Virus record (IMG/VR): IMGVR_UViG_3300045988_117647
Location: 1 to 21,959 of that record
Source of the DNA: a virus
Taxonomy: Duplodnaviria; Heunggongvirae; Uroviricota; Caudoviricetes
DNA length: 21,959 nt
Strand: one strand, 5' to 3'
In this document: in pieces, positions 1-21,959 of the stretch
Position numbering within the stretch: position 1 is the first letter of the stretch
Layout: each line of letters begins with the position of its first letter
The notes under the pieces: generated by a model
What the model saw: only the letters and a program-made list of their open reading frames with translations
What the model was told of the DNA's origin: nothing
Databases searched by the model: none
Position numbers and translations under genes: made by a program

Positions 1-54
1 GTCATCGGGCATTATCTGAACATAAAACACTATCAATAAGTTGGAGTCATTACC
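1..54 (+). mobile_element. 3' terminal 54 bp of an IS1 element: end of insB (stop TAA at 36-38) plus right inverted repeat (about 32-54, reverse complement GGTAATGACTCCAACTTATTGAT); the rest of the element lies upstream of the window
   Basis: Sequence 1-54 (GTCATCGGGCATTATCTGAACATAAAACACTATCAATAAGTTGGAGTCATTACC) matches the IS1 terminus as I remember it, including the characteristic terminal GGTAATGACTCCAAC read on the complementary strand. Recalled, not searched. Confidence 0.8.
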
Positions 55-198
55 TACAACGGGAAAAAATTTACGTATCCGGTCGCTGATGAGTGGAGTT
101 GGTTTTATTGTTATTCAGAGCAATAAACATCTGATTTAATTTGTTGCATAATAGTAAAATTGCTGTTTATCTACATGTGGTAACTATTGATAATTATG

Positions 199-226
199 TT
201 GCTAATAATGTGTGCAAATTTATACT
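199..226 (+). promoter_or_regulatory. Possible sigma70-like promoter for the island-1 ORF (-35 TTGCTA 199-204, 16-nt spacer, -10 TATACT 221-226)
   Basis: Hexamers read directly; the implied leader to the ATG at 243 is very short and would overlap the AAGGTG RBS, so the call is weak. Read-through from IS1 is an alternative. Confidence 0.2.
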
Positions 227-242
227 GAAAAAGGTGAAAACG

Positions 243-2075
243 ATGAATGATATCTTTGTTCTTACAAGGGAAGAGCTTGAAACACTAGATTATAGTGTTT
301 TTATGCATATACCAGTTACATTTCATGCACATAAAATAAAAAAATATCTGGATGGGATTGCTGAATCATCAGAAAACCCCAAAGAGAAAAAATTAGCATC
401 TCTTTTTGGTATGCTATATAGTTTCAATTTGCAAGTTGTTAACAACACTCCATCATTTGAACCCCAAATGATTTGGGGTAATAAAAGATCAATATTGCCT
501 GAAGATTTTGATGAGCAGGTGAATGATTGTCTTTTATATGTTTCTCAAAAAATAACCAATCCATTTTTGTTATCAAGAATATATGATGTTGTTTGGTGTA
601 ATAATCGGAAAAATAAAGACGTGGCAATTAAAGCAATTGATTCCTATGCTGAAATGCTAAATATAGCAATTGAAAGACTAATAATAAAAAACGAAAGCAT
701 GGATGAAAGTGATTTAAATTGCTTTATTTTTGCTCGTGATTATATTGCTAGGGCTTTGCACATTAATAAAATGGTCTACCCTAGAAAATCAGAAGGAAAC
801 ATGGCGATTAAAAATGCCATTCATTCTCTTTATAGTATTCAAAATGAAAGATTAATCTTTGAAGGTTTCAATAATTTGACTTGGTTTATGGTGCGTGATT
901 TTGATGGGGATAATCTGCAGTATGCGGAAAATGCTGAGAAGATGGCTGAGCAGCATAAAGATAAAAAATATTATGATGCTGTAAAATCACTTTATATGAC
1001 AAGTGCAGTTATTTATGAAAAAAATGGTGAGTCTGAACGTGCCAAGAGATGTAAACTGGCATCTGCAAATATTACTATTAAAGTTGCAACAGATCGACCT
1101 GATAATATGGGTAAGATCTCTTGGTTAAGAACAGCTATCTCTGAATTAAGACAGTACGGTGGTGATAGCCAACAGATAGAAGATTTAAAGGAACAACTTG
1201 CTAATTTGAGAGAAGAAGTAAGGAGTGAATATGTCACTTTAAGCCATTCTATTGATATTAGTGACTTGGTTGCTGAAAGTGAAAAAAAACTGACGGGGCG
1301 TTCTTTGCCCGATATATTCAAAGTTTTAATGCGTGAAACACCGATTGAAAATATTGAAAGCATGAGGGAGCAAGTTTTAAGATTATCAGAAAAAAGTTTA
1401 TTCTCTAGTTTTGTTGGAACAGAAATTAATGATGAGAGTGGGCGTAAGGTATATACAATCCCGCCGTTGGATAATAAAAAAGATATGAGTGATGATGTTG
1501 TTATTGATCAATATCTAAGAAATTTCGAGATTACTCATAAGATTTTTGTAAACGGTGTCTTTGAACCTGCTCGCTATGTACTTTCTCAAGAACATGGCTT
1601 GACGTTGTCAACATTCGTTAAATTAGTTACAACTAGTCCAATTGTCAAGCCGGAGTTTAGGGAGATTTTTAATTTGGGCTTTTACAAATTATGGCAGGGA
1701 GATTACATCAGTGCAGCTTATCTTTTAATACCACAAATGGAAGGTATGGTTCGTTATTATTATGAGCTTAGTGGAAAGGATGCTACTAGATATTTGGATA
1801 AGGGATTAGAGGAGTCAACAAGTATTTCTCAGCTTCTAGATAAATGCAGAGATGATTTGGAAAGTATCTTTTCTAAGAATCTTGTTTTAACTATCGATGT
1901 TCTTTTTAATAGAAAGAGTGGGGCAACCTTAAGACATAAATTAGCACATGGTAATTTATATACTAATGCTTGTTACGATGAAACAACGACATATGCATGC
2001 ATCCTGATTTTCTTTCTGTGTGCTTATCCTCTCCTACCATATTTTGATACTGTATTTGAACAGGGCTCTGTTTGA
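243..2075 (+). CDS. Hypothetical 611-aa AT-rich cargo protein; candidate anti-phage or abortive-infection protein with C-terminal R-x4-H-G (HEPN-like) motif RHKLAHG at nt 1932-1952
   Basis: Long uninterrupted ORF (track 141-2075) in visibly AT-rich DNA. I take the ATG at 243 (MNDIFVL...), preceded by AAGGTG at 231-236, as the start. No Walker A/B or TOPRIM motif seen, so it is not an Old-type ATPase. Position is the old/tin locus of P2. Confidence 0.8.
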   Translation: MNDIFVLTREELETLDYSVFMHIPVTFHAHKIKKYLDGIAESSENPKEKKLASLFGMLYSFNLQVVNNTPSFEPQMIWGNKRSILPEDFDEQVNDCLLYVSQKITNPFLLSRIYDVVWCNNRKNKDVAIKAIDSYAEMLNIAIERLIIKNESMDESDLNCFIFARDYIARALHINKMVYPRKSEGNMAIKNAIHSLYSIQNERLIFEGFNNLTWFMVRDFDGDNLQYAENAEKMAEQHKDKKYYDAVKSLYMTSAVIYEKNGESERAKRCKLASANITIKVATDRPDNMGKISWLRTAISELRQYGGDSQQIEDLKEQLANLREEVRSEYVTLSHSIDISDLVAESEKKLTGRSLPDIFKVLMRETPIENIESMREQVLRLSEKSLFSSFVGTEINDESGRKVYTIPPLDNKKDMSDDVVIDQYLRNFEITHKIFVNGVFEPARYVLSQEHGLTLSTFVKLVTTSPIVKPEFREIFNLGFYKLWQGDYISAAYLLIPQMEGMVRYYYELSGKDATRYLDKGLEESTSISQLLDKCRDDLESIFSKNLVLTIDVLFNRKSGATLRHKLAHGNLYTNACYDETTTYACILIFFLCAYPLLPYFDTVFEQGSV

Positions 2076-2226
2076 TAACGTATACGTTGAGGCATAAAAC
2101 CTATGCATACTTAGCTGCATCAATTTGCACGAGGTATTTCAGTATGCATTTTCTGCGTAATAGTAGGGATTGCTTGGTTTGGTAGTTGTAATTCAACTGC
2201 ATTCAAACCGACCCATGAAGCGGGCG

Positions 2227-2245
2227 GGCGAGGCGGGGAAAGCAC
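2227..2245. other. cos: P2-type cohesive end site (cos), 19 nt GGCGAGGCGGGGAAAGCAC
   Basis: Exact match to the P2 19-nt cohesive-end sequence as I recall it; located immediately beyond the 3' end of portal gene Q, as at the P2 genome left end. Confidence 0.7.
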
Positions 2246-2388
2246 TGCGCGCTGGCGGTGGTGCTGATTTTATTTTTTCAGCGTCTGAGCGCGTCGTGAT
2301 GACGTTTAGTCGGCCTGCCGGGGCGTTGGTGTGTCTGCGGGGGTGTTTTGTACAGTGGCGAACGTGTGAGGGCGTGATGACGGGGTGT

Positions 2389-2410
2389 AAAAAAGCCGCC
2401 CGCAGGCGGC
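2389..2410 (-). terminator. Rho-independent terminator after the Q-P leftward operon
   Basis: On the minus strand a GC-rich hairpin GCCGCC-n4-GGCGGC is followed by TTTTTT, starting 6 nt after the Q stop codon. Confidence 0.6.
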
Positions 2411-2415
2411 GATGT

Positions 2416-3450
2416 TCAGCCGTTGTCTGTGTCCAGTGAGTAGTTTTTAAAGCGGATGACCTCCTGACCGAGCCAGCCGTTTATTTCCCGAATCCTGTCC
2501 TGTAGCGGGATAAGCTCATTGCGGACAAAGACCTTTGCCACTTTCTCAATATCACCCAACGACCCGACGTTCTCCGGCTTGCCGCCCATCAACTGAAAGG
2601 GGATGCGGTGCGCGTCCAGCAGGTCAGCGGCGCTGGCTTTTTTGATATTAAAAAAATCGTCCTTCGTCGCCACTTCACTGAGGGGGATAATTTTAATGCC
2701 GTCGGCTTTCCCCTGCGGGGCATAGAGAAACAGGTTTTTAAAGTTATTGCGGCCTTTCGACTTAACCATGTTTTCGCGAAGCATTTCGATATCGTTGCGA
2801 TCCTGCACGGCATCGGTGACGTACATGATGTATCCGGCATGTGCGCCGTTTTCGTAATACTTGCGGCGAAACAGCGTGGCCGACTCATTCAGCCAGGCAG
2901 AATTAAGGGCGCTGAGATATTCCGGCAGGCCGTACAGCTCCTGATTAATATCCGGCTCCAGCAGGTGAAACACGGAGCCGGGCGTGAAGGCTGTCGGCTC
3001 GTTGAAGGACGGCACCCACCAGTAAACATCCTCTTCCACACCACGGCGGGTATATTTTGCCGGTGAGGTTTCCAGTCTGATGACCTTACCGGTGGTGCTG
3101 TATCGCTTTTCCAGAAACGCATTACCGAACACCAGAAAATCCAGCACAAAGCGGCTGAAATCCTGTTGCGAAAGCCACGGGTGCGGGATAAACGTTGAAG
3201 CCAGAATATTGCGTTTGACGTAAATCGGTGAGCTGTGATGCACGGCAGCACGCAGGCTTTTTGCCAGACCGGTAAAGCTGACCGGTGGCTCATACCATCT
3301 GCCGTTACTGATACACTCGACGTAATCCAGAATGTCACGGCGGTCGAGTACCGGCACCGGCTCACCAAAGGTGAATGCCTCCATTTTCGGGGCGCTGGCG
3401 GTCATTGTTTTTGCCGCAGGTTGCGGTGTTTTCCCTTTTTTCTTGCTCAT
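2416..3450 (-). CDS. Q: Portal protein (P2 gpQ-like), 344 aa
   Basis: ORF length and N-terminus MSKKKGKTPQP match P2 Q; synteny with P; start ATG overlaps P stop (ATGA). Confidence 0.9.
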   Translation of the reverse strand: MSKKKGKTPQPAAKTMTASAPKMEAFTFGEPVPVLDRRDILDYVECISNGRWYEPPVSFTGLAKSLRAAVHHSSPIYVKRNILASTFIPHPWLSQQDFSRFVLDFLVFGNAFLEKRYSTTGKVIRLETSPAKYTRRGVEEDVYWWVPSFNEPTAFTPGSVFHLLEPDINQELYGLPEYLSALNSAWLNESATLFRRKYYENGAHAGYIMYVTDAVQDRNDIEMLRENMVKSKGRNNFKNLFLYAPQGKADGIKIIPLSEVATKDDFFNIKKASAADLLDAHRIPFQLMGGKPENVGSLGDIEKVAKVFVRNELIPLQDRIREINGWLGQEVIRFKNYSLDTDNG

Positions 3451-5222
3451 CAGTAAAACTCCAGAATGGTGGATGTCAGCGGGGTGCTGATACCGGCGGT
3501 GAGTGGCTCATTTAACAGGGCGTGCATGGTCGCCCAGGCGAGGTCGGCGTGGCTGGCTTCCTCGCTGCGGCTGGCCTCATAGGTGGCGCTGCGTCCGCTG
3601 CTGGTCATGGTCTTGCGGATAGCCATAAACGAGCTGGTGATGTCGGTGGCGCTGACGTCGTATTCCAGACAGCCACGGCGGATAACGTCTTTTGCCTTGA
3701 GCACCATTGCGGTTTTCATTTCCGGCGTGTAGCGGATATCACGCGCGGCGGGATAGAACGAGCGCACGAGCTGGAACACGCCGACACCGAGGCCGGTGGC
3801 ATCAATTCCGATGTATTCGACGTTGTATTTTCCGGTGAGTTTGCGGATGGATTCAGCCTGGGTGGCAAAGTCCATGCCTTTCCACTGGTGACGCTCAAGT
3901 ATTCTGAATTTGCCACCGGCCACCACCGGCGGTGCCAGTACCACGCATCCGGCGCTGTCGCCACGGTGTGACGGGTCGTAACCAATCCATACCGGGCGGG
4001 AGCCGAACGGATTTGCGGCAAACGGCGCATAGTCTTCCCATTCTTCCAGCGTGTCGACCATGCAGCGTTGCAGCTCCTCGAACGGGAACACCGACGCCTT
4101 GTCGTCAACAAATTCACACATGAACAGGTTTTTAAAATCGTCGGCGCTGTTTTCGCGTTTAAGCTGCTCAATGTCGAACAATGTGCAGCCGCCTTTCAGG
4201 GCGTCCTCAATGGTGACAATCTGCCGCCACTGGCCGTCCGCACAGAGAAGCCCACCGGCAAGGGCGTTATGACTGACGTCGATTTCCACGCGTTCGGCGG
4301 CGCTGGCGCGTCCCCGGTTGAACAGTTCACCCGACCAGAACGGGTAGGCGTCGTGCGCCAGCGTGGACGGGGTGGAGAAATAGGTCGATCGCAGGTGACT
4401 CTGTGAGGCCATACCTGATGCCACCTTACGCAGCACCTGAAAATTCGGGATCCAGAAAATCTCGTCGACGTACAGGTCGCCGTTATGGCTCTGCGCGGTG
4501 TTGGAGTTGGTGCCGAGAAAAATCAGTTTTGCGCCGCTATTGCCCAGGACAATCGGGTCACCGGTCAGGTCAACGTCAACCAGCCGGGCAAAGGCGATGA
4601 TGTATTCGCGGAACACATACGCCTGCGTTTTACTGGCCGACAGAAAAATCTGGTTATGACCGGTTTTCAGGGCGCGCAGCAGCGCCTCGCGGGAAAAATA
4701 AAACGTCGCGCCAATCTGGCGGGATTTCAGGATATCGCGGATGCGGTGCTCAAGCCCGGCGCGATACCAGTGCAACTGATAATCGAAAGACTGCTCAAAG
4801 AAAATCTGCTCCAGCTTTTCGATGGCCTCGTCACTGAAAAAATTCTTTTTCGGTTTGCGCCGCCCGCCTTTGTTGCGGTTAGCGACGTTCGGATTAAGGT
4901 CTGCCTCGTTGCCGGTCTGGCTGTAGCGGTTGACCCGTGCCAGTCGTTCAATCTGGCGTCCCAGCAGGTCAATTTCCTTGAAGTCACCGCCGGTTTTCTG
5001 CGGTTTGATGATGAGCTGGGTCAGCCGCGCTTCCAGACTCATTTCGACACGGCTGATGGGGGCAACGCTGTCCCAGCCGTCGCGCTGTTTCCAGCTCTGC
5101 ACCGTCGGGCGTTTCATCTGCAACATGGCGGCAATCTGCGGCACGGAAACCCCCTGCCAGTACAGCAGCGCCGCCTGACGACGCGGGTCGTGTAAAAGAG
5201 TGGTGTCTGTGGTGATGGTCAT
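3450..5222 (-). CDS. P: Terminase large subunit (P2 gpP-like), 590 aa
   Basis: ORF track 3450-5252; start taken at the ATG at 5222 (MTITTDTTLLHD...) which has a GAGGT RBS and gives the P2 P length; upstream extension has no RBS. Confidence 0.9.
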   Translation of the reverse strand: MTITTDTTLLHDPRRQAALLYWQGVSVPQIAAMLQMKRPTVQSWKQRDGWDSVAPISRVEMSLEARLTQLIIKPQKTGGDFKEIDLLGRQIERLARVNRYSQTGNEADLNPNVANRNKGGRRKPKKNFFSDEAIEKLEQIFFEQSFDYQLHWYRAGLEHRIRDILKSRQIGATFYFSREALLRALKTGHNQIFLSASKTQAYVFREYIIAFARLVDVDLTGDPIVLGNSGAKLIFLGTNSNTAQSHNGDLYVDEIFWIPNFQVLRKVASGMASQSHLRSTYFSTPSTLAHDAYPFWSGELFNRGRASAAERVEIDVSHNALAGGLLCADGQWRQIVTIEDALKGGCTLFDIEQLKRENSADDFKNLFMCEFVDDKASVFPFEELQRCMVDTLEEWEDYAPFAANPFGSRPVWIGYDPSHRGDSAGCVVLAPPVVAGGKFRILERHQWKGMDFATQAESIRKLTGKYNVEYIGIDATGLGVGVFQLVRSFYPAARDIRYTPEMKTAMVLKAKDVIRRGCLEYDVSATDITSSFMAIRKTMTSSGRSATYEASRSEEASHADLAWATMHALLNEPLTAGISTPLTSTILEFY

Positions 5223-5395
5223 GAATACCTCGCCGTGATGAATACACGGCAAGGCTACTGAGTCGCGCCCCGCGATTCGCTAAGGTGCTGTTGTGTCAGT
5301 GATAAGCCATCCGGGACTGATGGCGGAGGATGCGTATCGTCGGGAAACTGATGCCGACATGTGACTCCTCTAATCACTATTCAGGACTCCTGACA
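5223..5395. promoter_or_regulatory. Divergent intergenic region between P and O, expected site of the Ogr-dependent late promoters for both operons
   Basis: Position by synteny with P2. I could not find an exact TGT-N12-ACA element by eye, so only the region is called. Confidence 0.35.
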
Positions 5396-6250
5396 ATGGC
5401 AAAAAAAGTCTCAAAATTCTTTCGTATCGGCGTTGAGGGTGACACCTGTGACGGGCGTGTCATCAGTGCGCAGGATATTCAGGAAATGGCCGAAACCTTT
5501 GACCCGCGAGTCTATGGTTGCCGCATTAACCTGGAACATCTGCGCGGCATCCTGCCTGACGGTATTTTTAAGCGTTATGGCGATGTGGTCGAACTGAAGG
5601 CCGAAAAGATTGACGATGATTCGGCGCTGAAAGGCAAATGGGCGCTGTTTGCGAAAATCACCCCGACCGATGACCTTATCGCGATGAACAAGGCCGCGCA
5701 GAAGGTCTATACCTCAATGGAAATTCAGCCGAACTTTGCCAACACCGGCAAATGTTATCTGGTGGGGCTGGCCGTCACCGATGACCCGGCAAGCCTCGGC
5801 ACGGAATACCTGGAATTCTGCCGCACGGCAAAACACAACCCCCTGAACCGCTTCAAATTAAGCCCTGAAAACCTGATTTCAGTGGCAACGCCCGTTGAGC
5901 TGGAATTTGAAGACCTGCCTGAAACCGTGTTCACCGCCCTGACCGAAAAGGTGAAATCCATTTTTGGCCGCAAACAGGCCAGCGATGACGCCCGTCTGAA
6001 TGACGTGCATGAAGCGGTGACCGCTGTCGCTGAGCATGTGCAGGAAAAACTGAGCGCCACTGAGCAGCGCCTTGCTGAGATGGAAACCGCCTTTTCCGCA
6101 CTTAAGCAGGATGTGACTGACAGGGCGGATGAAACCAGTCAGGCATTCACCCGCCTGAAAAACAGTCTCGACCACACCGAAAGTCTGACCCAGCAGCGCC
6201 GCAGCAAAGCCACCGGCGGTGGCGGTGACGCCCTGATGACGAACTGCTGA
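5396..6250 (+). CDS. O: Capsid scaffolding protein (P2 gpO-like), 284 aa
   Basis: ORF track 5330-6250; start at ATG 5396 (MAKKVSKFF) with AGGA RBS; length and order match P2 O. Confidence 0.85.
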   Translation: MAKKVSKFFRIGVEGDTCDGRVISAQDIQEMAETFDPRVYGCRINLEHLRGILPDGIFKRYGDVVELKAEKIDDDSALKGKWALFAKITPTDDLIAMNKAAQKVYTSMEIQPNFANTGKCYLVGLAVTDDPASLGTEYLEFCRTAKHNPLNRFKLSPENLISVATPVELEFEDLPETVFTALTEKVKSIFGRKQASDDARLNDVHEAVTAVAEHVQEKLSATEQRLAEMETAFSALKQDVTDRADETSQAFTRLKNSLDHTESLTQQRRSKATGGGGDALMTNC

Positions 6251-6308
6251 CCGGCGTCAGTCAGTCCGGGAAAACCTTCACGATTAACCCTTAATTTCAG
6301 GAAAAACT

Positions 6309-7382
6309 ATGCGCCAGGAAACCCGCTTTAAATTTAATGCCTACCTGTCCCGTGTTGCCGAACTGAACGGCATCGACGCCGGTGATGTGTCGAAAAAATT
6401 CACCGTTGAACCGTCGGTCACCCAGACCCTGATGAACACCATGCAGGAGTCCTCTGACTTTCTGACCCGCATCAACATTGTGCCGGTCAGCGAAATGAAA
6501 GGGGAAAAAATTGGTATTGGTGTCACCGGCTCCATCGCCAGCACCACCGACACCGCCGGTGGCACCGAGCGTCAGCCGAAGGACTTCTCGAAGCTGGCGT
6601 CAAACAAGTACGAATGCGACCAGATTAACTTCGATTTTTATATCCGCTACAAAACGCTGGACCTGTGGGCGCGTTATCAGGATTTCCAGCTCCGTATCCG
6701 TAACGCCATTATCAAACGCCAGTCCCTTGATTTCATCATGGCCGGTTTTAACGGCGTGAAGCGTGCCGAAACCTCTGACCGCAGCAGCAATCCGATGCTG
6801 CAGGATGTGGCGGTCGGCTGGCTGCAGAAATACCGCAATGAAGCCCCGGCGCGCGTGATGAGCAAGGTCACTGACGAGGAAGGGCACACCACCTCTGAGG
6901 TCATCCGCGTGGGTAAGGGCGGTGATTATGCCAGCCTTGACGCACTGGTGATGGATGCGACCAACAACCTGATTGAGCCGTGGTATCAGGAAGACCCTGA
7001 CCTTGTGGTGATTGTGGGACGTCAGCTACTGGCGGACAAGTATTTTCCCATCGTCAACAAGGAGCAGGACAACAGCGAAATGCTGGCCGCTGACGTCATC
7101 ATCAGCCAGAAACGCATCGGCAACCTGCCAGCGGTACGCGTCCCGTACTTCCCGGCGGATGCGATGCTCATCACGAAGCTGGAAAACCTGTCCATCTACT
7201 ACATGGATGACAGCCATCGCCGCGTGATTGAGGAAAACCCGAAACTTGACCGCGTGGAGAACTACGAGTCAATGAACATTGATTACGTGGTGGAGGACTA
7301 CGCCGCCGGTTGTCTGGTGGAAAAAATTAAGGTCGGTGATTTCTCCACACCGGCTAAAGCGACCGCAGAGCCGGGAGCGTAA
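6309..7382 (+). CDS. N: Major capsid protein (P2 gpN-like), 357 aa
   Basis: ORF length and position match P2 N; N-terminus MRQETRFKFNAYL. Confidence 0.9.
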   Translation: MRQETRFKFNAYLSRVAELNGIDAGDVSKKFTVEPSVTQTLMNTMQESSDFLTRINIVPVSEMKGEKIGIGVTGSIASTTDTAGGTERQPKDFSKLASNKYECDQINFDFYIRYKTLDLWARYQDFQLRIRNAIIKRQSLDFIMAGFNGVKRAETSDRSSNPMLQDVAVGWLQKYRNEAPARVMSKVTDEEGHTTSEVIRVGKGGDYASLDALVMDATNNLIEPWYQEDPDLVVIVGRQLLADKYFPIVNKEQDNSEMLAADVIISQKRIGNLPAVRVPYFPADAMLITKLENLSIYYMDDSHRRVIEENPKLDRVENYESMNIDYVVEDYAAGCLVEKIKVGDFSTPAKATAEPGA

Positions 7383-7385
7383 CCG

Positions 7386-8129
7386 ATGACGAGTCCCGCA
7401 CAGCGCCACATGATGCGGGTCTCGGCAGCGATGACCGCGCAGCGGGAAGCCGCCCCGCTGCGACATGCAACTGTCTATGAGCAGATGCTGGTCAAGCTGG
7501 CCGCAGACCAGCGCACACTGAAAGCGATTTATTCAAAAGAGCTGAAGGCCGCGAAAAAACGCGAACTGCTGCCGTTCTGGTTGCCGTGGGTGAATGGCGT
7601 GCTGGAGCAGGGCAAAGGTGCACAGGATGACATTCTGATGACGGTCATGCTGTGGCGTCTGGATACCGGCGATATTGCCGGTGCGCTGGAGATTGCCCGT
7701 TATGCCCTGAAGTACGGTCTGACCATGCCGGGTAAACACCGCCGCCCCCCGCCGTACATGTTCACCGAGGAGGTGGCGCTCGCGGCCATGCGTGCTCACG
7801 CTGCCGGTGAGTCTGTGGATACCCGCCTGCTGACGGACACCCTTGAACTGACTGCCACGGCTGACATGCCTGATGAAGTGCGCGCAAAGCTGCACAAAAT
7901 CACCGGTCTGTTTCTGCGTGACGCTGGTGATGCCGCCGGTGCGCTGGCTCACCTGCAACGTGCGACACAGCTCGACTGTCAGGCAGGCGTCAAAAAAGAG
8001 ATTGAACGACTGGAGCGGGAGCTGAAACCGAAGCCGGAGCCGCAGCCAAAAGCGGCCACCCGTACCCCGCGTAAGACCCGGAGCGTGACACCGGCAAAAC
8101 GTGGACGCCCGAAAAAGAAAGCCAGTTAA
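7386..8129 (+). CDS. M: Terminase small subunit (P2 gpM-like), 247 aa
   Basis: Length and synteny; basic, Lys/Arg/Pro-rich C-terminus. Confidence 0.85.
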   Translation: MTSPAQRHMMRVSAAMTAQREAAPLRHATVYEQMLVKLAADQRTLKAIYSKELKAAKKRELLPFWLPWVNGVLEQGKGAQDDILMTVMLWRLDTGDIAGALEIARYALKYGLTMPGKHRRPPPYMFTEEVALAAMRAHAAGESVDTRLLTDTLELTATADMPDEVRAKLHKITGLFLRDAGDAAGALAHLQRATQLDCQAGVKKEIERLERELKPKPEPQPKAATRTPRKTRSVTPAKRGRPKKKAS

Positions 8130-8228
8130 CAACCGAATGCGCCCCGCGCCAGGGCGGCACGCCGGTCAGTGAGGGTGAATTACCTGACATTGCACCGGCG
8201 TCCACCGCCCGACTTTTCAGAGGTAGTC

Positions 8229-8738
8229 ATGATGACGCTGATTATTCCGCGAAAGGAGGCTCCCGTGTCCGGTGAGGGTACGGTGGTTATCCCGCAACCG
8301 GCAGGCGACGAGCCGGTGATTAAAAACACGTTCTTTTTTCCCGATATCGACCCGAAGCGCGTCCGGGAACGTATGCGCCTTGAGCAGACCGTCGCCCCCG
8401 CCCGTCTGCGTGAGGCCATCAAGTCAGGCATGGCGGAGACGAATGCGGAGCTGTACGAGTACCGCGAACAGAAAATTGCCGCCGGTTTTACGCGTCTGGC
8501 GGACGTCCCGGCGGACGACATCGACGGTGAAAGCATCAAAGTTTTTTACTACGAGCGCGCCGTGTGTGCGATGGCGACCGCGTCGCTTTATGAGCGTTAT
8601 CGCGGCGTGGATGCCAGTGCGAAAGGTGACAAGAAGGCTGACAGCATTGACAGCACCATTGATGAACTGTGGCGGGATATGCGCTGGGCGGTGGCGCGTA
8701 TCCAGGACAAGCCGCGCTGCATCGTGAGTCAAATCTGA
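8229..8738 (+). CDS. L: Head completion/stabilisation protein (P2 gpL-like), 169 aa
   Basis: ORF track 8169-8738; start at ATG 8229 (MMTLIIPRKE) with GAGGT RBS gives the P2 L length. Confidence 0.8.
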   Translation: MMTLIIPRKEAPVSGEGTVVIPQPAGDEPVIKNTFFFPDIDPKRVRERMRLEQTVAPARLREAIKSGMAETNAELYEYREQKIAAGFTRLADVPADDIDGESIKVFYYERAVCAMATASLYERYRGVDASAKGDKKADSIDSTIDELWRDMRWAVARIQDKPRCIVSQI

Positions 8739-8941
8739 TGAAGACCTTTGCGCTACAGGGCGACACGCTCGACGCCATTTGTGTCCGGTATTACGGGCGC
8801 ACTGAGGGCGTGGTTGAGACCGTGCTCGTCGCAAATCCGGGACTGGCTGAACTGGGTGCGGTGCTGCCACACGGCACCGCCGTCGAACTGCCCGACGTTC
8901 AGACCGCGCCCGTGGCTGAAACTGTCAATCTGTGGGAGTAA
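8738..8941 (+). CDS. X: Tail protein X (P2 gpX-like), 67 aa
   Basis: ATG at 8738 overlaps the L stop (TGATG); 67-aa product MKTFALQGDTLD... in the position of P2 X. Confidence 0.8.
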   Translation: MKTFALQGDTLDAICVRYYGRTEGVVETVLVANPGLAELGAVLPHGTAVELPDVQTAPVAETVNLWE

Positions 8942-8944
8942 CGC

Positions 8945-9226
8945 ATGACAGCAGAAGAAAAAAGCGTCCTGTCGCTTTTCATGATTGGGGTGCTGATTGT
9001 TGTCGGCAAGGTGCTTGCCGGTGGTGAACCCATCACCCCGCGTCTGTTTATCGGGCGCATGTTGCTCGGTGGTTTTGTCTCGATGGTTGCCGGTGTTGTT
9101 CTGGTGCAGTTTCCTGACCTGTCACTGCCTGCGGTGTGCGGCATCGGCTCCATGCTGGGTATCGCCGGTTATCAGGTGATTGAGATTGCCATTCAGCGCC
9201 GTTTTAAGGGCAGGGGGAAACCGTAA
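8945..9226 (+). CDS. Y: Holin (P2 gpY-like), 93 aa
   Basis: 93 aa with hydrophobic transmembrane segments and a basic C-terminus (RRFKGRGKP); first gene of the lysis cassette. Confidence 0.8.
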   Translation: MTAEEKSVLSLFMIGVLIVVGKVLAGGEPITPRLFIGRMLLGGFVSMVAGVVLVQFPDLSLPAVCGIGSMLGIAGYQVIEIAIQRRFKGRGKP

Positions 9227-9723
9227 TGCCGGTAATTAACACGCATCAGAATATCGCCGCCTTTCTCGACATGCTGGCCGTGTCCGAAGGGACGGCGAAT
9301 CATCCGCTGACGAAAAACTGTGGCTATGACGTGATAGTCACCGGACTGGACGGGAAGCCGGAAATCTTCACCGACTACAGTGACCACCCGTTCGCGCATG
9401 GCCGACCGGCGAAGGTGTTTAACCGTCGCGGTGAAAAATCCACGGCCTCCGGTCGCTATCAGCAGCTTTACCTGTTCTGGCCGCATTACCGCAAACAGCT
9501 TGCCCTGCCGGATTTCAGTCCGTTGTCACAGGACAGACTCGCCATTCAGTTGATCCGCGAACGCGGTGCGCTGGATGACATCCGGGCGGGACGCATTGAG
9601 CGCGCCATTTCACGCTGTCGCAATATCTGGGCGTCCCTGCCGGGTGCCGGTTACGGTCAGCGTGAGCATTCACTGGAAAAACTGGTCACCGTCTGGCGTA
9701 CCGCTGGCGGCGTACCGGCTTAA
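9226..9723 (+). CDS. K: Endolysin, lysozyme-like (P2 gpK-like), 165 aa
   Basis: Length and position match P2 K; start overlaps Y stop (TAATG). Confidence 0.85.
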   Translation: MPVINTHQNIAAFLDMLAVSEGTANHPLTKNCGYDVIVTGLDGKPEIFTDYSDHPFAHGRPAKVFNRRGEKSTASGRYQQLYLFWPHYRKQLALPDFSPLSQDRLAIQLIRERGALDDIRAGRIERAISRCRNIWASLPGAGYGQREHSLEKLVTVWRTAGGVPA

Positions 9724-9737
9724 ACGGAGTAAACACC

Positions 9738-10163
9738 ATGAAGAAATTATCCCTTTCACTGATGCTGAACGTGTCGCTGGCGCTGATGCTGGCACTGTCC
9801 CTGATTTACCCGCAGAGCGTGGCCGTCAGTTTTGTCGCCACCTGGGCGATTCTGGCGACGGTTATCTGTGTGGTTGCCGGTGGTGTCGGCGTGTATGCCA
9901 CTGAGTATGTGCTGGAACGCTACGGGCGGGAGCTGCCGCCGGAATCGCTGGCCGTGAAGATTGTCACGCCGCTGTTTTTGCAGCCGGTGCCGTGGCGCAG
10001 ACGGGCGGTGGCTCTGGTGGTGATGGTGGCGACGTTTATCTCGCTGGTTGCCGCCGGGTGGATTTTTACTGCACTGATTTATCTCGTGGCGTCGCTGTTT
10101 TTCCGGCTGATACGTAAAGCCTGTCGTCAGCGTCTTGAGGGGCGGGAACTATGTCAAAGCTGA
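9738..10163 (+). CDS. lysA: LysA-like membrane protein (lysis timing), 141 aa
   Basis: 141 aa, strongly hydrophobic with several predicted transmembrane segments; follows K as in P2. Confidence 0.75.
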   Translation: MKKLSLSLMLNVSLALMLALSLIYPQSVAVSFVATWAILATVICVVAGGVGVYATEYVLERYGRELPPESLAVKIVTPLFLQPVPWRRRAVALVVMVATFISLVAAGWIFTALIYLVASLFFRLIRKACRQRLEGRELCQS

Positions 10164-10576
10164 TGATTGTGATGGTTGTGCTGTTATCGCTGGCGGTAGC
10201 GGCGCTGTTTCTGGCGAAGCATGAAAACGCCAGCCTGCGCACCTCACTGGACAGGGCGAGCAACGTCGCCAACGGGCAGCAGACGACCATCACCATGCTG
10301 AAAAATCAGCTTCATGTTGCCCTCACCAGGGCAGACAAAAACGAGCTGGCGCAGGTGGCACTGCGTCAGGAACTGGAAAACGCCGCGAAGCGTGAAGCAC
10401 AGCGCGAGAAAGCCATCACGAGGTTACTGAATGAAAACGAAGATTTTCGCCGCTGGTATGGCGCTGACCTGCCTGATGCTGTGCGCCGGTTGCACCAGCG
10501 CCCCGCCTGCACCGACGCCAGTGATTGTCCACAACGCCTGCCCGAAAGTGAGCCTTTGCCCGATGCCGGGCAGTGA
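10151..10576 (+). CDS. lysB: LysB, Rz-like inner-membrane spanin, 141 aa
   Basis: N-terminal transmembrane segment (LMIVMVVLLSLAVAALFLA) followed by a charged helical region; overlaps lysA end; contains lysC in another frame. Confidence 0.75.
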   Translation: MSKLMIVMVVLLSLAVAALFLAKHENASLRTSLDRASNVANGQQTTITMLKNQLHVALTRADKNELAQVALRQELENAAKREAQREKAITRLLNENEDFRRWYGADLPDAVRRLHQRPACTDASDCPQRLPESEPLPDAGQ

Positions 10577-10721
10577 CCCGCAGACGAACGGCGATTTAAG
10601 TGCCGATATCCGGCAGCTTGAGAACGCGCTGGCACGCTGTGCCAGCCAGGTAAAAATGATTAAACACTGTCAGGACGAAAACGATGCTCAAACCCGACAG
10701 CCTGCGCAGGGCACTGACTGA
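10431..10721 (+). CDS. lysC: LysC, Rz1-like outer-membrane lipoprotein spanin, 96 aa
   Basis: Starts inside lysB in a different frame; signal peptide with lipobox LCAGC; Pro-rich mature part; GAGG RBS. Confidence 0.7.
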   Translation: MKTKIFAAGMALTCLMLCAGCTSAPPAPTPVIVHNACPKVSLCPMPGSDPQTNGDLSADIRQLENALARCASQVKMIKHCQDENDAQTRQPAQGTD

Positions 10722-11151
10722 TGCCGTCACGGTGCTGAAAACCAGCCCCGAGATGCTGCGGATATTCGTGGATAACGGGAGTATTGCCTCCACACTGGCG
10801 ACGTCGCTGTCATTCGAAAAGCGTTACACGCTCAATGTCATTGTGACCGATTTTACCGGTGATTTTGACCTGCTCATCGTGCCGGTGCTGGCGTGGCTGC
10901 GGGAAAATCAGCCCGACATCATGACCACCGACGAAGGCCAGAAAAAGGGCTTCACGTTTTATGCAGACATCAACAATGACAGCAGCTTTGATATCAGCAT
11001 CAGCCTGATGCTGACCGAGCGCACGCTGGTCAGTGAGGTTGACGGCGCACTGCATGTGAAGAATATCCCGGAACCTCCGCCGCCGGAGCCGGTCACCCGC
11101 CCGATGGAGCTTTATATCAATGGCGAACTGGTGAGCAAGTGGGATGAATGA
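10684..11151 (+). CDS. R: Tail completion protein (P2 gpR-like), 155 aa
   Basis: Length and synteny with P2 R. Confidence 0.8.
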   Translation: MLKPDSLRRALTDAVTVLKTSPEMLRIFVDNGSIASTLATSLSFEKRYTLNVIVTDFTGDFDLLIVPVLAWLRENQPDIMTTDEGQKKGFTFYADINNDSSFDISISLMLTERTLVSEVDGALHVKNIPEPPPPEPVTRPMELYINGELVSKWDE

Positions 11152-11596
11152 GTTTAAGCGTTTTGAAGACCGGCTGACCGGACTTATTGAGTCGCTGTCA
11201 CCGTCAGGGCGTCGGCGACTGAGTGCCGAACTGGCAAAACGTCTGCGACAGAGTCAGCAGCGTCGGGTGATGGCACAGAAAGCCCCGGACGGCACACCCT
11301 ACGCGCCACGCCAGCAGCAGAGCGCCAGAAAAAAGACTGGTCGTGTTAAGCGAAAAATGTTTGCGAAACTTATCACCAGTCGTTTTTTGCATATCCGCGC
11401 CAGCCCGGAACAGGCATCAATGGAATTTTACGGCGGGAAGTCACCGAAAATCGCCAGCGTGCATCAGTTCGGTCTGTCGGAAGAAAACCGGAAAGACGGT
11501 AAGAAAATTGATTATCCGGCGCGTCCTCTGCTCGGCTTTACCGGTGAGGATGTGCAGATGATTGAAGAGATTATTCTGGCTCACCTCGACCGTTAG
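11144..11596 (+). CDS. S: Tail completion protein (P2 gpS-like), 150 aa
   Basis: Length and synteny with P2 S; overlaps R end. Confidence 0.8.
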   Translation: MNEFKRFEDRLTGLIESLSPSGRRRLSAELAKRLRQSQQRRVMAQKAPDGTPYAPRQQQSARKKTGRVKRKMFAKLITSRFLHIRASPEQASMEFYGGKSPKIASVHQFGLSEENRKDGKKIDYPARPLLGFTGEDVQMIEEIILAHLDR

Positions 11597-11628
11597 TTGT
11601 GCCATTCCCGACACCTCATCGTCACATT

Positions 11629-11650
11629 GCCGCCGGTATGACCCGGCGGC
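11629..11650 (+). other. GC-rich hairpin (GCCGCCGG-n6-CCGGCGGC) in the S-V intergenic region, which by synteny also holds the late promoter for V
   Basis: 8-bp perfect stem read directly; followed by a partly T-rich stretch. Function as terminator or attenuator not established. Confidence 0.3.
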
Positions 11651-11662
11651 ATCCTTCCCGTT

Positions 11663-12298
11663 ATGAACACTCTCGCAAATATTCAGGAACTCGCGCGCGC
11701 ACTGCGCAACATGATCCGCACCGGCATTATCGTTGAAACCGACCTTAACGCCGGTCGCTGCCGTGTGCAGACTGGTGGCATGTGCACTGACTGGCTTAAG
11801 TGGCTGACCCATCGCGCCGGGCGTTCGCGCACATGGTGGGCACCTTCCGTGGGGGAACAGGTGCTGATTCTGGCCGTGGGCGGTGAACTCGACACGGCGT
11901 TCGTTCTGCCGGGGATTTATTCCGGCGATAACCCCGCGCCGTCTGCGTCGGCGGATGCCCTGCATATCCGTTTCCCTGACGGGGCGGTGATTGAATATGA
12001 ACCTGAAACCAGTGCACTCACGGTAAGCGGAATTAAAACGGCCAGCGTGATGGCTTCTGATTCTGTTACTGCCACGGTGCCGGTGGTCACGGTGAAAGCA
12101 TCAACCTGCGTCACCCTGGACACACCGGAAGTGGTCTGCACCAACAAACTGACTACCGGCACGCTGGAAGTGCAGAAGGGCGGGACGATGCGCGGCAACA
12201 TCGCGCATACCGGCGGTGAACTCTCATCAAACGGTAAGGTACTGCATACCCATAAACACCCCGGCGACAGCGGCGGCACAACAGGGGGACCTCTATGA
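11663..12298 (+). CDS. V: Baseplate spike/hub protein (P2 gpV-like), 211 aa
   Basis: Length and synteny with P2 V. Confidence 0.85.
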   Translation: MNTLANIQELARALRNMIRTGIIVETDLNAGRCRVQTGGMCTDWLKWLTHRAGRSRTWWAPSVGEQVLILAVGGELDTAFVLPGIYSGDNPAPSASADALHIRFPDGAVIEYEPETSALTVSGIKTASVMASDSVTATVPVVTVKASTCVTLDTPEVVCTNKLTTGTLEVQKGGTMRGNIAHTGGELSSNGKVLHTHKHPGDSGGTTGGPL

Positions 12299-12642
12299 CT
12301 GCGCGTTATCTCGGAATGAATCGCAGTGATGGCCTGACTGTCACTGACCTTGAGCATATCAGCCAGAGTATCGGCGATATCCTGCGCACGCCGGTCGGCT
12401 CACGGGTGATGCGTCGTGATTACGGCTCGTTGCTGGCGTCAATGATTGACCAGCCGCAGACCCCGGCGCTTGAGTTGCAGATTAAGGTCGCCTGTTACAT
12501 GGCTGTGCTGAAATGGGAACCCCGCGTCACCCTGTCATCCGTCACCACTGAGCGCAGTTTTGACGGGCGAATGACTGTCACTTTGACCGGCCAGCACAAC
12601 GACACCGGCCAGCCACTTTCGTTAACCATCCCTGTGAGTTGA
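12295..12642 (+). CDS. W: Baseplate wedge protein (P2 gpW-like), 115 aa
   Basis: Length and synteny; start overlaps V stop (ATGA). Confidence 0.85.
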   Translation: MTARYLGMNRSDGLTVTDLEHISQSIGDILRTPVGSRVMRRDYGSLLASMIDQPQTPALELQIKVACYMAVLKWEPRVTLSSVTTERSFDGRMTVTLTGQHNDTGQPLSLTIPVS

Positions 12643-12646
12643 AACC

Positions 12647-13555
12647 ATGCCGATTATCGACCTGAACCAGCTACCCGCACCGGATGTGGTCGAGGAGCTG
12701 GACTTTGAAACCATTCTTGCCGAACGCAAGGCGACACTGATTTCCCTTTACCCGGAAGACCAGCAGGAGGCGGTCGCCCGTACCCTGACGCTGGAATCTG
12801 AGCCTCTCGTCAAACTGCTGGAGGAAAATGCTTATCGTGAGCTTATCTGGCGTCAGCGTGTGAATGAGGCCGCACGGGCGGTAATGCTGGCCTGTGCCGC
12901 CGGTAATGACCTTGATGTGATTGGTGCCAATTACAACACCACGCGCCTGACTATCACTCCGGCAGATGATTCGACCCTCCCGCCGACACCGGCAGTGATG
13001 GAGTCTGACACCGATTATCGTCTGCGTATTCAGCAGGCTTTTGAGGGCTTAAGCGTCGCCGGGTCAGTGGGAGCTTATCAGTATCATGGTCGCAGTGCCG
13101 ACGGGCGTGTCGCCGATATTTCTGTCACCAGTCCGTCTCCTGCCTGCGTCACCATCTCTGTGCTGTCACGTGAAAATAACGGTGTTGCATCCGAAGACCT
13201 GCTGGCCGTGGTGCGTAACGCCCTTAATGGCGAGGACGTCAGGCCGGTGGCCGACCGCGTGACCGTGCAGTCTGCCGCCATCGTTGAATACCAGATAAAC
13301 GCCACGCTTTACCTTTACCCTGGCCCCGAAAGCGAACCCATCCGCGCTGCCGCCGTGAAAAAACTGGAAGCATACATCACGGCACAGCACCGGCTGGGGC
13401 GCGACATCCGTCTGTCTGCCATTTATGCCGCTTTGCATGTTGAAGGCGTGCAGCGTGTCGAACTGGCTGCACCACTGGCCGACATCGTGCTCAACAATAC
13501 GCAGGCGTCTTTCTGTACCGAATACAGCGTCGTGACCGGAGGCTCGGATGAGTGA
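12647..13555 (+). CDS. J: Baseplate protein (P2 gpJ-like), 302 aa
   Basis: Length and synteny with P2 J. Confidence 0.85.
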   Translation: MPIIDLNQLPAPDVVEELDFETILAERKATLISLYPEDQQEAVARTLTLESEPLVKLLEENAYRELIWRQRVNEAARAVMLACAAGNDLDVIGANYNTTRLTITPADDSTLPPTPAVMESDTDYRLRIQQAFEGLSVAGSVGAYQYHGRSADGRVADISVTSPSPACVTISVLSRENNGVASEDLLAVVRNALNGEDVRPVADRVTVQSAAIVEYQINATLYLYPGPESEPIRAAAVKKLEAYITAQHRLGRDIRLSAIYAALHVEGVQRVELAAPLADIVLNNTQASFCTEYSVVTGGSDE

Positions 13556-14078
13556 TTCGCGACTGCTGCCGACCGGCTCATCACCGCTTGAAGTTGCCGC
13601 CGCAAAAGCCTGTGCGGAAATTGAAAAAACGCCGGTCAGTATTCGTGAGCTGTGGAACCAGGATACCTGTCCGGCAAATCTGCTGCCGTGGCTGGCGTGG
13701 GCGTTTTCGGTCGACAGGTGGGATGAGAAGTGGCCGGAAGCGACAAAACGCGCCGTTATCCGCGATGCGTATTTCATCCACTGTCATAAAGGCACTATAG
13801 GTGCAATCCGGCGTGTGGTGGAGCCGCTCGGCTATCTCATCAACGTGACGGAGTGGTGGGAAAATAGTGACCCGCCCGGCACCTTCCGGCTTGATATTGG
13901 TGTACTGGAAAGTGGCATCACAGAGGCAATGTATCAGGAAATGGAACGGCTGATTGCTGATGCCAAACCTGCAAGCCGTCACCTTATTGGCCTGAACATT
14001 ACCCAGGACATTCCCGGCTACCTGTTCGCCGGTGGTGTGGCTTACGACGGCGATGTAATTACGGTTTACCCCGGATAA
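13548..14078 (+). CDS. I: Baseplate protein (P2 gpI-like), 176 aa
   Basis: Length and synteny with P2 I; overlaps J end. Confidence 0.85.
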   Translation: MSDSRLLPTGSSPLEVAAAKACAEIEKTPVSIRELWNQDTCPANLLPWLAWAFSVDRWDEKWPEATKRAVIRDAYFIHCHKGTIGAIRRVVEPLGYLINVTEWWENSDPPGTFRLDIGVLESGITEAMYQEMERLIADAKPASRHLIGLNITQDIPGYLFAGGVAYDGDVITVYPG

Positions 14079-14088
14079 GTGAGGAATA

Positions 14089-15954
14089 ATGAGCACAAAA
14101 TTCAGAACCGTTATCACCACTGCCGGTGCAGCAAAGCTGGCAGCGGCAACCGCACCGGGAGGGCGGAAGGTCAACATTACCACGATGGCCGTCGGGGATG
14201 GCGGTGGTAAATTGCCTGTCCCGGATGCCGGACAGACCGGACTTATCCATGAAGTCTGGCGACATGCGCTGAACAAAATCAGCCAGGACAAACGAAACAG
14301 TAATTATATTATCGCAGAGCTGGTTATTCCGCCGGAGGTGGGCGGTTTCTGGATGCGAGAGCTTGGCCTGTACGATGATGCGGGAACGTTAATTGCCGTG
14401 GCGAACATGGCCGAAAGTTATAAACCTGCCCTTGCCGAAGGCTCAGGGCGTTCGCAGACCTGCCGCATGGTCATCATCGTCAGCAGTGTGGCCTCAGTGG
14501 AGCTGACTATTGACACCACAACGGTGATGGCAACGCAGGATTACGTTGATGACAAAATTGCAGAACATGAACAGTCACGACGTCACCCTGACGCCTCGCT
14601 GACCGCAAAAGGTTTTACTCAGTTAAGCAGTGCGACCAACAGCACTTCTGAAACACTGGCTGCAACGCCGAAAGCGGTAAAGGCCGCCTATGACCTTGCT
14701 AACGGGAAATACACTGCACAGGACGCCACCACAGCGCGAAAAGGTCTTGTCCAGCTCAGTAGTGCCACCAACAGCACGTCTGAAACGCTCGCCGCAACAC
14801 CAAAAGCGGTAAAAGCAGCATATGACCTTGCTAACGGGAAATATACCGCACAGGACGCCACCACAGCGCGAAAAGGCCTTGTTCAGCTCAGTAGCGCCAC
14901 CAACAGTGATTCGGAAACGCTGGCAGCAACACCAAAAGCGGTGAAGTCTGCCTATGACAATGCTGAAAAACGTCTTCAGAAAGATCAGAACGGTGCGGAT
15001 ATTCCTGATAAAAGATTATTCCTGCGCAATATTGGTGCAACAAATTCAACAACCATGTCTTTTAGTGGTGGTACAGGATGGTTCAGGCTGGCAACTGTAA
15101 CCATGCCACAGGCCAGTTCCGTGGTTTACATAAGTCTGATTGGTGGTGCTGGATATAATGTTAACTCCCCTATGCAGGCTGGTATATCTGAACTTGTTCT
15201 TCGTGCGGGAAATGGAAATCCAAAAGGTCTTACTGGTGCGTTATGGCGACGGACATCGGTTGGATTTACTAATTTTGCATGGGTGAATACATCCGGTGAT
15301 ACCTATGATGTTTATGTTGAAATAGGTAATTACGCCACAGGTGTTAATATTCAGTGGGATTATACCAGTAACGCCAGCGTAACGATTCATACATCGCCAT
15401 CTTATACAGCGAATAAACCAACAGGTCTTACAGATGGAACTGTATATGTAATTTACAGTTCGCACATTAAACCGACTGCTGCTGATGTTGGGGCGTTGTC
15501 ATTATCTGGAGGTCAATTGAATGGTGCACTGGGCATCGGAACATCCAGTGTTCTTGGCGGTAACTCAATTGTTTTGGGTGATAATGACACGGGCTTTAAA
15601 CAAAATGGTGACGGTAATCTGGATGTTTATGCTAATAACGTTCATGTTATGCGCTTTGTCTCCGGTAGCATTCAAAGTAATAAAACCATAAATATTACGG
15701 GTCGTGTTAATCCCACAGATTACGGTAACTTTGATTCCCGCTATGTCCGGGATATCCGGCTTGGTGGTGCTGCCACATACAAACCTGCGAACAATGGCAT
15801 GACATGGACACATCAGGCACCGTCCGGGTGTGTATATTCCGGCATTATTATTCAGGATACCGGCTCAAACTCTGCCGATAACATTGGTGGCGTATATTAC
15901 AGACCGGTGCAGAAATACATTAACGGGACATGGTATAACGTGGCGCAGGTATAA
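14089..15954 (+). CDS. H: Tail fibre protein (P2 gpH-like but shorter, 621 aa), with internal tandem repeats and an AT-richer C-terminal part
   Basis: Position after I; GAGG RBS; 44-aa repeats containing SATNS..ETLAATPKAVK, which resemble the phage tail-fibre repeat motif; composition changes after about 15000. Confidence 0.85.
   Translation: MSTKFRTVITTAGAAKLAAATAPGGRKVNITTMAVGDGGGKLPVPDAGQTGLIHEVWRHALNKISQDKRNSNYIIAELVIPPEVGGFWMRELGLYDDAGTLIAVANMAESYKPALAEGSGRSQTCRMVIIVSSVASVELTIDTTTVMATQDYVDDKIAEHEQSRRHPDASLTAKGFTQLSSATNSTSETLAATPKAVKAAYDLANGKYTAQDATTARKGLVQLSSATNSTSETLAATPKAVKAAYDLANGKYTAQDATTARKGLVQLSSATNSDSETLAATPKAVKSAYDNAEKRLQKDQNGADIPDKRLFLRNIGATNSTTMSFSGGTGWFRLATVTMPQASSVVYISLIGGAGYNVNSPMQAGISELVLRAGNGNPKGLTGALWRRTSVGFTNFAWVNTSGDTYDVYVEIGNYATGVNIQWDYTSNASVTIHTSPSYTANKPTGLTDGTVYVIYSSHIKPTAADVGALSLSGGQLNGALGIGTSSVLGGNSIVLGDNDTGFKQNGDGNLDVYANNVHVMRFVSGSIQSNKTINITGRVNPTDYGNFDSRYVRDIRLGGAATYKPANNGMTWTHQAPSGCVYSGIIIQDTGSNSADNIGGVYYRPVQKYINGTWYNVAQV
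14611..14964 (+). repeat. Three tandem copies (two complete, third partial) of a 132-bp coding repeat inside H
   Basis: Copies start at 14611 and 14743 and are near-identical at DNA level; the third (from 14875) diverges after about 90 bp. Confidence 0.85.
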
Positions 15955-15957
15955 TTT

Positions 15958-16485
15958 ATGCAGCATTTAAAAAATATTACGGCGGGTAATCCAAAAACGG
16001 TTGAACAATATCAATTGACAAAGGGCTTTGATGTTGTCTGGTTTTTTACAGAAGATGGTAAGAACTGGTACGAAGAACAAAAGTATTTTGCTGATGACAC
16101 GATAAAAATAGCGTACGACAAAGATAATATCATCCGCTATGTGGAAAAGGATGTGACAGCTATCAGACCGGATGGATTAAGTGTGGTTGAAGTGGCGGAT
16201 ATTACTGCTAACCGACGTGCGGATATTTCAGGGGGCTGGATGTTTAAGGACGGCAAAGTGATTAAACGCATTTATACGGCAGAGGAATTACAGCAGCAGG
16301 CAGAAATTCGGAAAGCCAGACTTCTTGCAGATGCTGAATCCGTGATTTTGCCGCTGGAGCGCGCGGTCAGACTGAACATGGCAACAGAGGAGGAGCGCAC
16401 ACGGCTGGAGGCTTGGGAACGCTACAGCGTTCTGGTCAGTCGTGTGGATCCTGCAAATCCTGAATGGCCGGAAATGCCGCAATAA
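15958..16485 (+). CDS. G: Tail fibre assembly protein (P2 gpG-like), 175 aa
   Basis: Length and position immediately after H. Confidence 0.8.
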
Positions 16486-16520
16486 GTTGTATGAACTCTG
16501 GTGTGAGCTTACATATCTAT

Positions 16521-16560
16521 GGCACAGAGTAAAGCCTAATCTGACAGTCCGCTCTGTGCC
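16521..16560. repeat. Inverted repeat GGCACAGAG-n22-CTCTGTGCC at the boundary between G and AT-rich island 2
   Basis: Perfect 9-bp arms read directly; no T-run follows on either strand, so it is not called a terminator. Confidence 0.4.
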
Positions 16561-16738
16561 AAAAGCGGGCGTTGATCACATGGGCTATGCTAACCCATTA
16601 TAACAGTGTAACAGAGCTACCCACGATTACTCCCGGCCTCTAAAGTTTGCTACATAATAAAGAATCATTCCCTTTAATCTGATCTTAGCGGTATAGTATC
16701 TGGTGACCAGTAAGATAATCACCGACACTACAATCATG

Positions 16739-16766
16739 TTGATTTGCATTGTGTTTAGTCTAAAAT
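16739..16766 (+). promoter_or_regulatory. Candidate sigma70 promoter for the island-2 genes (-35 TTGATT 16739-16744, 16-nt spacer, -10 TAAAAT 16761-16766)
   Basis: Hexamers read directly, about 50 nt upstream of a strong RBS (AAGGAGG 16803-16809) and the ATG at 16816. Confidence 0.35.
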
Positions 16767-16815
16767 TGTGGTGCGAAAAGACCAATGAAAGTTATTGATA
16801 ATAAGGAGGAATCAA

Positions 16816-17598
16816 ATGTCAGGAATAAGATGGTTGGATAAAAAAGATTTAATTCTTAAAGGAATAAATGAAGGCACCTACCCAGAATCAGTTTACAAGT
16901 TCAGAACTATAGATAAAGCCAGTGATATTCTTCAAAAAAAGAATTTTACTTTTCATCAGCGGAAAATTTTAATGATCCATTTGATTGTATGCTGGATGAG
17001 GAAAAAGAATACTCTTTATCAGACTTTAATTGTTGGTTATATTTATATCAGAATGGATTAACCAAGAAGGCAAAGCAGAACTTAATAGATGTGTATAAAG
17101 AAAACAGCCAAGCATTTAATGATCTAGTTAAAAATATAAAAACAAAAGCCGTCAATGCCCATGGCATTTTATCGCTATCTAAAACTAATGAAAATATTCT
17201 TTTATGGTCTCATTATGCGGAGAACCATACCGGAGTTGCTATAAAACTCAATATTGCTAAGGATCCAGAGTTCTTTATAACCCCCCAAAACATAGTATAT
17301 GAAGCAATATATTCCATTAAATTATCTTAGAGACTCTAAAAAATCAATACTCGACACACTCTCTACGAAATCAATGGATTGGAATTATGAAGAGGAGATT
17401 AGAGTTTATAAAAGTAATATTGGAGCCTATAAGATTAAGCCAGAGGCAATAACTGATGTTTTTTTTGGTTTGAAAACGCTGGAACAGGATATTGCAAAAA
17501 TCAAAAATATATGTAGTGAAAATGGTCTAAGCCATGTGAAGTTTCATCGGGCTGAAAAAAAATATGGAGAATTTGCGCTACGTTTTAATCCTATTTGA
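16816..17598 (+). pseudogene. DUF2971-like gene interrupted by two compensating frameshifts (frame change within the A7 run at 16934-16940, then back between 17296 and 17330)
   Basis: Three ORF pieces (16795-17061, 16989-17330, 17299-17598) join into one DUF2971-like product: ...YKFRTIDKASDILQKK / EFYFSSAENFNDPFDC...LLWSHYAENHTGVAIK... / ...SMDWNYEEEIRVYKS. The first and third pieces share a frame. Family assignment is from recalled motifs. Confidence 0.6.
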
Positions 17599-17684
17599 CT
17601 TTTCTATTTAGTAGTTAAATGATAGTGCATTACGAGCCAATTAAATTTAATTCTATGGTTGTGTAGACAATAAAAGGTAACTAG

Positions 17685-18170
17685 ATGAATCAAGATGAGT
17701 TAAAAAATTTTTGTGTTGATGTGCGCGAAGCACTTGAGAAGATGACCAAAAAAGATCATTCACGGCTGTCATCTTTTGGAAATTCGAACTTTCCAGTGGG
17801 ATGCTGCGGAGATACATCGAAACTGCTTGCTTATTTACTTTATCAGCAATTCGGGATAGTCTCTGAAGTACTCGCAGGATGTTACTATGAATCTGATCAT
17901 AAGTCCCCCGCCAGCGGTCTTTCAAACGGTAATTCACATGCTTGGCTTGTCGTGGATGGAATGATTGTTGATTTGACTGCAGATCAGTTCAACGACCGGG
18001 GATATAACAATCTTCCCGTCATGATTACATCAGACACTAGGTTTCATGACCTCTTTGCCAATCGTAATGCCTTGTTTCAACCTTCTCAAGGTAATGAAAT
18101 TATTCTACCTGATATTCTAAAAATGACAGCATCACATGTGCAGCAAAGGCTTAAAGAGCGAGGTTGGTAA
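17685..18170 (+). CDS. Hypothetical 161-aa protein with Cys-His-Asp arrangement (C40/C41 in GCCGD, H85 in SHAWLVVDG, D96/D100 in IVDLTAD) suggestive of a transglutaminase-like or papain-like cysteine peptidase fold
   Basis: Clean ORF in AT-rich DNA with AAAGG RBS; the motif HAWLVVDG-IVDLTAD resembles the His-Asp segment of transglutaminase-like domains. Inference only. Confidence 0.65.
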   Translation: MNQDELKNFCVDVREALEKMTKKDHSRLSSFGNSNFPVGCCGDTSKLLAYLLYQQFGIVSEVLAGCYYESDHKSPASGLSNGNSHAWLVVDGMIVDLTADQFNDRGYNNLPVMITSDTRFHDLFANRNALFQPSQGNEIILPDILKMTASHVQQRLKERGW

Positions 18171-18487
18171 TACGGGTGCAGCAGAATCTAAAGCTGATAC
18201 TTAAAATTATATAGGAAGAGCATAAACTTATCCTAAATCTGGCTGTAATAGATCCTTTCATATATCGGCCAGATTAATATGAAGTAATCCAAATTAGTGT
18301 CTGAAAATATAATCAGCTCCATAACAATAGATTTATCGCTTAAAAATAACGTCAACATGAGGGTAGAAAACATCCCTAAAGATAAGTCTGGTCTAACCTT
18401 TGCTCCTCGCTCAAAGCAGACTGTCAGAATTGATAGCGTTTGGGCTATGTAAATTGTCAGTCGGAAAATGAGTGAGTACAAATCAGG

Positions 18488-18515
18488 ACAGGCGGGCGAA
18501 TTGCCCGCCTTTTCT
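18488..18515 (+). terminator. Rho-independent terminator (GGCGGGC-GAAT-TGCCCGCC followed by TTTTCTTTATC), plus-strand orientation
   Basis: Hairpin and T-run read directly; lies about 320 nt after the 161-aa gene and about 100 nt before FI. Confidence 0.6.
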
Positions 18516-18613
18516 TTATCTGTTGTTTCATCCACTGACCAGTCAGGTCAAATAGCGTCTCATGCTCTGCACAACAGAAAATAGCTGCACCCATTAACCA
18601 CGGAGTTAAACGG

Positions 18614-19804
18614 ATGAGTGACTATCATCACGGCGTGCAGGTGCTGGAAATTAACGACGGCACCCGTGTCATTTCCACCGTATCCACTGCCATTGTCGGC
18701 ATGGTCTGCACGGCCAGCGATGCGGATGCGGAAACCTTCCCCCTCAATAAACCTGTGCTGATTACCAATGTGCAGAGCGCAATTGCAAAGGCCGGTAAAA
18801 AAGGCTCGCTGGCGGCATCGTTGCAGGCCATCGCCGACCAGTCAAAACCGGTCACCGTTGTCGTGCGTGTGGAAGACGGCACCGGCGACGACGAAGAAAC
18901 GAAACTTGCGCAGACCGTTTCCAATATTATCGGCACCACCGACGAAAACGGTCAGTACACCGGACTGAAAGCCCTGCTGGCGGCGGAATCGGTAACCGGT
19001 GTTAAACCGCGTATTCTCGGTGTGCCGGGGCTGGATACCAAAGAGGTGGCTGTTGCACTGGCATCAGTCTGTCAGAAGCTGCGCGCTTTCGGGTATATCA
19101 GCGCATGGGGCTGTAAGACCATTTCCGAGGTGAAAGCTTACCGCCAGAATTTCAGCCAGCGTGAGCTGATGGTCATCTGGCCGGATTTCCTCGCATGGGA
19201 TACGGTCACCAGTACCACCGCCACCGCGTATGCCACTGCCCGTGCACTGGGCCTGCGCGCTAAAATCGACCAGGAGCAGGGCTGGCATAAAACGCTGTCC
19301 AATGTCGGGGTGAACGGTGTTACCGGCATCAGCGCATCTGTATTCTGGGATTTGCAGGAGTCCGGCACCGATGCTGACCTGCTGAACGAGTCAGGTGTCA
19401 CAACGCTGATTCGCCGTGACGGTTTCCGCTTCTGGGGTAACCGTACCTGCTCTGATGACCCGCTGTTCCTCTTTGAAAACTACACCCGCACCGCGCAGGT
19501 GCTGGCCGACACGATGGCTGAGGCGCACATGTGGGCGGTGGACAAGCCCATCACCGCAACGCTGATTCGCGACATCGTTGACGGCATCAATGCCAAATTC
19601 CGTGAGCTGAAAACAAACGGCTATATCGTGGATGCGACCTGCTGGTTCAGCGAAGAATCCAACGATGCGGAAACCCTCAAGGCCGGAAAATTGTATATCG
19701 ACTACGACTATACACCGGTGCCTCCTCTCGAAAACCTGACCCTGCGCCAGCGTATTACCGATAAATACCTGGCAAATCTGGTCACCTCGGTTAACAGCAA
19801 TTAA
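18614..19804 (+). CDS. FI: Contractile tail sheath protein (P2 FI-like), 396 aa
   Basis: Length and synteny with P2 FI; GGAG RBS. Confidence 0.9.
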   Translation: MSDYHHGVQVLEINDGTRVISTVSTAIVGMVCTASDADAETFPLNKPVLITNVQSAIAKAGKKGSLAASLQAIADQSKPVTVVVRVEDGTGDDEETKLAQTVSNIIGTTDENGQYTGLKALLAAESVTGVKPRILGVPGLDTKEVAVALASVCQKLRAFGYISAWGCKTISEVKAYRQNFSQRELMVIWPDFLAWDTVTSTTATAYATARALGLRAKIDQEQGWHKTLSNVGVNGVTGISASVFWDLQESGTDADLLNESGVTTLIRRDGFRFWGNRTCSDDPLFLFENYTRTAQVLADTMAEAHMWAVDKPITATLIRDIVDGINAKFRELKTNGYIVDATCWFSEESNDAETLKAGKLYIDYDYTPVPPLENLTLRQRITDKYLANLVTSVNSN

Positions 19805-19816
19805 GGAGCCTGACCG

Positions 19817-20335
19817 ATGGCAATGCCGCGCAAACTCAAGTTAATGAACGTCTTTCTGAACGGCTACAGCTATCAGGGCGTTGCAAAGTCCGTCACGCTG
19901 CCAAAACTGACCCGTAAGCTCGAAAACTATCGCGGTGCGGGGATGAACGGCAGCGCACCGGTAGACCTCGGCCTTGATGACGATGCGCTGTCAATGGAGT
20001 GGTCGCTCGGGGGCTTCCCGGATTCGGTTATCTGGGAACTTTACGCCGCAACCGGTGTGGATGCCGTACCGATTCGTTTTGCAGGCTCTTACCAGCGCGA
20101 CGATACCGGCGAAACGGTGGCCGTCGAGGTGGTCATGCGTGGACGTCAGAAAGAAATCGACACCGGCGAGGGCAAACAGGGAGAAGACACCGAGTCGAAA
20201 ATCTCCGTGGTCTGCACCTATTTCCGGCTGACGATGGACGGTAAGGAGCTGGTCGAAATCGACACCATCAACATGATTGAGAAGGTGAACGGCGTCGACC
20301 GGCTGGAGCAACACCGCCGCAATATCGGCCTGTGA
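19817..20335 (+). CDS. FII: Tail tube protein (P2 FII-like), 172 aa
   Basis: Length and synteny with P2 FII; AGGAG RBS. Confidence 0.9.
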   Translation: MAMPRKLKLMNVFLNGYSYQGVAKSVTLPKLTRKLENYRGAGMNGSAPVDLGLDDDALSMEWSLGGFPDSVIWELYAATGVDAVPIRFAGSYQRDDTGETVAVEVVMRGRQKEIDTGEGKQGEDTESKISVVCTYFRLTMDGKELVEIDTINMIEKVNGVDRLEQHRRNIGL

Positions 20336-20342
20336 TTTTCAT

Positions 20343-20363
20343 CCGGTCAGCCTGGCTGACCGG
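20343..20363 (+). other. Palindromic hairpin CCGGTCAGCC-T-GGCTGACCGG between FII and E
   Basis: Perfect palindrome read directly; no clear T-run, so possibly an RNA processing or attenuation structure rather than a full terminator. Confidence 0.3.
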
Positions 20364-20391
20364 TTAACCCCGATTCAGAAGTGAGAAAACC

Positions 20392-20667
20392 ATGAACAAA
20401 GAAAATGTCATTACCCTGGACAATCCGGTCAAACGTGGTGAGCAGGTTATCGAACAGGTCACGCTGATGAAACCCAATGCCGGGACGCTGCGCGGTGTCA
20501 GTCTGGCAGCGGTCGCGAACTCCGAAGTCGATGCACTGATTAAGGTGCTGCCGCGCATGACGGCACCGATGCTGACCGAGCAGGAAGTCGCCGCGCTGGA
20601 ACTGCCTGACCTTGTGGCGCTGGCCGGTAAGGTGGTCGGTTTTTTGTCGCCGAACTCGGTGCAGTGA
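20392..20667 (+). CDS. E: Tail assembly chaperone E (P2 gpE-like), 91 aa
   Basis: Length and synteny with P2 E; ends just after a T6G slippery run. Confidence 0.8.
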   Translation: MNKENVITLDNPVKRGEQVIEQVTLMKPNAGTLRGVSLAAVANSEVDALIKVLPRMTAPMLTEQEVAALELPDLVALAGKVVGFLSPNSVQ

Positions 20668-20819
20668 CGTTTCCGAAAAATCTCTCGGTCGATGACCTGA
20701 TGGCGGATGTGGCAGTGATATTTCACTGGCCGCCATCAGAACTGTATCCCATGAGCCTGACCGAACTCATCACATGGCGCGAAAAGGCGCTCCGGCGAAG
20801 CGGAAACACGAATGAGTAA
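20392..20819 (+). CDS. E+E': E+E' frameshift-extended tail chaperone, made by a -1 shift at 20640-20646 and ending at TAA 20817-20819
   Basis: The -1 frame is open from the slippery site to 20819, where it overlaps the T start. The P2 E/E' frameshift is established; its presence here is inferred from the sequence. Confidence 0.65.
20640..20646 (+). promoter_or_regulatory. Slippery heptamer T-TTT-TTG for programmed -1 translational frameshifting (E to E+E')
   Basis: Heptamer in the correct phase relative to the E frame (codons GGT TTT TTG), 20 nt before the E stop. Confidence 0.65.
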
Positions 20820-21959
20820 CAATGTAAAATTACAGGTATTGCTCAGGGCTGTTGACCAGGCATCCCGCCCGTTTAAATCCATCCGCACAGCGAGTAAGTC
20901 GCTGTCGGGGGATATCCGGGAAACACAAAAATCACTGCGCGAGCTGAACGGTCACGCATCCCGTATTGAGGGATTCCGCAAGACCAGTGCACAGCTCGCC
21001 GTGACTGGTCATGCACTTGAAAAGGCTCGGCAGGAGGCCGAAGCCCTTGCCACACAGTTTAAAAATACCGAACGTCCGACACGTGCTCAGGCGAAAGTGC
21101 TGGAATCCGCAAAGCGTGCGGCGGAGGACTTACAGGCGAAATATAACCGCCTGACGGATTCCGTTAAACGCCAGCAGCGGGAACTGGCCGCTGTGGGAAT
21201 TAATACCCGCAATCTTGCACATGATGAGCAGGGACTGAAAAACCGTATCAGTGAAACCACCGCACAGCTTAACCGTCAGCGTGACGCACTGGCGCGTGTC
21301 AGTGCACAACAGGCAAAACTTAACGCAGTAAAACAGCGTTATCAGGCCGGAAAGGAACTGGCCGGAAATATGGCCTCAGTGGGCGCTGCCGGTGTGGGGA
21401 TTGCGGCGGCGGGAACGATGGCCGGAGTTAAGTTGCTGATGCCCGGTTATGAGTTTGCGCAGAAAAACTCAGAATTGCAGGCCGTGCTCGGAGTGGCAAA
21501 AGACTCCGCCGAAATGACCGCACTACGCAAACAGGCGCGCCAGCTCGGCGACAATACCGCCGCCTCGGCGGATGATGCGGCCGGTGCACAGATAATCATC
21601 GCGAAAGCGGGTGGGGATGTTGATGCCATTCAGGCGGCAACGCCGGTCACGCTGAATATGGCGCTGGCGAACCGTCGCACGATGGAAGAAAACGCCGCCC
21701 TGTTGATGGGGATGAAATCCGCCTTTCAGCTTTCAAACGATAAGGTCGCTCATATCGGGGATGTTCTCTCCATGACGATGAACAAAACCGCCGCCGATTT
21801 TGACGGCATGAGCGATGCGCTGACCTATGCCGCACCTGTGGCAAAAAATGCCGGTGTCAGCATTGAAGAAACCGCCGCAATGGTCGGGGCGCTGCATGAT
21901 GCAAAAATCACAGGCTGGACAATGGTTGGCTATCCAGATTCAGATACTATAGTTAGTAA
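20812..21959 (+). CDS. T: Tail tape measure protein (P2 gpT-like), 5' partial; the frame is still open at the window end
   Basis: ATG at 20812 (MSNNVKLQVLLRAVDQ...) overlapping the E' stop; Ala/Gln-rich coiled-coil-like sequence typical of tape measure proteins; no stop in frame through 21959. Confidence 0.85.
   Translation, partial: MSNNVKLQVLLRAVDQASRPFKSIRTASKSLSGDIRETQKSLRELNGHASRIEGFRKTSAQLAVTGHALEKARQEAEALATQFKNTERPTRAQAKVLESAKRAAEDLQAKYNRLTDSVKRQQRELAAVGINTRNLAHDEQGLKNRISETTAQLNRQRDALARVSAQQAKLNAVKQRYQAGKELAGNMASVGAAGVGIAAAGTMAGVKLLMPGYEFAQKNSELQAVLGVAKDSAEMTALRKQARQLGDNTAASADDAAGAQIIIAKAGGDVDAIQAATPVTLNMALANRRTMEENAALLMGMKSAFQLSNDKVAHIGDVLSMTMNKTAADFDGMSDALTYAAPVAKNAGVSIEETAAMVGALHDAKITGWTMVGYPDSDTIVS

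Follow-up and report, generated by a model that had tools for sequence, protein, structure and literature searches.

An IS1 end inside the gpA gene of a P2-like prophage, upstream of an unchanged hotspot cargo gene

The window, by which is meant the whole stretch of 21,959 nucleotides analysed here, is a P2-like prophage in which the 3′ end of gpA is followed by one cargo gene, cos, gpQ and gpP on the minus strand, and the late genes. It is a metagenome scaffold, and neither of its ends is a boundary of the prophage: one is a break that falls at a repeat, the other a chimeric join. At its left end lies the right end of the insertion sequence IS1, an element of about 768 bp whose transposase is encoded in two frames, insA and insB, joined by a programmed -1 frameshift. 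Positions 1-54 on the plus strand (GTCATCGGGCATTATCTGAACATAAAACACTATCAATAAGTTGGAGTCATTACC) correspond to nt 715-768 of the 768-bp element, the remainder of which lies beyond the window start; the numbering was read from the full IS1A copy annotated at 487-1254 (768 bp) of locus L004, which starts with GGTGATGCTGCC and ends with GAGTCATTACC. In a megablast search of 5,426 complete Escherichia coli genomes all 54 bases were identical to the IS1 right end (E = 3e-19), and positions 1-54 gave 71,069 matches in 4,959 of these genomes, with a median of 10 per genome. Among the top matches listed, identity was 54/54 and the matches lay under coding sequences annotated as IS1 family transposase, mostly IS1A or IS1B. 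The first 39 nt specify the last 12 insB codons (translated as VIGHYLNIKHYQ) and the TAA stop codon at 37-39, and the IS1A transposase gene of L004 stops at the base equivalent to window position 39. The right terminal inverted repeat, of 23 bp, occupies positions 32-54 on the plus strand and contains the insB stop; its reverse complement, GGTAATGACTCCAACTTATTGAT, agrees in 18 of 23 positions with the left repeat, GGTGATGCTGCCAACTTACTGAT, which is itself found both in L004 and at the end of another contig, L015, described below. The earlier note, which read these 54 bp as the right end of IS1 with the insB stop and the terminal inverted repeat, is thus fully borne out on this point.

The sequence breaks sharply at 54/55. 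Fifty-five IS1-free complete E. coli genomes match the window at 98.7–99.8% identity as far as position 2420, starting from position 55 or 59, while none of the 5,426 complete genomes spans 1-2420. In those IS1-free genomes whose annotation was read, a coding sequence annotated as 'replication endonuclease' ends at the base equal to window position 126, so positions 55-126 on the plus strand hold the final 23 codons of gpA (738-760, YNGKKFTYPVADEWSWFYCYSEQ) together with its stop, an orphaned 3′ remnant of this P2-like replication endonuclease gene. IS1 therefore sits inside gpA, 72 nt 5′ of its stop codon. Positions 55-242 had earlier been treated as plain upstream DNA; this has to be revised, as the first part of that interval belongs to gpA, which is the gene actually disrupted.

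Between the gpA stop codon and the cargo gene lies the native intergenic spacer, 116 bp on the plus strand (127-242) with 27% G+C, which is 100% identical to that of ten IS1-free loci. A promoter scan, which found 12 sites against 9.4 expected from shuffled sequence, placed in it a putative sigma-70-like site, TTGCTA-16-TATACT (199-226, plus strand), matching the consensus at 9 of 12 positions; a Shine-Dalgarno sequence, AAGGTGA, follows at 231-237 on the same strand. The cargo gene (243-2075, plus strand) begins at the ATG at 243, 188 bp from the end of IS1 and in the same orientation, in agreement with the co-orientation and the distance of about 190 bp given originally; the encoded protein has 610 residues, not the 611 then stated. 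A TTG start at 141, 15 nt after the gpA stop, which would give a protein of 643-644 aa and belongs to phage record ON470601 (vB_EcoM-569R9), was set aside for the ATG at 243, in favour of which stand the RefSeq annotation, a Pfam DUF7380 match that runs from residue 4, and the Shine-Dalgarno sequence at 231-237. An Rfam scan of positions 1-2500 returned only sub-threshold chance matches, for example to a retron msr (E = 0.6) on the minus strand across the junction, and short repeats within positions 1-320 were unremarkable.

The cargo protein matches the PADLOC defence candidate PDC-S39, with near full-length matches to both PDC-S39 models (4.7e-85 and 3.3e-84). Its N-terminus matches Pfam DUF7380 (2.4e-39). 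At the C-terminus, residues 524-590 resemble DUF4209, with a match that is sub-threshold (1.1e-3; 19.5 bits against a cut-off of 22.3), and within this stretch residues 564-569, RHKLAH, form an Rx4H motif that fits the Rx4-6H motif of HEPN proteins. DUF4209 (C6orf70-type) has been placed in the HEPN superfamily (Anantharaman et al. 2013, PMC3710099). In the literature consulted on the PDC-S39/DUF4209 family no experimental evidence of defence was found, PDC-S39 being named as a listed prediction, and a literature search for DUF7380 yielded no paper. The anti-phage role of PDC-S39 is that of a predicted candidate.

The gene occupies the gpA-gpQ interval, which is the anti-phage hotspot of P2 (Rousset et al. 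2022, PMC9122126). The arrangement here resembles that hotspot in having gpA, then variable cargo, then cos, here recognised by the P2 cos 19-mer GGCGAGGCGGGGAAAGCAC at 2227-2245, and then gpQ (2416-3450, minus strand) and gpP on the opposite strand. It differs in content: P2 itself carries orf91, tin and old, whereas the window has one plus-strand gene, encoding DUF7380 with a DUF4209-like C-terminus. Homology to P2 stops within the last ten or so codons of gpA, after ...PVADEW, at about window position 96/97. The left recombination boundary of the hotspot thus falls within the gpA coding sequence, and IS1 is about 40 bp to the left of that boundary, in the conserved flank.

Relatives of the window that lack IS1 show what the locus looked like without the element. 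An identical cargo protein of 610 aa is encoded on 21 contigs, and in the ten IS1-free loci shown from among these (L005-L014) gpA is intact, with 760-762 aa, and window positions 55-242 are 100% identical. The closest relatives are L009 (99.84% over 12 kb) and L010 (99.975% over 3.9 kb). In all the IS1-free loci read (L001-L003 and L005-L014) the cargo gene is the main gene between gpA and gpQ, with an additional 65-aa ORF called downstream of it in L014. The phage record vB_EcoM-569R9 likewise has the IS1-free order gpA, a gene annotated as DUF4209 domain-containing protein, a 65-aa hypothetical ORF, and gpQ. One IS1-free locus, L012, has just upstream of gpA an extra gene (6592-7599) for a 335-aa protein with a PAPS_reduct domain, and its 762-aa gpA has a different N-terminus; the early operon may have a further small region of variability at this site. 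Separately, several of the closest full-length relatives in complete E. coli genomes (H51-H56, H61 and H62) carry an insertion of the IS21-like element ISEc12 in the late region, and IS insertions appear to be common in this prophage lineage.

The window holds only one side of the insertion. Exact-pattern scans for the right junction, comprising the IS1 end and the gpA remnant, found it absent from the genome, metagenome and viral contig collections, and left-junction patterns with a duplication of 6-12 bp were absent from the genome contig collection. Junction proteins were therefore predicted for the left side by combining four gpA variants with a duplication of 7, 8, 9 or 10 bp, and seven of them were looked up by exact sequence. 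IS1 typically generates a target-site duplication of 9 bp. Just one of the seven exists among some 15 billion proteins: P0001, of 748 aa, from ENA and encoded on two contigs, which consists of residues 1-740 of the gpA type found in L009 followed by GDAANLLI, the in-frame translation of the IS1 left end as far as a TAG, and which implies a 9-bp duplication. The same protein set contained neither the 7-, 8- and 10-bp variants nor the 9-bp proteins built on the three remaining gpA types.

A contig that encodes P0001, L015, is a human-gut metagenome scaffold of 14,417 bp (ENA ERZ28596185, LIJU14-1_SAMEA2338682_METAG scaffold_2724), and carries gat genes, yegS, yegR, int, C, cox, B, small early ORFs and the truncated gpA. 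Its final stretch reads ...GCGACCGTAGAT TACAACGGG GGTGATGCTGCCAACTTACTGATTTAGTGTATGATGGTG, the last part being 39 nt of the IS1 left end, identical at 39 of 39 positions. The bases immediately before the duplication are GTAGAT, while the IS1 left end itself begins with GGTGATGCTGCC. Up to and including TACAACGGG, L015 is 99.92% identical to the IS1-free L009. The left copy of the 9-bp target sequence is at 12212-12220 of L015, and the right copy follows IS1 in the window at 55-63 on the plus strand; TACAACGGG is present in single copy in IS1-free loci. The two junctions come from separate contigs, the window and L015, which may stem from different samples or genomes. Together they show, at the level of sequence, the classical pattern left when IS1 inserts by simple transposition and duplicates 9 bp of its target. 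The check proposed at the outset, extension of the sequence upstream in search of a target duplication and a truncated gene, has thereby given a positive answer, albeit indirectly through L015. The accompanying view that the locus has seen recent mobile-element activity also gains support, from the complete identity of IS1-free loci over the adjoining 188 bp, the presence of the junction in 0 of 5,426 genomes, and the perfect 9-bp duplication.

As far as can be seen, the element itself is unexceptional. The likeness to IS1 extends to the right end (54/54), the left end on L015 (39/39), the imperfect repeats (18/23) and the 9-bp duplication, and in these visible parts, which comprise only 54 nt in the window and 39 nt in L015, no difference was seen from IS1 of the IS1A/IS1B/IS1R type of E. 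coli and Shigella. The insertion site alone is new, with no counterpart in the 5,426 complete E. coli genomes or in the collections of genome, metagenome and viral contigs.

The consequences for gpA can be judged by comparison with P2, to whose gpA the protein is 96% identical (732 of 761 aligned positions). The nick site of the P2 replication origin lies inside gene A, at nt 29892, and the surrounding 50 nt are found with 100% conservation at 11835-11884 of L015, about 340 nt to the left of IS1, so the origin is intact. The insertion takes away the 20 C-terminal residues of gpA, 741-760, and the bearing of this loss on function can be argued in two directions. The catalytic Pfam domain of gpA spans residues 133-462, far from residue 740, and the truncated protein could on this account still work; moreover, P2 and this phage are already unlike in their last 9-10 gpA residues, and to that extent the lost tail is unconstrained. 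On the other hand, the first 11 of the lost residues, KKFTYPVADEW (741-751), are common to P2 gpA. When the last 76 residues of gpA were compared by tblastn with deposited phages, 85 records were found, and in 83 of the 85 the alignment covered at least 80% of the query; among the alignments listed, most run through KKFTYPVADEW (query positions 57-67) and the others reach at least its last position. The aligned gpA records include those of Yersinia phages, at about 50% identity. Because the C-terminal alignments in deposited P2-like phages cover KKFTYPVADEW, the lost segment appears to be under constraint in viable phages. From these comparisons gpA is probably the casualty of the insertion, with impaired replication of the prophage the likelier outcome.

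It had been suggested instead that the cargo gene was the one affected, either because IS1 removed its native promoter or a partner gene, or because it came to be driven by read-through; a variant of this view would have it driven by a hybrid promoter made from the IS1 end. There is something to be said for this idea, in that IS1 is co-oriented with the gene and only 188 bp upstream, no plus-strand terminator is predicted within positions 1-242, so that an IS1 transcript could reach the ATG, and older literature describes the ends of IS1 as sources of -35 elements in hybrid promoters. The 116-bp spacer and 72 nt of gpA nevertheless intervene between IS1 and the cargo gene, both of them 100% identical to IS1-free loci, and no partner gene is missing by comparison with the IS1-free loci read. 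The proposed loss of a promoter or partner is contradicted by this base-for-base match of the spacer to that of IS1-free prophages, and the comparison indicates that neither is lost. Nor did the promoter scan give any promoter-like site spanning the IS1 junction, the best candidate by direct reading being TTGGAG (41-46) with an 18-nt spacer and AAAAAT, which matches at only 7 of 12 positions. In the IS1-free phage the cargo gene already lies directly downstream of the early operon, and IS1 now stands between the two; we infer that the element is more likely to cut early-operon read-through into the cargo gene than to add expression. A change in cargo expression by any of the routes suggested is unlikely, and in the lysogen the gene is probably still expressed from its own putative promoter.

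Two further explanations concern the junction itself. That it might be an assembly artefact, a chimeric join within a metagenome scaffold, is prompted by the behaviour of the window as just such a scaffold, the opposite end of which is demonstrably chimeric. There, at 21896-21959, the join falls in the tape-measure gene T, which follows its relatives exactly to 21916; the 21-mer ATGATGCAAAAATCACAGGCT (21896-21916) is common to gene T and to an unrelated AT-rich gene present in 65 contigs from human-gut metagenomes, and the final 43 bp (21917-21959) continue as that foreign gut-bacterial gene, with no match in E. coli genomes or viral contigs. The left junction is of a different kind: the join is exactly at the last base of IS1, without a shared k-mer across it, and on the independent contig L015 the opposite junction starts precisely with the first IS1 base and shows duplication of the same 9 bp. 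De Bruijn chimeras do not duplicate a target at the two precise ends of an element. An artefact is for these reasons extremely improbable. Slightly less remote, though still very unlikely, is a larger or rearranged element, such as a composite IS1-flanked transposon in gpA or an IS1-mediated deletion or inversion. Since 54 nt and 39 nt of the element are all that is visible, a composite transposon would yield identical junctions and an identical duplication, and IS1 is known to cause deletions in neighbouring DNA and to undergo recombination between its copies. Against this, both junctions were found, in prophage backgrounds that are closely related, and the 9 bp duplicated at one agree with those at the other, which is what marks an insertion without rearrangement; the parts seen give no hint of extra cargo.

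Two observations from the right-hand part of the window may be recorded here. The last 43 bp were considered as a possible second IS end, and this was ruled out once they proved to be the chimeric join to a foreign gene; because the right end is such a join, the truncation of gene T is not biological. There is also a second variable island, at 16795-17598, between the tail-fibre assembly gene G and the tail sheath gene FI, where the window has overlapping ORFs of 88, 113 and 99 aa and L016 has one ORF of 261 aa; their DNA shows 99.6% identity and 3 gap positions. A further 7 contigs, an NCBI genome assembly included, carry the 113-aa fragment, and the island has the look of a genuine allele with a frameshift and not of an assembly error.

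The reading we prefer, and regard as very probable, is that of a recent simple insertion of IS1, with a 9-bp duplication, into gpA of a P2-like prophage, leaving the cargo region unchanged. IS1 would have transposed recently into codons 738-740 of gpA, duplicating TACAACGGG, in the same orientation as gpA and the hotspot gene downstream. The target is the rolling-circle replication initiator of a P2-like prophage which, to judge from L015, adjoins yegS/yegR in an E. coli-like genome from a human-gut metagenome. The 760-aa gpA is replaced by a 748-aa product made up of 740 native residues and the GDAANLLI that the left end of the element contributes. On the right side of IS1 the sequence of the cargo gene, the 116-bp spacer, cos and the late genes is as it was, and any transcription from the early operon through gpA into the cargo gene would now have to cross IS1. 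The sequences show directly which element end is present, where it inserted, the duplication, the chimeric gpA product and the unaltered cargo region, while the effects on replication and transcription are inferred from them.

A more far-reaching consequence can be imagined, in which the prophage is 'grounded': with gpA crippled, and the hotspot gene and its putative promoter untouched, the prophage would lose its mobility and stay in the chromosome as a carrier of a HEPN-type defence candidate, and IS1, 40 bp outside the hotspot boundary, might also increase cargo gene expression or, at a later stage, bring about the mobilisation or deletion of that gene. This extension of the preferred reading is speculative and, in our estimation, unlikely.

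Under the simple-insertion reading, what happened at this locus is the ordinary insertion of a very well-known element into a prophage gene, and belongs to biology that is already known: the inactivation of prophage genes by IS insertions is a well-known route to prophage decay. Its significance is chiefly for annotation, in that the gene hit by IS1 is the replication initiator of the prophage and not the defence candidate. This copy of the prophage should be treated as possibly defective, and its cargo as an intact single-gene module with its own upstream region.

Follow-up and report, generated by a model that had tools for sequence, protein, structure and literature searches.

The window (the whole stretch of DNA analyzed, 21,959 nucleotides) begins with the right end of an IS1 element (positions 1-54, plus strand), inserted in the 3′ end of gpA. 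At least 5000 plasmid records contain an IS1A/IS1B end that matches these positions with 100% identity. Of the 5426 E. coli genomes searched, 4962 have multiple copies of the IS1 end, and none has the junction between IS1 and gpA. Next to it lie the last 72 nt of gpA, which encodes the P2-type replication endonuclease (55-126, plus strand, stop codon at 124-126), as the left conserved flank of the hotspot. The matching region is annotated as 'replication endonuclease' in 55 E. coli genomes, and gpA of E. coli S88 ends 72 nt into the match. Since the gpA 3′ end directly adjoins the IS1 end, IS1 cuts gpA. The original prediction placed a cargo island between the IS1 end and cos; the island is there, but the gpA remnant separates it from IS1. 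We note that the prophage is damaged not only in gpA: a frameshift also disrupts its second cargo gene, which lies at the Z/fun site.

The island has a GC content of 33%, compared with 53.5% in the rest of the window (0.331 for positions 127-2184, 0.332 for the coding sequence, and 0.535 for the remaining window). The drop relative to the flanking phage genes, predicted from the outset, is seen in all 300-nt windows, with values of 0.29-0.36 throughout up to ~2100 and 0.52-0.61 beyond. The AT-rich intergenic region upstream of the cargo gene (127-242, plus strand) presumably carries the gene's own promoter and a ribosome-binding site (AAAGGTG, ~229-235), as judged from reading the sequence. 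Promoter-like hexamers are located at 124-152 and 199-226; a promoter scan of the upstream region found 12 candidates compared with 9.4 ± 2.8 in shuffled sequences, which is the chance level. An Rfam scan of positions 1-2600 gave no match near threshold.

On the right, a spacer (2076-2226) leads from the stop codon to cos, and similarity to other P2-like phages resumes at ~2184-2228. On this side, the hotspot is bounded by the conserved cos cohesive-end sequence GGCGAGGCGGGGAAAGCAC (2227-2245). Window position 2227-2228 is exactly where several linear P2-like phage records begin, and the P2 hotspot is directly adjacent to cos according to Rousset et al. 2022 (PMC9122126). The conserved right neighbor is the portal gene Q (2416-3450, minus strand), assigned from the ORF list and from comparison with genomes and phage records; a terminator-like hairpin (2410-2395, minus strand) follows its stop codon. 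An ORF at 2170-2439 was rejected as a gene, as it lies in the GC-rich flank across the cos cut site and is annotated by only one phage record. The cos/portal flank is common to 83 phage records, only one of which has the cargo gene, in line with the variability predicted for this locus. In E. coli, 55 of 5426 genomes have the gene in this interval, with gpA on one side and the portal gene on the other, and P2/186-like prophages from Klebsiella, Kosakonia and a metagenome have homologues with 53-64% identity in the equivalent position. As had been proposed, the island corresponds to the old/tin hotspot (gpA-cos-gpQ) of a P2-like prophage, whose cargo slot here holds one horizontally acquired gene.

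The cargo gene (243-2075, plus strand) encodes a 610-aa protein with DUF7380 and DUF4209 (HEPN) domains. The ORF list gives 141-2075 from a TTG codon; translation from ATG 243 yields 610 aa plus a stop codon. The single long ORF thus stands as predicted, but the length of 611 given for it counts codons. ATG 243, 188 nt downstream of IS1, is the start in RefSeq, the N-termini of 19 homologues align there, and a Shine-Dalgarno sequence (AAAGGTG) lies 7-8 nt upstream.

The N-terminal part, which the original prediction did not recognize, is the Pfam domain DUF7380 (PF24098; aa 4-184, positions 252-794, plus strand; E 2.4e-39). Its score of 135.4 bits passes the cut-off of 27, the domain is found in 52 of 52 distant relatives, and it contains the conserved residues R82, D88, R112, D115, W118, Y135 and R170. 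We propose that DUF7380 may be a sensor or regulatory module. It is followed by a central alpha-helical region of TPR-like repeats (approximately aa 125-325, positions 615-1217, plus strand), whose boundaries are approximate and which overlaps the end of DUF7380. The C-terminal domain is of the HEPN type (approximately aa 470-605, positions 1650-2057, plus strand). Within it, the match to Pfam DUF4209 (PF13910) spans aa 524-590 and scores 19.5 bits, below the gathering threshold of 22.3 (E 0.0011), and 39 of 52 distant relatives match DUF4209 at E ≤ 1e-3, the best at 7.7e-13.

HEPN active sites are defined by an Rx4-6H motif with a typically polar residue (N, D, H) after the arginine and by a second conserved acidic residue upstream, typically within an Ex3[KR] motif (PMC3710099). 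The window protein fits this definition exactly: E500-x3-R504 (E-G-M-V-R, positions 1740-1754, plus strand) is the upstream acidic motif, and R564-H565-K-L-A-H569-G570 (positions 1932-1952, plus strand) is the Rx4H motif, so that the original reading of RHKLAHG as a HEPN motif holds. Among 134 distant relatives, only E500, R564 and H569 reach 100% conservation, followed by R504 (99%), G570 (96%) and H565 (78%). E500 and R504 are invariant in alignment A2, a sample of proteins 20-38% identical to the window protein, and the Rx4H motif from R564 to G570 is invariant in alignments A1 and A2. The domain has the all-alpha helical-bundle fold of HEPN proteins, and the model places the hydrophobic final helix (aa 580-604) within the bundle. 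A Foldseek search with one domain of the protein gave no PDB match below E 1.5, and a sequence/profile search of the PDB returned only coiled-coil noise (E ≥ 0.36). We also considered an Old homologue and rejected it, in agreement with the original prediction: there is no ATPase or TOPRIM match in Pfam or PADLOC at E ≤ 1, and therefore the protein is not Old. The product is a three-part all-alpha protein, consisting of DUF7380, TPR-like repeats and a HEPN domain of the DUF4209/C6orf70 family.

This system is already known, and its locus, gene, HEPN assignment and status as a defence candidate are all published. The claim that it was undescribed therefore falls: both domains are in Pfam, the gene is system #13 of the P2 hotspot survey, labelled "DUF4209" (Table S5B) with 193 occurrences (PMC9122126), and the copy of E. 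coli S88 has been cloned. A PADLOC search, suggested earlier as a check, gave a full-length match to both profiles of the known candidate PDC-S39: aa 40-598 align with positions 44-583 of the 595 in the first (E 4.7e-85), and the second gave E 3.3e-84. In RefSeq the protein is a 'DUF7380 domain-containing protein', in PHROGs it matches only a family of 'unknown function', and no NCBIfam family was matched; a phage copy with 99% identity is annotated as a DUF4209 protein. An exhaustive protein search found 3362 clusters (at 50% identity) at E ≤ 1e-3, conserved over the full length; a profile re-search of a word-indexed protein database gave no further relatives. The family spans many bacterial phyla, and eukaryotic DUF4209 relatives exist. 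DUF4209 is the C6orf70 HEPN family (Anantharaman et al. 2013, PMC3710099), and both features of the 2013 description, fusion to TPR-type repeats and occurrence in operons related to restriction-modification (RM), are found, the repeats in the window protein and the operons at loci of distant relatives. DefensePredictor counts the DUF4209 proteins of E. coli among its predicted novel defence genes, and papers mentioning PDC-S39 list only its detection. Literature searches for DUF7380, WP_000997854, ERMARD with HEPN, and P2-EC46 returned nothing, and no demonstrated phenotype or RNase activity of any family member was found in the literature searched.

The S88 copy (WP_000997854.1) was cloned as "Putative HEPN" in pFR103, a pSC101 plasmid, with its native upstream region and in MG1655 as the host, and was challenged with lambda, T4, P1, 186cIts, CLB_P2, LF82_P8, AL505_P2 and T7 (PMC9122126). 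After this eight-phage challenge it was grouped with the 'additional tested systems' and not with the validated ones (PMC9122126). The pFR103 fragment begins 13 nt upstream of the equivalent of window position 55 and includes the equivalent of 127-242. Cloning and plaque assays had been proposed as a check of the original prediction; with pFR103, which carries the native upstream region, most of this experiment has been done. The result bears on the possibility that the gene confers no resistance, but it covers eight phages only. No positive report of anti-phage protection by this system was found in the literature searched. There is little that is new in the window, and a single published attempt at the obvious experiment gave no phenotype.

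The S88 and window alleles share 99.5% DNA identity and 605 of 610 aa. Five of the nine nucleotide differences in the coding sequence are non-synonymous (window to S88: E44G, R145K, D223Y, S264Y and D410N), all at positions variable in the family. The tested S88 allele is neither unusual nor defective: it is identical to the representative of an 810-sequence cluster and differs from the window protein only at such variable columns. The absence of a reported phenotype for the S88 copy, the five non-synonymous differences and the damage to the prophage could indicate a passenger, either an RNA-binding or scaffold HEPN similar to MtlR or a silenced gene drifting in a defective prophage. We consider this very unlikely: the ORF is intact in the window and in all 55 E. 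coli genomes carrying the gene, the substitutions avoid conserved positions, and all 134 sequences that sample the divergence of the 3362 clusters keep the catalytic E, R and H, whereas non-catalytic HEPNs typically lose Rx4-6H (PMC3710099).

Gene neighborhoods were compared at 80 loci of distant relatives, sampled with alignment A3, as A2 was too variable. No conserved partner gene was found across the 80 loci, and a two-gene toxin-antitoxin system was rejected on this basis. The nearest large neighbors include IetS, LmuB, SduA, a CBASS cyclase, SoFic, AriA, NsnB and DUF4238. At 10 of the 80 loci, type I RM genes are found no more than 6 kb away. The gene directly follows hsdS at loci L084 and L087, where hsdR lies downstream (at a distance of 4.6 kb in L087), and at locus L045 it directly follows hsdR. 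These arrangements, together with the RM-related operons noted in the 2013 survey, recall PrrC, a HEPN anticodon nuclease that is regulated by such a complex (PMC3710099). The protein might likewise be kept inactive by the Hsd proteins of a type I RM complex and become active once an anti-restriction protein of a phage inactivates them; a guard encoded by P2 would depend on the hsd genes of the host chromosome. We give this reading little credence, as RM genes are absent nearby in 70 of the 80 loci and at all P2/186-type loci, and the protein has no ABC-ATPase domain. The negative panel also argues against it, as it included T7 in an MG1655 host. MG1655 has EcoKI, and T7 makes the anti-restriction protein Ocr.

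The same neighborhoods bear on whether the protein could be an active HEPN RNase with a role other than defence against other phages, such as a toxin for prophage addiction or stress response, a regulator acting on P2 or host RNA, or a weapon in the contest between P2 and its satellite P4. The sole published phage test found no protection, approximately a quarter of P2 hotspots hold non-defence cargo such as partition systems and ~2% hold cdt toxins, and the hotspot adjoins cos, which P2 and P4 have in common (PMC9122126). For eukaryotic DUF4209 proteins, moreover, the predicted role is not immunity but degradation of RNA at the ER (PMC3710099). We nevertheless regard such a role as unlikely, because distant relatives lie beside or inside RM operons and near many different defence genes, no conserved partner resembles an antitoxin, and two independent defence predictors (PADLOC and DefensePredictor) flag the family.

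These observations make it on balance probable that the gene is a single-gene abortive-infection system, in which a sensor-coupled HEPN RNase responds to a possibly narrow trigger. The original candidate, a single-gene defence or Abi system, survives as a foreign-looking single cargo gene with a HEPN domain, but not as an undescribed one. By analogy with known systems, the protein would be made in the lysogen from its own promoter and kept inactive. The N-terminal and TPR module may sense an infection cue, for example a phage-encoded protein or a host complex that has been lost, upon which two HEPN domains would pair. The composite site of E500, R504, R564 and H569 would then cut RNA (tRNA, rRNA or mRNA) without metal, and the resulting shutdown of translation would abort the infection. 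We infer the sensor role, dimerization, RNA target and abortive outcome in this scheme. Probably only a few triggers are recognized or the native promoter drives little expression; each of these would account for the lack of protection in the published test. Tentatively, we extend this to the bacterial DUF7380-TPR-DUF4209 proteins as a group, which may possibly be narrow-spectrum abortive-infection RNases whose N-terminal module recognizes a phage or satellite factor outside the eight-phage panel.

Compared with known systems, the window protein shares with P2 Old and Tin, which are phage-exclusion cargo, the slot between gpA and cos/gpQ (PMC9122126), but has no sequence or domain relationship to them. 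The S88 gene in pFR103 is the same gene at the same locus, and the window differs by the five residues and by the upstream IS1. PADLOC PDC-S39 is likewise a single-gene system matched over its full length, and is itself a bioinformatic candidate only. ORF612 of P2-EC46 (AM157366.1), which is Rousset system #55 'DUF4209', belongs to the same family, has the same length, occupies the same P2 hotspot and keeps both motifs, but this paralogue is only 33% identical to the window protein and therefore represents a second allele class of the P2 slot, separated from the first by ancient divergence. PrrC and RloC resemble the window protein as single polypeptides with an N-terminal regulatory region and a C-terminal HEPN RNase (predicted here), and PrrC also in its association with type I RM; their fusion of ABC-ATPase and HEPN is missing in the window protein, and most loci of its family lack RM genes. 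With the C6orf70 (ERMARD)/DUF4209 family it shares Rx4H and its polar residue, Ex3R, the TPR-like fusion and the occurrence of family members in RM operons, whereas the description of the eukaryotic members includes a transmembrane segment and places them, by prediction, at the ER, and the window protein has DUF7380 at its N-terminus. The bacterial proteins are prokaryotic relatives of this family, which is as old as LECA. The E. coli prophage copy is a convenient model for them, and, if they are narrow-spectrum abortive-infection RNases, they would give the first experimental handle on the cleavage target and switching of the C6orf70/ERMARD HEPN family.

The AT-rich island between the end of gpA and cos contains a single long open reading frame (243-2075, plus strand), here called the HEPN gene. 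The original prediction described the island and its reading frame essentially correctly, but the encoded protein has 610 residues and not 611. GC content is 0.331 over 127-2184 versus 0.535 for the remaining window. The left edge (1-54) is an IS1 right end (100% identity to IS1A/IS1B ends in thousands of plasmids), present in multiple copies in 4962 of the 5426 complete E. coli genomes. The match to P2-like prophages begins at 55, with the 72-nt 3' end of gpA, the replication endonuclease gene (55-126, stop 124-126). Because IS1 cuts gpA 24 codons (72 nt) ahead of its stop, the prophage is probably replication-defective; a search of the 5426 complete E. coli genomes did not find the IS1/gpA junction in any of them. 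We note that IS1 lies 188 nt 5' of the HEPN gene ATG and could alter expression of this gene. An AT-rich spacer of 116 nt follows the gpA stop, and 151 nt separate the reading frame from P2 cos (GGCGAGGCGGGGAAAGCAC, 2227-2245), where several linear P2-like phage records start exactly. Beyond cos lie two minus-strand genes, portal gene Q (2416-3450) and terminase gene P (3450-5252). The true start is ATG 243, not TTG 141, based on RefSeq annotation, the N-termini of 19 homologues aligned to it, and AAAGGTG upstream. An 89-aa reading frame spanning cos (2170-2439, plus strand) is probably no gene, as it crosses the cos cut site and sits in the conserved GC-rich flank; one phage record has a hypothetical protein annotated at the equivalent place.

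The gpA-cos-gpQ interval is the hotspot that holds old and tin in reference P2 (Rousset et al. 2022, PMC9122126). This HEPN cargo was found in only one of 83 phage records with the common cos/portal flank (vB_EcoM-569R9), indicating that the slot is variable, as had been proposed. Of the 5426 complete E. coli genomes, 55 carry the 2.2-kb segment at 95% identity or more, always on the chromosome and always adjoining gpA, and the gene order in E. coli S88 is int-C-cox-B-...-A-(HEPN gene)-Q-P-O-N. In this slot, P2- or 186-like prophages of Klebsiella, Kosakonia, and a metagenome contig have homologues with 53-64% identity, whose GC content is 34-35% versus 49-52% in the flanks. The slot of ECOR46 holds a 33%-identical paralogue, ORF612 of P2-EC46 (AM157366.1).

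The P2 Z/fun position, which separates the tail sheath gene from the tail-fibre assembly gene, holds a second AT-rich island (16500-18500, GC 0.32-0.38). Two overlapping reading frames (16989-17330 and 17299-17598; probable start ATG 16817) match consecutive positions 74-159 and 172-256 of the 259-position PADLOC PDC-S31 / Pfam DUF2971 profile, and the frame changes beside a C-run at about 17283-17289. They are one candidate defence gene with at least one frameshift. The 161-aa reading frame at 17685-18170 gave no confident family (YunG, 22.5 bits against a cut-off of 27) and no PADLOC match. In the late region (5330-16485, 18614-20667), P2 genes O, N, M, L, the lysis genes, R, S, V, W, J, I, H, G, FI, FII, and E appear uninterrupted and of expected sizes. 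A dip in GC content to 0.42-0.46 at 15000-16500 covers gene G and the C-terminal part of tail fibre gene H, a pattern typical of tail-fibre mosaicism.

The N-terminal region of the window protein, at first not assigned to any family, is Pfam DUF7380 (aa 4-184, E 2.4e-39). DUF4209 is matched at aa 524-590 (E 1.1e-3) with 19.5 bits, just below the 22.3-bit cut-off. Both profiles of PDC-S39, a PADLOC-DB phage defence candidate, are matched end to end (E 4.7e-85 and 3.3e-84), the PHROGs family is phrog_5183 (unknown function), and NCBIfam gave no match. Pfam contains no ATPase or TOPRIM match for the protein, which rules out an Old homologue, consistent with the first assessment. An exhaustive profile search returned 3362 cluster representatives at E <= 1e-3, of which 617 reach 1e-30 or better; almost all of the representatives have 600-640 aa and full-length matches. 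In a sample of 52 sequences with 20-38% identity, all contain DUF7380 and 39 match DUF4209 (best E 7.7e-13), so the weak score of the window protein reflects divergence rather than non-membership. By this comparison, the protein belongs to DUF4209 despite its sub-threshold score.

Anantharaman et al. (2013, PMC3710099) placed DUF4209 in the HEPN superfamily as the 'C6orf70' family, for which they describe descent traced to the last eukaryotic common ancestor, a conserved Rx4-6H, fusion to TPR repeats, and occurrence in R-M related operons. In their definition, the HEPN active site pairs an Rx4-6H whose R is followed by a polar residue (N, D, or H) with an acidic residue further upstream, typically part of Ex3[KR]. 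The window protein contains both elements, R564-H565-x3-H569 and E500-x3-R504. E500, R564, and H569 are the sole residues 100% conserved in 134 full-length representatives, followed by R504 (99%), P497 (98%), and G570 (96%); G400, L495, E500, R504, R564, H569, and G570 are invariant in the 52-sequence sample. The structure prediction list includes SsR10 (6.8), AF0298 HEPN (6.4), AbiA (6.0), TTHA0636 (5.9), HI0074 (5.7), Sacsin HEPN (5.6), HepN toxins (about 5), and LsoA, RnlA, Las1, and AbiV (4.1-4.9). The Rx4H motif lies inside the HEPN-like domain, and the initial HEPN call is correct.

The gene had been predicted to be an undescribed defence system, but it is already catalogued: three resources or more name it as a candidate, and a single published test of the cloned gene gave no phenotype. 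Rousset et al. surveyed 18,150 loci of this hotspot, and their Table S5B lists two 'DUF4209' systems, #13 with 193 occurrences and #55 with 76. The protein of system #13 (start MNDIFVLTREELETLDYSV...) is the window protein, and that of system #55 (start MSEFDVFSISVDD...) is ORF612. Their Table S2B ('additional tested systems') contains pFR103, a one-gene 'Putative HEPN' from locus P2 of E. coli S88, with an insert that begins (GCGACCGTAGATTACAACGGGAAAAAATTTACG...) 13 nt ahead of window position 55. According to their methods, Table S2A holds validated systems and S2B the other tested ones; the main text reports defence from only three of eight additional P2 systems. Plaque assays used an MG1655 host, native promoters, a pSC101 plasmid, and phages lambda, T4, P1, 186cIts, CLB_P2, LF82_P8, AL505_P2, and T7. 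Five of the 610 residues differ between the S88 protein (WP_000997854.1) and the window protein, all at family-variable positions, and the S88 sequence exactly matches that of an 810-sequence cluster's representative, so the tested allele is typical. Among the predicted novel defence genes of DefensePredictor (PMC13092281) are several E. coli 'DUF4209 domain-containing proteins' (mean log-odds 4.3-8.1) with a remote match to the AbiJ C-terminal domain; the covered part of its tested-systems files does not include these proteins. Papers mentioning PDC-S39 report detection only, and our literature search returned no paper demonstrating activity of any family member.

The negative test lowers, but does not remove, the probability of an abortive-infection role, because the panel was small, many validated systems protect against just one or two phages (Rousset et al. 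2022, PMC9122126), and in the text consulted, expression driven by the AT-rich native region is not reported. An RNase whose role is non-defence or anti-satellite is an alternative that we consider rather unlikely.

We fetched 80 loci of distant relatives from Gamma- and Alphaproteobacteria, Chloroflexota, Paenibacillus, Lucifera, Bacteroidota, Verrucomicrobiota, and Turneriella. No neighbour of the HEPN gene is conserved across them, so the gene is a single-gene unit. PADLOC profiles run on the 109 nearest large neighbours matched IetS (E 7e-297), LmuB (1e-194), SduA (1e-139), SoFic (1e-128), a CBASS-type cyclase (2e-119), DUF4238-Pers, NsnB, AriA, PbeA, and several PDC candidates. These surroundings amount to a defence-island setting, which is expected of a PADLOC candidate. 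In a Pseudomonas subgroup, an HTH_3 (Xre-type) protein of 154-158 aa adjoins the HEPN gene, immediately upstream in L018, L021, L022, and L061 (about 5080-5670) and downstream in L023 (10107-10571); it is not present at P2-type loci and may be a clade-specific regulator.

The window gene is an intact, horizontally acquired single gene in a known defence hotspot. Its protein has absolutely conserved HEPN catalytic motifs, a TPR-like middle, and a conserved N-terminal domain, and its distant relatives have defence and RM neighbourhoods. On this basis, we moderately favour a sensor-gated HEPN RNase acting by abortive infection. The DUF7380/TPR N-terminal module would keep the nuclease off until an infection cue is detected, upon which the HEPN domains of two protomers would pair, and the E/R/R/H site would cut RNA metal-free, stopping translation and aborting infection. 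Set against the intact gene and its conserved motifs, a non-catalytic or decaying passenger seems improbable. The HEPN family to which the protein belongs is large and conserved and has eukaryotic relatives.

Type I RM genes (HsdM, HsdS, HsdR; Pfam-confirmed) lie within 6 kb in 10 of the 80 loci, some of which are related MAGs and not independent. The HEPN gene is directly between hsdS and hsdR in L084 (hsdM-hsdS-HEPN gene-hsdR, 3806-10871), directly after hsdR in L045 (hsdM-hsdS-hsdR-HEPN gene, 121-7647), and after hsdS in L087 (2129-13594), where the same strand carries hsdR another 4.6 kb downstream. In L085, hsdM-hsdS lie ~2.5 kb upstream of the HEPN gene, also on its strand. A PrrC-like guard requiring a type I RM partner would fit such loci, and we regard it as a long shot. 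The sensor-gated RNase mechanism is drawn by analogy with PrrC/RloC, RnlA/LsoA, Csm6, and Abi HEPN proteins, and the family members of L084, L087, and L045 resemble PrrC in being within or appended to type I RM operons.

Follow-up and report, generated by a model that had tools for sequence, protein, structure and literature searches.

A mobile cassette carrying a DUF2971 gene and a transglutaminase-like gene in the G–FI slot of a P2-like prophage: candidate defence cargo

The tail genes of P2-like phages include an accessory hotspot that is already on record (PMC13586616), and the annotated P2 reference carries fun(Z) in the corresponding slot, between gene G and the pF promoter. The closest described relatives of the first gene of the cargo reported here (gene A) are proteins of the DUF2971 family, of which Aristaios from Lactococcus is a validated single-gene abortive-infection system (PMC11381338). 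The published motifs of this family are a conserved Tyr and an ExE, and the same survey records an operon variant in which DUF2971 is accompanied by a papain-like-fold protein (PMC12522546). PDC-S31 is listed by PADLOC as a candidate only, of the single-gene kind. By fold, gene A also recalls DarT, whose defence is of the abortive-infection style and whose neighbour is the macrodomain protein DarG. The second gene (gene B) is most similar in fold to Atu2299/DUF2026, YunG, SseI, protein-glutaminase and LapG, with which it shares a triad made up of a Cys on a helix and a His and an Asp on strands.

Gene A has in common with PDC-S31 and Aristaios the DUF2971 domain, a predicted ADP-ribosyltransferase fold and carriage on mobile elements; the likeness to Aristaios is one of domain and fold, not of direct sequence comparison. 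It differs from both in that its clade is followed by a transglutaminase-like gene and in that the copy studied here is frameshifted. With DarT it shares a predicted nucleic-acid-directed ADP-ribosyltransferase fold and, putatively, an acidic catalytic motif, but it carries large helical inserts, gave no detectable match to a solved structure in sequence searches, and lies next to a predicted Cys-His-Asp hydrolase rather than DarG. A DarTG-like pair was rejected because there is no macrodomain and the sole neighbour, B, is transglutaminase-like. With moderate confidence, we read the locus as a mobile, defence-type cassette of about 1.85 kb in the G–FI slot, in which A is likely to be the effector and B most likely acts independently and not as an obligatory partner of A.

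The G–FI cassette and its surroundings

The window (the whole stretch of DNA analysed, 21,959 nucleotides) shows a marked dip in GC content to 0.31–0.41 across 16751–18500 (500-nt windows), whereas the tail genes on either side lie at 0.54–0.60; lowered values of 0.41–0.47 are seen as early as the 3′ part of H and gene G. Composition and the P2 reference slot thus agree on AT-rich accessory cargo at the G–FI (fun(Z)) hotspot of a P2-like prophage, as an earlier note on this DNA had proposed. The size of 2.1 kb given there has to be reduced, since the foreign cargo spans about 1.85 kb and the last ~210 nt together with the terminator are P2 backbone. The island and fun(Z) share an identical insertion slot, and both are non-essential, AT-rich cargo of the lysogenic-conversion or defence kind, although the island genes lie on the late-gene strand and P2 fun(Z) on the opposite one. 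Homology to Fun(Z) itself was rejected (BLASTP E ≥1.9 for A and ≥4.7 for B; hhalign probability 0.3%). The slot is variable: among 5426 complete E. coli genomes, 1027 contain the flanks only and 12 contain the island, and it is absent from all 164 phage records that match the G/FI flanks. The features of the region are as follows.

15958–16485: gene G, left neighbour of the island
16486–16574, + strand: P2 backbone segment directly after G, shared with the P2 reference and with a P2-like prophage that carries other cargo
16520–16529 / 16552–16561, + strand: 10-bp hairpin in the post-G backbone
16540–16566, + strand: left arm of a 27-nt imperfect inverted repeat bracketing the cargo
16555–18421, + strand: mobile cassette (blastn, 79–94% nucleotide identity to non-P2 elements)
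16739–16766, + strand: candidate sigma-70 promoter, TTGATT-16-TAAAAT (consensus scan, weak evidence)
16803–16809, + strand: Shine-Dalgarno AAGGAGG of gene A, 6 nt ahead of the ATG at 16816
17599–17684, + strand: A–B spacer (78–86 nt, no terminator)
18171–18400, + strand: non-coding 3′ tail of the cassette
18402–18428, + strand: right arm of the 27-nt imperfect inverted repeat, where the P2 backbone starts (aligned with the P2 reference and with TW10590)
18490–18520, + strand: Rho-independent terminator (9-bp stem with seven GC pairs, then a T run)
18521–18590, + strand: pF late-promoter region (P2 reference annotation transferred by alignment)
~18521–18546, + strand: predicted Ogr-type activator site (position by alignment to the P2 reference)
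~18588: predicted pF transcription start (position by alignment to the P2 reference)
18614–19804: gene FI, right neighbour of the island

The limits of the cassette follow from blastn comparison with non-P2 elements. The match to two of these (L200/L201) is 94.4% over 16555–18421, and the spans shared with Serratia (L003, 16535–18420), Pectobacterium (L087, 16517–18413) and Klebsiella (L082, 16619–18413) place the outer limits at 16517–18421 at their widest. The moving cassette retains short remnants of the P2 hotspot borders. On our reading the block is inserted in the G–FI (fun(Z)) hotspot, with the backbone terminator and the pF promoter lying downstream of it.

The earlier note had described what looked like a self-contained expression unit with a candidate promoter, a strong ribosome-binding site and a terminator, and this stands in part. 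The unit is compact, comprises two genes and has its own ribosome-binding site: AAGGAGG is read directly upstream of the gene A start codon, and AAGGA is kept in all four aligned cassettes. The terminator is real (18490–18510) but belongs to the P2 backbone, its region being conserved in P2, in TW10590 and in P2-like prophages with other cargo; it is placed to stop read-through from the V–G late operon and the cargo alike. The candidate promoter was dropped: it comes from a consensus scan whose 12 promoter-like hits are not above the chance expectation of 8.3 ± 2.4, and its hexamers are not conserved among orthologous cassettes. The 3′ tail contains no conserved open reading frame on either strand in a six-frame comparison of four genera, and the A–B spacer is the fastest-diverging part of the cassette (65–72% identity, with an 8-nt indel). 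Four genera share the cassette flanks (200–300 nt on the upstream side, ~240 nt on the downstream side) at 77–84% identity, which equals that of third codon positions (74–83%, dS 0.24–0.47). Because this is no higher than at synonymous sites, flank conservation is not evidence of function; an Rfam match to STnc150 is sub-threshold (19.5 bits; gathering score 60), and the flanks, where neither strand holds a conserved open reading frame, were rejected as a sign of a small RNA or small protein.

A broken DUF2971 gene beside an intact Cys-His-Asp gene

16816–17598, + strand: gene A, DUF2971 / PDC-S31 protein, a pseudogene here (intact form 261 aa)
16934–16940, + strand: frameshift 1, A7 against A8 in intact alleles, codon ~41 (aligned to L001 and L002)
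~17296–17299, + strand: frameshift 2, one TA lost from a TATATA repeat, codon ~162 (aligned to L001)
17685–18170, + strand: gene B, minimal transglutaminase/papain-like Cys-His-Asp enzyme, 161 aa, intact
17805–17807, + strand: gene B C41 codon
17937–17939, + strand: gene B H85 codon
17970–17972, + strand: gene B D96 codon

Gene A was recognised in the earlier note as DUF2971-like, and profile tests with the intact allele of E. coli NCTC9008 (NZ_LR134236.1, cassette at 1763878–1766008) confirm this: the protein scores 25.7 bits against Pfam DUF2971 (PF11185; cut-off 22) and matches the PADLOC candidate PDC-S31 (PDLC04990) over residues 23–259 of 261 (E 6.7e-47). The remark that the gene pair was not recognised from P2 or from known defence systems must be amended accordingly, as A matches a published candidate and belongs to the same family as Aristaios. 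Its predicted fold is ADP-ribosyltransferase-like, nearest to Tpt1 and DarT. The invariant positions are NDPFD, WSHYA, Y162 and W190..E193xE195xR197, with H133 and Y134 within the set; H133/Y134, Y162 and E193xE195, candidates for the catalytic H-Y-E / ExE motif, are consistent with the published DUF2971 logo (PMC12522546). PDB sequence and profile searches with both families returned only a ParB protein (E 0.61). If DarT and the abortive-infection activity of Aristaios are a guide, intact A may modify DNA or RNA using NAD+ after infection, an activity that would halt phage replication at the expense of the infected cell.

In the window, no intact gene A open reading frame is present. The gene is broken over three frames by a −1 and a −2 frameshift, the first upstream of every conserved motif and the second within the region that contains them, and these have inactivated the gene. 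As A is a pseudogene here, the pair cannot work as found in the window. Both lesions fall at sites where sequencing errors might arise (a homopolymer and a dinucleotide repeat), but such an origin is less likely because they are the sole indels in ~11 kb aligned to NCTC9008, the nearest relative. In complete E. coli genomes, A is annotated as a coding sequence and not as a pseudogene in 12/12 island copies, although an extra base cuts it to 777 nt in four of them.

Gene B is the 161-aa Cys-His-Asp protein of the earlier note, and both the intact reading frame and the residues hold up: the triad Cys41-His85-Asp96 is 100% conserved among 134 family representatives. A confident structure model gives a transglutaminase/deamidase-like fold in which C41 sits at the N-terminus of helix 41–56, H85 lies in strand 84–90 and D96 ends strand 93–96. 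The signature HAW...D-x-T is common to transglutaminase-like and papain-like enzymes, from which B is set apart by its size (161 aa), its single domain, its cytoplasmic location and a CC dyad. Some copies are named 'transglutaminase-like domain-containing' in RefSeq. Sequence profiles place B less readily: it falls below the Pfam cut-offs (YunG 22.5 bits against 27; DUF2026 E 0.095; no Transglut_core hit), has no NCBIfam hit and matches no PADLOC defence model, and Foldseek against viral structures returned only uncharacterised proteins with TM-scores below 0.5. The HMM and structure searches that had been proposed have thus assigned both proteins, A to DUF2971/PDC-S31 with an ADP-ribosyltransferase-like fold and B to a transglutaminase-like fold, the latter without a defence model. 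The fold and triad suggest that B is a cytoplasmic cysteine hydrolase, putatively a peptidase or a deamidase of proteins. Itself an undescribed enzyme associated with defence islands, B is a member of a large family that comprises ~1700 clusters at 50% identity, consists mostly of stand-alone proteins of ~150 aa, and has spread widely among Clostridia, Paenibacillus and environmental Proteobacteria. Values of dN/dS (0.27–0.40 for A, 0.52–0.61 for B) indicate that both genes are under purifying selection.

Partners, passengers or independent genes

The arrangement of A followed by B occurs elsewhere, at 71–94% identity, in a lambdoid prophage, an ICE, a P4-like satellite, a Serratia island and another phage-like element. 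The order is constant in six verified mobile backgrounds, spanning at least four named genera as well as metagenomic contigs; in verified elements with an A at least 70% identical, B always comes next at a spacing of 78–86 nt. This raises the possibility, which we regard as doubtful although the strongest alternative, that one lineage carries A and B as a genuine two-gene system, with B regulating A, for instance in the manner of an antitoxin or as a protease or deamidase that licenses or activates it upon infection. Several observations point this way. The two genes diverge to a similar degree across elements (A 71–87%, B 76–94% identity), are found in exactly the same 12 complete E. coli genomes and have no terminator between them; the P4-like satellite retains little of the shared block beyond A and B; decaying toxin-antitoxin pairs often show a broken toxin next to an intact partner; and the surveyed DUF2971 operon variant with a papain-like-fold protein offers a parallel. 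Such cohesion at dS ~0.25–0.45 fits a functional pair as well as it does simple linkage. Beyond this clade, however, the families part company. B is absent from 80/80 viral DUF2971 loci, and an adjacent DUF2971 gene was found at 0/97 B-family loci (0/25 viral, 0/72 genome), the single DUF2971 gene noted lying 5 kb away. Relatives of A that lack B are present in Providencia (60% identity), Pantoea (43%) and Aliarcobacter, and a B relative at 71% identity occurs without A. The least conserved part of the cassette is the spacer between them, and Aristaios and PDC-S31 are respectively a working and a candidate single-gene system. The proposed co-occurrence check thus returned the pair in other mobile elements but confined it to one enterobacterial lineage, and a new two-gene system in the sense of an obligate A+B pair is not shown. 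The reverse arrangement, with B a toxin neutralised by A, was rejected, since B is intact beside a broken A and stands alone in several prophages.

The neighbourhoods of B point instead to a gene that keeps varied company. Without A, it adjoins ApeA, DRT9, McrBC and bSEFIR at different loci, and it also occurs alone in prophages near terminase genes. In five enterobacterial genera its direct neighbour is a known or candidate defence gene, a count made without a matched background, and the genes just upstream of distant homologues encode, among others, AbiA, Drt8, a CBASS cyclase, HEC-07 and MADS proteins. A general conserved partner for the family was rejected, as all-against-all clustering of 265 neighbours from 72 genome loci yielded none. 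A related and similarly doubtful reading is that the B family is a new anti-phage or defence-modulating module that was recruited in one enterobacterial lineage as partner of a DUF2971 ADP-ribosyltransferase; the cassette would then have spread through P2-like phages, a P4-like satellite, lambdoid prophages and ICEs. On our preferred reading, that of independent action, B would in the A–B lineage simply be co-inherited with A as one block.

It is unlikely that B is instead no defence gene at all, being a lysogenic-conversion or host-directed deamidase-type enzyme, or an anti-defence gene, with A and B as unrelated passengers. Its closest characterised folds do include bacterial effectors of the deamidase or cysteine-protease kind, among them SseI of Salmonella, which is carried on a prophage. 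Its homologues are found in prophages, ICEs, Pseudomonas megaplasmids and a few phages, all of them places in which anti-defence and conversion genes accumulate too, and no PADLOC model recognises it. The sequence of B, however, contains neither a secretion signal nor an effector-type N-terminal domain, the spread of the family would be unexpected for host-directed effectors, and the adjacent defence genes speak against such a role. Less probable still is that the whole island is decaying, non-functional cargo without a current role in the source genome, as the two independent frameshifts in A might suggest, given that B is intact and one amino-acid change from the NCTC9008 copy, A is annotated as coding in other island copies, dN/dS is below 1 in both genes and the P2 structural genes in the window are all open.

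Should neither gene protect its host, the island would be ordinary hotspot cargo with a decayed gene. If B is active, a very small family of protein-modifying enzymes would join the phage-defence or defence-accessory genes, and DUF2971 immunity of the ADP-ribosyltransferase type, for which tests to date come from Lactococcus alone, would gain a tractable model in E. coli. The cassette clearly exemplifies the movement of a single block of cargo between a P2-like phage, a P4-like satellite, a lambdoid prophage and an ICE, and the border remnants that it carries bear on how hotspot cargo is swapped.

The fun(Z) slot and its cargo

The window is a P2-like prophage, in which portal gene Q, terminase gene P, the capsid and lysis genes and tail genes V, W, J, I, H and G are followed by FI, FII and E, and near-identical prophages are annotated with a matching gene order. 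Between G and FI the GC content is 0.31-0.41 versus 0.54-0.60 in the tail genes on either side. The same slot is filled by fun(Z) in the annotated P2 reference, with the V operon terminator on one side and the pF activator site and start point on the other. Occupancy of the slot varies: of 5426 complete E. coli genomes, 1027 match the flanks alone and 12 carry the whole island, while the cargo is absent from all 164 phage records having G and FI, where other cargo is found (e.g. a HAD phosphatase with a NUDIX hydrolase). The GC drop, the P2 reference and this variability confirm the earlier note's placement of an AT-rich island in the fun(Z) slot. The hotspot itself is already known; a recent survey lists a defence hotspot inside the P2 tail genes (PMC13586616).

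15958-16485, tail gene G, left of the island
16816-17598 (+), gene A, a DUF2971 gene
17685-18170 (+), gene B, a 161-aa ORF with a Cys41-His85-Asp96 triad
18614-19804, gene FI, right of the island

We set the boundaries by comparing the window with TW10590, a P2-like prophage with different cargo, and with the P2 reference. The P2 backbone ends at ~16574 on the left and restarts at ~18400 on the right, delimiting a foreign block of ~1.85 kb. It follows that the terminator at 18490-18510 and the pF region are phage sequence and not, as had been proposed for the terminator, part of the cargo unit. The block common to non-P2 elements runs from ~16517/16555 to 18413/18421 and takes in ~260 nt 5′ of gene A and ~240 nt 3′ of gene B, flanks which are part of a block that moved in one piece. 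They contain no conserved ORF, and an Rfam search of them gave nothing over threshold. The idea that their conservation marks further functional elements was dropped on these grounds and because flank identity (77-84%) equals that at third codon positions (74-83%). Also rejected, as unsupported, was a weak resemblance to the Salmonella sRNA STnc150 (18295-18520, +), which Rfam scores at 19.5 bits where its gathering threshold is 60; it ends at the backbone terminator, and in Salmonella the sRNA maps near icdA, outside any P2 setting. On the minus strand, antisense to the gene A leader, 16627-16785 holds a short hydrophobic reading frame (MIVVSVIILLVTRYYTAKIRLK) that can be recognised in Serratia and Klebsiella; since a stop codon breaks it in Pectobacterium, it is unlikely to be a gene.

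Each cargo junction bears one arm of a 27-nt imperfect inverted repeat (16540-16566 and 18402-18428, 78% complementary), which outranks all others in the region. The arms are P2 backbone and are also present with other cargo, and cassette copies in non-P2 elements retain ~85 nt from the left border segment and ~12 nt from the right one; the repeat or these remnants may be a substrate of cargo swapping. In chicken E. coli isolates, ISEc12 (IS21 family) lies between gene B and FI (locus L002, 5372-7674; locus L089, from 3543) and parts the cargo from the pF promoter region. Elsewhere in the window, AT-rich DNA occurs again immediately 5′ of Q (GC 0.30-0.35), with a 644-aa ORF (141-2075, +) that matches PADLOC candidate PDC-S39 (5.7e-85) and Pfam DUF7380 and looks like cargo of the main P2 hotspot. 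In tail-fibre gene H (14089-15954) a ~43-aa motif (SSATNSTSETLAATPKAVKAAYDLANGKYTAQDATTARKGLVQL) is repeated three times in tandem, and GC is 0.41-0.47 in H from ~15000 on and likewise in G; the GC drop and the tandem copies suggest an exchanged host-range module in H/G.

A broken gene A and an intact gene B

Gene A is an ART-fold DUF2971 gene, inactivated in the window. Intact copies, such as that of E. coli NCTC9008 (the nearest relative), encode 261 aa, score over the Pfam DUF2971 cut-off and match PADLOC PDC-S31 (6.7e-47, full length) and phrog_1762. NDPFD, WSHYA, Y162 and W190..E193xE195xR197 are invariant across 30 aligned sequences, and the AlphaFold model is confident (pLDDT 91.8). These data agree with published work that places DUF2971 in the ART superfamily, close to DarT and AbiGi (PMC12522546), and with Aristaios, a DUF2971 protein shown in Lactococcus to be a self-sufficient abortive-infection system (PMC11381338). 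The window copy has A7 at 16934-16940 where an A8 run is expected, and has lost one TA unit at ~17296-17299. An alignment of ~11 kb to NCTC9008 has no indels besides these two frameshifts, and every phage structural gene is open, so that real pseudogenisation seems likelier than a random assembly error; both sites are prone to slippage, however, and an error retains some probability. Four chicken isolates (L089, 1501-2277) have one extra base in gene A, and their CDS, annotated at 777 nt, ends in an altered C-terminus; this is another indel allele of the gene.

A single residue separates the intact gene B from its NCTC9008 counterpart. In the window the two-gene module described by the earlier note is half dead, A being broken twice. 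No PADLOC or NCBIfam model matches B, and its only Pfam signals, YunG and DUF2026, are sub-threshold. An exhaustive profile search returned 1700 clusters at the 50% identity level; with few exceptions they are ~150-aa proteins standing alone, and C41, H85, W87, D96 and Q101 are 100% conserved in 134 of them. Together with a confident model (pLDDT 90.4), these invariant residues point to an active-looking Cys-His-Asp enzyme; B is an intact enzyme of transglutaminase-like type. The dN/dS values (0.27-0.40 for A, 0.52-0.61 for B) indicate that both genes are under selection and that B evolves fast.

Probable co-inheritance of the two genes

Among the complete E. coli genomes, A and B occur in exactly the same 12, and the A-then-B order, with a 78-86 nt spacer, is also found in five other backgrounds:

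Klebsiella variicola lambdoid prophage
Serratia quinivorans island, adjoining integrase and gpA-like genes
Pectobacterium ICE
phage-like metagenomic element (94% nucleotide identity)
P4-like satellite, 3′ of primase

The pair diverges in parallel (A 71-87% identity, B 76-94%). In the satellite (Logan ERR5464885 contig, L202, 5001-6378), A and B follow AlpA, Ash and primase at 79% nucleotide identity, which is notable because a recent survey reports that defence genes common to P2 and P4 are very rare (PMC13586616).

Such recurrence would fit a genuine two-gene system in which B controls A, a possibility we consider less likely; more distant relatives argue against it. Relatives of A in Providencia vermicola (60% identity), Pantoea (43%) and Aliarcobacter (34%) lack B, and the Klebsiella aerogenes B (71%) has no A, a DRT9 reverse transcriptase (5.9e-215) coming after it instead. 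At this locus (L086, 6001-8421) the ~125 nt following B in E. coli lie beyond the reverse transcriptase gene, as if that gene had been inserted at the B stop codon. At 44-59% identity, B-family genes follow ApeA in Providencia, adjoin McrBC in Pantoea and bSEFIR in Erwinia, and in Citrobacter, Enterobacter and Silvania prophages stand alone or with small unknown genes. Using profile models of both families, we found B in 0 of 80 viral DUF2971 loci, and an adjacent DUF2971 gene in none of 25 viral and 72 genomic B-family loci. Neighbours of the wider B family include no common partner; the genes directly upstream of distant homologues do include strong matches to AbiA, Drt8, a CBASS cyclase, HEC-07 and MADS proteins, counted with no matched background. 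The pair thus recurs, but the pairing is not general.

A mobile defence-type cassette

Our data show that the cassette is mobile and occupies a known hotspot, and the earlier note's interpretation is partly supported: defence-type hotspot cargo is borne out, whereas the gene pair is not wholly unrecognised, A belonging to the described candidate family PDC-S31/DUF2971. We give about even odds to a reading in which A is an abortive-infection effector and B an autonomous, defence-island-associated enzyme, the two being co-inherited. By analogy with DarT and Aristaios, intact A would be an NAD+-dependent, nucleic-acid-directed abortive-infection effector. B may be an autonomous protein-modifying enzyme, either deamidase or peptidase, that is linked to defence islands and in this lineage has been passed on together with A. 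We consider it improbable that B has a non-defence or anti-defence role, and more improbable still that the whole island is plainly decaying. The cassette differs from known systems: searches found neither gene related to P2 Fun(Z), and it lacks the macrodomain partner that defines DarTG. Its novelty lies in the B family itself and in the lineage-specific pairing of B with A.

What the first reader, a model, noticed from the sequence alone, without database searches (positions are those of the whole stretch)
16816..17598. DUF2971-like gene split by two compensating frameshifts
The recognisable DUF2971-type motifs lie in three ORF pieces. The frame changes inside an A7 homopolymer (16934-16940), where an A8 run would restore ...ILQKKEFYFSSAENFNDPFDC..., and changes back between 17296 and 17330, with a C6 run just upstream. 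The net shift is zero, so either the middle 360 nt is genuinely out of frame (a pseudogene or a slippage-prone, phase-variable gene) or these are homopolymer sequencing errors.
Basis: seen in the sequence. Interest (0 to 1): 0.6.

Follow-up and report, generated by a model that had tools for sequence, protein, structure and literature searches.

The report
Frameshifted prophage defence gene (pseudogene)
A candidate anti-phage toxin gene carried by a P2-like prophage has been knocked out by two small repeat-slippage deletions that are real and inherited, not sequencing errors, so it is an ordinary though well-documented pseudogene.

Summary
Positions 16816-17598 carry one DUF2971 gene in three frame pieces (frames 1, 0, 1). 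Alignment with the intact 786-nt (261-aa) gene of E. coli NCTC9008 shows exactly two lesions. One is A8->A7 at 16934-16940 (-1). The other is (TA)3->(TA)2 at 17296-17300 (-2). The C6 run is unchanged.

The deletions sum to -3, but they do not compensate. The start-codon frame meets 10 stops in the 360-nt middle piece.

This is not an artefact. The same A7+(TA)2 haplotype, with 0-1 SNPs, occurs in 14 further assemblies from at least 12 samples. One copy has a further 8-bp deletion. Over 19.6 kb of prophage, no other gene carries a frame-breaking indel.

Intact homologues are single 261-aa genes in Escherichia, Klebsiella, Serratia and Providencia. They match PADLOC candidate PDC-S31 and fold like DarT/Tpt1 ADP-ribosyltransferases. 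Each of the three conserved motifs lies in a different piece, so no piece can be active alone.

The gene sits in AT-rich cargo between the tail-fibre-assembly and tail-sheath genes. Other lineages carry different slippage frameshifts in the same gene, so it is a recurrent mutational target. I found no support for phase variation or programmed recoding.

Verdict: a single-origin pseudogene, of low interest.

The parts
16739..16766 (+). Sigma-70-like promoter candidate (TTGATT-16-TAAAAT) upstream of the gene
   Evidence: Consensus scan only, 9 of 12 matches. Weak evidence.
16803..16818 (+). Shine-Dalgarno AAGGAGG (16803-16809) and native start codon ATG (16816-16818)
   Evidence: Read directly from the sequence. 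The same start is annotated in intact homologues.
16816..16941 (+). Piece 1: native codons 1-42 (frame 1). It includes the conserved YKFR motif (aa 27-30). Translation then runs out of frame to the stop at 17059-17061, giving an 81-aa product.
16934..16940 (+). Lesion 1: A7 homopolymer, where intact alleles have A8 (-1). Positions 16935-16941 form the slippery heptamer A_AAA_AAG in the upstream frame.
   Evidence: Alignment A1; allele table.
16941..17300 (+). Piece 2: native codons 43-162 (frame 0, 360 nt). It holds the invariant NDP (53-55) and WSHYA (131-135) motifs. This frame then runs on to the stop at 17328-17330.
17281..17286 (+). C6 run, unchanged in this allele. It is C5 in one other allele (L021).
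17296..17300 (+). Lesion 2: TATAT, where intact alleles have TATATAT. One TA unit is lost (-2).
   Evidence: Alignment A1; allele table.
17299..17598 (+). Piece 3: native codons 163-261 plus the stop (frame 1). It holds the invariant K186, W190, E193-x-E195 and R197. No Shine-Dalgarno sequence precedes its ATG.
17555..17562 (+). Third slippage tract (A8), intact here. It is A9 (258-aa product) or A7 (265-aa product) in other E. coli lineages.
17685..18170 (+). Intact downstream gene (161 aa) with a transglutaminase/papain-like fold and invariant Cys40/41, His85 and Asp96/100. It is a frequent but separable neighbour of the DUF2971 gene.
18490..18519 (+). Intrinsic terminator-like hairpin (9-bp stem, 7 GC pairs) with a T-rich tail, closing the AT-rich cargo segment before the tail sheath gene (18614-19804)

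Best explanation
The region is a pseudogene of a prophage-borne candidate defence gene. That gene is a 261-aa DUF2971 / PADLOC PDC-S31 protein with a DarT/Tpt1-like ADP-ribosyltransferase fold. It lies in the AT-rich cargo slot between the tail-fibre-assembly gene and the tail-sheath gene of a P2-like prophage of E. coli. Two replication-slippage deletions in simple repeats, A8->A7 and (TA)3->(TA)2, arose in one ancestor and have since been inherited together. Ribosomes starting at the native ATG stop after 81 residues. The three conserved ART motifs (YKFR in piece 1; NDP and WSHYA in piece 2; ExE in piece 3) are now in different frames, so no active enzyme can be made. Shown here: the lesions, their reality, their single origin, the intact single-gene state of homologues, the fold, and the motif positions. 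Inferred: the slippage mechanism, the loss of function, and the anti-phage role of the intact gene.
Against: No raw reads were available, so minority A8 or (TA)3 variants within a population cannot be excluded. The first lesion leaves a classic slippery heptamer, so some leakage into the correct frame is possible. No intermediate single-lesion allele of this haplotype was found, so the order of events is unknown. The anti-phage function of this subfamily has not been tested; PDC-S31 is only a candidate.
Confidence: 0.85

Rival explanations
1. Adaptive inactivation. The intact ART is costly or autotoxic, so loss-of-function alleles are selected. The A7 frameshift is leaky and easily reverted, because A_AAA_AAG allows -1 ribosomal slippage and the A-run allows polymerase slippage. 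A second hit downstream was therefore selected to lock the gene off. This is a refinement of the pseudogene reading, not an alternative to it.
For: Independent frameshift alleles recur in the same gene in other lineages: site 3 A9 in 11 contigs, site 3 A7 in 10 contigs, and site 1 A9 in L020. The only other A7 allele seen (L021) also carries a second downstream frameshift (C5), whereas the A9 allele, which -1 slippage cannot rescue, has one lesion only. The allele has persisted across many samples while the rest of the prophage stays intact. Abortive-infection toxins are known to be costly (general knowledge; Aristaios is an Abi system, PMC11381338).
Against: The pattern rests on two A7 alleles and one A9 allele. 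L021 and L020 are single Logan assemblies of unknown sequencing platform, and both L021 lesions are homopolymer contractions, which could be read errors. About 85-90% of contigs carry the intact gene, so it is not generally counter-selected. Two hits in hypermutable tracts are also expected under neutral decay.
Confidence: 0.2
2. Phase-variable contingency gene. The repeat tracts are evolved ON/OFF switches, and the window shows a reversible OFF state.
For: Four simple tracts inside the ORF (A8, C6, (TA)3, A8) all show length variants in natural alleles. The intact gene has three runs of 8 or more bases.
Against: All 14 other copies of this haplotype share the same A7+(TA)2 state, as do all intact-haplotype copies (A8+(TA)3). 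Turning this allele ON needs two independent reversions. The site-1 tract does not exist in the Klebsiella, Serratia or Providencia orthologues (QSLE and QNFQ in place of QKKE). Tract count is no more than borderline against synonymous-codon shuffles (P=0.05). A7-A8 and three-unit TA tracts are far shorter than typical contingency tracts (general knowledge).
Confidence: 0.05
3. Programmed recoding. Full-length protein is made by -1 ribosomal frameshifting, or transcriptional slippage, at A_AAA_AAG (16935-16941), followed by a -2 slip of tRNA-Tyr on UAUAU (17296-17300). Both events would restore the exact wild-type amino-acid sequence.
For: The heptamer is in the right register, and A_AAA_AAG is the dnaX/IS911-type slippery site (general knowledge). 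Both slips would regenerate ...QKKEF... and ...VYMKQ... exactly, as read from the sequence.
Against: There is no upstream SD-like stimulator. The downstream hairpin is weak (-13.7 kcal/mol, z -1.7). No structure lies near the second site (z -0.8). A -2 shift at a non-stimulated site is very inefficient. Homologues use one continuous ORF, so the arrangement is not conserved. The restored sequence is an automatic consequence of any repeat contraction.
Confidence: 0.03
4. Sequencing or assembly artefact: homopolymer miscalls in an AT-rich region.
For: One lesion is in an A-run. The gene is 31% GC and is often broken at contig ends in draft assemblies, as shown by many 'partial' proteins.
Against: The identical state is found in 14 further assemblies from ENA, JGI, NCBI and Logan, linked to private SNPs. 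The second lesion is a dinucleotide deletion. Other A7, A8 and T8 runs in the window do not break ORFs. The same data sources also yield the intact allele.
Confidence: 0.02

Closest known systems
PADLOC phage-defence candidate PDC-S31 / Pfam DUF2971 (PF11185)
   Same: The intact allele matches the PDC-S31 HMM PDLC04990 over nearly its full length (E=6.7e-47) and passes the PF11185 gathering score. It sits in a prophage cargo slot next to another PADLOC candidate, PDC-S39, at 141-2075.
   Different: The window copy is broken into three frame pieces, and the Pfam-matching stretch (aa 130-198) spans the second lesion. PDC-S31 is itself an untested candidate. No paper in the searchable library mentions it.
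DarT (DarTG toxin-antitoxin) and Tpt1/KptA nucleic-acid ADP-ribosyltransferases
   Different: Sequence identity is only 9-17%. There are large helical inserts. No DarG macrodomain antitoxin is adjacent. The neighbour is a transglutaminase-fold protein and is missing in Providencia. Substrate and activity are unknown.
Aristaios, a single-gene DUF2971 abortive-infection system from a Lactococcus plasmid (PMC11381338)
   Same: It shares the Pfam domain, the predicted ART fold, a single-protein architecture and a mobile-element location.
   Different: Aristaios is 316 aa and comes from Firmicutes. The window copy is inactivated.
Slipped-strand frameshift pseudogenes and phase-variable contingency genes
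   Same: Indels lie in a mononucleotide and a dinucleotide repeat inside an ORF, and tract-length variants occur among natural alleles.
   Different: The tracts are short and not conserved across genera. The allele state is fixed in every copy of the haplotype. Two reversions would be needed to switch ON.
P2 cargo genes such as old, tin and Z/fun at the variable loci of P2-like phages (PMC9122126, PMC13586616; Z/fun position from general knowledge of P2)
   Same: The gene is AT-rich cargo between the tail-fibre-assembly gene (15958-16485) and the sheath gene (18614-19804), with a second cargo gene upstream of the portal gene.
   Different: A 2026 survey reports that pseudogenes recognisable as defence genes are rare in P2-like prophages (about 2% of pseudogenes; PMC13586616). 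This locus is one of those uncommon cases.

Membership tests
Pfam DUF2971 (PF11185) | HMM score at or above the gathering threshold (22 bits) | tested here: met
   25.7 bits, E=3e-5, aa 130-198 of the intact NCTC9008 allele, which is 99% identical to the window pieces. In the window that stretch is split by lesion 2.
PADLOC PDC-S31 | Full-length match to a PDC-S31 HMM | tested here: met
   PDLC04990, E=6.7e-47, aa 23-259 against profile positions 6-256 of 259, for the intact allele.
PADLOC PDC-S31 | Confers phage resistance | not testable with these tools
   This is a candidate system only, and no literature hit was found.
ADP-ribosyltransferase superfamily (DarT/Tpt1-like) | ART beta-sandwich fold | tested here: met
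ADP-ribosyltransferase superfamily (DarT/Tpt1-like) | Conserved catalytic motifs (H/R, Y, E/ExE) | tested here: inconclusive
   Y134, E193 and E195 are invariant in 46 homologues, and YK[FY]R is in the family consensus. The assignment to motifs follows PMC12522546 and was not checked by structural superposition of residues.
ADP-ribosyltransferase superfamily (DarT/Tpt1-like) | NAD+-dependent transferase activity | not testable with these tools
   Needs biochemistry.
DarTG toxin-antitoxin system | Adjacent macrodomain antitoxin (DarG) | tested here: not met
   The downstream gene has a transglutaminase/papain-like fold and no Pfam macro domain. The Providencia orthologue has no partner at all.
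Phase-variable contingency locus | Simple-sequence tract inside the ORF whose length changes shift the frame | tested here: met
   A8/A7/A9, C6/C5, (TA)3/(TA)2 and A8/A7/A9 variants.
Phase-variable contingency locus | Tract-length heterogeneity among otherwise identical copies (rapid, reversible switching) | tested here: not met
   All 14 other copies of the haplotype are A7+(TA)2, and all intact-haplotype copies are A8+(TA)3. Within-sample heterogeneity could not be tested.
Phase-variable contingency locus | Tracts enriched beyond composition and conserved in orthologues | tested here: inconclusive
   P=0.05 for three or more runs of 8 or more bases in 20,000 synonymous-codon shuffles. The site-1 tract is absent in Klebsiella and Serratia, while the T8 run and the 3' A8 run are partly conserved.
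Programmed -1 ribosomal frameshift | In-register slippery heptamer X_XXY_YYZ | tested here: met
   A_AAA_AAG at 16935-16941 with zero-frame codons AAA AAG.
Programmed -1 ribosomal frameshift | Stimulatory element (upstream SD-like sequence or downstream stable structure) | tested here: not met
   No GGAG-like sequence lies upstream. The downstream hairpin is -13.7 kcal/mol with z -1.7, and 10 of 200 shuffles fold as well.
Programmed -1 ribosomal frameshift | Two-frame arrangement conserved in homologues | tested here: not met
   Homologues in at least four genera are single continuous 261-aa ORFs.

The most novel reading that the evidence does not exclude
The double lesion may not be neutral decay. 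It could record selection against a leaky toxin. After A8->A7, the A_AAA_AAG heptamer would still let a few percent of ribosomes, or slipped transcripts, make active ART. A second frameshift was then selected to silence it fully. The gene's slippage tracts would then act as a cheap, recurrent off-switch for a costly abortive-infection toxin in P2-like prophages. This would go against the reported rarity of defence pseudogenes at P2 hotspots.
Probability: 0.06. Interest if true: 0.5.

Novelty: new member of a known kind. Interest (0 to 1): 0.2.

Why it matters
The main value is for annotation. The three 'hypothetical proteins' called at this locus in public assemblies are fragments of one dead DUF2971/PDC-S31 gene, and tools that count defence systems should not score them as a system. 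The locus is also a clean, naturally replicated example of a recognisable defence-candidate pseudogene inside an otherwise intact P2-like prophage. A 2026 survey reports that state as rare (PMC13586616). The intact and dead alleles differ by only two SNPs and two indels. They therefore form a ready-made isogenic pair for testing whether this DarT/Tpt1-like protein defends against phage and whether it is costly. Nothing here challenges current understanding.

Tried and rejected
- Sequencing error was rejected, because independent assemblies carry the same haplotype and no other coding indels appear in the window.
- 'Three normally separate genes' was rejected by the 261-aa homologues in several genera.
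- 'Compensating frameshifts giving a protein with a shifted middle' was rejected, because that frame has 10 stops.
- I looked for single-lesion intermediates of this haplotype (A7+(TA)3 or A8+(TA)2). None appeared among cluster members or fetched loci. The partial proteins of 161-229 aa turned out to be contig-end truncations of intact alleles.
- PRF stimulators: the folds are not significant.
- Homopolymer enrichment is borderline (P=0.05).
- An obligate toxin-antitoxin pairing with the downstream gene was rejected. The partner is absent in Providencia. In Citrobacter its homologue follows an unrelated 144-aa gene (hhalign probability 0.1%).
- Several searches found nothing: DNA of the cargo against the phage collection; a 35-mer against IMG/VR; a 29-mer against GTDB species representatives; NCBIfam; literature for 'PDC-S31'; and a contig look-up of P0113.
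- tblastn against isolated phages gave only distant hits, at most 28% identity.

Full report
**Observation**

The region 16816-17598 holds three overlapping ORF pieces in frames 1, 0 and 1.

A megablast of 16600-18300 against 5,426 complete E. coli genomes found 12 genomes with the locus. All of those matches were 3 or 4 bases longer than the query. In NCTC9008 the gene is annotated as one 786-nt 'DUF2971 domain-containing protein'.

A three-way alignment shows that the window differs from that intact gene by two SNPs and exactly two deletions:
- One A is lost from an A8 run (16934-16940).
- One TA unit is lost from GTATATATG, leaving GTATATG (TATAT at 17296-17300).

The deletions sum to -3, so the 3' piece returns to the start-codon frame and the out-of-frame middle is exactly 360 nt (codons 43-162). 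They do not compensate in any functional sense. The start-codon frame meets 10 stop codons in the middle piece, the first at 17059-17061.

**Real mutation or artefact**

Exact-sequence look-ups of the 113-aa and 99-aa pieces returned contigs from ENA, JGI, NCBI and Logan assemblies, mostly gut metagenomes by record name. One more came from a pattern scan of metagenome contigs (L028).

In all 14 loci the tracts are A7, C6, TATAT and A8. Across 16600-18300 these loci differ from the window by 0-1 SNPs. They do differ in the flanking tail-fibre repeats and, in L015, in the sheath and tube genes.

The look-up with the 99-aa piece did not constrain the A-run, yet every hit had A7. L008 has an additional 8-bp deletion at 16857-16864.

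Against the related KKo009 prophage, aligned over 19.6 kb at 97% identity, the only other indels are one intergenic base and a set of offsetting single- and two-base gaps (net zero) in a diverged stretch of the tape-measure gene. Every other P2 late gene in the window is open.

The lesions are therefore genuine, inherited and of single origin. Sequencing error is excluded for practical purposes.

**What the gene is**

The intact allele passes the Pfam DUF2971 threshold (25.7 against 22 bits; the match, aa 130-198, straddles lesion 2). It also matches PADLOC candidate PDC-S31 over its full length (E=6.7e-47).

Homologues are single 261-aa ORFs in E. coli (roughly 280 contigs for the listed intact variants), Klebsiella variicola (74% identity), Serratia quinivorans (72%) and Providencia vermicola (60%). 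So the three segments are normally one gene.

Residues invariant across the family are N53-D54-P55, W131-S-H-Y-A135 and G140 in piece 2, and K186, W190, E193, E195, R197 and G219 in piece 3. The conserved YK[FY]R lies in piece 1. Each frame piece thus carries one of the three ART motifs. Pieces 2 and 3 have no Shine-Dalgarno sequence before their first ATG. Loss of function is the straightforward inference.

**Context**

The window is the late region of a P2-like prophage, running from portal, terminase and capsid through baseplate, tail fibre, sheath and tube. The gene and its 161-aa neighbour lie in a 31-38% GC island, against a 54-60% GC backbone. The island sits between the tail-fibre-assembly gene and the sheath gene. 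It has a promoter-like site upstream and a strong terminator-like hairpin at 18490-18510.

A second AT-rich cargo gene (141-2075; DUF7380+DUF4209; PADLOC PDC-S39, E=5.7e-85) lies upstream of the portal gene. That position is the hotspot described by Rousset et al. (PMC9122126).

**The neighbour**

It follows the DUF2971 gene at the same spacing in Klebsiella and Serratia, in unrelated genomic contexts. It is absent next to the Providencia orthologue. In Citrobacter its 48%-identical homologue follows an unrelated 144-aa gene. It is therefore a frequent but separable neighbour, not an obligate antitoxin.

**Slippage-prone, but not shown to be phase-variable**

Other natural alleles carry different tract changes:
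- A9 in the third run (17555-17562 here): a 258-aa product, 11 contigs, including four GPEC genomes.
- A7 in the third run: a 265-aa product, 10 contigs.
- A9 at site 1 (L020).
- A7 plus C5 on a different background (L021).

Roughly one copy in eight is frameshifted at one of four simple tracts. That estimate is rough, because only 15 of 57 cluster members were listed, and L020 and L021 are single assemblies of unknown platform.

Several points argue against an evolved switch:
- The haplotype is invariant in all 14 copies.
- Two reversions would be needed to turn the gene ON.
- The site-1 tract is missing in other genera.
- The number of runs of 8 or more bases is only borderline against synonymous-codon shuffles (P=0.05).

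**Recoding**

The A7 allele places A_AAA_AAG (16935-16941) in register. A -1 slip there, and a -2 slip of tRNA-Tyr on UAUAU, would each regenerate the wild-type peptide. That is automatic for any repeat contraction. There is no SD-like stimulator, the downstream hairpin is not significant (z -1.7), and the arrangement is not conserved.

**Comparison with what is known, and verdict**

Frameshift pseudogenes produced by slipped-strand mispairing are commonplace. What is mildly notable is the setting. A 2026 survey of P2 and P4 elements found pseudogenes recognisable as defence genes to be rare (about 2% of P2 pseudogenes). It argued that defences are swapped before they decay (PMC13586616). This allele is one of the exceptions, and it has persisted in many hosts with the prophage late region otherwise intact.

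I rate it a new member of a known kind, with low interest (0.2). The most novel reading not excluded is selected silencing of a leaky toxin. It rests on two or three alleles and gets about 6%.

Noticed in passing
window 141-2075 (+): A 644-aa AT-rich (31-35% GC) cargo gene lies upstream of the portal gene. It matches Pfam DUF7380 (2.7e-39) plus a weak DUF4209 hit, and PADLOC candidate PDC-S39 (5.7e-85). It sits at the cos-proximal gpA-gpQ hotspot of P2-like phages. It is intact despite A7 and A8 runs at 338, 1018 and 1282.
   Followed up: partly
window 17685-18170 (+): This 161-aa gene has a transglutaminase/papain-like fold and invariant Cys-Cys, His and Asp residues. It is restricted to Enterobacterales (24 clusters). 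It accompanies the DUF2971 gene in E. coli, Klebsiella and Serratia, but not in Providencia, and it pairs with a different upstream gene in Citrobacter. Its function is unknown, it has no PADLOC hit, and it belongs to phrog_26734.
   Followed up: partly
window 14629-14958 (+), inside tail fibre gene 14089-15954: A 132-nt (44-aa) tandem repeat is present at 2.5 copies and 86% identity. Copy number differs between related prophages: the tail fibre is 621 aa here, 665 aa in GPEC464/KKo009 and 709 aa in NCTC9008. Most SNP differences among the carrier loci fall here.
   Followed up: partly
L002 5259-7561 (E. coli GPEC464); also KOr024 and other genomes: In several related prophages an IS21-family ISEc12 element (istA/istB) is inserted between the cargo terminator and the tail sheath gene. 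The window lacks this insertion.
   Followed up: no
L008 (JGI 3300029782), equivalent to window 16857-16864: One carrier of the same allele has an additional 8-bp deletion in piece 1. This fits continuing decay of the dead gene.
   Followed up: yes
Protein clusters (P0076-P0097): Many NCBI draft E. coli assemblies end inside this gene: N-terminal 'partial' proteins of 126-229 aa and C-terminal ones of 62-102 aa. This suggests poor coverage or assembly breaks in the 31% GC gene. An IS insertion in some strains was not excluded.
   Followed up: no
L021 (SRR28036842) and L020 (SRR33116888): Two further frameshift alleles were seen: A7 plus C5 on a GPEC-like background, and A9 alone at site 1. If real, A8->A7 has arisen twice independently. 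The sequencing platform is unknown, so read error is not excluded.
   Followed up: partly
window 16521-16560 (+): An inverted repeat, GGCACAGAG...CTCTGTGCC, lies just after the tail-fibre-assembly gene. It marks the boundary between the phage backbone and the AT-rich cargo and may be a terminator or a recombination boundary.
   Followed up: no

Follow-up and report, generated by a model that had tools for sequence, protein, structure and literature searches.

A predicted SseI-like cysteine enzyme in a P2-like prophage, with relatives that other mobile elements carry as single-gene cargo

What does the small protein encoded just after a DUF2971-like gene in a prophage do, and does it work with that neighbour or on its own? 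The question is raised by a stretch of 21,959 nucleotides (the window in what follows; positions 1 to 21,959 of the Caudoviricetes record IMGVR_UViG_3300045988_117647 in IMG/VR), for which a preliminary description had proposed that a 161-aa protein with a predicted Cys-His-Asp arrangement could be the effector or a regulator in a module with the DUF2971-like gene, or else a counter-defence factor of the phage. The account that we favour, and that we hold with middling confidence, is that this protein, called X here, is an autonomous SseI-like protein-modifying enzyme of genetic conflict, leaning to the offensive side. For this window it is a moderate finding, namely an enzyme-fold prediction for an accessory prophage gene.

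Pfam matches on the flanks and the ORF map identify the window as the late region of a P2-like prophage, in which the upstream ORFs have the usual order of portal, terminase, capsid, lysis, baseplate and tail-fibre genes. Between the tail-fibre assembly gene G (15958-16485; Pfam Caudo_TAP, 1.5e-33) and the tail sheath gene FI (18614-19804; Pfam) lies an insert of about 2 kb (16550-18600), which was delimited by composition, flanking Pfam matches and genome comparison and has a GC content of 29-43% against 50-60% in the flanks. Of 5,426 complete E. coli genomes, 1,623 have matches to the flanks and only 12 of these the insert, and because so few of the matching genomes have it, we regard it as variable cargo of a P2-like accessory slot. 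This G/FI slot of P2-like prophages is what we take to be a known hotspot of antiviral cargo. Two plus-strand genes are found in the insert, the DUF2971 gene and then X. X and the sheath gene are separated by about 440 bp (18171-18613) that are low in GC and apparently non-coding, in which a strong terminator-like hairpin of the intrinsic type on the plus strand (18490-18510; 9 bp, 7 of them GC, then a T-run) closes the insert ahead of the sheath gene. A consensus scan gave a plus-strand sigma-70-like site, TTGACT-17-AATGAT (17595-17623), at the 86-bp gap preceding X and a second one (16739-16766) preceding the DUF2971 gene; sites of this kind in the scan were not enriched over shuffled sequences. 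A search of 16400-18700 with Rfam gave only a sub-threshold match to STnc150 (19.5 vs 60 bits, E 0.25).

Gene X (17685-18170, plus strand) starts with ATG at 17685 and stops with TAA at 18168-18170, and a Shine-Dalgarno-like AAGGT read from the sequence (17674-17678, plus strand) places its GG 7 nt from the ATG, so that the ORF with its own ribosome-binding site is as first described. RefSeq annotates the gene under the name 'transglutaminase-like domain-containing protein', and PHROGs has an entry for it (phrog_26734, function unknown); the fold class was therefore already hinted at, and the family already had an unannotated PHROG. Values of dN/dS among orthologues are 0.17-0.58, which together with the conservation described below indicates a real, selected gene; they are 0.52-0.58 inside the clade of E. 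coli, Serratia and Pectobacterium vs about 0.2 against the Klebsiella orthologue.

The three blocks that had looked conserved in the single sequence, GCCGD (residues 39-43), SHAWLVVDG (84-92) and IVDLTADQF (94-102), are conserved both in the 23-24 or so close homologues and in a wider set of 172. The codons of interest, located by script on the plus strand, are those of C40 (17802-17804), C41 (17805-17807), H85 (17937-17939), D96 (17970-17972), D100 (17982-17984) and Q101 (17985-17987), and all six residues are invariant among the close homologues, which are from Enterobacterales and share 45-99% identity. In the 172 sequences, which extend down to about 25% identity, P37, C41, H85, W87, D96 and Q101 occupy every non-gap position (170/170 aligned for C41, two sequences being gapped there, and 172/172 for D96). 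R14, F36, T98, D100 and F102 are each kept in more than 90%, D100 in 95%, and C40 in 85%.

The family is large. When 1.84 billion representatives were searched exhaustively with a profile, 1,704 clusters (at 50% identity) were matched at E<=1e-3 and 254 at the stricter limit of E<=1e-10. Almost every member is a stand-alone protein of 140-180 aa. Loci of relatives, located with a 24-sequence subset of the family alignment, belong to Proteobacteria, Firmicutes, Actinobacteria, Bacteroidota, Planctomycetota, Nitrospinota and Saccharimonadia; in deposited phage genomes, tblastn of X matched only 3 of 50,697, a count that speaks against our reading. We thus deal with at least 1,704 clusters in many phyla, without a member of known function. 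Besides this size and spread, the present analysis adds an assignment of the triad, a relationship to SseI and DUF2026, mobility as a single gene, and occurrence inside polyvalent proteins and at the site used for anti-CRISPR genes in Mu-like phages.

For X, an AF2 model with the homologue alignment as input reached high confidence (pLDDT 90.7, pTM 0.88). In it, a helix of residues 41-56 starts exactly at C41, H85 is on the strand 84-90, and D96 closes the next strand, 93-96. The model thus has the features that define papain- and transglutaminase-like enzymes of clan CA: a Cys at the nucleophile position that heads an alpha-helix, the order Cys-His-Asp with the His strand followed by the Asp on an adjacent strand, and an overall fold like that of solved members. 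A 127-sequence family profile found SseI as its best match among PDB sequences (hmmsearch, E 0.066), and hhalign of the X family against SseI gave a probability of 75% (P 2.5e-5) in the same register; Foldseek concurs weakly on the top two matches (SseI E 0.09). The crystallographic triad of SseI is C178/H216/D231 (PMC3498931), which in the construct 137-322 are residues 42, 80 and 95 of the chain. Onto these three residues C41, H85 and D96 of X are aligned, and Q101 onto SseI Q236; H85 is also aligned with a His of Atu2299, the DUF2026 protein described below.

These alignments allowed a choice between the residues that the preliminary description had left as pairs. It had named C40/C41 as the nucleophile, of which C41 stands: C40 is ruled out by its 85% conservation against 100% for C41 and by the SseI alignment, and C41 is the predicted nucleophile because some members have A, W or S at position 40. 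Likewise, of D96/D100 as the acid, D96 is retained and D100, which is opposite SseI H235 in the profile alignment, is ruled out by its 95% conservation against 100% and by the same alignment. The Cys-His-Asp arrangement of papain/transglutaminase type proposed at first is otherwise upheld by the placement in the AF2 model and the alignment to SseI, the proximity of the three residues being taken solely from their alignment onto the crystallographic triad. No confident match to a non-enzymatic family arose in profile or fold searches. We conclude from sequence and model that X belongs to the SseI/DUF2026 branch and has a predicted complete triad C41-H85-D96, and we consider the assignment as an enzyme well supported and very probable.

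No curated Pfam or NCBIfam model reaches its threshold on the window protein, and NCBIfam gives no match to it. Searches of PDB sequences by phmmer with X and with the close-homologue profile gave noise or nothing, the viral fold search in BFVD gave weak, unnamed matches only, and no model of PADLOC (PADLOC-DB v2) matches X at E<=1. In a classification of papain-like enzymes (PMC10318531), Tox-PLDMTX/SseI and DUF2026 are discussed jointly with the PMT C116 peptidase and with protein glutaminase. The catalytic residues of X align to those of SseI, a representative of the SseI/PMT-C3 family (PF15645, Tox-PLDMTX), and two distant members of the X family have precomputed PF15645 matches; however, the window protein has no match to this model at E<=1, let alone at the gathering threshold, and the family member P0063 scores 16.6 vs a threshold of 26.1 bits. 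Whereas SseI (SrfH), a deamidase of Salmonella, is a type III effector and PMT, the Pasteurella multocida toxin with its C3 deamidase domain, a large exotoxin, X is not found in such a delivery context: it is a stand-alone protein of 161 aa without a translocation or secretion domain, only the catalytic fold being modelled, and its gene lies in a prophage insert, with the family occurring in phages and mobile genetic elements (MGEs) of free-living bacteria. The His-Asp hairpin also differs, with 11 residues in X and 15 in SseI. The likeness to SseI implies for X neither deamidase activity nor a G-protein target.

The closest fold match of X is DUF2026 (PF09641), represented by Atu2299 (PDB 2HLY), though X scores 12.8 vs 25 bits and misses the threshold. 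Family member P0127 matches Atu2299 with E 0.005 over the H.W...D motif (SHAWIECDGWIVDITADQF / FHCWVEADGWAIDFMAPAF). DUF2026 proteins have about 205 aa and unknown function and differ from X, with its invariant Cys, in reportedly having Ser at the nucleophile position; the DUF2026 structure is reported with Ser replacing Cys (PMC10318531). YunG (PF24585) is the sole Pfam model matched by all 23 close homologues, all sub-threshold. The match covers the His-Asp hairpin (residues 80-111) and only the C-terminal half of the model, and X scores 22.5 vs 27 bits (E 1.3e-4); a literature search found no function for YunG. As to protein glutaminase, TglA, LapG and other transglutaminase-like enzymes, the Transglut_core model (PF01841) is matched weakly by just two of the 23 homologues (E 0.087), and X differs from these enzymes in having no pro-peptide, calcium site or periplasmic signal.

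The chemistry and class of substrate that we infer from the fold are as follows. X would be an active cysteine enzyme of the cytoplasm with one domain of the papain/transglutaminase fold, in a branch with SseI, the C3 domain of PMT (Tox-PLDMTX), DUF2026 and YunG. At the helix N-terminus, C41 would be deprotonated by H85, which D96 would orient, and the invariant Q101 and W87, together with R14, would probably shape the oxyanion or substrate site. The thiolate of C41 would attack an amide carbonyl, and the resulting thioester would be broken down by water or by an amine. On a protein substrate this would amount to glutamine deamidation, transglutamination, or cleavage of a peptide or isopeptide bond.

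Genomic contexts elsewhere show X as a gene that travels alone. In Klebsiella (71% identity; L093/L094) it is inside an ICE, about 350 bp upstream of a gene for a 500-aa reverse transcriptase; in Pantoea cypripedii it adjoins IS66 and McrBC; in Providencia (L098, 2550-4468) it is 50 bp downstream of ApeA (HEPN) and beside a prophage integrase. It follows a prophage lysis cassette in Pantoea B623, is flanked by unrelated small ORFs in a lambdoid prophage of Citrobacter, and lies between an integrase and a giant nuclease on Pseudomonas megaplasmids, the same locus being matched by a Pseudomonas phage record. The two Vibrio loci L012 (1-10345) and L013 (1-4676) have 5-9 attC/VCR-like repeats of about 125 nt flanking each small ORF, and X of L012 (4989-5456) is placed between the repeat copies 4837-4975 and 5454-5578, in arrays of 7-9 copies. 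These loci are chromosomal integron cassette arrays, and it is the Vibrio homologues, not the window gene, that are cassettes. A conserved operon partner was sought by all-vs-all BLAST of about 560 neighbours and by Pfam counts and was rejected, no neighbour family being found in more than three of about 75 loci; the 80 diverse genome loci also gave no conserved neighbour. Since there is no recurrent neighbour, X homologues at 71% identity or below are without DUF2971, and X can form an integron cassette, X appears to be an autonomous functional unit. It is horizontally mobile single-gene cargo of phages, plasmids, ICEs and integrons. It was also observed that X frequently adjoins single-gene toxins of the abortive-infection type, as in Providencia and Klebsiella.

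Among phages, X is repeatedly found in head and packaging modules. The gene for the small terminase subunit adjoins X nine times in viral contigs and genomes, and at no fewer than five loci of Acinetobacter type (L117, L119, L120, L127 and Acinetobacter L040) X follows the Mu G-like gene and precedes that of the head maturation protease. The order there, with which the gene sizes agree, would be large terminase, portal, Mu F-like, Mu G-like (Phage_tail_S), X, protease, decoration protein and capsid-sized ORF, with family matches confirmed directly in L120 and L117 only. In Pseudomonas Mu-like phages, the gap between G and the protease holds anti-CRISPR genes (PMC3993853).

The domain also occurs in two large polyvalent proteins, whereas X of the window is a stand-alone ORF and so differs from the effectors of such proteins (PMC5512222). 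One of them (P0097, 3,200 aa) has NTP_transf_2, InPase and ART-PolyVal domains and three X domains, one of these directly after the ART, as well as motifs that read as ParB-like in the sequence and repeated RW..RRA linkers. The other, on a 191-kb viral contig (L133), has one N-terminal X domain followed by several ART-PolyVal domains. InPase is listed as specific to polyvalent proteins of phage type, for which packaging and injection are predicted (Iyer et al., 2017; PMC5512222). In a search of the text of that paper, the words 'papain' and 'transglutaminase' were absent, and the four peptidase superfamilies named there do not include a papain-like one. For other fused members (P0096, P0103, P0171 and P0063), the N-terminal extensions have no significant Pfam match. 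As a separate observation, the domains of P0097 are separated by at least eight copies of the motif (S/N)L(L/R)x(R/A)W(R/K)(R/K)RA, and these interdomain motifs could be processing sites. Because Pfam finds no zincin metallopeptidase in P0097, the processing might fall to its three papain-like X domains.

From these contexts we infer that X would covalently modify a protein of the opponent in a conflict between phage and host or between elements. As to the direction of this conflict, an offensive role, whether host-modifying or counter-defence, seems to us somewhat short of even in likelihood, and a defensive one seems unlikely, though it deserves serious attention. Small size, the lack of a sensor domain, the occurrence in polyvalent proteins, the anti-CRISPR slot and the moron-like positions by the terminase favour offence; the P2 accessory slot, the adjacency to abortive-infection-type genes and the neighbours typical of defence islands favour defence, and the G/FI position in P2 together with many defence-gene neighbours fits defence at least as well as offence.

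The strongest competitor of our reading is that X is a stand-alone defence of prophages or MGEs, such as a superinfection exclusion factor, which cleaves or deamidates a protein of an incoming phage or a host factor that the phage needs. It is suggested by the G/FI slot of the window, by the neighbours ApeA, McrBC and reverse transcriptase and the Vibrio integron arrays, and by the raised dN/dS (0.52-0.58) among close relatives. In diverse genomes, about 10% of 124 immediate neighbours match PADLOC defence models (among them HEC-08, PDC-S31, PDC-S64, DUF3644, type II restriction enzymes, capH, PDC-M43B, GajB, SduA and a type I S subunit). X itself, however, is matched by no PADLOC model and has no sensor or regulatory domain; its domain is found in polyvalent proteins, one of them with the InPase of the packaged and injected phage type, and its gene stands among the head and packaging genes of phages, a setting in which one would less expect a defence gene. 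We therefore judge stand-alone defence to be an unlikely explanation, if by no means a negligible one. On either side X is a well-defined candidate, for a new single-gene defence or for a new enzymatic anti-defence factor, as the family sits in sites of conflict genes and has a clear predicted active site that is open to mutation.

The next explanation is that X is the second component of a defence pair with the DUF2971 ADP-ribosyltransferase (ART), which it would regulate, activate or process as a protease, or counteract as an antidote. The upstream neighbour is indeed what it had been taken for: Pfam, PADLOC and alignment to E. coli NCTC9008 identify it as a DUF2971 / PADLOC PDC-S31 gene (16816-17598, plus strand) for a predicted ADP-ribosyltransferase. 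It is, however, frameshifted. The intact allele of NCTC9008 has 261 aa, and the copy in the window is split into three ORFs by two compensating frameshifts, a change of A8 to A7 at 16933 (1 nt) and the loss of one TA from a repeat at 17295 (2 nt), which put about 120 codons out of frame. Over the 7 kb aligned there are three gap openings (4 gap bases), two of which (3 bases) are inside this gene. Either it is a pseudogene, or the changes are sequencing errors in a homopolymer and a dinucleotide repeat.

By a published prediction, DUF2971 proteins are ADP-ribosyltransferases and relatives of DarT and AbiGi (PMC12522546). In favour of a pair is a DUF2971 operon, noted in the same paper, that includes a gene of the Tox-PLDMTX papain fold. 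So is the preservation of the order DUF2971-X, with a gap of 78-86 bp, in three settings, namely P2 prophages of E. coli (L001), an island beside an integrase in Serratia (L003) and an ICE in Pectobacterium (L091). Between these genera dS is 0.25-0.46 for both genes, and the pair must therefore have moved together recently and horizontally; both genes are present in all 12 E. coli genomes with the insert. The two polyvalent proteins in which X adjoins ART-PolyVal domains can be counted on the same side.

Co-occurrence is found only where X identity is at least 76%, in a narrow clade. X occurs without DUF2971 in Klebsiella, Pantoea, Providencia, Citrobacter, Pseudomonas, the Vibrio cassettes and the 80 diverse loci, and DUF2971 homologues at 43% identity or below are without X. 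The consistent co-occurrence of partners that marks a two-gene module of the DarTG kind is thus absent, and X is no macrodomain protein. Aristaios, a DUF2971 protein of Lactococcus, is a validated single-gene abortive-infection system (PMC11381338), and PADLOC models PDC-S31 as a single gene. Moreover, X stays intact beside the frameshifted DUF2971 gene of the window, and a toxin and its antidote in one polyvalent polypeptide would be implausible. The proposed module with DUF2971 thus holds for the narrow clade and not for the family at large, and X as a component of it is improbable. Under our preferred reading as an autonomous enzyme, X would travel in the P2-like prophage with an ART-like abortive-infection gene without being dependent on it.

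A broader version of the ART link has also to be considered, since the link recurs: three genera have it as a gene pair and two polyvalent proteins as a domain fusion, and X is found at the anti-CRISPR site in Mu-like phages besides. This recurrent proximity suggests a two-enzyme logic, and it could reflect functional cooperation; the X family would then be a hitherto unrecognised, widespread class of host-modifying (counter-defence) cysteine enzymes, delivered by phages and MGEs and acting together with ADP-ribosyltransferases, a proposal that we regard as speculative and rather doubtful. If it is true, X would deamidate, cross-link or cleave an immune or core protein of the host, alone or on an ADP-ribosylated target. 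In polyvalent proteins, however, no protein-modifying domain is commoner than the ART, and the adjacency there could therefore be chance.

That X acts on a small molecule, by NAT-like acyl transfer or as an amide synthase or hydrolase, or has a housekeeping role outside conflict, is very unlikely. NAT-type acyltransferases are among its fold matches, but they are three-domain proteins of about 270 aa against the 161 aa of X, the best matches (SseI, protein glutaminase, TglA, LapG and PMT) are protein-modifying enzymes, and the occurrence on MGEs, in phages and in polyvalent proteins speaks for conflict. That X is a scaffold without catalytic activity, or the ORF no real gene, can hardly be credited, as nothing specific speaks for it beyond the reported lack of the Cys in its closest fold relative DUF2026, and it is opposed by Cys, His and Asp invariant over 172 sequences, by at least 1,704 clusters, dN/dS below 1, the confident model and the RefSeq annotation.

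Some further features of the window were recorded. On the strand opposite to the insert genes, an ORF of 94 aa (17653-17937) overlaps the conserved plus-strand gene X and has no RefSeq annotation, and another of 100 aa (18233-18535) is without annotation in RefSeq relatives. An ORF of 644 aa (141-2075, plus strand) is located just upstream of the minus-strand ORFs taken as portal and terminase, which were assigned by size and position only; a sequence search of PDB gave no match to it. Its position is presumably the other accessory position of P2-like phages (the old/tin side), and the ORF may be a further gene for cargo or defence. Finally, the tail-fibre gene (14089-15954) has a unit of about 43 aa (…LSSATNSTSETLAATPKAVKAAYDLANGKYTAQDATTA…) repeated three times in tandem at 14600-14960, and these repeats are also seen as internal self-matches in BLAST.

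Follow-up and report, generated by a model that had tools for sequence, protein, structure and literature searches.

Between the tail genes G and FI of a P2-like (Peduovirus) prophage, a strong GC-rich hairpin with a T-run stands about 320 nt behind the last plus-strand gene, and the question raised by this locus is what such a hairpin terminates. The window analysed here, a stretch of 21,959 nt, covers the late region of the prophage and shares 95-97% identity with several P2-like phages of E. coli across 78-87% of its length. A preliminary description regarded the terminator as an orphan and proposed that it ends either a long 3′ untranslated region (UTR) or a discrete small RNA, while an antisense reading frame across it might encode a small membrane protein of the type I toxin kind. 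The homology and boundaries of the segments, the energetics and positional conservation of the hairpin, and the absence of a coding signal in the antisense frame point to one answer. The hairpin very probably closes the tail-fibre operon together with the cargo inserted behind it, before the late promoter P_F; the gap would be the 3′ UTR, and the antisense frame an accident.

The feature lies in the variable Z/fun (TO) site between G and FI. G (15958-16485, plus strand) is the final gene of the late operon V-W-J-I-H-G and encodes the tail-fibre assembly protein (Pfam Caudo_TAP, 1.5e-33), as annotated in Wphi, P2 and E. coli RefSeq records. FI (18614-19804, plus strand) encodes the tail sheath, according to Pfam (Phage_sheath_1, 9.4e-34) and to the annotation in relatives; it is preceded by the Shine-Dalgarno sequence GGAG (18602-18605) and followed by the tube gene FII (19817-20335). 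Across 16550-18400 the GC content falls from ~55% to 29-43%, and it comes back up at FI, as is expected for foreign cargo. This cargo consists of two plus-strand genes, both preceded by a promoter-like site at 16739-16766. The first (16816-17598) encodes a DUF2971 protein of the PADLOC candidate defence family PDC-S31. An intact 261-aa coding sequence is found in E. coli NCTC9008 and GPEC1042 (PDC-S31, 6.7e-47 for the intact copy); in the window, the gene is out of frame for ~360 nt, from about 16933 to 17295, by a loss of one nucleotide in an A8 run (16933) and of two in a TA repeat (~17295) relative to NCTC9008. This frame change could be a sequencing error, slipped-strand switching or decay. 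The second gene (17685-18170; phrog_26734), the last on the plus strand before the hairpin, encodes a 161-aa protein that is weakly YunG/transglutaminase-like (YunG 1.3e-4, below the Pfam cut-off). Its relatives come from two Firmicutes MAGs at 40-46% identity, with none in IMG/VR.

The hairpin has all the parts of an intrinsic terminator on the plus strand (18490-18519). The stem-loop at 18490-18510 is formed by AGGCGGGC and GCCCGCCT, with 8-9 bp of which seven are G-C pairs, and the tail TTTTCTTTA follows at 18511-18519. Folded as RNA, this segment reaches -19.1 kcal/mol against -7.7 +/- 2.4 in shuffles (z -4.66); 0 of 200 shuffles were as stable, and it ranks first among the terminator-like sites of the window in a scan of 2000-21959, so that the strong plus-strand terminator of the preliminary description is real by these measures. 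On the plus strand, UUUUCUUUA gives the U-run immediately behind the stem; read from the minus strand, the stem also folds, but it is then followed by UGUCCUGAUU, with no U-run. Since the U-run is present on the plus strand only, the terminator is expected to work in one direction. No other terminator-like site was found between 18170 and 18490.

The gap of ~320 nt upstream (18171-18490) is made of two parts, a cargo-specific stretch (18171-18394) and a conserved right inverted repeat (18395-18488). The Z/fun (TO) variable region of P2-like coliphages is reportedly flanked by left and right inverted repeats, a description said to go back to work by Nilsson, Karlsson and Haggard-Ljungquist in 2004 (Mol Biol Evol 21:1). 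The right repeat of the window belongs to the conserved backbone and aligns to the 'right inverted repeat' annotated in the GenBank records AJ512685 and AJ512677, which are the Z regions of P2-EC67 and P2-EC31, respectively; the annotated feature maps to ~18398-18488 here. The left repeat (16486-16600) begins right after the G stop codon, is homologous to the annotated repeat of the same two records, and aligns as an inverted copy of 18385-18500 with the well-matched core ATCTGACAGTC. Phage BLAST matches are found only from ~18393 on, at 92-97% identity, and in alignments to Wphi, P2-EC67, P2-EC31 and P2 the homology starts at ~18395 and continues unbroken into FI, with a sharp common edge at ~18396-18400. 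Copies of the right repeat more distant than these were sought, and all that were found are 85-97% identical and confined to Peduovirus. The backbone ends of the site are present in about 1,623 of 5,426 complete E. coli genomes.

The relation among repeats, cargo and hairpin can be seen in relatives. From IMG/VR, 120 loci anchored on the FI start were fetched, and the 81 holding both G and FI were classified. Seventeen are empty sites, with 74-171 nt from the G stop to the FI ATG; none of them has the repeats, and 14 have the hairpin with its T-run. Another 57 bear cargo and the left repeat (both repeats in 56, the left one only in 1), and the hairpin passes a strict pattern in 42 of these. 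The last seven bear cargo without repeats, and the strict pattern is passed by none. Thus 57 of the 64 cargo-bearing loci have the left repeat beside G, and none of the 17 empty sites does. The absence of the repeats from empty sites, like the common homology edge, is consistent with the repeats being recombination sites, and unrelated cargoes would be swapped between them as conserved borders. A review, where it summarises Nilsson et al. (2004), states that the inverted repeats flank fun and enable its exchange. About 20 other IMG/VR loci hold a gene with a DNA-invertase-like C-terminus (...IFDIGLSTLYKKFP) that reaches P_F, with no hairpin.

In empty-site relatives, the hairpin starts 4-5 nt after the G stop codon. 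Its position is kept across the family and its stem differs, with GGCGGGC/GCCCGCC, AACGGGC/GCCCGTT, GACGGGC/GCCCGTT and AGCCCTCC/GGAGGGCT as examples, and such a fixed position with a changing stem sequence marks a terminator under selection. The hairpin is no orphan by this comparison; it appears to be the ordinary, conserved backbone terminator common to P2-like phages, placed directly before P_F. The ancestral order would be G, terminator, P_F and FI, with repeat-flanked cassettes sitting between the G stop and the terminator. Like the late-operon terminators of the V operon in P2 (NC_001895) and of Q in the window, it consists of a GC-rich stem with a short loop and, behind it, a U-run, and it stands where an operon ends. 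In P2 itself, however, the backbone hairpin is degraded (AGGTGAGC/GCCCGCCT, about -9 to -10 kcal/mol), and the V-operon terminator annotated in the record is another, cargo-borne hairpin at 15639-15666, by the 3′ end of the minus-strand gene fun(Z). This degraded copy, together with the different annotated terminator, indicates that the hairpin is not indispensable in every relative. The idea that the hairpin is weaker beside a minus-strand cargo gene, as it is in P2, was rejected, for the median is -15.1 kcal/mol in both orientations among 56 loci. Because the strength of the hairpin is independent of the orientation of the cargo gene, a simple model in which it is needed only for plus-strand cargo fails.

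Downstream of the hairpin lies P_F. In P2, this late promoter is reportedly activated by Ogr/delta, a finding attributed to Christie and Calendar in 1985. The promoter of the window is predicted from its sequence, which aligns base for base with the annotated features of P2. The putative activator (Ogr-type) dyad at 18524-18541 on the plus strand reads TGT (18524-18526)-N12-CCA (18539-18541), and the P2 feature 'activator binding site; activation of pF promoter' (NC_001895, 17555-17583) aligns to 18519-18547. The alignment also gives a -10-like GAAAAT at 18577-18582 and, from the F-operon start site of P2 (17626-17628), a predicted transcription start at 18588-18590. The dyad is centred ~56 nt upstream of this start, which itself is ~25 nt before the FI ATG, as in P2. 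The spacer sequence within the dyad is of the Wphi type, unlike that of P2. The dyad consensus is TGT-N12-ACA, as quoted in PMC3931495, and CCA is the same departure from it as in P2's own P_F site. The terminator is packed closely against this promoter: its stem ends 13 nt before the first TGT of the dyad, and its T-run 4 nt before the flank of the dyad.

The other part of the gap, the cargo-specific stretch of 224 nt (18171-18394, plus strand, 34-37% GC), may be regarded as the first part of the 3′ UTR of the cargo mRNA. Among the 5,426 complete E. coli genomes, only the 12 with the same cargo have it, as unannotated DNA of 99.6-100% identity. Searches of the phage and plasmid collections did not find the stretch, and no record of the phage collection has this cargo. 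An inverted repeat (I18), at a distance of 66 nt behind the stop codon of the second cargo gene, forms a cargo-specific hairpin with a 10-bp stem (18236-18275, -16.2 kcal/mol, z -4.8), which is followed by a U-run on neither strand; comparison of the 12 near-identical E. coli copies tells nothing about it. In 36 relatives whose final cargo gene is on the plus strand, 36 to 568 nt separate this gene from the right repeat, and the 225 nt of the window lie within this range, so that the gap before the right repeat is unremarkable. It had been noted earlier that no plus-strand ORF intervenes after 18170, and this holds for any credible one: the only candidates are a mechanical 51-aa GTG ORF (18297-18452) and shorter frames, and RefSeq annotates nothing in the gap among genomes with the same DNA. 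The plus-strand cargo, the distances in relatives and the lack of an intervening terminator all fit the suggestion of a long 3′ UTR that would end at the hairpin.

Two other readings of the gap have to be weighed. The stretch 18171-18394 may be a decayed third cargo gene or intergenic DNA of the donor instead of a functional UTR. Its AT-rich composition resembles that of the cargo, stops are abundant in all its frames, and it travels only with this cargo. However, no similarity was found outside the 12 identical copies, and the relatives of the 161-aa gene, being too few and too distant, show no ancestral downstream neighbour. We hold such an origin to be highly improbable; it would in any case be compatible with the main explanation, since the stretch would still be transcribed as a 3′ UTR. 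The second reading concerns the right repeat and the terminator (~18395-18519, ~115-125 nt), which together may form a stable structured RNA, either a small RNA derived from the 3′ UTR or a stabilising 3′ module. The whole of 18171-18520 folds well (z -4.9), and this comes from the hairpin at 18236-18275, the palindrome of the right repeat and the terminator. The right repeat is an imperfect palindrome (18406-18413/18469-18476, 18419-18427/18454-18462 and 18433-18437/18444-18448), which places a long hairpin right before the terminator; the plus strand folds better (-27.2 kcal/mol, z -4.2) than the minus strand (-21.1). The segment is also conserved at 91-97% identity in 57 phage records, among phages with unrelated cargo. 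The conservation alone says little, because the neighbouring P_F/FI DNA is equally conserved, and a role at the DNA level as a cassette border accounts for the palindrome equally well. Fifty distinct sequences of the right repeat were compared; the RNAalifold consensus was poor and mis-registered, and an explicit structure was used in its place. In the palindrome, 92.7% of cells are paired, and among the non-Watson-Crick cells on the plus strand 150 are G.U-compatible versus 27 A.C, a point in favour of this reading. Yet 85 of these 150 descend from two ancestral G.U pairs, most of the others descend from a few inherited polymorphisms, and pairs with double changes number 2 against 2.7 expected from column shuffles, a comparison of little power among copies 85-97% identical. 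A discrete small RNA ending at the hairpin, as first suggested, also finds no promoter-like site on the plus strand within 18171-18490 and no Rfam match at E<=1 in a scan of 16000-19000. Two candidate promoters, picked out by eye inside the repeat, were rejected: TTGATA-N14-TAAATT, for its short spacer, and TTGTCA-N17-TACAAA, which is without the final T and would start transcription at the foot of the terminator. Small RNAs derived from 3′ UTRs, such as CpxQ and SroC, share the terminator of the mRNA. The likeness to them is a structured segment placed right in front of the intrinsic terminator that ends an mRNA; the difference is that neither covariation nor a family match was found for the right repeat, nor any sign of processing or of a seed region. 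A structured RNA is very unlikely here, and it is likewise very unlikely that the right repeat and terminator serve as a portable RNA 3′ end of ~120 nt for any Z/fun cargo. If they did, P2-like prophages, found in ~30% of complete E. coli genomes, would carry a stable structured RNA, either released or retained, with the role of a small RNA or of an element for mRNA stability and insulation, besides or instead of a DNA recombination border.

The antisense frame raises the remaining alternative, namely a small membrane protein read from the minus strand, perhaps a type I toxin. The frame of 100 codons with a GTG start (18233-18535, minus strand) is indeed in the ORF list, but its GTG (18535-18533) is not inside the hairpin, where it had been placed; this codon is found 23 nt rightward of the stem, in the middle of the activator dyad of P_F, and from there the frame reads through the hairpin. 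Codons 1-47 are made of backbone (P_F activator site, terminator and right repeat) and codons 48-100 of cargo-specific DNA. No Shine-Dalgarno sequence is found before the GTG, as had been remarked earlier; the upstream sequence is AGACGCTATTTGACCTGACTGGTCA. No promoter-like site was found upstream of it on the minus strand within the intergenic region. The hydrophobic character claimed for the product stands only in part. The GRAVY value is a moderate 0.38, and the two best 19-aa windows reach ~1.7, which would favour a membrane protein; each of them contains D, K, E or R, and since accidental frames in the same AT-rich cargo score 0.4-1.24, this hydrophobicity is ordinary. Comparison among 55 distinct relatives also speaks against a gene. 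The homologous frame varies from 6 to 100 aa with unrelated C-termini, because it ends at whatever stop is supplied by the local cargo; the start GTG is changed to GGG in seven of the relatives, and a 1-nt insertion leaves a 6-aa frame in four. Variation falls on the three codon positions as 159/181/122, so that the third position varies least. In a search of 5.8 billion proteins, 18 clusters were matched, and the only full-length match is a copy from this very contig; the remaining clusters cover 36-61% of the query, each at its N-terminal end, and a few database proteins are calls on this same DNA. The match of residues 2-48 to phrog_11095 is the same phenomenon. Neither PGAP nor the curated P2 and Wphi records call this frame. 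Type I toxin loci (hok/sok, ldr/rdl, ibs/sib and tisB/istR) resemble it only in having a frame with a hydrophobic stretch antisense to a transcribed region. The toxins are 20-60 aa long, whereas this frame has 100 codons, no clean transmembrane helix and no Shine-Dalgarno sequence, and it is unconserved and comes with no promoter for an antisense RNA. A toxin or other membrane protein is scarcely credible on this evidence: the open frame is a chimera of backbone and cargo, lost in relatives, with no excess of third-position changes and no homologue of its C-terminal half among the proteins searched. It is spurious, no more than chance gives, and not a gene.

Other accidental frames occur in the same place. 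The 51-codon GTG frame on the plus strand (18297-18452) is judged not to be a gene either; it straddles the junction of cargo and backbone without a Shine-Dalgarno sequence or third-position excess, and its sole family match is phrog_23566, a profile of 51 positions, over residues 2-51. In the automated annotations of LR595870 and MZ420230, a 'hypothetical protein' of 38-45 aa is called on the minus strand at the equivalent of 18457-18594, over P_F and the terminator, and this is probably a recurrent artefact of gene callers. Gene callers sometimes put such false 'hypothetical proteins' into this stretch, and the present analysis settles how it should be annotated.

The preferred reading, a backbone terminator closing the upstream operon and its cargo before P_F, can be put as a course of transcription. 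Transcripts would come from two sources: in lytic growth from the late operon V-W-J-I-H-G, and in the lysogen from a promoter belonging to the cargo. They would run through the two cargo genes, the 224-nt stretch and the ~94-nt right repeat, and would stop at the terminator. P_F, starting at ~18589, would then drive the tail operon, FI and FII included. With a terminator upstream of P_F, cargo or read-through transcription would be kept out of the tail operon; the terminator would in this way shield P_F and leave FI under the control of the activator. Termination itself, the ends of the transcripts and the insulating role are read from the arrangement of the DNA.

The locus agrees closely with the Z/fun regions of AJ512677 and AJ512685. 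These occupy the same place between G and FI, both repeats align at 92-97%, the cargo is likewise AT-rich and foreign with a predicted promoter of its own, and the backbone is the same up to FI. The difference is in the cargo of the window, the DUF2971/PDC-S31 gene with the 161-aa gene, which is rare (12 of 5,426 complete E. coli genomes). With this pair the cargo is new but the site, and the kind of site, is known, and all the elements discussed here are parts of a locus already described in a well-studied phage family. What is gained is the exact set of borders, that is, the G stop, the left repeat (16486-16600), the right repeat (18395-18488), the terminator (18490-18519) and P_F. These borders are useful for mining the cargo of the site, such as the candidate defence gene DUF2971/PDC-S31 found here, and they help in engineering P2-like phages while the control of the tail genes stays undisturbed.

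Elsewhere in the window, another clean terminator, GCCGCCTGCGGGCGGC followed by TTTTTT, is located on the minus strand at 2395-2410, just downstream of the minus-strand gene Q (2416-3450), and is probably the end of the P-Q operon. Beside Q and cos lies a second variable locus of P2-like phages, occupied here by an ORF of 644 aa (141-2075, plus strand) with matches to two families, DUF7380 of Pfam (2.7e-39) and the candidate defence family PDC-S39 of PADLOC (5.7e-85). With PDC-S39 at this locus and PDC-S31 in Z/fun, the prophage has candidate defence cargo at both hotspots.
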